Both the position numbers and the translations under genes were made by a program. From Candidatus Omnitrophota bacterium (GTDB lineage Bacteria > Omnitrophota > Gorgyraeia > 2-01-FULL-45-10), in NCBI GenBank assembly GCA_023818895.1, contig JAMWCX010000002.1, positions 30,001 to 62,000 of the forward strand: a stretch of 32,000 nucleotides of DNA, written 5' to 3'. The notes beneath the pieces were generated by a model. It worked only from the letters and a program-made list of their open reading frames with translations. It had not been told where the DNA came from and did not search any database. Positions 1 through 32,000 of this stretch are shown here, in pieces; the first letter of the stretch is position 1; each line of letters opens with the position of its first letter.

Positions 1-45
1 CCCATGCCCACTACAATCTTTACCACGTTGATCAAAAATGTTGGG

Positions 46-927
46 CTATTCCTCCGCCGTCACAGATGCCCCATCGCGCAGCTTCTGCTGGCCCATAATT
101 ACAACCGACTCTCCGACTTTAAGACCATCTATGACCTCGACATAGGCCCCCCGACGCGCGCCAAGCCTTACCTGCCGTAAACGCGCCTTGCCGTCCTCCA
201 CCACATAAACATAAAAAGGCTCGATGCGCCCAATCACGGCCTCTTTGAGGATGGCTGGATTCTGCCTGTGTTCCTCGATGATAAGACTAACTTTCGCGAA
301 CATGCCGGACTGAAGCCGGTGGTCCGGATTATCGATGACTATCTCGATAGGGGCGCTGCGCGTCTGCAAATCAATCACAGGGCTTATATTTTGAACATAT
401 CCGAGAAACTCTTCTTTTGGATAGGCGTCAACTCTGACTATCGCTTTCTGTCCTATCCGTATGCTGGGAAGATAGGTCTCCGGCACTTTAAGATATATCT
501 CCGCCTTGTCCATATCAGCAACGAGCGCTATAGGTGTCTGCATCGTTACACTTGATCCGATATCGACGTATATACGTCCTATCCTGCCGCTAAGCGGCGC
601 CTCAACAGGTGCCTTTTCGAATTTCAAGCCAACCTCATCCCGGTCGATATACGCTATCGGATCGCCTTTAGCAACAGTATCGCCTTCCTCTTTGACTTTT
701 TCTATTATTTTTCCGGTCACCTTAGGATATACAATAGCCTCATCCTGCCCCTTTATATCGCCAACGTACTCAAGTGTTCTCGAAACGTCTTCCAGCGACA
801 CCTTCATAACCTTTACCGGCATGGCCTCATTGCCAGCTTTAGTCTGCCGTCCTTTTTCGCAACCGCTTGTACCAACCGCTATTATGCATAAGCATATTAT
901 ATAAACGATACTGCGCTTCCGCTTCAT
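46..927 (-). CDS. efflux transporter periplasmic adaptor subunit (HlyD/MFP family), probable lipoprotein
   Basis: 293-aa ORF with an N-terminal hydrophobic signal ending in a Cys (AVGTSGC). Body resembles membrane-fusion adaptors (KVMKVSLEDV..., GDPIAYIDRDEV, GMFAKVSL, FYVYVVEDGKARLRQVRLG). AGGAG RBS precedes ATG at 927. It follows a TolC-like gene by 10 nt. Confidence 0.8.
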   Translation of the reverse strand: MKRKRSIVYIICLCIIAVGTSGCEKGRQTKAGNEAMPVKVMKVSLEDVSRTLEYVGDIKGQDEAIVYPKVTGKIIEKVKEEGDTVAKGDPIAYIDRDEVGLKFEKAPVEAPLSGRIGRIYVDIGSSVTMQTPIALVADMDKAEIYLKVPETYLPSIRIGQKAIVRVDAYPKEEFLGYVQNISPVIDLQTRSAPIEIVIDNPDHRLQSGMFAKVSLIIEEHRQNPAILKEAVIGRIEPFYVYVVEDGKARLRQVRLGARRGAYVEVIDGLKVGESVVIMGQQKLRDGASVTAEE

Positions 928-937
928 AACATTTCTC

Positions 938-2527
938 CTACTCTATCTTTATATTGTCGTATATTAGAGTCATGCCTTCGGCCAAGGCAAGTTCGGCGAT
1001 GGCCTTATTGTATTCTATGACGGCCTCGGCATAGCTAACCTCTGCTCGCGCCAACTTCTCCTGATAATCTATTATGTCGTGCGTGGAAACAAGCCCCGCT
1101 CTGAATCTCGCTTCTTGCGCCTCGTAATTCTTCTGTTCGGCATCCCTGTTCTTGATGCTTGCCTCAAGCATCCTGTATCTAATATCAACTTCGCGCACGG
1201 CGCTCCTCACTTCAAGTATTATCTTCTGCTCCATCCTCTTGAAAGCAAGCAGCGCCTGCTGTTTCTCAAGCTTAGATTTCTGATACTTACCCTTGGCATC
1301 ATCATTTCCAAGCGGCACCGTAACGCTTACGCCTACCTTCCAGTCATTATACATACCGCTACCCAGTATGCCCATGTCTTTCTCAAAGTTCTTAGCCAGG
1401 CCGTTATAGCCCCAACTTCCGACTAAATCTACGATCGGAAGCATGCCGTTCTTATTGTAGATAACGGTGATATCCTTGTTCTTCAAGTCTATCTTCGCCG
1501 CCTCGTAGTCCGGCCTGTGGCTGAAGGCCTTATCAAGTGAGTCTATACTATCAAGCTCTTTCTTCTCATACGCAAGCGCATCTAAGGGCTCAATATTGGC
1601 GCTCCACAATTCCACATCATTGACAAGGTTTGTGATGAATTTAAGGTTATCCTCAGCAAGTTTCATAACTCCTTCGGCGCCCGCGACCGCTTTTTCGAAA
1701 CGGGCGACTTCCGCTTCGGATTGCAAGAGATCCACATTCGATGCTATTCCTTTGGCATATTTTTCCTTGTTGATATTATACAGGTCCTCAACGCGCTTGA
1801 GCGAAACCACAGCCGTCTGGTACTGCGCACGGCTGTACTGGAAATCATAATAGGCCTTCTTCACGTCTGTAAGCGTCTTCATGACATCTTTCTTGAATTC
1901 CTGGATAGATTTTAGCTTATTGTTCTTCGCGATCAAAAAGTCCGCCTGAGTTACAACTATGCCGCCTCCTCTCATAAGGGGCTGTGTAACCGTTACCGCC
2001 GCAAAAGAGTCGAAGGTTGGATTTATAGCCTGAAAGAAAGGATCATAATTGGAACGGGTTCTTGTGGTATTGAAATCGAGAGCTATTTTAGTTCCGCTTA
2101 TAAGCGCTTGATCGTATCCGAAGTTTATTACGCTGGTCCTGACCTTGGTCGGATTCGGACCGAAAAGCGGCCGGTCACTGTTATCGGTATTATCCTCCAT
2201 CTCAAAATCAAACGAAAAGCTTGGATCGAACTTACCCGATGCCGTCTTAACGTTAGCATCCTCTATCTTAGGGGCGATACTCCTTATTAAGATTTCGGAA
2301 TTATTTTTAAGAGCCATGGCAACACAATCTACCATTGCTATTCTGAGGATTTTAGTTTTTTCCATTGAGGCTATATATGCGCCTTTGTCAAACCCCTCCC
2401 CAACCCCTCCTCTTTCGCGCTCACAACAAGATAGCGCCAAAGGGCCAAAAGGCCGCATCTCTTCAGCAGCCGCAAGTGCCGGAAATATAAATATAATGAT
2501 GATGAGAAATCCTAATGCCCTTTTCAT
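938..2527 (-). CDS. TolC-family outer-membrane efflux protein
   Basis: 529-aa ORF with a signal peptide (FIFPALAAAEE). It has the two-repeat coiled-coil/beta organisation and residue patterns of outer-membrane efflux proteins (ALKNNSEILI..., AYYDFQYSRAQYQ..., EARFRAGLVSTHDIIDYQ). Its ATG overlaps the MarR stop (ATGA). Confidence 0.8.
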   Translation of the reverse strand: MKRALGFLIIIIFIFPALAAAEEMRPFGPLALSCCERERGGVGEGFDKGAYIASMEKTKILRIAMVDCVAMALKNNSEILIRSIAPKIEDANVKTASGKFDPSFSFDFEMEDNTDNSDRPLFGPNPTKVRTSVINFGYDQALISGTKIALDFNTTRTRSNYDPFFQAINPTFDSFAAVTVTQPLMRGGGIVVTQADFLIAKNNKLKSIQEFKKDVMKTLTDVKKAYYDFQYSRAQYQTAVVSLKRVEDLYNINKEKYAKGIASNVDLLQSEAEVARFEKAVAGAEGVMKLAEDNLKFITNLVNDVELWSANIEPLDALAYEKKELDSIDSLDKAFSHRPDYEAAKIDLKNKDITVIYNKNGMLPIVDLVGSWGYNGLAKNFEKDMGILGSGMYNDWKVGVSVTVPLGNDDAKGKYQKSKLEKQQALLAFKRMEQKIILEVRSAVREVDIRYRMLEASIKNRDAEQKNYEAQEARFRAGLVSTHDIIDYQEKLARAEVSYAEAVIEYNKAIAELALAEGMTLIYDNIKIE

Positions 2528-2982
2528 TTTGCGCTTTCCTCTTGACCTTCCACATGCTCTTTTATATGGGTTAGTATTTTAAGGTATTCCTCACGCTCTC
2601 TCTGCGATATACCACTGAATATCTTTATGGTGGCCTGTTTACGCGCTTCCATAATATCCTTTACGGTAGATATCCCTTTCGCTGTTAGTTTCACCATTAC
2701 CACCCGCCGATCTCTTGGGTCGCTGGTACGCACTATATAGCCGTCCCTCACAAGTCTATCCACTATGCCCGTTACTGCAGCGGTTGACACATCCATAAAT
2801 TCAGCTATGTCTGACATCTTGGACTCATCCCGCCTGCTGAGAAACTCGAGGACAAAAAACTGCGGCATTGTAATTTTCATCTTGTAAAAATTTCCGACAT
2901 GCCTCCTCATGTATTCTTTCATGAGGGCAGGCATTATCTCCATAACGGCATCTGCAAATTCAGATATATCTAGGTAGGTCAT
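2524..2982 (-). CDS. MarR-family transcriptional regulator
   Basis: 152 aa with a winged-helix signature (MSDIAEFMDVSTAAVTGIVDRLVRDGYIVRTSDPRDRRVVMVKLTAKG). AGGAGG RBS upstream of ATG 2982. It is the first gene of the efflux operon. Confidence 0.85.
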   Translation of the reverse strand: MTYLDISEFADAVMEIMPALMKEYMRRHVGNFYKMKITMPQFFVLEFLSRRDESKMSDIAEFMDVSTAAVTGIVDRLVRDGYIVRTSDPRDRRVVMVKLTAKGISTVKDIMEARKQATIKIFSGISQREREEYLKILTHIKEHVEGQEESAK

Positions 2983-3028
2983 TGTTAAGCCTCCTTATGT
3001 TTAATAATATTAAATATTTACATTGTTA

Positions 3029-3057
3029 AATATACCATATAAAAAAAGACCCGTCAA
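3029..3057 (-). promoter_or_regulatory. sigma70-like promoter with downstream AT-rich dyad (candidate MarR operator)
   Basis: Minus strand reads TTGACG (3057-3052), 17 nt, TATATT (3034-3029). Between the -10 and the RBS lie a dyad AATATT-N-AATATT (3006-3018) and a direct repeat TTAAATAT (3010-3017 and 3026-3033). Confidence 0.4.
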
Positions 3058-3085
3058 GGTCCTTTTCAATAAAATCTTTCCTGTC

Positions 3086-3493
3086 TTATCGAGGGAGATT
3101 ATACCAGTTTATAGAAGCCTCGGCAAGGGATATCGGCCTTCCGGACTCTTTTGCAAACTGGCGCCTATAAAGCATTATAGCCTCAAGCTCATCGTAAAAC
3201 TTACGAGCAAAATCTAATGGGCTATGGAGAAACTCCACCCCTATTGTATATACACCTATTGTATCGTCGTGTTCTACGTGCACCACTCTTGCCCTCAGAA
3301 AGAAAATCTCCCCTTTCATAGATATCTTTATTATAAGCCTTGATCCTGTTTCCAACCGCTTGTCGGTCGAGATTAGTGCGCCGCCCTCGCACAGATTCAG
3401 TGTTATGGAGCTGCCCGCCGGGGCGTCATTTTCACATCTATATTCGATAGGGCAATATATTGGGTATCTTGGAAACCGTCTTCTTTCAACCAT
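3086..3493 (-). CDS. PilZ-domain protein (putative c-di-GMP receptor)
   Basis: N-terminal RRRFPR (RxxxR) motif followed about 30 aa later by NLCEGGALI (D/NxSxxG-like). The beta-barrel-like remainder is typical of PilZ. The ORF track starts at a GTG (3502). I prefer ATG 3493, which has GAAGGTGG 5 nt upstream. Confidence 0.7.
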   Translation of the reverse strand: MVERRRFPRYPIYCPIEYRCENDAPAGSSITLNLCEGGALISTDKRLETGSRLIIKISMKGEIFFLRARVVHVEHDDTIGVYTIGVEFLHSPLDFARKFYDELEAIMLYRRQFAKESGRPISLAEASINWYNLPR

Positions 3494-3520
3494 CTTTACC
3501 ACCTTCTTCGATCACAAATT

Positions 3521-3547
3521 AAAAATGCCTGGCAAGCCGCCAGGCAT
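3521..3547 (-). terminator. rho-independent terminator-type hairpin
   Basis: Perfect 9-bp stem (3525-3533 pairs with 3539-3547; ATGCCTGGC/GCCAGGCAT) with a 5-nt loop. On the minus strand it is followed by UUUUAAUUU. It lies 100 nt after the receiver-gene stop and 31 nt before the PilZ ATG. Confidence 0.6.
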
Positions 3548-3647
3548 ATATTCTTCGTGTCTGTTTGCTTACCATATTAATATATCATATTATGCTACCA
3601 TCGACAAGGCTTCATTTCCTAGTTTTTTATCTCTAACGGGCCTCTGG

Positions 3648-4013
3648 TCATCCGATATATTTTTTGACTAAACCCAACACGCCTTCCATACTTACAGGTT
3701 TTATGATATAGTCATCAGCGCCTAGCTTCCCTGCGTCAAAGGCATACTCGGTATCGCTTTTCGCGGTAATTATTATTACCGGTATGTGCGACAACCTCGG
3801 GTCGGTCTTAAGCCGCGAAAGAGCCTCGAAGCCATTCAGCTTAGGCATCACCAGATCCAAAAATATAAGAGCTGGCGCTTCCTTGGCTGCTTTCTCTATT
3901 CCATCATTGCCATTATGAGCGGATATAACCTCGTATCCATTTGCCTCAAGTCTCATCTTTATGGCATCTACAAAATCAAATTCATCGTCTATTACCAGCA
4001 CCTTCTTGTTCAT
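3648..4013 (-). CDS. single-domain response regulator (CheY-like receiver)
   Basis: 121 aa with an acidic pocket (VIDDEFDF), a phospho-acceptor context (IFLDLVMPKLNG), conserved T/S (IITAKSD) and Lys (YIIKP). No output domain. Its ATG overlaps the upstream stop. Confidence 0.9.
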   Translation of the reverse strand: MNKKVLVIDDEFDFVDAIKMRLEANGYEVISAHNGNDGIEKAAKEAPALIFLDLVMPKLNGFEALSRLKTDPRLSHIPVIIITAKSDTEYAFDAGKLGADDYIIKPVSMEGVLGLVKKYIG

Positions 4014-4735
4014 CTCATCTTTCTCCTTATCCTGCGGCCGGATATAGCCGCATAAATCTCATCTTTATCCACGACCCTGAAGCGCCCTTCTTTAAGGCCT
4101 TCCAAAGTCAAAGCCCCTATTCTTATACGTAATAGATCCACAACATCAAATCCAAGTTCCTCAAAAAGCCTCCTTAAATGCCTCTTCTTACCCTCGCATA
4201 CTATCACTCTTATCTTCGATATCGCTTTATCGGCATGCTCTATATAAGCCTGCTTTACCTTCAAAAAATCATCGCCCTCCCTCACGCCTCGCCTAATTGC
4301 CGCCAGACCCTTATCATCAACGAAGCCCTTAACGCTAACAAGATACTCTTTTTCGACTTCGAATTTTGGATGCGTGAGGCGGTAACAGGCCTCACCGTCG
4401 TTAGTAAGTATTATAAGGCCACGTGAAGGCTTATCGAGCCTGCCTACAGGATAAACCCTTCCGAATCTTTTCGGTATAAAATCTACTATCTTGGACTCGG
4501 CAAACTGGTCCTCAAGCGTAACGGTAACCCCTTTAGGCTTATTAAAGACCAGATACACGCTTTTTTCCAGGCGTAAAATCCTGCCCCTCGCTTTCACTGT
4601 ATCGTCGGTTCCGACTCTGAACCAAGGCTCGGTTACAACCTTTCCGTTTACCGTAACAGCGCCTTCTTTCACAAGTAAAGCGGCATCCCTGCGCGAGCAT
4701 AAACCACTTTTAGCAATGAATACATTCAAATTCAT
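4010..4735 (-). CDS. pseudouridine synthase, RsuA/RluB/RluE/RluF family, with N-terminal S4 domain
   Basis: S4 RNA-binding N-terminus (LNVFIAKSGLCSRRDAALLVKEGAVTVNG) and a catalytic-Asp motif (GRLDKPSRGLIILTNDGE). The specific rRNA target cannot be assigned. Confidence 0.85.
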   Translation of the reverse strand: MNLNVFIAKSGLCSRRDAALLVKEGAVTVNGKVVTEPWFRVGTDDTVKARGRILRLEKSVYLVFNKPKGVTVTLEDQFAESKIVDFIPKRFGRVYPVGRLDKPSRGLIILTNDGEACYRLTHPKFEVEKEYLVSVKGFVDDKGLAAIRRGVREGDDFLKVKQAYIEHADKAISKIRVIVCEGKKRHLRRLFEELGFDVVDLLRIRIGALTLEGLKEGRFRVVDKDEIYAAISGRRIRRKMR

Positions 4736-7050
4736 AATGCCGCTCTTCTGGTCTTAGCGCTCATAGCAAGGACTGCTAGAATCGTCACATTGAGTATGGC
4801 CAACATGAAGCATGTGCTAGGAATACCTATAATAGGTATCAATAATGTGCCTGTTATAAGCGCCCCAATACATGAACCCGCCAGCTCCATTCCGTATGTC
4901 ATACCGGCGACACGGCCTACGGACGATTCCTTATCAAGTAGTATATTGTTCGCGACCGGAAAGAGGAATCCGCCGATAGCGCCAGACAAAAAAGGTAGAA
5001 TCGTAAATACAATATCCGTCCCAACCCATGATGAAATATTCCCAATGGCAGTCGTCAGGTGCCCAAAAAGCCACGGCAAAAGCAAAGCGAATAAAAATAG
5101 CAAGGCCGGCACCACCATCAGGGCATTTTCTCCACTTCGTAGCTTCGGCGTGACTCGCGTCCCAAGCCATCCTCCTGTAGCAAGACCTGTCATATAGGCG
5201 GTAATTATAATCCCCAATTTATAGAATAGGTAGCCGTAAAGAATCTGGAAGGCAAGCAGTATTATTATCTGAAAGGTCATCTGGCTAAAACCGTTAACTG
5301 CCACGGTAGGAATCACGCTCCTTGCAAAGTCTTCTTTTTTTCTTGTCCCCACCAATCCAAAGACCAATATCAAACAGCAACCACATATTGCAAAAAGCCA
5401 TATAAACTTTGCCGTAATCGCTTTGAGGAAAGCGCTGAATAGCGAACCTTTAAACCGCGTAGTCCAGAACAATATATCGTAATAGTATGAGATAGGATAA
5501 AAATCCGAGTTTATACGGCTGCCCAAAGAGGCGGACTTTATTGTGTTATCCGTATAAGAGATATTCTGCGGCGACAACCTCGAAAAAAGGTAGTATTCCC
5601 TCACATACTTAAGGTCAAGGTTTCTTAATTTAGCCCTCTGCATGAGAATATTGAAGTCATAGGTAAGGCTGCTATTATCGTCAGATGCCAGGAAGTAGGA
5701 AGTCTCTCCTGGCAATACCTTCACTTCGCCGAAAACCGACTTCAGAGTGGCATATATGGAACCGAGAAACTCGGCAAGTTCCCTGCCTATATAGCTTTCG
5801 GATGAGGAAAGGCCTAAGGATAAAAGCCCTCCTTTCTTCATGACGGCCTTTGCCTCCTTGAAAAACTCAAGTGTATAGAACCTGTTTATCTGAGCGGTAG
5901 AGGGGGCGCCAAGGTTCACGATAATTACGTCGTATCTTGCTGCAGATGTGGTCTTTATGTAATATCTCGCGTCCATGAATATCGTTGACACTCTTTCGTC
6001 ATCGAGCGCTTTTTTATATTCGACGGGGAGATGTTGCTGGGCCAACTTAACGATAAGAGGGTCTAACTCTATGTAATCGATCTTCGCCAGGGAGTGACGC
6101 GCTATCTCCTCCAATAGGCCCCCCACCCCTCCGCCTATAAGGAGGACCACTTGAGGAGCTGGATGCTCTAAAAGCGCAAAGTGAGCAGCCTCTTCCGAAG
6201 CCTGTTTGTCCGGCACTGTATAAAGATGAAGGCCGTTGTTGAAAAAGGAAAGCTGGTTGCCTCTTTTTACAATAGCGACATTGCCATAGATAGAGTTTTT
6301 GGACGAAATTAGCTCGTAACCGGGCCACTGGGCCTTTGAAAGGTACAAGTCAACATGAGAGAAGCCATCATAAACAAACGCGATAATGATAAAGATAAGG
6401 AAAACAAGTGCCGGCAATGCCACGTATATGCGAAATTTTTCCTCTTTCGAGGACAAAATCAGGGCGATTGCCGCGCCCACCAAAAGCAGGCTTAAGACAG
6501 CCATTATCTGCATCGAAACCATCATGGGAATTAAAAAAAAGCTTGTGACGAGGCCGCCGACCATAGCTCCTATCGCCTCAAGAACATACACAGCGCCTGA
6601 GGCAATCGCCCCGCTTGGGCGCAGTGACCCATAAAGACGACACGCCAAAGCAAACATGAAGCCCAAAAGCATGCAGATCGGCGCAAGGATGAGGAAGGAC
6701 ATTATCATCACAGGAAAAAGTGGGATGGTTTCGCCCGGATTTACTCCGAGAAAAGTCTTCAGCGACCTTATAAAGAAGACAGCAAAAGGAAGAGCCGCGG
6801 CGAGGGCAAGCTGGCATAATGAAAAGATAAAAGCCTTATGTCTAATGCGGTCTGATAGCCGGCCAAGAAGGGCACTTCCTATGGCGCCTGTTATAAGCCA
6901 ACCTGCCAGTATGAAAGCGATGGAGAGTTCGTTACCGTAAAAAACCAAAAGGAACTCGCGCATCAGCACTATCTGTGATGCCATCGCAATAAAGCCGATA
7001 AGTATTATAGATAGGATCGAGCTCTTCTCGAAGCGCTTTTTATCGGTCAT
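4732..7050 (-). CDS. polytopic membrane protein fused to a spermidine-synthase-like (SpeE-fold) domain
   Basis: 772 aa. There are about 7 hydrophobic helices N-terminally and several more C-terminally. The central segment aligns by eye with SpeE (VVLLIGGGVGGLLEEI...IDYIELDP...RYDVIIVNLGAPSTAQINRFYTLEFF). Confidence 0.75.
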   Translation of the reverse strand: MTDKKRFEKSSILSIILIGFIAMASQIVLMREFLLVFYGNELSIAFILAGWLITGAIGSALLGRLSDRIRHKAFIFSLCQLALAAALPFAVFFIRSLKTFLGVNPGETIPLFPVMIMSFLILAPICMLLGFMFALACRLYGSLRPSGAIASGAVYVLEAIGAMVGGLVTSFFLIPMMVSMQIMAVLSLLLVGAAIALILSSKEEKFRIYVALPALVFLIFIIIAFVYDGFSHVDLYLSKAQWPGYELISSKNSIYGNVAIVKRGNQLSFFNNGLHLYTVPDKQASEEAAHFALLEHPAPQVVLLIGGGVGGLLEEIARHSLAKIDYIELDPLIVKLAQQHLPVEYKKALDDERVSTIFMDARYYIKTTSAARYDVIIVNLGAPSTAQINRFYTLEFFKEAKAVMKKGGLLSLGLSSSESYIGRELAEFLGSIYATLKSVFGEVKVLPGETSYFLASDDNSSLTYDFNILMQRAKLRNLDLKYVREYYLFSRLSPQNISYTDNTIKSASLGSRINSDFYPISYYYDILFWTTRFKGSLFSAFLKAITAKFIWLFAICGCCLILVFGLVGTRKKEDFARSVIPTVAVNGFSQMTFQIIILLAFQILYGYLFYKLGIIITAYMTGLATGGWLGTRVTPKLRSGENALMVVPALLFLFALLLPWLFGHLTTAIGNISSWVGTDIVFTILPFLSGAIGGFLFPVANNILLDKESSVGRVAGMTYGMELAGSCIGALITGTLLIPIIGIPSTCFMLAILNVTILAVLAMSAKTRRAAL

Positions 7051-7067
7051 TGATTATGCTTCGCTTT

Positions 7068-7742
7068 CTATGTTCCGTAACGGCTGAAAATAATCCCAAC
7101 CCCTAGCAACATTAAAAGAATAGCGCACATTACCTTGAAGAAGGTCAAGACAATTTGAGATCTGATGGTCTTCTGGATCACTTCTTTAAGAATGCCAACG
7201 ATAGCGCCAACCGTTATAAGACCTGATAGGAAAGTGCCGAGGCCGAAAGATAATGCATACAGAGCGCCGTCATATGAACCTTTTGACATAAGGGCGATTT
7301 CAAATAGAAGCGCGGCGAGCGGAACGCAAGGACTAATGCCGATCAGAAAGCCCAAAGCCAACAGCCCCCCAAAACCAGAGACCTTAGTATAGGCGGCGCC
7401 GAATGCGCATTGCGAGGATGACGGCTTGCGGACCAGAATAGTAATGCCAAGTACTATACTTACAACACCCGCAATAGATTTAAATACATAGTCAAGATTT
7501 GACTGTGTAAATTTTCTCAATAAGGCGCCTGAAGCCCCAGCGATTGCGCCAAGTATTACATAGGCGGATAACCTACCGGTCAGGAATATGAGAATATCTA
7601 TTAATGTCCGGTGCCATTGCTCCCTTTTTCCAAGAATATACGTAACCAGGATAGGCGCACAGACCAAAAAGCATGGGCCAACTACCCCGAAACTGAAGCC
7701 AATGCCGAAAATCTGGAGGTGAGTAATGAGGGTGTTAAACAT
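7068..7742 (-). CDS. DsbD/CcdA-superfamily integral membrane protein (putative transmembrane thiol-disulfide/electron-transfer protein)
   Basis: 224 aa with about 6 TM helices. Cys residues are embedded in TM1 (VVGPCFLVCAP) and a central TM (LIGISPCVPLAALL), as in CcdA/DsbD_2-type proteins. The assignment rests on topology and Cys placement only. Confidence 0.5.
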   Translation of the reverse strand: MFNTLITHLQIFGIGFSFGVVGPCFLVCAPILVTYILGKREQWHRTLIDILIFLTGRLSAYVILGAIAGASGALLRKFTQSNLDYVFKSIAGVVSIVLGITILVRKPSSSQCAFGAAYTKVSGFGGLLALGFLIGISPCVPLAALLFEIALMSKGSYDGALYALSFGLGTFLSGLITVGAIVGILKEVIQKTIRSQIVLTFFKVMCAILLMLLGVGIIFSRYGT

Positions 7743-7784
7743 TTTCCTTTATAATATTTAACGGAACGGAACGAATACGACGCA

Positions 7785-7804
7785 AAAAGTTATGCATAAT
7801 TTTT
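7785..7804. promoter_or_regulatory. 20-nt loop-less palindrome, candidate dimeric-regulator binding site
   Basis: AAAAGTTATG|CATAATTTTT matches 9 of 10 positions per half-site with no spacer. It is centred about 52 nt upstream of the ATG of the DsbD-like gene. Confidence 0.3.
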
Positions 7805-7848
7805 GGATGTGGGGGTATATTACACCTCTGCGGCGCTATTTTCCTTAT

Positions 7849-8955
7849 CTACTTTTCCCATATACCGGCGATTTTATACCCACAATATGCGCACTTGCCA
7901 TCTTTAAGGCCATTCGGCCGCGTGGTATAGCCGAGCCGCTCTATTACCATCTTACCACAATTCGGGCAGTATGTGTTTTCATGTGGATTGCCGGGAACAT
8001 TGCCTATGTAAACGTAATTCAATCCGGCATCTTTGGCTATTTTATACGCCTCTTCGAGTTTCTCCGCCGGCGTAGGAGGAAGGTTCTGAAGCCTGAATGC
8101 GGGCATGAAACGGCTGAAATGGAGGGGCACGTCTTCTCCGAGATTATCCTTTATCCATCTGCACATCTTCCTTATCTCTTCCGGACTATCGTTCTGGCCC
8201 GGGATCAGGAGGTTGGTTATCTCAAGCCAGACGCCTTCCTCCTTTACAATTTTAAGCGTATCGAGGACAGGCTGAAGCTCTGCATCCGCGTTCATCCTCC
8301 TGTAAAATTCCGGATTGAAGCTTTTCAGGTCGACATTCACGGCGTCCATGTACTTGAGGAGTTCTCTGAGAGGCTCGGGATTTATGTACCCACAGGTGTG
8401 CATGCAGTTCTTAAGGCCGCCTTGCCTGGCGAGCTTCGCCGTATCGAGCATGTATTCATAAAAGACGGTTGGCTCGGTATATGTATAGGATATAAACGGA
8501 GAGGCTGCCTTTATAGCGTCTTCCACAACTTTTTCAGGAGGAAGATCGTAGGCAGCAACGTCATCCGGCCGTGCCTGTGATATCTGCCAGTTCTGGCAAA
8601 ATAGGCATCGCATATTGCAACCTGCGGTAGCGATTGAAAATGCAGTTGTGCCGGGATAGACGTGAAAGAAAGGCTTCTTTTCGATGGGATCAACGTGAAC
8701 CGCCACCGGATTTCCGTATCCGAGCGTATAGAGAAGCCCGTCACGGTTTTCGCGGACTGTACATATCCCCCTCTGACTGGGCGCGAGCACACACCGGCGG
8801 GGACACAGGATGCATTGGACTATCTTGCCTTTTACAATATTCCAGTAGCTTGCAACACGGGGCAAAGCCTTTGAGGATTGGTAGGAATAAATGATCTCCG
8901 AACAAAGAGATGCCCCAAGGATCGCAATAAAGGAAACTGTTAGTAATTTTTTCAT
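7849..8955 (-). CDS. AmmeMemoRadiSam-type radical SAM enzyme (PflA-like activase fold) with N-terminal hydrophobic signal-anchor
   Basis: Cx3Cx2C cluster motif (CNMRCLFCQNW) and an upstream Cys-rich segment (CILCPRRCVLAPSQRGICTVRENRDG). It also has HVDPIEKKPFFH and a C-terminal CxxC...CxxC ribbon (YCPNCG...GKCAYCG). All of these are characteristic of this family as I remember it. The first 25 aa (MKKLLTVSFIAILGASLCSEIIY) form a hydrophobic helix. Confidence 0.8.
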   Translation of the reverse strand: MKKLLTVSFIAILGASLCSEIIYSYQSSKALPRVASYWNIVKGKIVQCILCPRRCVLAPSQRGICTVRENRDGLLYTLGYGNPVAVHVDPIEKKPFFHVYPGTTAFSIATAGCNMRCLFCQNWQISQARPDDVAAYDLPPEKVVEDAIKAASPFISYTYTEPTVFYEYMLDTAKLARQGGLKNCMHTCGYINPEPLRELLKYMDAVNVDLKSFNPEFYRRMNADAELQPVLDTLKIVKEEGVWLEITNLLIPGQNDSPEEIRKMCRWIKDNLGEDVPLHFSRFMPAFRLQNLPPTPAEKLEEAYKIAKDAGLNYVYIGNVPGNPHENTYCPNCGKMVIERLGYTTRPNGLKDGKCAYCGYKIAGIWEK

Positions 8956-8988
8956 TTATGCGGCAGCGCCGTCATAAACTGACCGTCG

Positions 8989-11850
8989 TCACTCCCTACT
9001 CCATGTTCCGATAGCTGAACCCTCAAAGGTGCCAGAAGGCGTAACGTTATCGATGGTATTAATCACACCCGATGCTACACCCGTTATATTTCTAGAAACA
9101 AGATCGGCATCGACCACGGTTCCGCTAACGTTTGCCTGCCAAGTATTGCCATCCCATTGTGTGCCGGTCAGCGTAATGGAGGAAGCCGGATTTGTTAACA
9201 GATTTTCCACAACTACTGACCACAGAGCCCCGCCTCCAGAGAAATCTCCGGATATATGGGCTGCCCAGACACCGTTAGATGCACCTGCGATCGTCTCATA
9301 AAGGCGCATGTCCATGAAGACGTTTGTAATACTGCCGGCTCCTCCGCTGAAATAGCCGTTTCCTGTCAATGATATGCTTGCCGCCTCTGTTATGGGGACC
9401 GAGATCCAACCGTTATTGTATACATTCTGCACCTGGGATGTTATCGTAGCCATGTCCTGAATGACCGTATTATCATATACCTCAGCCCATTCGCCGCAAC
9501 CGACCGCTTGCCATGTGCCTGTTTGGCCGGGATCCACATCTACGTAATTTCCAAGGACCCTTCCTTCTCGCAGAGCGAAGACCTTAATACAGCCGTCCTC
9601 CGAAAGGGAAAGAGAAAAACCTTCACTCTCGCCACTAAGCCCGTTAGCGCCCCAATTAGCGATTGAAAGATACTGCATCCATACGCCGTCTTTAAACTCG
9701 TCGTCTTCACTAGTCCCTGCCAACTGCATCACCCATCCGCCTAAAACATCTCTATACGAACCAGCAAAACGCGATGCCCAAATACCCCATCCCGGCTCCG
9801 GTGAAAGATCGAACGAGGCCGCAAAACCATCAACCAGTCTGGCTGTCACCTCAGAACCGTCGCCAAGATCAGCATATCCTTTACCAGAGAGACTGCCGTT
9901 GTCTTTTATAGATGTATAAAGCTCTTCCGGCAATATACCAAAAGGATCACCGCTATGTGAAGCCGTTGAATAGACCTGATGGACCCAGAAAGATGAGCCC
10001 TGATCCAGCGTAAAAGCGGTTGTATTATCACCTTCCGCCTTGCCGAAGAGCGTCCCCGCATTGCCAGCCGAATCCACATATAGTCCTATTGCCAGCATTT
10101 TTATAAGGCCGCCAACACCTCCGTCTATCGTTCCTCCCATAACACAATAATATGCTCCGCCGTCAGAAGTTGTATATGCCGCCGTGTTGCTATCATAGCT
10201 AAAAAGGTCATCCGTCGTCCATATGTGATATTGCCCGCTACTATCGGCGGCATCATAATTTCCTGACAACATGACCTCAACCGGATAATATTCCGAGGTA
10301 GCCGTCCATAATAAAGTATAATCGTTAGGGTCGTTTATGTCGGGACCTTCCGCGCTGAAGTCATACATGCCGCCACCGTCGTTGACAAGGTAAGGGTCAC
10401 CTTGGGCATCGAGTGATGCGTAAAAAAAGTCACCAACTTTGTCGATGTGCTGAACCTCATCTGTAACCTGATCTAATATGCTCGAATCGGCCTCCGTGAT
10501 AGGGACGTTAACCACATCGGTATCAACGGTATCGGACTCAGAAGTGTCAACTGTATCGGTTAAACTGGCAATCTCGCTTGCCACACCTCCGGCAAGACCC
10601 GCATCCGCCAGTGCGCTACCATCCGTTCCCCCGTCAGCATCACTGGTCCCGCCGCTCGGATCGAACCCTTCGTCCATAGCAGCGCGGTCTTCTTCGCTCG
10701 GTGCCTCAGTCTGCGTTATAGAACCGGTAGAATCGACGGTTGTGCCACCGCCGGCACCGACCTCCATAGTTTCGCCTGTGACGAGGCTGGTTGCATAACC
10801 GTTACCACCTTCGAAAAATGAGCTTGTCGCACCATTCGCCGCTATATGTACCAGCATGATGGTCCCGCGCGCGCCACAGATGGCCGTCGGGGTCTTGACC
10901 TCGAATTTTGATTTTCCTTTAAGCCCTTCTATTCGAGCCTTAACTCCGCCGCGCTCCGCCTCAAACAAATTCTCAAACTCGCCGGTTTTAGAATCGACGA
11001 CGAGCTTCAATATCGTAATATGTGTGTCGGGCTTAAGGTAAAGGGCATTGCCGTTATCGAAGGCTATCTCGACAATCCCATTCGAGCCAGTTGTAACCTT
11101 ATCACCCTCGCCCAGAACCTCGCCCTGTCTGGCCTGGTGAGGCTCTGCTACACCCCTGCTAGTAACCTTGACATCGCCGGTCAGTTTCGTGATGGTTCCC
11201 TTTATGGAAGATGCGCCTTTCCTTGCCGCTATAGTCTCCGGTATATTTGTGTCCTGCTCGTGAAACTTAAGTTCCATGTCCATGTATCTGCGTGGCCCCT
11301 TCGGCGCGTCTTCAAGCGGGATAACAACCGCGCTTCCGGCGGGGACGCTGACAACTTCCTGCGGCTTTAAATTATTGGACACAGAAAGGATCCCTTCTTC
11401 GACCAGCATGCCGCTGTTTCCGGCCTGATAGTATGCGAATATGTCCGACCCTTTAACGACACCGGTGGAATTAGGCGTCGATATCCTGAACTCAGAAGAG
11501 TCTTTCATCTTGGCTATGATGGTTCTGAATTTGCCCCTTTCAAGCCTTAATTCCGCGCTCTTCCTATTATTATGCTGGTCGAGAGTATAATCCAATATAT
11601 CGACTTTCGAATTCTGCGCTATCCTCATAACCGTTCTATCCGCAAAAATCACTTCCGCCTTGGAATTGGACTTGGTCCTGATGGAATCACCCACATTGAT
11701 GAGTGCACCATCAACTGCGGGAGTACCTTTATCGGAACCTGAGGTAAATATATCGACCCTGCCTTCCGTATAGGTAATCTTACCAACTTCAGCAGCCATT
11801 GCAGCTGAAGCAAGGGCGACGATAAAAACATAAATGAGAAGTGTCCGCAT
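8989..11850 (-). CDS. large secreted protein with two N-terminal FecR domains and a C-terminal domain of unknown function
   Basis: I prefer the start at ATG 11850 (MRTLLIYVFIVALASAAMA|AEV, a Sec signal with AGGAGG RBS) over the ORF-track start at 11910, which overlaps the upstream gene. There are two FecR-like modules (GKITYTEGRVDI...GDSIRTKSNSKAEVIFADRTVMRIAQNSKV and GTITKLTGDVKV...GDKVTTGSNGIVEIAFDNGNALYLKPDTHI). An acidic D/T/S/G linker follows, then about 480 aa rich in G/S/T/D/W/Y. Confidence 0.75.
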   Translation of the reverse strand: MRTLLIYVFIVALASAAMAAEVGKITYTEGRVDIFTSGSDKGTPAVDGALINVGDSIRTKSNSKAEVIFADRTVMRIAQNSKVDILDYTLDQHNNRKSAELRLERGKFRTIIAKMKDSSEFRISTPNSTGVVKGSDIFAYYQAGNSGMLVEEGILSVSNNLKPQEVVSVPAGSAVVIPLEDAPKGPRRYMDMELKFHEQDTNIPETIAARKGASSIKGTITKLTGDVKVTSRGVAEPHQARQGEVLGEGDKVTTGSNGIVEIAFDNGNALYLKPDTHITILKLVVDSKTGEFENLFEAERGGVKARIEGLKGKSKFEVKTPTAICGARGTIMLVHIAANGATSSFFEGGNGYATSLVTGETMEVGAGGGTTVDSTGSITQTEAPSEEDRAAMDEGFDPSGGTSDADGGTDGSALADAGLAGGVASEIASLTDTVDTSESDTVDTDVVNVPITEADSSILDQVTDEVQHIDKVGDFFYASLDAQGDPYLVNDGGGMYDFSAEGPDINDPNDYTLLWTATSEYYPVEVMLSGNYDAADSSGQYHIWTTDDLFSYDSNTAAYTTSDGGAYYCVMGGTIDGGVGGLIKMLAIGLYVDSAGNAGTLFGKAEGDNTTAFTLDQGSSFWVHQVYSTASHSGDPFGILPEELYTSIKDNGSLSGKGYADLGDGSEVTARLVDGFAASFDLSPEPGWGIWASRFAGSYRDVLGGWVMQLAGTSEDDEFKDGVWMQYLSIANWGANGLSGESEGFSLSLSEDGCIKVFALREGRVLGNYVDVDPGQTGTWQAVGCGEWAEVYDNTVIQDMATITSQVQNVYNNGWISVPITEAASISLTGNGYFSGGAGSITNVFMDMRLYETIAGASNGVWAAHISGDFSGGGALWSVVVENLLTNPASSITLTGTQWDGNTWQANVSGTVVDADLVSRNITGVASGVINTIDNVTPSGTFEGSAIGTWSRE

Positions 11851-11860
11851 TTTAAACCTC

Positions 11861-13399
11861 CTAAAATTTGAAATTGACGCCTGCGCTGTAAATGTTGCGC
11901 GTGTATTCATAGACGCTTATGTTGGAATCGTCCTGCACATGGGTATATTGAAGCCTGATCTCGGAGTCCTTGTAAAATTTATATGCGGCAAGAGCCGATA
12001 AGGTATAGACCTGGTCATGTCTGTAAACACCGTAAACAGAATTGGTCCTTGTGAAGTTCTCGAAAAACATATCACCTGAAACGGTGAGGTTTAGCTTGTC
12101 AAATTTTGGCAGAATTAGTGAGGAAGGAATAAGAAGGACAACGGTCGCCCTGTTGCCGATATAGTTCCAGTTATTTCCTTCGGTCCATTCACGATTAAGA
12201 CCATAACGCACGTTGAAGAAACCCCTATTCTTGTCGAAAAACATGTACCATGCAAGCGTACCCCCGAGATAATTCGATGTGCGGTTCTCCTGCGGTATGC
12301 TCGGCCCCCACAGGTAATCCTTATACTGGTAAAGCATTGTAAGTTGCCCCATATTCCAGTCGTTCAGCATATAGTTATAAACGCCGGCAGCCGAAGGCAT
12401 GGAAAGATATGCCTTGTCATTTACAAGGTAATGGTTGTAGCCGAGTGGAAATGACAACATGTGTCTTTCGCGAGTAAATGTCGGCTGGGCGATGAAGGAA
12501 TTGACGACGGTATCGTAGAATCCGAGGTCGTTCTGCTTCGCCCAGTAGAATGAATACTGCCCCCTCAGGCTGAACACGTCGTTGGCGCGCCACGTATATT
12601 CCGCCTGCGCGGTCGTGACCTCGCGGGAGTCGGCCTTATCGGAAATGCCGACCGCCAGAGTATCCTCGTTCGGCATCAGGACTACATTGTCATCATACTC
12701 CCACGCTATGCCGGCCTGAATCTTCAATGGCCTTGTTACTTCTTCGGTTCTGGCTATGGCGTTTATGTATTCATTGGCGTAATTCGCCATAGTGGAATTG
12801 GGGTCAGTTATTATGACCTGCTTGAACACCTCACGTGCCTCGCTGAATTTCTTAAGCCGGATATTGGCCATTCCGATCTGATAACTACAAGCCTGGCTCA
12901 TCGACGGATCTATCCGCTCAGCCTTTCTAAAGGATTCGATCGCTTCAGCTGGCTTGTCGCTTTTCATCAGGATCAGTCCTTTAAGGAATGCGACCTGCGC
13001 AGGCCGGATGTCTTGAGCTTCGGCTTCGGCTATCCATTTGTAGGCCTCCTCGAAATCGCCAGCCTGGCCGAGGCAGTCTATGAGCTCTACAAGCGCACCT
13101 TTGATCTTGGGCGAGTATGTCACGGCGTCCCGCAAATTTGGTATCGCGGACTTATAATCCTGCATTTTTTTATAGGTTAGGCCTGTATAATAAGCGGCGA
13201 TCGTAGAACGGGGCTGTTCCTGCCTGACTTTCTTTAAAAGCGCGAGGGCCTCTTCATAGTTTTCGTGCTTATATTGACCTATCGCCTTTTCAAGGACAGG
13301 ATTTGACTTCTCATTTTCCTGCGCACCAACAATAAGGTTCAATTGCAGAGCTATTATTACCGAAAAGCCGATTGTCACAAATGCTATACGTTTTAGCAT
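11861..13399 (-). CDS. outer-membrane protein with N-terminal TPR domain and C-terminal beta-barrel
   Basis: I prefer the start at ATG 13399 (MLKRIAFVTIGFSVIIALQLNLIVGAQE, GGAGG RBS). About 5-6 TPR-like helical pairs span roughly aa 30-225. About 14 alternating-hydrophobic strands follow, and the protein ends in the OMP-type terminus ...YSAGVNFKF. Confidence 0.7.
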   Translation of the reverse strand: MLKRIAFVTIGFSVIIALQLNLIVGAQENEKSNPVLEKAIGQYKHENYEEALALLKKVRQEQPRSTIAAYYTGLTYKKMQDYKSAIPNLRDAVTYSPKIKGALVELIDCLGQAGDFEEAYKWIAEAEAQDIRPAQVAFLKGLILMKSDKPAEAIESFRKAERIDPSMSQACSYQIGMANIRLKKFSEAREVFKQVIITDPNSTMANYANEYINAIARTEEVTRPLKIQAGIAWEYDDNVVLMPNEDTLAVGISDKADSREVTTAQAEYTWRANDVFSLRGQYSFYWAKQNDLGFYDTVVNSFIAQPTFTRERHMLSFPLGYNHYLVNDKAYLSMPSAAGVYNYMLNDWNMGQLTMLYQYKDYLWGPSIPQENRTSNYLGGTLAWYMFFDKNRGFFNVRYGLNREWTEGNNWNYIGNRATVVLLIPSSLILPKFDKLNLTVSGDMFFENFTRTNSVYGVYRHDQVYTLSALAAYKFYKDSEIRLQYTHVQDDSNISVYEYTRNIYSAGVNFKF

Positions 13400-13455
13400 T
13401 GGTGAATACCTCCATATAATAGTAGCTATTACATTTTTGGCTGGTAAGTTACGTA

Positions 13456-13485
13456 AGTATATCATAATATTTATAATGGTGTCAA
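13456..13485 (-). promoter_or_regulatory. sigma70-like promoter for the TPR-barrel gene and downstream genes
   Basis: Minus strand reads TTGACA (13485-13480), 18 nt, TATACT (13461-13456). It lies just downstream of the terminator at 13521-13557 and about 55 nt upstream of ATG 13399. Confidence 0.45.
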
Positions 13486-13520
13486 TTTTTTTCCTGATTT
13501 TTCTCTGCCTAACTAATATT

Positions 13521-13557
13521 AAAAAAGACGGCTTCCAACACGCACTGGAAGCCGTCT
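13521..13557 (-). terminator. rho-independent terminator
   Basis: Perfect 12-bp stem (13526-13537 pairs with 13546-13557; AGACGGCTTCCA/TGGAAGCCGTCT) with an 8-nt loop. A U5 run follows on the minus strand. It starts 24 nt after the YD-repeat gene stop. Confidence 0.8.
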
Positions 13558-13580
13558 CCATTCTTGCTTGGAACCTGTCT

Positions 13581-14561
13581 TTATTTCTGCTGTTGATCCT
13601 CTCTCAAAGGTTTCGGCTGCTCTGCCATAGTAGCCGTTACAGCGACATTGGTTGGTACCTGGTTCGCTTGAGTGGTAACAGTATCTTGCACAGCCATAGC
13701 GCCTTCTAAATCGGCATTAATTACCCTCTGTGCAGCTGGAGCAAGCGTTGGCGCGCTTGGCACATCTTCAATACCCTCATAAACGATCTGCTGGCGATCT
13801 ATCACGCCACCGCTTGAGTCGTAGGTTAAGATGGTCATCCGCGTGGGGTTTCCTGCAATACCGAAGGCCTCGTTGGTGATATTCTGGATAATAAGAAGGT
13901 CGCCGGCCGCATCGTAGGTCGAGACTTTCTGCTGGGTCACCCTGCCGTATTCGTCGACGGCCAGGTTCTCGGTCTGGATTTTTTGGGCGAGGTTTCCTTC
14001 AGCGTCGTATGTGTATACAACCTGAATCTGGTCAAGGGACGCAAGCTCATTATAGCCGTAGTGCGTGTAGTCATTTGAGATAACCTGCTTCTCCTTAAGA
14101 AGCTCGCCGTCTGCTGCATAAGAAAGAACTGTCATCCGGGTTGGCCTTCCGTATTCATCATAGGAGTCGTAGGTGATGAGCCTCCTTTCAAGAAGCTCGC
14201 CTTCAGGGGTATAATCGGCAATGGTTTTTTCCAGGACTCTTCCGAAGAAGTCGTATTTGACGGACTCCACGTTGGTGCCCATAGCCTCCGCCCTATTATT
14301 GAGGGTGGTGATCTTCTGGCTTATCACTCTACCCTGCTCATCCAATGCGATGTCGTCGAATATTTTGATGTCGATCAAGACTCGGTTACCCTTCTCATCG
14401 GTGTAGTAGTTGACATTTAAAAGAATCTTTGACATTCTCTGTCTCATCGCTTCCTCTACAGACGAAAGCCACCATTCATCATTTTCCTGAGCATTGAGAA
14501 TAGCCATTGCCGATGGAACAAGCATTGTTAATAATATCAGTATTATTATTTTTGCTTTCAT
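13581..14561 (-). CDS. small secreted YD(Rhs-type)-repeat protein
   Basis: Sec signal (MKAKIIILILLTMLVPSAMA) and GGAGG RBS. About 12 consecutive beta-hairpin repeats match the YD consensus (YTYDAEGNLAQK, STYDAAGDLLI, LTYDSSGGVIDR, YDEYGRPTRMT, VDEYGRVTQQK, SYAADGELLKEK, YTPEGELLERR). The C-terminal tail is P/A/Q/T-rich and low in complexity. Confidence 0.7.
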   Translation of the reverse strand: MKAKIIILILLTMLVPSAMAILNAQENDEWWLSSVEEAMRQRMSKILLNVNYYTDEKGNRVLIDIKIFDDIALDEQGRVISQKITTLNNRAEAMGTNVESVKYDFFGRVLEKTIADYTPEGELLERRLITYDSYDEYGRPTRMTVLSYAADGELLKEKQVISNDYTHYGYNELASLDQIQVVYTYDAEGNLAQKIQTENLAVDEYGRVTQQKVSTYDAAGDLLIIQNITNEAFGIAGNPTRMTILTYDSSGGVIDRQQIVYEGIEDVPSAPTLAPAAQRVINADLEGAMAVQDTVTTQANQVPTNVAVTATMAEQPKPLREDQQQK

Positions 14562-14726
14562 TTTATTTTCCTCCGCAAGTTTGGCACTTCTTAAATGTGA
14601 TTAGTAAATAGGCAAAAAAATTTTCCTTTCCAGATTTGCTATTTGCCTTTTTGTGGCCTCTACTATAAGATTACCTAATACTTAATATTTTGGCAACAAG
14701 ATATTTGTTACTTTTTAATATCTTAA

Positions 14727-16409
14727 CTACTTTATGTCCAAAAGCTCTAGCTGTATTGACTGAACGCCCTGCCAGTCATTCATGGAAGGAGTGTATGCGA
14801 GATCTACTGTGGCGCCTGTTTTAGGGATAGCCAAGCGGTCTTTTCCGAATGCTACCGCCTCGCAGGTTATCTTATTGTCTGTCACCCACATCTTGAACCC
14901 GTTCTTTCCTATCTGACGTGGCCCGTCTTTTACTATCAAATTACGCGATGAAAGCACCGGCTTGGGGTTCTCCGTCCCGAATGGCGACAGCATCTCTATT
15001 TCCTCTATAATAGACTGACTCAAAGAATGAAGCGGAATGTCCATCTCTATATCAAGTTTTTCGCAAAAGACGCTCTCATCGACATCTTTTGCGGCTTCCT
15101 CGTTTATCCTTTTCCTGAAATCTTCTATGCGATCCTTTTCTATCGTTATCCCGCACGCCGCCTCATGGCCGCCGAAACCCACCAAAAAATCCTTGCACCT
15201 CAGCAGATAGTCAAAAAGATGGAAATTCTCTATAGATCGGCCAGAACCCTTGCCAAGTTTGCCATCGAGCGATATCATTATAGTCGGCCTGTAGAAACGA
15301 TCGGCAAGGCGCGAGGCGACGATTCCAATCACGCCGGGATGCCAGTTCTCGCCCGCAAGGACTATGACGCGATGATGCTTGAAGTTGACCTCGCGCTCTA
15401 CCTTTGCGAGCGCCTCCTCGAGTATCCTTGACTCTATCTTCTGCCTGTTCCGATTCTCCGTATCCAAGGCCTTGGCAAGTTTCAGCGACTCGTTCATGTC
15501 CTCATTGAGAAGAAGCTCCAAAGCTTTCTGTGGCGAGCCAACCCTGCCCATCGCGTTTATCCTCGGTCCCAGCACAAACCCTATGTGGCCGCTGGAGATG
15601 TCCCTGCCGTTCAGTCCCGATACTTCCATAAGCGCCCTCAAGCCCACGCGGCCGCGTCTATTAAGTTCATCAAGCCCATGCTTTGTCAGTATTCTGTTCT
15701 CACCCAGAAGCGGCGCTATGTCCGCTACGGTACCGAGGCTTACCAAATCTAGATAGTCTTCCGCAAAGCTGGAGGTGCCTTCATACAGAGCCTTTACAAG
15801 TTTATAGGCAAGACCGACACCGGCAAGATGCTTGAAAGGATATTTACAATCGCTCTGGAGAGGATTTATGACTGCAAATGCCTTAGGCACACACGACTCA
15901 AATATTTCATGGTGATCCGTCACTATGACATCTATGCCGGCGGCAGCTGCTTGCTCTATCTCTTTAAAAGATGTAATGCCACAATCAACTGTTATTATTA
16001 GCGACACGCCATTCTTATGCGCCTTTTTAATCGCGGCGAGATTAAGGCCATACCCTTCTTCTATCCTGTTCGGAATGTACGTCTCGACGGAGGCGCCTAA
16101 ACCTTTAAGGGCATGATAGACAATAGTTACCGCAGTCATGCCATCAACATCGTAGTCGCCGTATATAAGGATATTTTCTTTATTTGATATGGCTTTCTTT
16201 ATCCTGGCAACGGCCTTATCCATATCTTTTAGGAGGAATGGATCGTGGCAGGCTGAGAGCGAACATGTGATAAACTTAGAGGCGGAGTCAGCGTCCCTTA
16301 GGCCGCGGTTTGCCAGAAGCTGTGCTGTTATTTTTGATACCTTAAGCGCTGAGGCCAAATTATCACGAAGGGCGGGATTCTGTTCTTTTATTCTCCAAAT
16401 CTTTCGCAT
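14727..16409 (-). CDS. recJ: single-stranded-DNA-specific exonuclease RecJ
   Basis: 560 aa with DHH-family motifs (IYGDYDVDGMT, ITVDCG, VIVTDHHE) and a DHHA1 motif (GFGGHEAACG). Confidence 0.9.
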   Translation of the reverse strand: MRKIWRIKEQNPALRDNLASALKVSKITAQLLANRGLRDADSASKFITCSLSACHDPFLLKDMDKAVARIKKAISNKENILIYGDYDVDGMTAVTIVYHALKGLGASVETYIPNRIEEGYGLNLAAIKKAHKNGVSLIITVDCGITSFKEIEQAAAAGIDVIVTDHHEIFESCVPKAFAVINPLQSDCKYPFKHLAGVGLAYKLVKALYEGTSSFAEDYLDLVSLGTVADIAPLLGENRILTKHGLDELNRRGRVGLRALMEVSGLNGRDISSGHIGFVLGPRINAMGRVGSPQKALELLLNEDMNESLKLAKALDTENRNRQKIESRILEEALAKVEREVNFKHHRVIVLAGENWHPGVIGIVASRLADRFYRPTIMISLDGKLGKGSGRSIENFHLFDYLLRCKDFLVGFGGHEAACGITIEKDRIEDFRKRINEEAAKDVDESVFCEKLDIEMDIPLHSLSQSIIEEIEMLSPFGTENPKPVLSSRNLIVKDGPRQIGKNGFKMWVTDNKITCEAVAFGKDRLAIPKTGATVDLAYTPSMNDWQGVQSIQLELLDIK

Positions 16410-16441
16410 AAAACTTAACTTTGCCTCACGCTATACGCTAT

Positions 16442-17311
16442 TTAAAACGGTTCGACGTGTATGAATACTTCCTTTGCGGAAGGTATCTTCTTTATAATAT
16501 CTGCTCTTACAACGTCTGTTATATCGTGGCCTTTCTCTACTGTCATGTCCTTATTGACGGCTATGGTCATATCGATAATCAGGTCCAGCCCCATCTTCCT
16601 GACCTTTATATCTTTTATTTTTTTGATATCCTTATTCTTGACGGCAATCTTCTTAATCCCCTCGATAGTGGAGCTCGAAGGAGCCCCATCCATCAGTTCG
16701 TCATATGCCCTATGAAAACCTTCAAAACCTGTCCTTATCACAAGAAGGGATATTATAAACGCTGCTATCGGATCCAAAAGTGGCCAACCCATCCTGGCGC
16801 CGGCTATACCGATAAGCGCGGCCGTCGACGAGAATACGTCCGCGGCTATGTTCCACGAATATACGGTCATGGCAGTCGAGGAGATCTTTCTACCCAGAAC
16901 ATTTGTATACTGGAAAAGGCCTATCTTGACCATGATAGACACGACCGCCGCGACCAGGGCAAGGACACTTGGGATATAGATGGTATGCGAGATGAATATA
17001 TGAATGGATCTTGCCGCCATTTGCACGCCGAGAACTATAAGGAAGATGGCTAAAAGCTTTGCTATTATAGACTCGGCTTTGCCATGGCCGTAGGGATGGT
17101 CCGCGTCCGCCGGCCGCTTCGCTATCTTAAATCCTACAAGCATGCCGGTTGATGTCATAGAATCACCGAGCGTATCGAGAGCGTCGGCTATCATAGCATT
17201 AGAGTTTCCGGCTATGCCGGCAAACATCTTGAATACGAAGAGCGCGCCGTTAACGGCAAGGCTTACCAGAGACCCTTTCTCGGCGCTTCTGTAACTCTGT
17301 TGGACTGACAA
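16442..17311 (-). CDS. cation diffusion facilitator (CDF) family metal efflux transporter
   Basis: 289 aa with 6 TM helices and metal-site motifs (AMIADALDTLGD; HPYGHGKAE). There is a cytoplasmic C-terminal domain. The start codon is TTG (17311-17309), 9 nt after the secDF stop. Confidence 0.85.
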   Translation of the reverse strand: MSVQQSYRSAEKGSLVSLAVNGALFVFKMFAGIAGNSNAMIADALDTLGDSMTSTGMLVGFKIAKRPADADHPYGHGKAESIIAKLLAIFLIVLGVQMAARSIHIFISHTIYIPSVLALVAAVVSIMVKIGLFQYTNVLGRKISSTAMTVYSWNIAADVFSSTAALIGIAGARMGWPLLDPIAAFIISLLVIRTGFEGFHRAYDELMDGAPSSSTIEGIKKIAVKNKDIKKIKDIKVRKMGLDLIIDMTIAVNKDMTVEKGHDITDVVRADIIKKIPSAKEVFIHVEPF

Positions 17312-17320
17312 AACCTATTC

Positions 17321-19549
17321 CTATTTTTTATGCGTCACTTTTTTGTGCCACGAAAGTATAAGGGGGCTTGCGATATATACGGTCGAATATACTCCCGATA
17401 CGAATCCTACACAAAGGCAGAACGCGAAATTATTCAATACCTCGCCGCCGAATAGAAGCAGCGCCACGACGACAAGCATCGTCACGCCGGTTGTAAGCAA
17501 CGTCCTGCCAAGCGTCTGATTAAGACTGAGGTTTACCACATCGGCAAGGGAGCCCTTCTTAACAGCTCTCAGGTTTTCGCGTATCCTATCATATATAACT
17601 ATGGTGTCGTTTATCGAATAACCGGCGATAGTCAGGAGCGCCGCGACAATGGTCAGGTCAAACTGCCTTCCTGTGATGGCCATCGCGCCCACCGCTATGA
17701 ACACGTCGTGAAAAAGCGCCACGACACCTGCGATCGCGTACTTAAGGTTGAACCTGAACATTATATACACCAGGATACCGATAAGGCCAAGAACGAGACT
17801 TATCGTAGCGTTATAGCGAAGGTTCTTGCCCACAGCGGGCCCAACGGTCTCCACCTTGAGAACCTCAAAAGGATTGTCTTTAAGAGCTTCCTTGAAAGCC
17901 GCGCCTATCTTCCTGGAAGCGTCTTCCTGCGTTCTGATTATCACCTCTTTCGGGTTACCGTATTGCTGTATAGAAGCTCCGCCCATGCCTATATCTTTAA
18001 GGGCAGCGCGTATTTGATCCACCTTGATGTCTTTTTCGAACATATATTGCTGCAATGTGCCGCCTGAAAAATCTACGCCGTAATTGCGCTCGCCGCGCAC
18101 GGCAAATACAGCAAGGCCCGCCGCTATTATCATGGCAGATATGGCGTAACAGATCCTCCTTTTTCCTATGAAATCTATATTGGTCTGTGGTATCAACTGC
18201 ATGAATTTCAGTTTCGCAAGGTCAAATTGTTCCGATAACAGTTCGAATATAACGCGCGTGCACCACACCGCTGTAAAAAGGTTCGCCACCAGACCTATTG
18301 TAAGAGTCACGGCAAAACCCCTTATAGGGCCGCTGCCGAATTTGAATATCAGAGCCGCCGCAACTATGGTAGTAACGTTAGAATCAAGTATCGCGGAAAA
18401 CGCCCTGTGGTAACCTGACGCTATAGCTGCGCGTAATGACTTGCCGAGGCTCAGCTCCTCACGTATTCTTTCATATATCAGGACGTTGGCGTCTACGGAC
18501 ATGCCTATAGTAAGGATCAAGCCCGCGATGCCGGGTAAGGTCAGTGTACCTTTAAAAAGCACCAAGCACGCAAGGATTAGAAGAAGGTTAAGTATGAGCG
18601 CGATGTTGGCGACGATACCCGCCAGCCGGTAGTAAAAGACCATAAAACCAAATACCAGGAGCGCTCCTATAAGAGTCGCACGCAGGCCGCTCCGGATCGA
18701 ATCCGCTCCGAGAAGTGGTCCAACGGTCCTTTCCTCTTCAACAACAACAGGAGCAGGCAACGCGCCAGCACGCAGTATCACCGATAGATCGTTGGCCTCG
18801 TTTACGGAAAAGTTGCCGGTTATCTGGGCTTGCCCCGAAGGTATTGCCTCTCGTATGACAGGCGCTGAGACCACCTTGCCGTCAAGCACTATCGCAAGAC
18901 GCCTTCCGACATTGGCGGCTGTAACGTTTCCGAATATCTCGGCGCCTTTAGAATTAAGGGTAAGAGAAACATAGGGTTCGCCAAAGCCGCGCGCGCTAAA
19001 TTCCGTTTTGGCGTTGACCAGAAGGTCGCCTGTAAGGCTGGCTCGGCTTTCCACAAGAAGCGGTTCGCGGCCACCCCGTTCGTTGTCGAGGTATTTAACC
19101 TCGTAGCCTTCCACGGGCTCGTTGTTGAGTGCTTTCTTGAGGTCTTCGACGTTATCTGAAACAAGTTTAAACTCCAGGTGCGCGGTCTTGCCAATTATGT
19201 CAAGCGCCCTTTCTCTATCGGTAATTCCAGGAAGCTGGACTATTATATTATCCCTGCCCTGCCGCTGTATGGACATCTCGCCCACGCCGAACTGGTCTAT
19301 CCTGTTACGTATGACCTCCATCGCTCGCTCAACTGCATCCTTCCTGGCCTCAATCGCGAGCTTCGATGTATCGACCCTGAGCACAACATGCATGCCACCT
19401 TGTAGGTCAAGACCAAGGTTGATCTTGCCCTTCTGCGCTACGGTGCCGTCCTTATCTTTTACCGCAAAAGGTGGATATATAATCCAGACGCAGACGGCGG
19501 TCAGCGCTATGATCGCCAGCACTTTCCATTGAAGAGACTTGTTCATCAT
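17321..19549 (-). CDS. secDF: protein translocase subunit SecDF (single fused polypeptide)
   Basis: 742 aa. The SecD-type N-terminus and periplasmic domain (INLGLDLQGGMHVVL) and the 12-TM SecD+SecF halves lie in one ORF. GGGAGG RBS. Confidence 0.9.
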   Translation of the reverse strand: MMNKSLQWKVLAIIALTAVCVWIIYPPFAVKDKDGTVAQKGKINLGLDLQGGMHVVLRVDTSKLAIEARKDAVERAMEVIRNRIDQFGVGEMSIQRQGRDNIIVQLPGITDRERALDIIGKTAHLEFKLVSDNVEDLKKALNNEPVEGYEVKYLDNERGGREPLLVESRASLTGDLLVNAKTEFSARGFGEPYVSLTLNSKGAEIFGNVTAANVGRRLAIVLDGKVVSAPVIREAIPSGQAQITGNFSVNEANDLSVILRAGALPAPVVVEEERTVGPLLGADSIRSGLRATLIGALLVFGFMVFYYRLAGIVANIALILNLLLILACLVLFKGTLTLPGIAGLILTIGMSVDANVLIYERIREELSLGKSLRAAIASGYHRAFSAILDSNVTTIVAAALIFKFGSGPIRGFAVTLTIGLVANLFTAVWCTRVIFELLSEQFDLAKLKFMQLIPQTNIDFIGKRRICYAISAMIIAAGLAVFAVRGERNYGVDFSGGTLQQYMFEKDIKVDQIRAALKDIGMGGASIQQYGNPKEVIIRTQEDASRKIGAAFKEALKDNPFEVLKVETVGPAVGKNLRYNATISLVLGLIGILVYIMFRFNLKYAIAGVVALFHDVFIAVGAMAITGRQFDLTIVAALLTIAGYSINDTIVIYDRIRENLRAVKKGSLADVVNLSLNQTLGRTLLTTGVTMLVVVALLLFGGEVLNNFAFCLCVGFVSGVYSTVYIASPLILSWHKKVTHKK

Positions 19550-19574
19550 TCCTCCCTTGAAATCGCTATCCTTG

Positions 19575-19856
19575 TTACTCTGAGGCCTTTCGCTTTATCG
19601 AACTGATACTCGATTTCTGAACCTCTATTTTCACATTATCATCCACTTTGAGCGTGACTGTCGTATCTTTTACATTCGCTATGGTGCCGTGTATTCCGCC
19701 GGCCGTAATTACCTCATCATTTTTTTTCAAGGCAGCAATCATCTTCTTGTGCTCGTCCTGAGCTTTTTTCTGGGGCCTTATAAGAAGGAAATAGAAGACA
19801 ATAAATATGAGAATGATCGGCAAAAAACTAAATATAGGATTTGCGCTCTGTCCCAT
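19575..19856 (-). CDS. yajC: preprotein translocase subunit YajC
   Basis: 93 aa with a single TM followed by the family signature (FYFLLIRPQKKAQDEHKKM...GGIHGTI). It holds the conserved position between tgt and secDF. Confidence 0.85.
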   Translation of the reverse strand: MGQSANPIFSFLPIILIFIVFYFLLIRPQKKAQDEHKKMIAALKKNDEVITAGGIHGTIANVKDTTVTLKVDDNVKIEVQKSSISSIKRKASE

Positions 19857-20986
19857 TAGCCACTCCTTTTATTGTAATTAGCCATAATCGATTTCCTAAA
19901 GGCATTGAAACGACCTCCCCGTATCGCCTCGCGCGATAATTCTATAAGTCTAACATAAAAACGGACATTATGCAATGATACAAGCTTAAGCCCCAGAAGT
20001 TCCTCAGCGTTGAAAAGGTGCCTTATGTAGGCCCGCGTATGTGTCCTGCATGCAAAACAATCACAGCCCTCCTCTATTGGCCGAAAGTCTCCCTTGAACT
20101 CGGCGTTCCGAAGTTGCAGCTCTCCCTGCGATGTAAACGCCTGGCCGTTGCGGCCGTTTCGGGTCGGTACGACGCAGTCGAACATATCACAGCCATCGGC
20201 TATGGCCTCCAAAACATCAGGCGGGGTCCCGACACCCATCAGGTACCTTGGCTTGTTTTCAGGAAGAAGGGACGCCGTATATTGGGCTATCTCATATATA
20301 AGATCCTGCGGCTCGCCTACGGAAACGCCGCCGATCGCATAGCCGTCAAATCCGATTGACAAGAGCTCTTCGACGGCTTTTTTACGCAGGTCGAGATATG
20401 TGGACCCCTGCACAATACCGAACAGAAGCTGCCGCCTACCGCTGTCCTCAGATTGCTGGTCAAAATAGATCTTGGAACGCCTGGCCCATTTCGTGGTTAA
20501 TTCCACTGATTGTTCCACATAATCGCGCGCGGCCGGATAATGCACACACTCGTCAAATGTCATCATTATATCGCTTCCTAGTATCTTTTGTATATCTATG
20601 ACCTTCTCGGGAGTAAGCAGATGCTTTGATCCATCTATGTGGGACGAGAACTCGGCGCCGTTTTCGCTTAGCTTCCGCAGCTTCGCAAGACTGAAGACCT
20701 GGTATCCACCGCTGTCTGTAAGTATCGGATGGTCCCATCCCATGAACTTATGTAAGCCGCCTGCCTGACGAATTATATCAAGCCCTGGTCTGAGGTAAAG
20801 ATGATAGGCATTGCCGAGTATTATCTCCACGCCGCTGGTTTTCAGCTCATCACCGGAAAGCGTCTTGACGGTGCCTTGGGTGCCAACGGGCATGAAAATC
20901 GGCGTATTGACCTCCCCGTGAGGGGTTGTCAACACCCCTAGACGCGCCCTGGAATCTTTATCTTGATACAACAACCTGAAACTCAT
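19856..20986 (-). CDS. tgt: tRNA-guanine transglycosylase (queuine tRNA-ribosyltransferase)
   Basis: 376 aa with FMPVGTQGTVK and the TDSGGYQVFSL catalytic region, plus a zinc site (CDCFACRTHTRAYIRHL). Confidence 0.95.
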   Translation of the reverse strand: MSFRLLYQDKDSRARLGVLTTPHGEVNTPIFMPVGTQGTVKTLSGDELKTSGVEIILGNAYHLYLRPGLDIIRQAGGLHKFMGWDHPILTDSGGYQVFSLAKLRKLSENGAEFSSHIDGSKHLLTPEKVIDIQKILGSDIMMTFDECVHYPAARDYVEQSVELTTKWARRSKIYFDQQSEDSGRRQLLFGIVQGSTYLDLRKKAVEELLSIGFDGYAIGGVSVGEPQDLIYEIAQYTASLLPENKPRYLMGVGTPPDVLEAIADGCDMFDCVVPTRNGRNGQAFTSQGELQLRNAEFKGDFRPIEEGCDCFACRTHTRAYIRHLFNAEELLGLKLVSLHNVRFYVRLIELSREAIRGGRFNAFRKSIMANYNKRSG

Positions 20987-22014
20987 AGTATAAGCATCGC
21001 GTCACCATAGCTGAAGAAACGATAACCTGCTTCGATAGCCTGGCGATACGCGCCTTTTATGAAATCGTGGCCTGCGAATGCCGAAACAAGAATTAAAAGC
21101 GTGGATTTCGGCAAATGGAAATTAGTTATGAGGCAGTCAACCATTTTGAATCTATAACCCGGATATATGAATAAGTCTGTATATCCACTACGCGATGCTG
21201 ATCTGTTCGGTTCAAAGGAATTACGAATATGAGAAGCACAATGTTCGAGGACACGCGTGGTCGTAGTCCCGACCGCAAAGAGCCGGCCGCCAGCGCCTTT
21301 GGAGTGAATAATGGCCTTTTCTGTCTCTGAAGGCAGTTCGAAATACTCATGATGCATCGCGTGATTTTCAACATTGTCGGCCTTAACTGGCGCGAACGTT
21401 CCATAGTTGGTGTGAAGAGTAACATAAGCGACACGCACGCCCTTGGCTTTTATCCTATCCAGAAGTTCATTTGTAAAATGCAATCCTGCCGTAGGACTGG
21501 CGGTAGCGCCTTCTTTTGACGCGTAAACGGTTTGGTAATTCTCTTTATCCGCGTCGTCGTCTTCCCTGTCAATATAAGGCGGCAGGGGGACATGGCCGAC
21601 ATCCGCTATGATGTCACTTATACTTCGCGGAAATTTCACAAATCGGCCAACAGCGGCACGACCCAGTACCTCTACCTTGTCACCGGACTCGAGTATTATC
21701 TCCTCCCCTTCCTTAAGCCGCGCCGAAGGCCTCAATAACGCTTCACCCATGGTATCCTTAATCTCAATAAGAAATAGCTCTACCTTCCCGCCGGTTTTTC
21801 GCCTGCCGAAAAGGCGCGCAGGGATAACCTTGGTGTCGTTAAGCACAAGGCAGTCGCCTTCGCTGAAATAGCCCGCGATATCTTCAAACTTCTTATGCTC
21901 AACTTGGTGTGTCTTACGGTTAAGCACCATGAGCCGGCATTTATCACGCTCCTTAATAGGATATTGCGCGATTAGATCTTTCGGAAGTTTATAATCAAAG
22001 TCTTCTAGTTTCAC
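20983..22014 (-). CDS. queA: S-adenosylmethionine:tRNA ribosyltransferase-isomerase
   Basis: 343 aa with the N-terminus MKLEDFDYKLPKDLIAQYP. It also carries GHVPLPPYI and TLHTNYGTFAPV motifs. GTG start at 22014, and its stop overlaps the tgt start (ATGA). Confidence 0.95.
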   Translation of the reverse strand: MKLEDFDYKLPKDLIAQYPIKERDKCRLMVLNRKTHQVEHKKFEDIAGYFSEGDCLVLNDTKVIPARLFGRRKTGGKVELFLIEIKDTMGEALLRPSARLKEGEEIILESGDKVEVLGRAAVGRFVKFPRSISDIIADVGHVPLPPYIDREDDDADKENYQTVYASKEGATASPTAGLHFTNELLDRIKAKGVRVAYVTLHTNYGTFAPVKADNVENHAMHHEYFELPSETEKAIIHSKGAGGRLFAVGTTTTRVLEHCASHIRNSFEPNRSASRSGYTDLFIYPGYRFKMVDCLITNFHLPKSTLLILVSAFAGHDFIKGAYRQAIEAGYRFFSYGDAMLIL

Positions 22015-22089
22015 GCTTACCTAAAATTTCATCGGTCCAATAACAACTTTTCGCCCGCCACGTTAGACGCTACTTACGCACAGCGATAA

Positions 22090-23190
22090 TTAAAAAGTTG
22101 ACCGCCTCATACCTACATTGAGCAAAAGCCCCACCGCGACCAGTGTTGTAAGAAGGCTCGATCCGCCGTAGCTGACCAAGGGCAGAGGTATTCCCACAAC
22201 GGGCATTAGGCCGATGGTCATACTGATATTGACTATCACCTGCGTACTTAACAGCACGGCGATACCTGTCGCGATACACCGCCCGTACCTATCACTCGTC
22301 TGGCTCGCGATACTAAAAGCCCTTTGTATTATCATGAAATACAAAAGAAGCAGTGCGATAGACCCAAAAAAACCCCATTCCTCTCCTATAACCGAGAATA
22401 TGAAATCGGTATGCCGCTCTGGAGTAAAGTTGAGCTGGTTCTGCGTGCCGTTAAGCCATCCTTTGCCCAAAAGGCCTCCCGAGCCAATGGCTATTTTGGA
22501 TTGTATTATCGTATAACCAGCGCCGAGGGGGTCGATATTCGGGTTTAAAAAAACCATAAGCCTCTGCTTCTGATAACCCCGCAAACAATGCCAGAAAAAA
22601 GGCGCGCACAAAATGCCTATAGCGGTCATCCACCCAAGATGCTTGAGCCTCGCGCCCCCTATAAGTAGTATTGAGAAAAATATCGGAAGTAGAGTGAGGG
22701 CGGTGCCCAAGTCAGGTTGTGCAAGAACAAGCACAAAAGGTATTGCCATGATAACGCAGGGCATTATGAGACTGGCGAGACTTTGCATCGTGTCTTTTCT
22801 CTGACCGATATAGGCCGATAGCGCTAATATAAGGCTTAGTTTCATGAACTCCGACGGCTGAAAAGCAAAATTCCCTATAGCAAACCATCTCTGCGCCCCA
22901 AGTCTTACATGCCCAAGGACAAGCACAAGAACAAGAAGCGATACGTTAATACCATACAAGATATAAGAGGCGTCTATAAACTTCTGATAAGAGATCCGAA
23001 CCGACGAAAAAAGGAATATCGTCCCTATGGCAAACCATATGGCCTGTCTGAATACATAGCTTTCGCGAAAAGAAAGAGCCCTGGCCTGAGTGGCGCTGTA
23101 TATGGCAAGCATCCCTATGATGAATATAGCTATTGTCATGCCAAGAAGTATAGCGTCTAAATTTCTTTTCTTCTTATTGTCGATGATCAT
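22090..23190 (-). CDS. rodA: rod shape-determining protein RodA (SEDS glycosyltransferase)
   Basis: 366 aa, polytopic, with FtsW/RodA/SpoVE motifs (QPSEFMKL, TDFIFSVIGEEWGFFG, PLPLVSYGGSS). It lies directly downstream of PBP2. Confidence 0.9.
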   Translation of the reverse strand: MIIDNKKKRNLDAILLGMTIAIFIIGMLAIYSATQARALSFRESYVFRQAIWFAIGTIFLFSSVRISYQKFIDASYILYGINVSLLVLVLVLGHVRLGAQRWFAIGNFAFQPSEFMKLSLILALSAYIGQRKDTMQSLASLIMPCVIMAIPFVLVLAQPDLGTALTLLPIFFSILLIGGARLKHLGWMTAIGILCAPFFWHCLRGYQKQRLMVFLNPNIDPLGAGYTIIQSKIAIGSGGLLGKGWLNGTQNQLNFTPERHTDFIFSVIGEEWGFFGSIALLLLYFMIIQRAFSIASQTSDRYGRCIATGIAVLLSTQVIVNISMTIGLMPVVGIPLPLVSYGGSSLLTTLVAVGLLLNVGMRRSTF

Positions 23191-23216
23191 TCCATTGAGA
23201 ATCGGTTAATACCAAG

Positions 23217-24938
23217 CTATAGATATCCCAGCCGTTTTGCCTCCTCGAAGAAGCCCTGCCCTATTTGGGCCGGTTCCACGCCGCCTTTGCCACCGTGTTC
23301 CAGTAAGACAACAAGGCATATCTTAGCTCGTTCAAACGGCGCAAAACCGCAAAACCACGCGTGAGTGCGGCCTTGTGGGTTCTGGGCGGTGCCCGTCTTC
23401 CCCGCTACAGCGACTCCCTTTACCTTAGCCCTCTTACCAGTTCCCGCATCATTATTCACAACCTCAAAAAGCCCTTCGCGCACAATCTTAATGACATTAC
23501 CATCAAGCCCTACGGGCCTACTCTTCACTAAAGGCATCTCTTCCCCTCCTACCCGCCTGACAATATGGGGCCTGACGAGATTGCCGTTATTTGCCACAAC
23601 AGCTATCATATTCAACACCTGTATAGGTGTAACCAGAAGATAACCCTGTCCGATAGAATAATTTAGCGTGTCGCCTTCATACCAAGGAATTTTCCTATGA
23701 GCGCGCTTCCAGGCCCTACCTGGGACCAGACCCCTGACCTCATCCGGTAAGTCTATACCAGTAAGAGCGCCAAAACCAAACCGCTGGGCGTAGGATTCTA
23801 TGCTATCCGGCCCAACGATCCTGCCCGTATTATAGAAGAATATATTGCATGAGTTCATAAGGGCCCTTATGACATCCTGCCAGCCGTGACCCTCGGCCTT
23901 CCAACAATCAAATGAGGCTCGTCCCAGATTATAGGTTCCGGAGCAGAAGAAACTGGAATGCGCATCTATCTTTTTAGTATCAAGCGCGGCAGACGCGACT
24001 ACCACCTTGAAGACAGAACCCGGCGGATATATTCCGGATATCGCCTTATTGGACATAGGACGACCCTTCTTATCGTTAAGAAGCTGCAGTCTTTCGCGGG
24101 ACGTTCCCGGCCGCACGAAAATATTAGGATCGAACGAGGGATGGCTGGCAATAGCAAGAATCTCGCCGTTGGAGGGGTCCATGGCTATGATGGCGCCCTT
24201 ACGGTCACCTAGAAGCTTATCCGCGGCAACCTGTAGCGAAGCGTCAATGGTAATCTGCAGGTCCTTACCTGCCTCCGGCTCCTTTACGCCCAAAACGCGG
24301 GTTTGCCGGCCGCGGCTGTCGACCTCGATCTGAGTGCCGCCATCCACGCCCTTCAGTTCTCTCTCGTAGTATTTTTCCAGGCCTCCCCTCCCAACAAGAT
24401 CCGTTATGCGGTACCCTTCGTCTTTCAGCCGCTCAAGTTCCTCTTCCGTTATCGCACTGAGGTATCCGAATAAATGGCTGCCGAACATTCCCAATATATA
24501 ATCACGCTTAGATCTGGTCTCGATATGAAGGCCGCTGACCTCGCAACTTGCCTCCTCAAGCACAAAAGCCTTTTCTTTCGGTATATCCTCCGCTATCGTC
24601 ACCCCCGCGTAAGGCCTCGCGCCAGCCTTCTCCAAAGACTCCACTATCTTCTCGGATGGCATCCCCAGAATGTCTCGCAAGATACCTGCGAGCTTGCGAC
24701 GATCGTTTATCTCCTGATAAACCAGCTTTACATCAAACGACATCCGATTCGTAACAAGCGCCTTACCTGTTCTGTCAAATATGCTACCGCGCGGCCCGTC
24801 TATAGGAACTATCCTAATAGAGTTGTTGCGCGAAAGTTTGAAATAGTAGCCGTGTTTCAGAATCTGATTATAAAAAAGCCCTATGCCGACGAGTATGAAG
24901 AGGGCTGATACGACTGCTATTAACGCTCTATCCCTCAT
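23217..24938 (-). CDS. mrdA: penicillin-binding protein 2 (elongasome transpeptidase)
   Basis: 573 aa with an N-terminal TM anchor and transpeptidase motifs SxxK (GSVFK), SxN (NSCN) and KTGT (AGKTGTAQ). Confidence 0.9.
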   Translation of the reverse strand: MRDRALIAVVSALFILVGIGLFYNQILKHGYYFKLSRNNSIRIVPIDGPRGSIFDRTGKALVTNRMSFDVKLVYQEINDRRKLAGILRDILGMPSEKIVESLEKAGARPYAGVTIAEDIPKEKAFVLEEASCEVSGLHIETRSKRDYILGMFGSHLFGYLSAITEEELERLKDEGYRITDLVGRGGLEKYYERELKGVDGGTQIEVDSRGRQTRVLGVKEPEAGKDLQITIDASLQVAADKLLGDRKGAIIAMDPSNGEILAIASHPSFDPNIFVRPGTSRERLQLLNDKKGRPMSNKAISGIYPPGSVFKVVVASAALDTKKIDAHSSFFCSGTYNLGRASFDCWKAEGHGWQDVIRALMNSCNIFFYNTGRIVGPDSIESYAQRFGFGALTGIDLPDEVRGLVPGRAWKRAHRKIPWYEGDTLNYSIGQGYLLVTPIQVLNMIAVVANNGNLVRPHIVRRVGGEEMPLVKSRPVGLDGNVIKIVREGLFEVVNNDAGTGKRAKVKGVAVAGKTGTAQNPQGRTHAWFCGFAPFERAKICLVVLLEHGGKGGVEPAQIGQGFFEEAKRLGYL

Positions 24939-24985
24939 CCGCTACAAATCTCCCAATCCCACCGCATCAAGATTTATGGCTAAAA

Positions 24986-25498
24986 TCATAGGTACTCTTG
25001 GTCGTCACTTAAGCCATACATGCCGATAAACTTCAAAAAAATTGGCACCGATACGAAAGAAGTGTACAGGCTCACAGGAAGTATAGAATGAGCAAAATAT
25101 TCCGCAAAAGTCAGGCTCAAAGACTTGGAGAAAGCCGATACCAAAACAAAATAAAGCGACATTGCGCAGATACCAAGCAACAGAACAAGTGCAAATCGGC
25201 TTCTCTTCGACTCTCTTGAAAACTTAGTGCTTAAGGAACCGGCAAAAAATCCCGCCAAGGCCAAGACAAACGTATTTATACCGAAATAATTAAGCGAGAA
25301 TATGTCCTCAAGGAGACCGGCAAATAGTCCTGCCTCGCTGCCAGCGGCCGGCCCAAGAAACAATCCAAAGAACGCAACACAGATTAGAACGATGTCCGGC
25401 TTAACTCCGGCTATCCTCGCATGGTCCAGTATCGTCAGGTGTATAAAAACTGCCGCCAGCAGAACAAAGTAGATCTTGGCCCTTCCTATCTTATACAA
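24986..25498 (-). CDS. mreD: rod shape-determining protein MreD
   Basis: 170 aa, a very hydrophobic 5-TM protein in the canonical slot after mreC. TTG start at 25498 overlaps the mreC stop by 13 nt. The call rests mainly on position and topology. Confidence 0.7.
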   Translation of the reverse strand: MYKIGRAKIYFVLLAAVFIHLTILDHARIAGVKPDIVLICVAFFGLFLGPAAGSEAGLFAGLLEDIFSLNYFGINTFVLALAGFFAGSLSTKFSRESKRSRFALVLLLGICAMSLYFVLVSAFSKSLSLTFAEYFAHSILPVSLYTSFVSVPIFLKFIGMYGLSDDQEYL

Positions 25499-26265
25499 AG
25501 GACCTCCTCAAGTTTGGACATATTCTGTGATGTCTTGACTATGGCATATTTGTAGAGCCTTCCTGGCTCCTTCCCAGTCTCCATCACCTCGCCGACCAAT
25601 ATGCCTTTCGGAAATGTTGTGCCTAACCCCGCCGTGATTACCCGATCGCCATTTTTTACGTCAGAATCGGGTGTTATATATACCATCTTACAGGTGCCAT
25701 CGGACCTACCAACAAGTATCCCGCCCTCGCGAGTGCGCTGTATCAAAACGCCCACCTTTGAGTTGGGATCGGTTACAAGCAGAACCTTCGCTGAGTACCT
25801 GCCTATCTCGAGAACCCTGCCGACAAGCCCTCTTGTCGACAACACGGCCTTGCCCTTCTGGACACCGTGCCTCGCGCCCTTATCTATTATTATGGAATTT
25901 GACCAATTTGTCGGATCCCTGCCTATGACTTGGGCGGCCACAGTTGAATATGGAACCTCTTTTCTAAAAGCAAGAAGGTCCTTCAGCCTGTTATTTTCCT
26001 CCGCTATGAATTTCGCCTCTTCTATCCGGCGGTTGAGAAGCTCTATCCTCTCTCTTAAAATCCTATTCTCTTCTCGCAAGGAAGCAAAAGGCAGCATCCT
26101 TCTTAAGGCTGATTTAAAGTCATTCAGCGCCCGAAGTGGCGCGGCGCTAATGTCCGAAAAAGCGGTCCTTATTGGATTGTATATGGTCCGTGAATTTATT
26201 AGAAGGAAGGCGAATAAAATCGCTAATAGGAGAGCTCTGAATATCTTATTCTTCTGGCTGCGCAC
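25486..26265 (-). CDS. mreC: rod shape-determining protein MreC
   Basis: 259 aa with an N-terminal TM and a coiled coil (ENRILRERIELLNRRIEEAKFIAEENNRLKDLL). Beta-barrel domain motifs follow (VIGRDPTNWSNSIIIDKG...GLVGRV...GDRVITAG...FPKGILVGEV). GTG start. Confidence 0.85.
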   Translation of the reverse strand: MRSQKNKIFRALLLAILFAFLLINSRTIYNPIRTAFSDISAAPLRALNDFKSALRRMLPFASLREENRILRERIELLNRRIEEAKFIAEENNRLKDLLAFRKEVPYSTVAAQVIGRDPTNWSNSIIIDKGARHGVQKGKAVLSTRGLVGRVLEIGRYSAKVLLVTDPNSKVGVLIQRTREGGILVGRSDGTCKMVYITPDSDVKNGDRVITAGLGTTFPKGILVGEVMETGKEPGRLYKYAIVKTSQNMSKLEEVLCIR

Positions 26266-26318
26266 ATTTACTTGGCCCGACCGGTCCCTTTAATCAAAAA
26301 AGGCGGGCGTTTGAAACG

Positions 26319-27392
26319 CTATCTCTCAAGACGCGGGGAAACGGTCACTTTCTTTAGATATTTTATCTCGCTAAGGACCTTTCCGGTGCCTAAAGCGACG
26401 GCAGTCATCGGATCCTCCGAAAGATGAACAGGAAGGCCGGTCTCTTCTGAAATAAGCTTGTCTATCCCCCTCAACATGGAACCACCGCCGGCAAGCACTA
26501 TGCCCTTTTCGATAAGGTCAGATGAGAGTTCAGGCGGGGTCCTTTCAAGCGTTATCCGGACAGCTTCCAATATCTGCGCTATCGGCTCAGCCATCGCCTC
26601 CCTGATCTCTTCGCTCGTTATAGTGATGGTCTTGGGAAGCCCCGCCACCAAATCGCGCCCCTTAACATCCATCTTGAGCTCTTCTTCGAGCGGATATACC
26701 GAGCCTATTTTGATCTTTATCTCTTCGGCGGTCCTCTCGCCTATCATAAGGTTATAATTTTTCTTTATGTAATTGATGATGGCTTCGTCCAGCTCATCAC
26801 CTCCGACCCTCACAGATTTGGAGAAGACCACTCCCGCAAGCGATATGACAGCCATCTCGGTCGTACCGCCGCCTATATCGATAATCATGTTGCCGGAAGG
26901 CTCCTGTATCGGCAACCCTACTCCTATAGCGGCGGCCATCGGCTCTTCTATCATAAAAACCTCCCTGGCGCCAGCATGGAGGGCGGAATCCTTCACCGCG
27001 CGTTTCTCGACTTCCGTTATCCCTGAAGGTATCGCTATGACTATGCGTGGCCTGACGAGCGGTTTGGATTTGTTGACCTTCTTGATAAAATAGCGAAGCA
27101 TCGCTTCCGAGATTTCAAAGTCGGTTATTACGCCATGCCTCATCGGGCGTATGGCCACGATGTTGCCGGGCGTTCTACCTAGCATCCTCTTGGCCTCTTC
27201 GCCTACGGCGAGTACATTGGTCGTTCCGGCCTGTACCGCGACTACGGAAGGCTCGCAAAGGACTATCCCTTGATTCTTAAGGTAAACGAGCGTGGTGGCT
27301 GTGCCGAGATCGATGCCCATGTCGTTGGAAAACATGCCAAGGGTATCATTGTACAGTTTGTTGCCGAAACTCCACATCTTCTTGATATTCAT
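26319..27392 (-). CDS. mreB: rod shape-determining actin homologue MreB
   Basis: 357 aa with [25 protein letters not shown] and [13 protein letters not shown] motifs. AGGAGAG RBS precedes ATG 27392. Confidence 0.95.
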
Positions 27393-27410
27393 AAGCTCTC
27401 CTTGTCTTGC

Positions 27411-27440
27411 GATATTAACAAAAAAGAGTCATTATGTCAA
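27411..27440 (-). promoter_or_regulatory. candidate sigma70-like promoter for mreB
   Basis: Minus strand reads TTGACA (27440-27435), 18 nt, TAATAT (27416-27411). It sits in the 54-nt gap between the PAP2 gene and mreB. Confidence 0.35.
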
Positions 27441-27446
27441 ATATAA

Positions 27447-27968
27447 TTAGCCCGTATCAATGTGGTCAGCGAGCTTTACCAGACCCCATGCCCCACAAGC
27501 GCCGACTACCGCGCCAACAAGCACGTCAGATAAATAATGCGCGCCTACATAGACCCTCGAAAAACATATGATGCCTGCCAAGAAGAACCACGCGGCATTC
27601 CTACCAAAGAATCTTGATAAGATAACGGCGGCCAGGAATGCCCTTGCCGCATGGCCGGAAGGAAAAGAAGACGCCCTAGCGGACGCTTCAAGCAGCCTTA
27701 CATCGGAAAGAACAAGGCATGGCCTCGGTCTGCCAACAATATCCTTCAGGAAAAAAATCGTATAATACATAATGGTAAGGCCTGCGAGCACCAGTATGCC
27801 CGAACGCTTATTTTCTTTTTTGCAAAAAATTATTAGCAGAATGGCCAAGATAAATAGAGCCTCGCCTGAAGCCATCCAGCTTATAGGAGGCATAATGAAA
27901 TCGAAGAAAGGATTTGCGATCGTCTTGTTTATGAAATGAAAAAAAGCTGAGTCCATCCCAAATATCAT
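27447..27968 (-). CDS. PAP2-family lipid phosphatase (possibly undecaprenyl-diphosphate/phosphatidylglycerophosphate phosphatase)
   Basis: 173 aa membrane protein with the tripartite PAP2 motif: K...RPRP, SFPSGHA and SRVYVGAHYLSD. The substrate cannot be inferred from sequence. Confidence 0.8.
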   Translation of the reverse strand: MIFGMDSAFFHFINKTIANPFFDFIMPPISWMASGEALFILAILLIIFCKKENKRSGILVLAGLTIMYYTIFFLKDIVGRPRPCLVLSDVRLLEASARASSFPSGHAARAFLAAVILSRFFGRNAAWFFLAGIICFSRVYVGAHYLSDVLVGAVVGACGAWGLVKLADHIDTG

Positions 27969-29242
27969 TTGAGGCCTTCCATGACATCGAAAAATTCGGG
28001 AAAAGATTTACTGACACATGCCACGTCATCTATGGCGCTGGCCCCCTTTGCGGCGAGCGCGGCCACCGTCATCGCCATACATGTCCGGTGATCTCCAAAA
28101 CTTTTGAGGGGCGCGCCATCAAGATACCTTCTCCCCTCTATGACGAGTGAGCCCTTACAGACCGAGATCTTGGCCCCCATCGAAGAAAGGTTATCCTGCA
28201 TCGAACGTATCCTGTCAGTCTCTTTCACTCTCAACTCGGATGCTCCTCTCACAATCGTCCTGCCGCTTGATAAAGCCGCGAGCACAAATATCACAGGAAG
28301 CTCATCAATCAGGCGCGGAATCTCCTCCTCTTTTATAACAGTGCCCTTTGTGACAGCTGACGAGACCTCTATATCGGCAAAAGGCTCGAAGGCCTCAACC
28401 TTATTAATTATCTTTACGTTCGAGCCCATCCTCTGAAGCACATCTAGTATTCCAGCACGTGTTGGATTTATGCTAACCCTGTTTATCCTTATCTTGGAAC
28501 CCTTAATGAGGGTTGCGGCTACCATGAAGAAAGCGGCACTGGATATATCCCCAGGCACCTCCAACGCTTGGCCAAAAAGCCGCCTGCCGCCCCTCAGCGC
28601 TACCGTAAGGCCGTCATATTTGATATCAGCGCCGAAATATCTCATCATCCTTTCGGTATGGTCACGCGACTTAACCTTTTCCCTTACCTTGGTAATGCCG
28701 GTGGTGTATAGACCGGCAAATAGTATCGCCGATTTCACCTGAGCGCTAGCTACTTTCATTTTATAATCTATTGGTTTTAGCTTGCCGGCCTTTATGCGCA
28801 GAGGCGGGTAGCCGCCGCTCGCCGACCTTATCTTTGCCCCCATTAGGCCAAGAGGTTCGATAATCCTCTGCATAGGCCTCTTTGAAAGCGAAAGATCGCC
28901 CTCCAACACGGATTCAAATTTCTGACCCGCGAGTATACCGGCGAGAAGACGCATAGTCGTACCGGATTCTCCGACATAAATAGATCCGGCCGGTCTCTTA
29001 AGTCCGTTAAGGCCTGCGCCATGCATAACGGTGGAACCGCCCTCCTTAGCGATCCTTACACCCATCTCTCTGAAAGCATGTATCGTGTAATTGCAATCAT
29101 CGCAGTCGAGGACGCCTCTGGCGACGGTAGTACCGTCGGCTATGGCGCCGAGCATTATGGCGCGGTGCGAGATCGATTTGTCTCCAGGAAGGGTTATCGT
29201 GCCGGAGAGCTTCTTTGCAGGCCTGATAGTCTTTTTTGCCAT
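27965..29242 (-). CDS. aroA: 3-phosphoshikimate 1-carboxyvinyltransferase (EPSP synthase)
   Basis: 425 aa with LPGDKSISHRA, GESGTTMRLL and KETDRI motifs. Confidence 0.95.
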   Translation of the reverse strand: MAKKTIRPAKKLSGTITLPGDKSISHRAIMLGAIADGTTVARGVLDCDDCNYTIHAFREMGVRIAKEGGSTVMHGAGLNGLKRPAGSIYVGESGTTMRLLAGILAGQKFESVLEGDLSLSKRPMQRIIEPLGLMGAKIRSASGGYPPLRIKAGKLKPIDYKMKVASAQVKSAILFAGLYTTGITKVREKVKSRDHTERMMRYFGADIKYDGLTVALRGGRRLFGQALEVPGDISSAAFFMVAATLIKGSKIRINRVSINPTRAGILDVLQRMGSNVKIINKVEAFEPFADIEVSSAVTKGTVIKEEEIPRLIDELPVIFVLAALSSGRTIVRGASELRVKETDRIRSMQDNLSSMGAKISVCKGSLVIEGRRYLDGAPLKSFGDHRTCMAMTVAALAAKGASAIDDVACVSKSFPEFFDVMEGLK

Positions 29243-29255
29243 ATTAGTAATTATA

Positions 29256-30182
29256 TCACAGCCGTTTTTTCTTCTCTATCAATTCTTCCATGTCACGGGG
29301 CAGGCTGGAAGTAAACTCCATATATTTGGCTGTAGCAGGATGAACGAAGCCTAATGTCTTGGCGTGAAGCATTGGCCTTTTAAGGCCGTCCGAACCGCCG
29401 CCGTAGGTCGCGTCGCCAAGCACAGGATAACCAATATGCGCCATGTGAACCCTTACTTGATGGGTCCTACCGGTGCCGAGCACAATCTCTAGAAGAGTGG
29501 AATCCTTAAAGCGCTCCAACACATGATAGCGCGTAATGGCTCGGCGCGATTTTTCTCCCTCGAAATCTACAGCCATCTTTTTTCTATCGCGCCTGTCCCT
29601 TGCGAGCGGCGCCTCAATTATACCATTGTCGAATCTGACAACTCCCTTCACAAGGGCTACATACACCCTTTTGGCCGCCTTTGCCTTGAACTGCTTAGAG
29701 AGGTTTCGGTGCGACATATCAGACTTGGCAACCACCAAAAGGCCCGACGTGCCTTTATCCAGACGATGAACGATACCTGGTTTGACGACGCCGCCTATGC
29801 CTGAAAGGTTTCTGCAATGGGCAAGAAGGGCATTAACAAGTGTTCCGCTGTAATTGCCCGGGGCTGGGTGCACCACCATGTCGGCTGCCTTGTTCACCAC
29901 CAACAGATCAGCGTCCTCATACACGATGTCCAAAGGTATATTTTCAGCCATCACGTCGGATTCCGAGGGCGATGTTACAACAACCTCTATGCGCTCGCCT
30001 GCCTCTATGGTGTAATGATTCTTTCGGGAGCTGCCGTCGACAAGGACGTTTCCGTCTCTTATAAGCCTCTGGAGAAATGCGCGGGAAAAACGGTTCTGCA
30101 TTTTTTCCGCAAGGAATTTATCCAACCTTTTCCCAGCGTCCTCCTCGCCAACCTCTATGCTGAAGATATCCCTTTCTTCCAT
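29256..30182 (-). CDS. rluD: RluA/RluD-family 23S rRNA pseudouridine synthase with S4 domain
   Basis: 308 aa with an S4-like N-terminus (RLDKFLAE...SRAFLQRLIRDGNVLVDG) and a catalytic motif (HRLDKGTSGLLVVAK). It also has GRTHQVRVHMA. Confidence 0.85.
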   Translation of the reverse strand: MEERDIFSIEVGEEDAGKRLDKFLAEKMQNRFSRAFLQRLIRDGNVLVDGSSRKNHYTIEAGERIEVVVTSPSESDVMAENIPLDIVYEDADLLVVNKAADMVVHPAPGNYSGTLVNALLAHCRNLSGIGGVVKPGIVHRLDKGTSGLLVVAKSDMSHRNLSKQFKAKAAKRVYVALVKGVVRFDNGIIEAPLARDRRDRKKMAVDFEGEKSRRAITRYHVLERFKDSTLLEIVLGTGRTHQVRVHMAHIGYPVLGDATYGGGSDGLKRPMLHAKTLGFVHPATAKYMEFTSSLPRDMEELIEKKKRL

Positions 30183-30940
30183 CTTTCCAACATATATACG
30201 AAAAGCGCTGAGGCGACCATGAAAACCGATATGCTTATAAGTTGCGATAGCGTCAATCCCATCAGTATCTTAGGATTGTCACCGCGTAAAAATTCCATGA
30301 AAAATCTCTTATCAGCGTATAACATACAATACCCCAGAAAAATCTCTCCGTTAAAATGCTTTCGATCCTGCCAAAACCTGAGCAACGCGAATATAGCGAT
30401 GAGTAGAAAAGCCGAATATAGCTGCGCCGGAAAGCGCGATATCCCGTCCGGAGCAAGGACCGCGCCCAAAGGAAAATCTTGCCTGACCTCTACTCCGTAA
30501 CAGCACCCATTAAAAAAGCATCCCACTCTGCCGAAAGCTTGAGCAAGTGCCAGGTAAGGCGCGACAAGATCGGACATCGCCCAGAAATCAAGCCTTTTAA
30601 TCCTGACAAACAATAGCGAGGCCGTTAGGGCGAGGGCAAACCCTCCATACCAGACCAGCCCTCCTTTAGAAAGATTTACCACCTCAAGCGGCCTGGCTAC
30701 ATAGTATTCCAGGTTTAGCAAAACATACAAAATCCTTGCGCCGGCCACTCCTGTTATAAGAACTAAGATGGCATAATCTATAACCTTATCTCTGTCAAGT
30801 CCAAATGTCGGCGCACGATGCCAGATTAGACCTAACGAAACAGCGAAACCAAGCGCGACCATAACGCCATAGGAGTATACGCTGATGGGACCCAACTTAA
30901 ACAGGATAGGATGCATAGAAATAACCAGCCTTACCGCCAA
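30155..30940 (-). CDS. lgt: prolipoprotein diacylglyceryl transferase
   Basis: Polytopic protein with the N-terminus HPILFKLGPISVYSYG, then GARI, GRVGCFFNGCCYG and FPAQLYSAF motifs. The ORF-track start at 30940 is TTG, and an in-frame ATG at 30916 (MHPILF...) is an equally plausible start. The 3' end overlaps the rluD-like start by 28 nt. Confidence 0.9.
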   Translation of the reverse strand: MAVRLVISMHPILFKLGPISVYSYGVMVALGFAVSLGLIWHRAPTFGLDRDKVIDYAILVLITGVAGARILYVLLNLEYYVARPLEVVNLSKGGLVWYGGFALALTASLLFVRIKRLDFWAMSDLVAPYLALAQAFGRVGCFFNGCCYGVEVRQDFPLGAVLAPDGISRFPAQLYSAFLLIAIFALLRFWQDRKHFNGEIFLGYCMLYADKRFFMEFLRGDNPKILMGLTLSQLISISVFMVASALFVYMLERWKKGISSA

Positions 30941-30989
30941 ATCCCAATATCAAATCACGTATTAAACACAAATTTTTGATTTTGGCCTC

Positions 30990-31490
30990 TTATCTCGATA
31001 TCTGCTTTTTGATATTTGAACTTGTCCCGGATTTCGCTTTGACATTCGAAAAAATACTCAGGATAAGTATGGCCGCTCCGGCTGAGATCGCCGAATCTGC
31101 TATGTTGAATACCGGCCAGATGCGAAAATCAAGGAAATCTATTACATAACCGAACCTCACCCTATCGGCGAGATTGCCCATCGCACCACCGAGAATAAGG
31201 CCAAGAGCCGAGGCTACCGCGATAGTGACGGATCTAGACCTGTATACATATAAGATGATAAGCGCTATGGCTAGAATGGTCATAATAATAGAAAGGCCTG
31301 AGATATCTTTCAGGATACCAAAGGCGGCGCCCTTGTTAGTCACCAGTGTTAAATGAAAAAAATTGGGTATTACGCTGACAGATTTTGCCGCGGGAAGGTT
31401 GTGTGTTATGAAATACTTCGAGACGCGGTCAGCGGCAAAAATCAGAAATGAGATAAAATATATCCAGATTTGCGCCGAGCGGCGGTTCAT
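30990..31490 (-). CDS. lspA: lipoprotein signal peptidase (signal peptidase II)
   Basis: Motifs DRVSKY, NKGAAFG, GGAMGNLADRV and FNIADSAI. I prefer ATG 31490, which overlaps the upstream stop by 1 nt (TGATG). The ORF-track start at 31523 would overlap the upstream gene by 34 nt. Confidence 0.9.
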   Translation of the reverse strand: MNRRSAQIWIYFISFLIFAADRVSKYFITHNLPAAKSVSVIPNFFHLTLVTNKGAAFGILKDISGLSIIMTILAIALIILYVYRSRSVTIAVASALGLILGGAMGNLADRVRFGYVIDFLDFRIWPVFNIADSAISAGAAILILSIFSNVKAKSGTSSNIKKQISR

Positions 31491-31930
31491 CAGCCCTCTT
31501 TTTTCTTCTGGCAGTCTATGCACATTTCCGTGTACGGAAGCGCGCTAAGACGTTTCTTCGCTATCATCTTACCGCACTGCAGACATAAACCATAAGTGCC
31601 TTCCTCAATGCGCTTGATGGCCTCGTCGATAAGATAGAGCCTCTTCTGCTCGTCCGTCGCTCTCCCAAGAGAAAAATCTCTTTCATAGTCATCGCTCGCC
31701 ATATCGGCCATATGATAAGAATATCCGGAAAGGTCTCCCGACGCGTCTCGCTGCGATTTATTGAGCGTATTCTCAGCTATGTGGGATAGGTCGCCGCCCA
31801 CCTTCTCCCTCTCTCTAAGCAGTATCTCCTTGTATTTTTTAAGCTCGGTCTTTGACATCCTCTTAACGGGCGATTTCCTTGCGATATTCTGTTTCTTTTT
31901 AGCCGTTTTCTTCTTTTTTGCTTTCGTCAT
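31490..31930 (-). CDS. DksA/TraR-family C4 zinc-finger protein with lysine-rich N-terminal tail
   Basis: C-terminal CLQCG...CIDCQ four-Cys finger preceded by YHMADMASDDYERDFSLG...IDEAIKRIEEGTYG, typical of the short DksA/TraR family. I prefer ATG 31930 (AGGAGAGG RBS), which overlaps the ileS stop as TAATG. The N-terminus is MTKAKKKKTAKKKQNIARKSPVKR. Confidence 0.8.
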   Translation of the reverse strand: MTKAKKKKTAKKKQNIARKSPVKRMSKTELKKYKEILLREREKVGGDLSHIAENTLNKSQRDASGDLSGYSYHMADMASDDYERDFSLGRATDEQKRLYLIDEAIKRIEEGTYGLCLQCGKMIAKKRLSALPYTEMCIDCQKKKEG

Positions 31931-32000
31931 TATCTTTCCTCTCCTTTTAAAACAGCCTTTACGCATCTTTCGCACAGAGTTGGATGAACCTTATCGGAGC
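31930..32000 (-). CDS. ileS: isoleucine--tRNA ligase, extreme C-terminal fragment (gene continues beyond the window)
   Basis: The minus-strand frame reads ...SDKVHPTLCERCVKAVLKGEER*. The P-x-L-C-x-R-C context matches the last Cys pair of the IleS C-terminal zinc domain, and ileS-lspA linkage is widely conserved. Only 22 codons are visible. Confidence 0.45.
   Translation of the reverse strand, partial: SDKVHPTLCERCVKAVLKGEER

Follow-up and report, generated by a model that had tools for sequence, protein, structure and literature searches.

One of the questions that this locus raises is whether seven genes that look like a single operon also work as a single system. The window, by which we mean the whole 32,000-nucleotide stretch that was analysed (Candidatus Omnitrophota bacterium, GCA_023818895.1 JAMWCX010000002.1:30001-62000), carries on its minus strand seven ORFs with intergenic gaps of 10, 33, 106, 17, -4 and -4 nt. 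These encode, in order, a TPR-barrel outer membrane protein (OMP) and a FecR-domain protein (together module A), a radical SAM enzyme (rSAM), a CcdA-like DsbD_2 membrane protein and a SpeE-like membrane fusion protein (together module B), a pseudouridine synthase and a CheY-like receiver. A sequence-only reading had proposed that the block is an undescribed envelope system with two strong hairpins at its ends and a near-consensus promoter at its start. The layout that it gave, coordinates included, is borne out, and each of its domain calls was confirmed by Pfam and NCBIfam. The signals around and within the block are the following.

13524 to 13559, minus strand: terminator-like hairpin at the upstream block boundary, 16-bp stem and T-run (-23.7 kcal/mol, z = -5.84)
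13456 to 13485, minus strand: putative sigma-70-like promoter TTGACA-18-TATACT with an extended -10 TG, 5' of the OMP gene, read directly from the sequence
7743 to 7848, minus strand: spacer of 106 nt between the rSAM and DsbD_2 genes (fold z = -0.72)
3525 to 3547, minus strand: terminator-like hairpin 3' of the CheY gene at the downstream block boundary, 10-bp stem and T-run (z = -3.97)

For both boundary hairpins, 0 of 200 shuffles fold as well, and they are the two longest-stemmed terminator-like sites within positions 1-18000, where the promoter-like site (11 of 12 matches) also has the top score. The upstream hairpin terminates a preceding YD-like gene. It had been suggested that the 106-nt gap may split the block into two units, yet neither a significant fold nor a minus-strand terminator-like site was found in this spacer, which measures 3-113 nt in relatives, and no sequence signal there divides the block. 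In this bacterium the block is probably read as one transcript, and with gaps of 10 and 33 nt modules A and B are likely to be co-transcribed. However, the whole 32-kb window is transcribed one way, and therefore the terminator bounds define at most a transcription unit and not a functional system.

One possible option is that all seven genes form one pathway, in which the FecR protein is exported via the barrel and modified by the rSAM, the reductant shuttle and the SAM-fold enzyme under phosphorelay control. The single promoter-like site, the two flanking terminators and the short or negative gaps fit such a pathway, and the predicted location of the rSAM is extracytoplasmic, as is that of the FecR protein. 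A synteny comparison of ~100 related loci points elsewhere, indicating three separate pieces in the block and not one system of seven genes. The rSAM, DsbD_2 and fusion genes appear as a trio that is conserved throughout the Omnitrophota; they are present together in 7 of 7 distinct places (8 loci) reached via rSAM homologues, and are fused or adjacent in many further loci. Among 80 species-level genome loci of the fusion protein, an rSAM gene lies within 6 kb in 62 and DsbD_2 in 24, and where full flanks are available, in species-level genomes of several phyla, the rSAM gene is within 6 kb in 36 of 37 loci. By contrast, the OMP and FecR genes occur in none of the 80, the CheY gene in four and the pseudouridine synthase gene in three.

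Among the places retrieved with the rSAM, the barrel and FecR genes are found only in L006 and L007, two close relatives that share the order barrel-FecR-rSAM-DsbD_2-fusion-pseudouridine synthase with the window, as a single pathway would have it. Both genes are missing from L001, L002, L004, L008 and L009, the last of which has the top rSAM identity seen (84%) and carries a different gene of 1439 aa in the barrel/FecR slot; what lies between RecJ and the rSAM differs from locus to locus. Furthermore, the barrel-FecR pair is found by itself, and the pseudouridine synthase acts on RNA in the cytoplasm. On gene order, a pathway of all seven genes seems already largely refuted, and we consider it very improbable. 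What stands of the proposed system is the shared travel of the rSAM, DsbD_2 and fusion genes; the gene-neighbourhood check that it had called for does not place the barrel and FecR genes with them, nor do the counts for the last two genes of the block. The explanation that fits these data best, and which we hold to be probable, is that two independent modules, A and B, together with two passengers stand side by side in a lineage-specific arrangement, and that module B is a membrane-associated, extracytoplasmic variant of AmmeMemoRadiSam.

Module A consists of two genes.

11861 to 13399, minus strand: OMP, with a signal peptide, TPR helices at ~34-221 and a 14-stranded beta-barrel at residues 225-511
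8989 to 11850, minus strand: secreted FecR protein of 953 aa, with FecR domains at 55-153 and ~209-338 and a long unassigned C-terminal region

The OMP matches TPR families above cut-off, and the best PDB matches of its AF2 model (pLDDT 89.6) over both parts are BcsC and PelB. Like these proteins and the Slam-type translocons, it has periplasmic TPRs followed by a C-terminal barrel, with weak matches to TPR_Slam and BBP2_2 (both below cut-off), and as with other TPR-plus-barrel exporters the neighbouring gene likely encodes its cargo or partner. However, the barrel has 14 strands whereas that of BcsC has 16, every family-specific model is under cut-off for module A, and no polysaccharide synthase is found nearby. 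The FecR protein (PF04773, 89.8 bits) has its closest FecR-domain similarity in the Leptospira surface proteins LipL45 and Lsa33, whose models score under cut-off; unlike FecR anti-sigma systems, module A has neither an ECF sigma factor nor a TonB receptor. A FecR-domain gene is located directly 3' of the OMP gene in 6 of 6 metagenome loci with downstream sequence, as well as in L006 and L007, and in none of these six does the trio appear among the visible downstream neighbours; four of them extend 4.5-9 kb further downstream. This neighbourhood argues for a self-contained outer-membrane pair that is independent of the trio. Judging by architecture and adjacency, the most likely role of the TPR-barrel is to dock, export or anchor the large FecR protein encoded next to it. 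A local functional tie between modules A and B is possible in this organism.

The two passengers lie at the other end of the block.

4010 to 4735, minus strand: RsuA/RluF-type pseudouridine synthase, S4 plus PseudoU_synth_2 (TIGR00093, 145.8 bits)
3648 to 4013, minus strand: stand-alone CheY-like receiver (PF00072, 93.7 bits)

The pseudouridine synthase gene stands 3' of the fusion gene only in L006, L007, L009, L012 and L016, and by their distribution both passengers look like lineage-local neighbours outside the conserved module.

Module B is the trio, and its fusion gene is given here in three parts.

7849 to 8955, minus strand: gene 1, AmmeMemoRadiSam-type rSAM (TIGR04337, 385.4 bits against a cut-off of 220, match from residue 36)
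7068 to 7742, minus strand: gene 2, DsbD_2, six helices (PF13386, 77.3 bits)
6367 to 7050, minus strand: N-terminal membrane part of the fusion, residues 1-228, TM1-6 forming a repeat unit and TM7 running outward (AF2 helices 2-226)
5416 to 6366, minus strand: SpeE-like soluble domain of the fusion, residues 229-545 (PF01564, 84.6 bits), predicted periplasmic
4732 to 5415, minus strand: C-terminal membrane part of the fusion, residues 546-772 and stop, TM8 running inward and TM9-14 forming the second repeat (AF2 helices 547-771)

The earlier statement that no described system has this composition is half right. The rSAM belongs to a recognised family, since it passes the TIGR04337 model of AmmeMemoRadiSam (TIGR04335 for the AMMECR1-type, TIGR04336 for the Memo-type and TIGR04337 for the rSAM protein), a system that is likewise uncharacterised, and relatives of the trio carry Memo and AMMECR1 in the same cluster. 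In several phyla the fusion gene neighbours an rSAM of this kind, frequently along with Memo and AMMECR1; in L047, L052 and L055 the order on one strand is Memo-AMMECR1-rSAM-DsbD_2-fusion, while in Acidobacteriota the fusion gene is convergent with rSAM/Memo-AMMECR1 and the arrangement in Thermodesulfobacteriota is similar. Module B differs from the known system in the export signal of its rSAM and in two additional conserved membrane partners, DsbD_2 and the MFS/SpeE-like fusion. Neither AMMECR1 nor Memo genes are found in the 32-kb window, and membership of this copy in AmmeMemoRadiSam is thus incomplete. Balaji and Aravind (2007; PMC2034487) were the first to note the neighbourhood association and proposed a cytoplasmic RNA-base modification, which does not match an extracytoplasmic location of module B; no description of an extracytoplasmic variant was found in the searchable literature. 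The nearest characterised rSAM relatives by sequence are the pyruvate formate-lyase activating enzyme and other glycyl-radical activases (TIGR02493, 71 bits), yet this score is far from the cut-off of 232, the localisation is different and a glycyl-radical enzyme is absent nearby.

The location of the rSAM is central to this explanation. An N-terminal export-type signal had been noticed before, and we agree with it: the extension of ~35 aa (MKKLLTVSFIAILGASLC...) resembles a Sec-type signal or anchor, although no obvious Shine-Dalgarno sequence was found before the ATG. Orthologues adjoining the fusion gene carry Sec-type or twin-arginine signals. An RRxFLK-type signal is seen on 32-34 of the 37 rSAMs without a DsbD_2 neighbour and a Sec-like signal ending in AxA on most of those with one, a relation between signal type and DsbD_2 that is phylogenetically confounded and involves few independent events. 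In the extended family, RR motifs occur in ~26 of 34 representatives.

Another hypothesis is that the trio faces the cytoplasm, the hydrophobic N-termini being mere tethers, with the SpeE-like domain and the rSAM working on a lipid or a pre-export substrate at the inner membrane face. The cytoplasm is home to SAM, Fe-S assembly and low-potential reductants alike, and the signal of the window rSAM, with KK instead of RR, has neither a twin-arginine pair nor a clear AxA cleavage site. We know of no established precedent for Sec export of an Fe-S enzyme, and to our knowledge the availability of SAM in the periplasm has not been established. Against these points, canonical Tat motifs are present on orthologues from at least four phyla, and many Memo-AMMECR1 fusions have a signal peptide. 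In natural fusions the rSAM always follows an outward-going helix, with DsbD_2, FMN_bind plus Fer4_5, a beta-propeller or CBM_11 upstream, of which FMN_bind, CBM_11 and the beta-propeller are typically extracytoplasmic. Topology was judged by hydropathy, the positive-inside rule and signal motifs, and the K+R count of the fusion (22.1 at the termini, inside, against 3.4 on the domain side, outside) puts the SpeE-like domain outside. We therefore regard a cytoplasm-facing trio as quite unlikely.

The fusion protein (ORF 4732-7050, minus strand) contains an internal 6-TM repeat, residues 3-206 being homologous to 571-770 (hhalign probability 99%, E 5.6e-18), and its AF2 model has 7+7 helices (pLDDT 90.2). 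NF037959, 'fused MFS/spermidine synthase', matches it with 80 bits (cut-off 40), and some homologues match MFS_1. The soluble domain shares the two-part fold of SpeE (PDB 1UIR, 1INL, 3O4F), with a TM-score of 0.7-0.77 on target, and retains the ribose- and adenine-binding acidic residues E328, D330 and D360. This raises the option of a true membrane-bound polyamine aminopropyltransferase or exporter, with a trio that makes or exports an envelope polyamine, in line with the kept fold, the Pfam Spermine_synth match above cut-off, the PRK03612 match over residues 15-413 and 'spermidine synthase' among the database names. Yet all NCBIfam SpeE equivalog models are far under their cut-offs (138 vs 472, 107 vs 260, 84 vs 250), and the catalytic D-x-x-D-P is degenerate; GGGVGG and N-L-G-A-P stand in the window protein where T. 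thermophilus SpeE has GGGEG and D-L-T-D-P. In 7 of 7 aligned homologues V, T, A or I replaces the acidic residue of GGG(D/E)G, and the first catalytic Asp is not conserved among homologues, while the window protein lacks both. Unlike SpeE, the domain sits between two 7-helix bundles and is predicted to be periplasmic, away from decarboxylated SAM, and the constant partner of the fusion is the rSAM rather than SpeD or SpeA. The SpeE-like domain is thus predicted to be non-cytoplasmic and devoid of the aminopropyltransferase catalytic acidic residues, and a polyamine function appears to us hardly credible. At position 382 the window protein has Ala instead of the Asp that at least 90% of homologues retain, and it may therefore be a functionally degenerate copy.

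DsbD_2 has GPCxxxCxP in TM1 and PCxP in TM4, with cysteines that do not vary across 27 orthologues. The six-helix CcdA/DsbD thiol-disulfide transporters are typified by a P-C motif in each of these two helices. DsbD_2 differs from them in a DsbD NCBIfam score under cut-off, in an additional CxxxC in TM1 and in its partner, which is the rSAM (fused in P0243 and P0258) and not cytochrome c maturation or Dsb proteins. The idea that DsbD_2 is a transmembrane helper of the rSAM gains support from natural DsbD_2-rSAM fusion proteins (P0243, P0258 and P0249), and in L101 a gene for such a fusion is followed by the SpeE-like fusion gene.

One alternative departs from our explanation only in the role of DsbD_2, which would be a metal, metalloid or small-solute transporter that feeds the exported enzyme, for example with iron for clusters, and not a thiol conduit. 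Its top NCBIfam match is the ArsG efflux permease family (37.5 bits, under cut-off), metal binding is conceivable at the additional TM1 CxxxC and at a frequent CxC loop, and P0249 has both DsbD_2 and a NosR-like electron module, which indicates that DsbD_2 is not simply "the" electron wire. The P-C motifs of TM1 and TM4 speak for a thiol conduit instead, as does the anchored periplasmic TlpA/AhpC-like thioredoxin that takes the place of DsbD_2 beside the fusion gene in L044 and L045. A transporter seems to us rather unlikely.

A mechanism that fits the extracytoplasmic reading of module B can then be outlined. The rSAM would be exported, with a signal that is Sec-like here, whereas most other lineages have a Tat-type one. 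The fusion would carry a small molecule through the membrane by its 6+6-helix, MFS-like core, S-adenosylmethionine or the substrate being the most economical candidates, and its periplasmic Rossmann domain may bind an adenosyl compound beside the rSAM. The cysteine pair of DsbD_2 would send thiol-reducing power outward, such that the cysteine-rich exported enzyme or enzymes stay reduced. Module B presumably acts on a lipid, glycan or protein of the envelope.

In other lineages, fused NosR-like FMN/Fe-S modules would stand in place of DsbD_2. The rSAM relatives P0245, P0248 and P0249 are fused to FMN_bind plus Fer4_5, as in NosR/NapH-type conduits with ApbE-flavinylated FMN_bind, which suggests outward electron delivery, whereas the window has no such module. 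The term "radical SAM" is absent from the text of a survey of extracytosolic flavinylation (PMC8238504). In three closely related Acidobacteriota loci an NrfCD-like pair is adjacent and may play a similar role.

The block is made of seven minus-strand genes, which are listed here with their signals and flanks.

Features of the block and its flanks (window positions)
Upstream flank: RecJ, CDF transporter, SecDF, Tgt, QueA, RodA and PBP2 (housekeeping or unrelated genes)
13581-14561, minus: 326-aa secreted protein with weak YD/RHS-repeat matches, in the slot between RecJ and rSAM
13559-13524: terminator-like hairpin
13485-13456: promoter-like TTGACA-18-TATACT
11861-13399, minus: outer-membrane protein (OMP), TPR-barrel
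8989-11850, minus: FecR-domain protein
7849-8955, minus: radical SAM enzyme (rSAM)
7068-7742, minus: DsbD_2 protein
4732-7050, minus: SpeE-like membrane protein (fusion gene)
4010-4735, minus: pseudouridine synthase
3648-4013, minus: CheY
3547-3525: terminator-like hairpin
46-3502, minus: downstream flank with PilZ, MarR, OEP outer-membrane factor and HlyD-type adaptor (housekeeping or unrelated genes)

A re-check of ORFs and domains returned the same seven reading frames, domain contents and gaps (10, 33, 106, 17, -4 and -4 nt) as the sequence-only reading. The two strong hairpins are real: of all terminator-like sites in the first 18 kb they have the longest stems, and their folding against shuffles gave z = -5.84 (13559-13524) and z = -3.97 (3547-3525). 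TTGACA-18-TATACT is indeed the top promoter-like match (11/12). The block had also been suggested to split at the 106-nt spacer between rSAM and DsbD_2, and this spacer has neither a terminator nor a significant fold. Since the gaps are short, the seven genes may well share one transcript in the window organism. The stretch is one-directional chromosomal DNA of a Candidatus Omnitrophota bacterium, and no Rfam families or tRNAs were found in the window.

Whether these genes belong to one envelope system, as had been proposed, was judged from their neighbourhoods in other genomes. In contigs encoding rSAM homologues 67-81% identical to the window rSAM (seven distinct places, eight loci), rSAM, DsbD_2 and a 746-782-aa Spermine_synth membrane protein follow each other in that order in 7/7 places. 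The barrel and FecR genes lie upstream of this trio only in L006 and L007 among the eight loci; in L001 rSAM comes directly after RecJ, and in L002, L004/L005 and L008 the flanks of the trio are unrelated. The SpeE-like fusion protein was then used in an alignment-based scan with one genome per species, and the best 80 of its 567 relatives (L009-L088) gave the counts listed below.

Neighbours within 6 kb of the fusion gene: all loci; fully evaluable loci (at least 3 kb upstream and at least 5.5 kb downstream, n=37)
rSAM: 62/80; 36/37
DsbD_2: 24/80; 13/37
Memo: 34/80; 23/37
AMMECR1: 32/80; 22/37
OMP: 0/80; 0/37
FecR: 0/80; 0/37
Pseudouridine synthase: 3/80; 2/37
CheY: 4/80; 3/37

The barrel protein was used in turn to scan metagenomes, which gave ten loci (L089-L098), six of them with downstream sequence; a FecR-domain gene lies directly 3' of the barrel gene in 6/6 of these, with no rSAM, DsbD_2 or fusion gene nearby in any of them. 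Between RecJ and rSAM lies a site of variable insertions, which holds the YD-like gene, barrel and FecR in the window, barrel and FecR in L007, a single unrelated 1439-aa ORF in L009 (3778-8097), and nothing in L001, L011, L012, L016 and L019. The L009 rSAM, at 84%, has the top identity to the window rSAM that was found.

From the synteny counts and the variable slot, the block is therefore composed of a barrel-FecR pair (module A), a trio of rSAM, DsbD_2 and fusion gene (module B) and two lineage-local passengers, the pseudouridine synthase and CheY genes. The seven families are not syntenic as a set across related genomes (OMP and FecR 0/80, rSAM 62/80), and one seven-gene system is rejected on this basis and by the OMP-FecR pair being found alone. 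The expectation that barrel, FecR, rSAM and DsbD-like genes travel together holds for rSAM with DsbD_2 and fails for barrel and FecR. The block is best read as a likely transcription unit and not as a conserved system. In the window, limits set by terminators and spacing were wider than the functional unit. The trio within the block is real, and it is unusual.

Module A is described here by the barrel protein model (pLDDT 89.6), which shows TPR helices at 34-221 and 14 β-strands at 225-511. Across TPR and barrel together its top PDB matches are BcsC and PelB, two exporters of polysaccharides, at low TM-scores (0.3-0.46); the barrel alone resembles OmpG. TPR_Slam (23 bits vs a cut-off of 35) and BBP2_2 (21 bits vs 23.7) both stay below threshold. 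The nearest relatives of both FecR domains, again under the cut-off, are Leptospira Lsa33 and LipL45. The FecR-domain protein starts with a signal peptide and has two FecR domains as its only assigned domains, not the cytoplasmic anti-sigma domain and single TM helix of a FecR-type anti-sigma factor, and no sigma-factor or TonB-receptor genes are among its neighbours; its length among relatives is 931 to 2009 aa. Most likely, the barrel would dock the FecR-domain protein at the outer membrane or act as its conduit. In L089 (6936-16555) the pair follows a CHASE2-SpoIIE(PP2C) sensor, with a FecR-domain protein of 2009 aa, and L008 has a small FecR protein (284 aa) with a BBP2_2 barrel (352 aa) and a GAF-HD set. 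As a pair, FecR and barrel may be a surface module with a link to signalling.

Turning to the trio, the window rSAM passes TIGR04337, the model for the AmmeMemoRadiSam system radical SAM enzyme, with 385.4 bits vs a cut-off of 220. The match covers residues 36-367 (model positions 2-334 of 349) and leaves everything before residue 36 unmatched. Neither an AMMECR1 gene (tblastn, E<=1e-6) nor a Memo gene was matched in the 32-kb window; AMMECR1 is present in the related clusters L043-45, L047/52/55 and L057-L088. Across several phyla the fusion protein is a regular neighbour of the AmmeMemoRadiSam system, in the orders listed below.

Gene orders around the fusion gene
L047, L052, L055 (Omnitrophota), one strand: Memo-AMMECR1 / rSAM / DsbD_2 / fusion
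Acidobacteriota loci, convergent: fusion gene facing DUF362 / rSAM / Memo-AMMECR1
Thermodesulfobacteriota loci, convergent: thioredoxin-like / fusion facing rSAM / AMMECR1 / Memo
L065: fusion / rSAM / Memo / AMMECR1

DUF362 is conserved directly upstream of rSAM in 22 Acidobacteriota loci (within L057-L088; for example L058 15130-16200, minus). The DUF362 protein of these loci bears a twin-arginine signal (PNRREFLKTCAAG) and may be a further conserved component of an exported system. Single polypeptides of ~1000-1150 aa also combine rSAM, AMMECR1 and Memo (P0302, P0303, P0305, P0306 and others), and further fusions have the orders Memo-AMMECR1-rSAM (835 aa) and rSAM-Memo-AMMECR1 (838 aa).

The fusion protein model (AF2 pLDDT 90.2, pTM 0.89) has 7 + 7 helices around residues 229-545, in which helices 9-14 are a homologous repeat of helices 1-6 (hhalign probability 99%). 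In 55 homologues, the short loops hold 22.1 K+R where they lie on the termini side and 3.4 where they lie on the soluble-domain side, which predicts a periplasmic SpeE-like domain. The protein passes NF037959, 'fused MFS/spermidine synthase', with 80 bits vs a cut-off of 40. A PDB fold search matched only the SpeE domain and gave no match to the membrane part; the MFS-like reading is accordingly based on NF037959, the 6-TM repeat and MFS_1 matches in three homologues. In the model, helices 7 and 8 are predicted to carry the SpeE-like domain out of an MFS-like 6+6 core.

The soluble domain has the SpeE fold, an N-terminal β-part followed by a Rossmann part (Foldseek 1UIR, 3O4F and 1INL, E ~1e-10 to 1e-12, target TM-scores 0.70-0.77). 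The Pfam domain model is the only SpeE-type model that it passes, and the equivalogs are far under their cut-offs (PRK03612 138 vs 472, PRK00811 107 vs 260, TIGR00417 84 vs 250). The ribose- and adenine-binding residues E328, D330 and D360 are kept. The window protein reads GGGVGG and N-L-G-A-P vs GGGEG and D-L-T-D-P in T. thermophilus SpeE, and the family consensus is a non-acidic GGGxGG with x-L-G-D-P: the acidic position of GGG(D/E)G is V, T, A or I in 7/7 aligned homologues, and the first Asp of D-x-x-D-P is unconserved in the family, the window protein having neither Asp. A canonical aminopropyltransferase is made very unlikely by the equivalog scores and the lost acidic residues. Because the fold and the ribose and adenine residues are kept, while the catalytic acids are lost and the equivalogs fail, the SpeE-like domain is a predicted adenosyl-ligand-binding domain, and 'spermidine synthase' is a misleading annotation for the membrane protein. 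Residue 382 (codon 5905-5907), the second Asp of D-x-x-D-P, is Asp in at least 90% of 73 homologues and Ala in the window, and the window copy may therefore be functionally degenerate or divergent.

The N-terminal extensions of all rSAMs adjoining a fusion gene were examined. Canonical twin-arginine signals, for instance LDRRSFLKCALASGAALG...AWA and MSRREFLGNCAKYSLLF...AEA, are present on those of Acidobacteriota, Thermodesulfobacteriota, Poribacteria and L065 and on part of those of Omnitrophota. Omnitrophota rSAMs with a DsbD_2 neighbour mostly have Sec-type signals ending AxA, such as MKRVLSSVSILIFSAILAANLSFA followed by QE. The window rSAM begins with MKKLLTVSFIAILGASLC (MKKLLTV at its start) and has no Tat motif S/T-R-R-x-F-L-K before the hydrophobic stretch. 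In loci that are phylogenetically non-independent, RR signals were counted without a DsbD_2 neighbour in 32/37 rSAMs by script and 34/37 by eye, and with one in 4/29 by script and 5/29 by eye; the count by eye is included since the script assigns a few loci wrongly (L008, L009, L057 and L058 among them).

In the wider family, the best 150 representatives at 50% identity include 76 plain proteins of ~335 aa and about 34 with 40-100-aa extensions, about 26 of which have RR motifs. The representatives nearest to the window rSAM are membrane fusions, with the architectures DsbD_2 + rSAM, DsbD_2 + FMN_bind + Fer4_5 + rSAM, FMN_bind + Fer4_5 + rSAM, anchor + β-propeller + rSAM, and anchor + CBM_11 + rSAM. 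Of these, the NosR-like fusions P0245, P0248 and P0249 come from contigs too short for a view of their gene neighbours. In each fusion analysed rSAM comes after a helix with a K/R-rich preceding segment, or after a single N-terminal anchor with positive charge, and is for this reason predicted to be outside. P0244 (919 aa) and P0247 (681 aa), both close to the window rSAM, join an anchor to a Reg_prop/PorZ-like β-propeller or a CBM_11 carbohydrate-binding module and then to rSAM, which hints at a glycan or surface substrate. Memo-AMMECR1 fusion proteins bear Sec-type signal peptides in Acidobacteriota and in L047, L052 and L055. In L045 (8955-11799) two tandem AMMECR1-Memo gene pairs follow an rSAM with a Tat signal; the first Memo, the only one examined there at its N-terminus, has no signal of its own and may be exported by hitch-hiking on rSAM. 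Topology and location as given here for rSAM, the fusion protein and DsbD_2 are predictions.

DsbD_2 has the CcdA/DsbD signature, GPCxxxCxP in TM1 and PCxP in TM4, with C24 (GPC) and C139 (PCxP) invariant in 27 orthologues; a PDB sequence search gave no meaningful match. Its hand-derived topology, N-out/C-out, fits the attachment of rSAM at the DsbD_2 C-terminus in the fusion proteins. Natural DsbD_2-rSAM proteins (P0243 and P0258) unite two members of the trio, and the gene for P0243 overlaps in L101 with the beginning of a fusion gene for a 753-aa protein. The block lacks a thioredoxin-like gene; in L044 and L045 the fusion gene has an anchored AhpC/TSA-Redoxin protein as its neighbour. In L058 (7898-9818), L057 and L068 the fusion gene is directly preceded by genes for an NrfC-like polyferredoxin, which has a Tat-like signal, and for an NrfD-like membrane subunit. 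This NrfCD-like module is rejected as a general partner, being confined to these three closely related Acidobacteriota loci.

Radical SAM enzymes are regarded as strictly cytoplasmic, and they require SAM, oxygen-labile Fe-S clusters and a low-potential reductant. The mechanism that we propose is that rSAM is exported and that the MFS-like core of the fusion protein carries SAM or substrate outward, where the periplasmic Rossmann domain would hold the adenosyl compound beside rSAM. DsbD_2 would relay thiol-reducing power outward and keep cysteine-rich exported proteins reduced; in other lineages electrons would come via fused NosR-like FMN/Fe-S modules, and in the three Acidobacteriota loci the adjacent NrfCD-like pair could fill the electron-supply part. 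We tentatively suggest, as a reading that we consider rather doubtful as a whole, a complete rSAM pathway outside the cytoplasm: a widespread clade of Tat/Sec-exported AmmeMemoRadiSam-type enzymes would receive SAM from a dedicated MFS-like exporter, with the cofactor held by the periplasmic SpeE-like domain and with lineage-specific conduits (DsbD_2 in Omnitrophota, fused NosR-like FMN/Fe-S modules elsewhere and possibly the NrfCD-like pair in a few Acidobacteriota loci) reducing the enzymes or supplying electrons, and together with exported Memo and AMMECR1 an envelope component would be modified. To our knowledge SAM has never been shown in the periplasm, and we know of no precedent for the export of an Fe-S enzyme by Sec, which is implied for the window rSAM.

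If this is true, radical SAM chemistry would be seen outside the cytoplasm for the first time, and the enigmatic Memo and AMMECR1 families, whose eukaryotic homologues MEMO1 and AMMECR1 are disease-linked, would gain a tractable bacterial context. Export signals on a large rSAM clade, together with conserved membrane partners that could plausibly supply cofactor and reductant, would challenge the cytoplasm-only view and would suggest that the AMMECR1/Memo/radical-SAM system, functionally unassigned since at least 2007, has a substrate in the envelope. Acidobacteriota is a phylum with cultivated members, and if a cultivated acidobacterium carries the cluster the question is open to experiment.

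Memo gene contexts are said to have been extended by Burroughs et al. 2019. Apart from that work, the searchable literature yielded no paper in which a membrane SpeE-like protein, DsbD_2 or export signals are linked with the AmmeMemoRadiSam system. Nor did it yield a relevant combination of AMMECR1 with spermidine synthase or any wording for a radical SAM enzyme that is periplasmic or exported, and 'radical SAM' is absent from a survey of extracytosolic flavinylation (PMC8238504). The AMMECR1/Memo/rSAM neighbourhood itself is already known (PMC2034487), and 'Memo-Ammecr1 systems' have been named (PMC7159879); the links to the SpeE-like membrane protein, DsbD_2 and export signals are apparently new.

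A few observations concern the window itself. The closest homologues of its rSAM are Omnitrophota MAG proteins, and an exact look-up of the rSAM found no identical record; P0124, from a 3.5-kb contig of an NCBI Omnitrophica MAG, is a partial copy of the fusion protein with 100% identity. The rSAM ATG at 8955 has no recognisable Shine-Dalgarno in 8956-8990, and this putative start draws its only backing from the signal-like extension conserved in orthologues. In the downstream flank, the order PilZ-MarR-OEP followed by an ACR_tran (RND-type) pump gene is kept in L001 and L007, a synteny that appears unrelated to the trio.

Follow-up and report, generated by a model that had tools for sequence, protein, structure and literature searches.

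To our knowledge, research on type 11 secretion systems (T11SS) and their outer-membrane proteins, the Slams, has dealt almost exclusively with host-associated Proteobacteria, in which a TbpB-like barrel at the C-terminus defines the cargo. Slam1 carries an N-terminal periplasmic TPR domain and a predicted C-terminal 14-stranded barrel (PMC5449769), canonical Slams translocate the cargo of the adjacent gene (PMC5449769; PMC12282271), and T11SS cargo ends in an eight-stranded β-barrel of the TbpBBD or lipoprotein-C type (PMC12282271). An earlier network already includes DUF560 proteins of Nitrospirae and Omnitrophica as uncharacterised entries (PMC8406197 Table S1), and it also assigned PF04575 to PgaA homologues (PMC8406197). 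Here, we analysed a 32,000-nt stretch of DNA (the window) in which a gene for an outer-membrane protein adjoins a gene for a Sec-exported FecR-domain protein. The outer-membrane protein has the same plan of periplasmic TPR domain and predicted 14-strand barrel as Slam1 and Slam2 (the Neisseria NMB0313 family), NilB, HrpB and HsmA.

The barrel gene lies at 11861..13399 on the minus strand, as do the other parts of the barrel-FecR unit and its upstream boundary, and encodes 512 aa, from MLKRIAF at the N-terminus to GVNFKF and the stop codon. A longer ORF of 566 aa, starting at 13561, is also possible from the ORF listing, but the 512-aa start was upheld because the upstream start falls in a terminator hairpin and the homologues are 498-506 aa long. 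The protein begins with a signal peptide (aa 1-26, MLKRIAFVTIGFSVIIALQLNLIVGA followed by QE; 13322..13399), recognised in the sequence and modelled by AlphaFold2 as a helix over residues 2-26. A periplasmic TPR domain follows at aa 34-221 (12737..13300), where TPR families of Pfam match at about aa 26-215 with E values of 2.5e-19 to 1e-10, corresponding to about six TPR hairpins. The remainder, aa 225-512 (11864..12727), is a predicted 14-strand β-barrel with a terminal NFKF, assigned from the model, alignment to Slams and hhalign. The model has a mean pLDDT of 89.2, with 12 helices at aa 34-221 and 14 β-strands at aa 225-511. The initial annotation, made from the letters alone, had already read a 512-aa protein with a signal peptide, TPR repeats, roughly 14 strands and an NFKF end, and the ORF, Pfam and the model bear this out; the predicted strand count is 14, not 16-18. 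The gene is genuine, with 55 close homologues, relatives in 124 GTDB species genomes and 465 cluster representatives (at 50% identity, E<=1e-3).

We compared the barrel protein with known families. In Pfam, PF04575 (SlipAM/DUF560) was not among the best 25 of 33 families for the whole protein (E<=1), nor did it match the barrel region alone (E<=10), and TPR_Slam (PF24575) reached 23.2 bits against a cut-off of 35.2. The sole non-TPR match listed was BBP2_2 (PF10082), which stayed just below its cut-off (23.0 versus 23.7 bits) and covers no more than the C-terminal 60 aa (profile positions 317-378 of 378); the NCBIfam models EpsL and TIGR03016 likewise match only the C-terminus, weakly and far under their cut-offs, and no above-threshold match of the BBP2_2/EpsL type extends across the barrel. 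However, orthologues from Nitrospirota and Desulfobacterota, 30-38% identical, match PF04575 at 23-42 bits (curated cut-off 22), and in most of them the match runs the full length of the profile (positions 1-288 of 288). Altogether 24 of the 78 family barrels scanned match PF04575, and precomputed PF04575 and PF24575 assignments are present in the Nitrospirota clade of the family. The DUF560 search proposed in the initial annotation thus failed for the window's own protein and succeeded for its orthologues.

Profile-profile comparison extended this result. The profile of subfamily A1, to which the window's protein belongs, aligned with nine annotated Slam/DUF560 proteins, taken from annotated plasmids, at an hhalign probability of 99.0% (E 7.4e-18); the alignment spans 388 columns and takes in the TPR domain and the whole barrel, and the barrel-only profile still gave 98.5% (E 1.9e-15). 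One of the nine is an Acinetobacter baumannii gene beside TbpB-like, TonB and haem oxygenase genes. In the controls, the PgaA barrel gave 0.6% and the BcsC barrel 0.1%. With one A. baumannii Slam sequence alone as the template, hhalign reached only 3.9%, and a Slam profile was needed because single-sequence templates are too weak; a search of PDB sequences with the barrel-family profile found nothing. When a family barrel was compared with plasmids by tblastn, the only matches were genes annotated 'surface lipoprotein assembly modifier'. The window's protein shares with canonical Slams their invariant R-x-D, S-N and terminal-F positions; it differs from them in a TPR domain about two TPRs longer (the hhalign gap at aa 118-190) and in being too diverged for a direct Pfam match. 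It would be wrong to refute the Slam reading from the direct Pfam and NCBIfam scans alone, since the 78-barrel scan and the profile-profile comparison overturn that result. Taken together, the sequence comparisons place the protein as a divergent, distant member of the Slam/T11SS (DUF560/SlipAM) family, in agreement with the Slam-like size and domain order noted at the outset.

Exactly 10 nt (gaggtttaaa) separate the barrel stop codon, TAG, from the downstream ATG of the 953-aa FecR-domain protein, the gap given in the initial annotation. An AGGAGG ribosome-binding site overlaps this stop codon and, with the 10-nt spacer, occupies 11851..11862; the arrangement therefore points to translational and operonic coupling, and the barrel and FecR genes are predicted to form one operon. 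Its 5′ boundary is an intrinsic-terminator-like hairpin with a 16-bp stem and a T run (13524..13559), which ends the upstream YD-repeat gene. Between the hairpin and the barrel gene lies a match to a sigma-70 promoter (13456..13485, TTGACA-18-TATACT, 11/12 with a TG extension), about 57 nt 5′ of the barrel ATG; it is the best such match in the region and a match to the consensus only. The YD-repeat gene encodes 326 aa with a signal peptide, and its YD/RHS repeat matches are all sub-threshold. Because it has its own terminator and a promoter-like site follows that terminator ahead of the barrel gene, we regard it as a separate transcription unit. Neighbourhood comparison showed that it does not recur in loci related to the barrel gene, and for these three reasons we rejected the YD-repeat protein as cargo of the barrel. 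Genes for HlyD-like and OEP proteins also occur in the window, at 46..2527, but as part of a MarR-linked unit at a distance of 6.5 kb.

The partner gene (8989..11850), defined by its ORF, Pfam, NCBIfam and an AlphaFold2 model, encodes a 953-aa protein that matches an NCBI entry of a Candidatus Omnitrophica MAG at 100% identity and has a signal peptide without a lipobox. Two FecR β-domains (aa 21-188 and 213-372; 10735..11790) start directly at the mature N-terminus, EVGKITYTEGRVD preceded by AA; Pfam finds two copies of FecR (PF04773, E 1.6e-25), and NCBIfam, the model and Foldseek agree. In the model, this folded N-terminal part is joined by an acidic, low-complexity, disordered linker (aa 398-467, pLDDT below 50; 10450..10659) to an all-β C-terminal region (aa 471-952; 8995..10440) of about 24 long antiparallel strands in roughly three groups of eight. 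The sequence of this region is variable among orthologues. Comparison of partners revealed a conserved module over about the last 60 aa (8992..9180), which reads LTGTQWDGNTWQANVSGT...GVASGVI...SGTFEGSAIGTWSRE.

By structure, the FecR part resembles PupR (6ovk_R, Foldseek E 3e-6, probability 1.0), and BDI_1681 was also matched. The start of the second FecR domain (about aa 217-296) resembles the MpIBP/LapA retention module, PDB 5ix9, with a Foldseek probability of 1.0, a TM of 0.72 and 34% identity over 64 columns; phmmer gave E 0.079 for the same pair, and the NCBIfam model retention_LapA reached 29 bits, below its cut-off of 50 (E 1e-6). The 5ix9 structure has served as template for the retention module of LapA, a module tethered within a pore of the outer membrane (bioRxiv 10.1101/198937). 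These likenesses suggest a common fold, and perhaps a common role, for FecR domains and the LapA/MpIBP retention module. The C-terminal domain gave an hhalign probability of 0.1% when compared with four TbpB-like cargo proteins and it matched no Pfam family, so a TbpB-like identity was rejected at the sequence level. Foldseek against TbpB was not confident (probability 0.2); a structural analogy to the eight-stranded TbpB-type barrel may nevertheless hold, because the last ~130 aa of the model contain eight strands by DSSP. In NCBIfam the partner matches best to Leptospira Lsa33 ('surface adhesin', E 1.3e-34) and to LipL45, both of them FecR-domain proteins with names that denote surface proteins.

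We then examined the pairing among relatives, in 84 related non-redundant loci, 75 of which hold enough sequence to be informative. A FecR-domain gene is the next or next-but-one downstream gene, on the same strand, in 74 of the 75, and lies within 250 nt in 66. The loci span Omnitrophota, Nitrospirota, Desulfobacterota, Nitrospinota and Zetaproteobacteria, so the barrel-FecR pairing is near-invariant across phyla. One locus (L083) has two barrel-FecR pairs in tandem and two others (L010 and L035) come from one MAG; as for Slams, several cognate pairs per genome are possible. All 74 partners have a Sec signal peptide with the FecR motif starting at the mature N-terminus, none has a convincing lipobox (two chance pattern matches), and a majority have the linker after the FecR domains. 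The C-terminal module, about 55 aa, stands at the very end of 41 of the 74, in proteins of any length (408-2642 aa) from several phyla; some partners are only 256-340 aa, the longest reaches 2642 aa, and some of the long ones carry Ig-like or PKD domains. The common plan is thus a signal peptide, one or two FecR domains, a disordered linker, a variable β-rich region and, mostly, the C-terminal module.

Several proposals of the initial annotation can be judged from these loci. Linkage of orthologues to a secreted-protein gene was found as proposed, and flanking by secreted proteins held on the FecR side, where the partner is conserved, but not on the YD-repeat side. The lack of a lipobox extends from the window's partner to its relatives, and the placing of a Slam relative outside the proteobacterial iron-uptake context is confirmed by a family in Omnitrophota and other non-proteobacterial phyla, which differs from described T11SS in having no TonB, haem or metal-uptake genes around it. 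The adjacency to the gene of a Sec-exported partner is the same as in Slam systems, and the partner would be cargo by analogy. Compared with T11SS cargo, it lacks the lipobox and the TbpB-like barrel signature, and it has instead an N-terminal FecR part and a new C-terminal module. The pairing of a Slam relative with a FecR protein had been called potentially new, and our literature search found no description of a Slam-like barrel paired with a FecR-domain protein, here near-invariant across at least five phyla.

The neighbourhoods are often regulatory, as they are for FecA-FecR-FecI and PupR. Of the 84 loci, 26 (31%), from at least four phyla, have CHASE2 sensor genes within 9 kb, with outputs of the SpoIIE/PP2C (19), cyclase (7) and histidine kinase (7) types; STAS and anti-sigma-kinase partner-switching genes occur near a CHASE2-PP2C gene. 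In Zetaproteobacteria the gene order is barrel, FecR, CHASE2, and in several Nitrospirota and Desulfobacterota loci LuxR/GerE regulator genes stand between the barrel and FecR genes. The 32,000-nt window itself has no CHASE2 gene, and among its larger ORFs there is no sigma-70 family or TonB-dependent receptor gene. With the Fec and Pup systems the locus shares a FecR-type β-domain, like the C-terminal cell-surface signalling domain of PupR and BDI_1681, encoded beside an outer-membrane barrel. It differs in that the partner begins with a cleavable signal peptide, where those systems have a cytoplasmic anti-sigma domain and transmembrane helix, the barrel is of the Slam type with 14 strands and not a 22-strand TonB-dependent transducer, and no ECF sigma factor gene is nearby. 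Pairs of FecR-domain and CHASE2 genes are known in Burkholderia without any Slam, and the same study states that the inputs of CHASE2 sensors are not known (PMC5192318); in Sinorhizobium meliloti, a FecR-domain gene was noted in a study of the CHASE2-cyclase/Clr regulon (PMC5498481), and the outer-membrane barrel protein NsrA is required for CHASE2-cyclase signalling (PMC7529298, PMC13001267). The Burkholderia 'BiofilmReg' operon and S. meliloti smc02177 with the CHASE2 cyclase CyaD1 thus show the same genetic link of a secreted FecR protein to a CHASE2 sensor, without a Slam-like gene. NsrA, described as about 1200 aa, is not comparable to the window's barrel, the Burkholderia FecR protein has a LysM domain, and the CHASE2 link occurs in only about a third of the barrel-family loci.

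On balance, we consider it probable that the operon encodes a divergent Slam/T11SS-type outer-membrane protein and its dedicated, Sec-exported, non-lipidated FecR partner, which the barrel handles; the barrel is most likely a Slam-family translocon or anchor for this partner, and may feed into envelope signalling. Once exported by Sec, the FecR protein would be received in the periplasm by the TPR domain and handled by the barrel at the outer membrane, in the manner of Slams with neighbour-encoded cargo. The conserved C-terminal module may be recognised by the barrel, and the variable C-terminal region may be moved to the cell surface. In the variant that we prefer, the disordered linker would run through the barrel while the folded N-terminal FecR domains remain on the periplasmic side and serve for retention or relay, a geometry already put forward for LapA/MpIBP adhesins; where a CHASE2 sensor adjoins the pair, the FecR domains could relay information to it. 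The partner's folded N-terminal β-module, which resembles 5ix9, its flexible linker and its large, variable β-rich region of extracellular type recall the layout of LapA and MpIBP, which are retained in the TolC-like pore LapE, and in these adhesins as in the FecR partners both termini are conserved and the middle varies. In contrast, the partner is exported by Sec and not by a T1SS, has no RTX family matches in Pfam, and would use a Slam-like barrel and not a TolC-like trimer as its pore; LapG and LapD genes are not consistently present in the loci. Some observations count against this reading: the window's barrel does not match PF04575 directly, the partner's C-terminal domain is unlike TbpB-like T11SS cargo or any Pfam family, the feature kept in every partner is the N-terminal FecR domain, and partners of 256-340 aa have little to display on a surface. 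The FecR domain of FecR and PupR works in the periplasm. The window's lack of a CHASE2 gene also counts against the reading.

The same evidence was weighed for other readings. Were the barrel a TPR-barrel porin for polysaccharide or another polymer (BcsC, PgaA, PelB, or EpsL and other PEP-CTERM-associated outer-membrane proteins), with the FecR neighbour as a regulator, one would point to the top Foldseek matches in the PDB, BcsC (E 7e-12) and PelBC, to the C-terminal EpsL, TIGR03016 and BBP2_2 matches, to the assignment of PF04575 to PgaA homologues, and to exosortase, PEP-CTERM and sugar-transferase genes upstream in two loci. The BcsC and PelB likeness reflects the common TPR-plus-barrel plan. 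Exporter barrels such as BcsC, PgaA and PelB have 16 strands, and these proteins are much larger and belong to synthase operons, whereas the best target-normalised TM values of the window's 14-strand model are to OmpG (0.74) and then CymA (0.58), which we take to be 14-strand barrels. Synthase and glycosyltransferase genes are absent from the window, as the initial annotation had stated, and none recurs across the 84 loci. With the hhalign controls, which also bear out its doubts about BcsC and PgaA, strand count and gene context led us to reject the porin identity, which is very improbable. A classical T11SS that secretes the entire FecR protein to the surface or medium, as an external adhesin or binding protein, would fit Slam homology with cargo-gene adjacency, a partner that is non-lipidated like the soluble haemophilins (PMC12282271), the Lsa33 and LipL45 matches and the Ig-like or PKD domains. 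We nevertheless think it quite unlikely: hhalign and Pfam found no TbpBBD-like targeting domain, two stably folded FecR domains would have to pass, the CHASE2-FecR linkage points to a periplasmic role for FecR, and the resemblance to the retention module points away from full release.

Signalling across the envelope without any export deserves more weight than full secretion, although we still hold it to be rather unlikely. Here the barrel would act as an outer-membrane sensor or gate in the role of FecA, and a wholly periplasmic FecR protein would dock on the TPR domain or barrel and pass outer-membrane events on, either to a CHASE2 sensor of the inner membrane with a PP2C phosphatase, cyclase or kinase output, or to regulators of the LuxR type. 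The CHASE2 genes in several phyla with their varied outputs, the zetaproteobacterial gene order, the intervening LuxR/GerE genes, the partner-switching genes, the Burkholderia, S. meliloti and NsrA precedents, the likeness to the periplasmic PupR domain and the very short partners all speak for it. Yet most loci, the window's included, have no CHASE2 gene nearby, the barrel's homologues of known function are translocons, the linker between folded parts suggests a membrane-spanning topology, and the often huge β-rich region with its module at the extreme C-terminus is hard to fit with a purely periplasmic relay. A bolder form of the preferred translocon or anchor reading is a surface-signalling device, in which the Slam-type barrel would hold the FecR protein threaded across the outer membrane, the β-rich C-terminus would serve as external sensor or adhesin, and the FecR domains would contact CHASE2 sensors (PP2C phosphatases, cyclases or kinases) or LuxR-type circuits; this is speculative, and we place its probability just under that of signalling without export.

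The barrel family is large and spread over at least five phyla, and it follows a near-invariant partner rule different from that of described T11SS, namely a FecR protein with its own C-terminal module. If the partner is exported, it would represent a new cargo class with a new targeting signal, in environmental phyla for which few secretion routes have been characterised. If the FecR domains remain periplasmic and talk to the CHASE2 sensors that are often adjacent, they would give CHASE2 a concrete, testable partner. Should the threaded signalling device prove true, it would provide a protein ligand for the orphan CHASE2 domain and a signalling role for barrels of the T11SS family.

The gene at 11861..13399 (minus strand) encodes a 512-aa protein with a hydrophobic N-terminal leader, and TPR families match strongly at approximately aa 26-215 in Pfam. 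An AlphaFold2 model resting on 41 sequences (mean pLDDT 89.2) contained 12 helices at aa 34-221, followed by a barrel of 14 beta-strands at aa 225-511 with the C-terminus NFKF. The architecture proposed in the initial annotation, TPR repeats with a barrel of about 14 strands, was thus borne out by both the Pfam matches and the strand count.

The initial annotation had also likened this protein to Slam, the surface lipoprotein assembly modifier. No match to SlipAM/DUF560 (PF04575) was obtained for the window protein, even at E≤10 with the barrel alone, and the sole non-TPR match among those listed was BBP2_2, over the last 60 residues and just below threshold. The similarity instead became visible through the orthologues. 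A barrel-only search returned 55 close homologues, of which every full-length one is a TPR-barrel protein of about 500 aa; the family comprised 465 representatives at 50% identity (E≤1e-3), and when one genome per GTDB species was scanned, 124 species proved to have relatives, belonging to Omnitrophota, Nitrospirota, Thermodesulfovibrionales, Desulfobacterota, Nitrospinota and Zetaproteobacteria. When 78 family barrel domains were scanned singly, BBP2_2 was matched in 64, DUF2860 in 41 and SlipAM in 24. Nitrospirota and Desulfobacterota members matched SlipAM at 23-42 bits (cut-off, 22 bits), several across profile positions 1-288 of 288, and these members share 30-38% identity with the window protein over the full length. 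A search from the barrel of one related locus, L062, retrieved the window's Omnitrophota subfamily (E 1e-52) together with precomputed PF04575 and TPR_Slam assignments throughout the Nitrospirota clade, and tblastn of this barrel against 72,556 plasmids matched only genes annotated 'surface lipoprotein assembly modifier'.

Nine annotated Slam/DUF560 proteins taken from plasmids were aligned for profile comparison, among them an Acinetobacter baumannii gene flanked by genes for a TbpB-like protein, TonB and haem oxygenase, and an Erwinia gene adjoining a 'Slam-dependent surface lipoprotein'. The window-subfamily profile matched the nine Slams with 99.0% probability (E 7.4e-18) in an alignment of 388 columns that takes in the TPR domain and the entire barrel, and the barrel-only profile matched at 98.5%. 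Positions invariant in Slams (R-x-D, S-N and the terminal F) aligned with invariant positions of the window protein's family, while control comparisons with the E. coli PgaA and BcsC barrels gave only 0.6% and 0.1%. Taken together, the family-level SlipAM matches, the profile match to Slams and the negative controls identify the window protein, as judged from sequence, as a divergent Slam/T11SS-family member, which differs from canonical Slams in carrying about two more TPRs and in lacking a direct PF04575 match.

The barrel stop codon, overlapped by an AGGAGG site, lies 10 nt before the ATG of the 953-aa FecR-domain partner (8989..11850, minus strand). Upstream, the gene at 13581..14561 (minus strand) encodes a secreted protein of 326 aa whose YD/RHS-like repeats are degenerate (sub-threshold matches) and whose tail is Gln/Pro-rich; the gene ends in its own strong terminator with a 16-bp stem, and the best promoter-like site of the region comes after it, so the transcription unit consists of the barrel and FecR genes. 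Both neighbours had been put forward as flanking secreted proteins; the FecR gene shares the barrel gene's unit, and the YD gene forms a separate unit and was not found in related loci. Because the gap is only about 33 nt and no terminator-like site lies in it, the radical-SAM enzyme gene that follows (7849..8955, minus strand) may be co-transcribed with the FecR gene. Two membrane-protein genes come next, one of DsbD_2 type (7068..7742), the other coding for a polytopic protein of 772 aa that contains a spermidine-synthase domain (4732..7050). An efflux or T1SS-like unit of MarR regulator, TolC-like OEP and HlyD-type membrane-fusion protein (46..2982, minus strand), starting some 6 kb away from the FecR gene, showed no linkage to it in other loci, and the remaining window genes are housekeeping (RecJ, a cation-efflux (CDF) protein, SecDF, Tgt, QueA, RodA, PBP2, MreBCD and others).

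The expected linkage of orthologues to secreted-protein genes was found almost without exception: of 75 non-redundant loci offering 600 nt or more of downstream sequence, 74 had a FecR-domain gene downstream on the same strand, and the only one without was a single-cell assembly. The FecR gene lay within 250 nt of the barrel gene in 66 of these 74 loci; one small gene intervened in the other eight, a LuxR/GerE regulator wherever scanned. A regulator of this type stands between the two genes at L054, L068, L069 and L075-L077 (Nitrospirota and Desulfobacterales). Two scanned regulators carried a VpsT-like REC or PAS N-terminus, and in L054-type loci the regulator gene was on the opposite strand. 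Two pairs stand in tandem at L083, and L010 and L035 belong to the same MAG; by analogy with Slam1 and Slam2, such multiple pairs suggest cognate specificity.

The window's partner, which shares 100% identity with an NCBI entry of a Candidatus Omnitrophica MAG, carries two FecR domains (Pfam E 1.6e-25) and a signal peptide that lacks a lipobox. A Sec signal peptide is present in every partner and a convincing lipobox in none, in agreement with the proposed non-lipidated state. The motif (E)VGK(I/F)T(Y/F).EGRVD begins no more than a few residues from the cleavage site. Partner length ranged from 256 to 2642 aa, and only the N-terminal FecR part was kept in all; a low-complexity, charged or proline-rich linker follows it in the majority. 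A C-terminal module of about 55 aa (…LTGTQW..G.W.A.V.GT…F.G.A.GTY…GTF.G.G.GTW), at most about 15 residues from the end, was present in 41 of 74 partners and in four apparently split genes. The AlphaFold2 model of the window's partner (pLDDT 80.3) showed FecR beta-domains at aa 21-188 and 213-372, disorder at aa 398-467, and some 24 long antiparallel strands that fall into about three sets of eight. Foldseek supported the FecR fold (PupR, 6ovk; BDI_1681, 4m0h). The C-terminal domain matched no Pfam family and had no sequence similarity to TbpB-like T11SS cargo (0.1%). Short partners (312-497 aa) from Nitrospinota and Zetaproteobacteria (L084, L085, L088) and Geobacteraceae (L078) have no G/T/W-rich module and end in a proline-rich stretch and one amphipathic strand whose last residue is aromatic (…VTINLIF, …VTLTLVF, …VKIRVEF), which by sequence resembles an outer-membrane beta-signal or barrel-adding strand.

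Foldseek also matched the window's partner to 5ix9 (probability 1.0, TM 0.72, 34% identity), the N-terminal anchoring domain of the Marinomonas adhesin MpIBP, and NCBIfam retention_LapA and phmmer against PDB pointed to the same segment at the start of the second FecR domain (approximately aa 217-296; 10963..11202). The LapA retention module, modelled on 5ix9, keeps the adhesin on the surface with a folded plug on the periplasmic side and, after it, a flexible segment within a TolC-like pore (bioRxiv 10.1101/198937). The likeness suggests that LapA/MpIBP retention modules are FecR-like folds, a link not found in the literature examined.

In 26 of 84 loci, from at least four phyla, a CHASE2 sensor gene was located no more than 9 kb away, often directly adjacent; since this domain occurs only a few times per genome, we judged the linkage to be far above chance. 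The outputs of these sensors are PP2C/SpoIIE in Omnitrophota and cyclases or kinases in others. Upstream at L001 and L006, a CHASE2-SpoIIE (PP2C) gene adjoins MlaD/MlaE/ABC lipid-transport genes and a STAS and HATPase_c_2 partner-switching pair, which by analogy suggests an RsbU-like envelope stress circuit. At L005 and L007 (Omnitrophota), its place directly upstream of the barrel gene is taken by exosortase/EpsI, several PEP-CTERM proteins, a sugar transferase, a sigma-54 activator and a PocR-GAF protein. Three accessory genes, none of them in the window, recur after the FecR gene in 21-24 loci, mostly Omnitrophota (L001, L005-L007, L013, L015-L017, L019, L020, L024, L026 and others): a SurA_N/PPIase-like periplasmic protein (~263 aa), a small membrane protein with a HAMP domain (~190 aa) and a secreted protein (~163 aa), possibly a processing protease, with a HExxH motif (…FAHEVAHAV…) and no Pfam match. 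Burkholderia is known to pair FecR-domain genes with CHASE2 genes (PMC5192318), and S. meliloti has both a FecR-domain gene and CHASE2 cyclases (PMC5498481), the latter requiring the outer-membrane protein NsrA (PMC7529298, PMC13001267).

DUF560 proteins of Nitrospirae, Thermodesulfovibrio and Omnitrophica already stand in a published network as uncharacterised clusters 7 and 11 (PMC8406197), which may belong to the present family; therefore, non-proteobacterial DUF560 proteins as such are not new. The searchable literature held no joint mention of FecR with DUF560, or of a FecR domain with Slam/T11SS, the PMC8406197 supplements examined contained neither FecR nor CHASE2, and FecR was absent from the main text of a 2025 cargo survey (PMC12282271). 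Thus, neither the FecR pairing nor the C-terminal module nor the CHASE2 link appears to have been described.

This analysis establishes homology to Slams, a 14-strand model of the barrel, the operon, the near-invariant pairing and the modular plan of the partner; by analogy, we infer that the barrel acts on its neighbour-encoded partner as Slams act on theirs (PMC5449769, PMC12282271). Among the other readings, a purely periplasmic signalling complex is rather unlikely, though it deserves the most weight, full secretion of the partner is less probable still, and a polysaccharide porin is very improbable. In the version that we favour, with the barrel handling its partner in the Slam manner, the C-terminal module would be the recognition element, the variable beta-rich region would reach the cell surface and the linker would sit inside the barrel. 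The FecR domains would then be retained in the periplasm, with the TPR domain and, in genomes that encode one nearby, a CHASE2 sensor as possible contacts.
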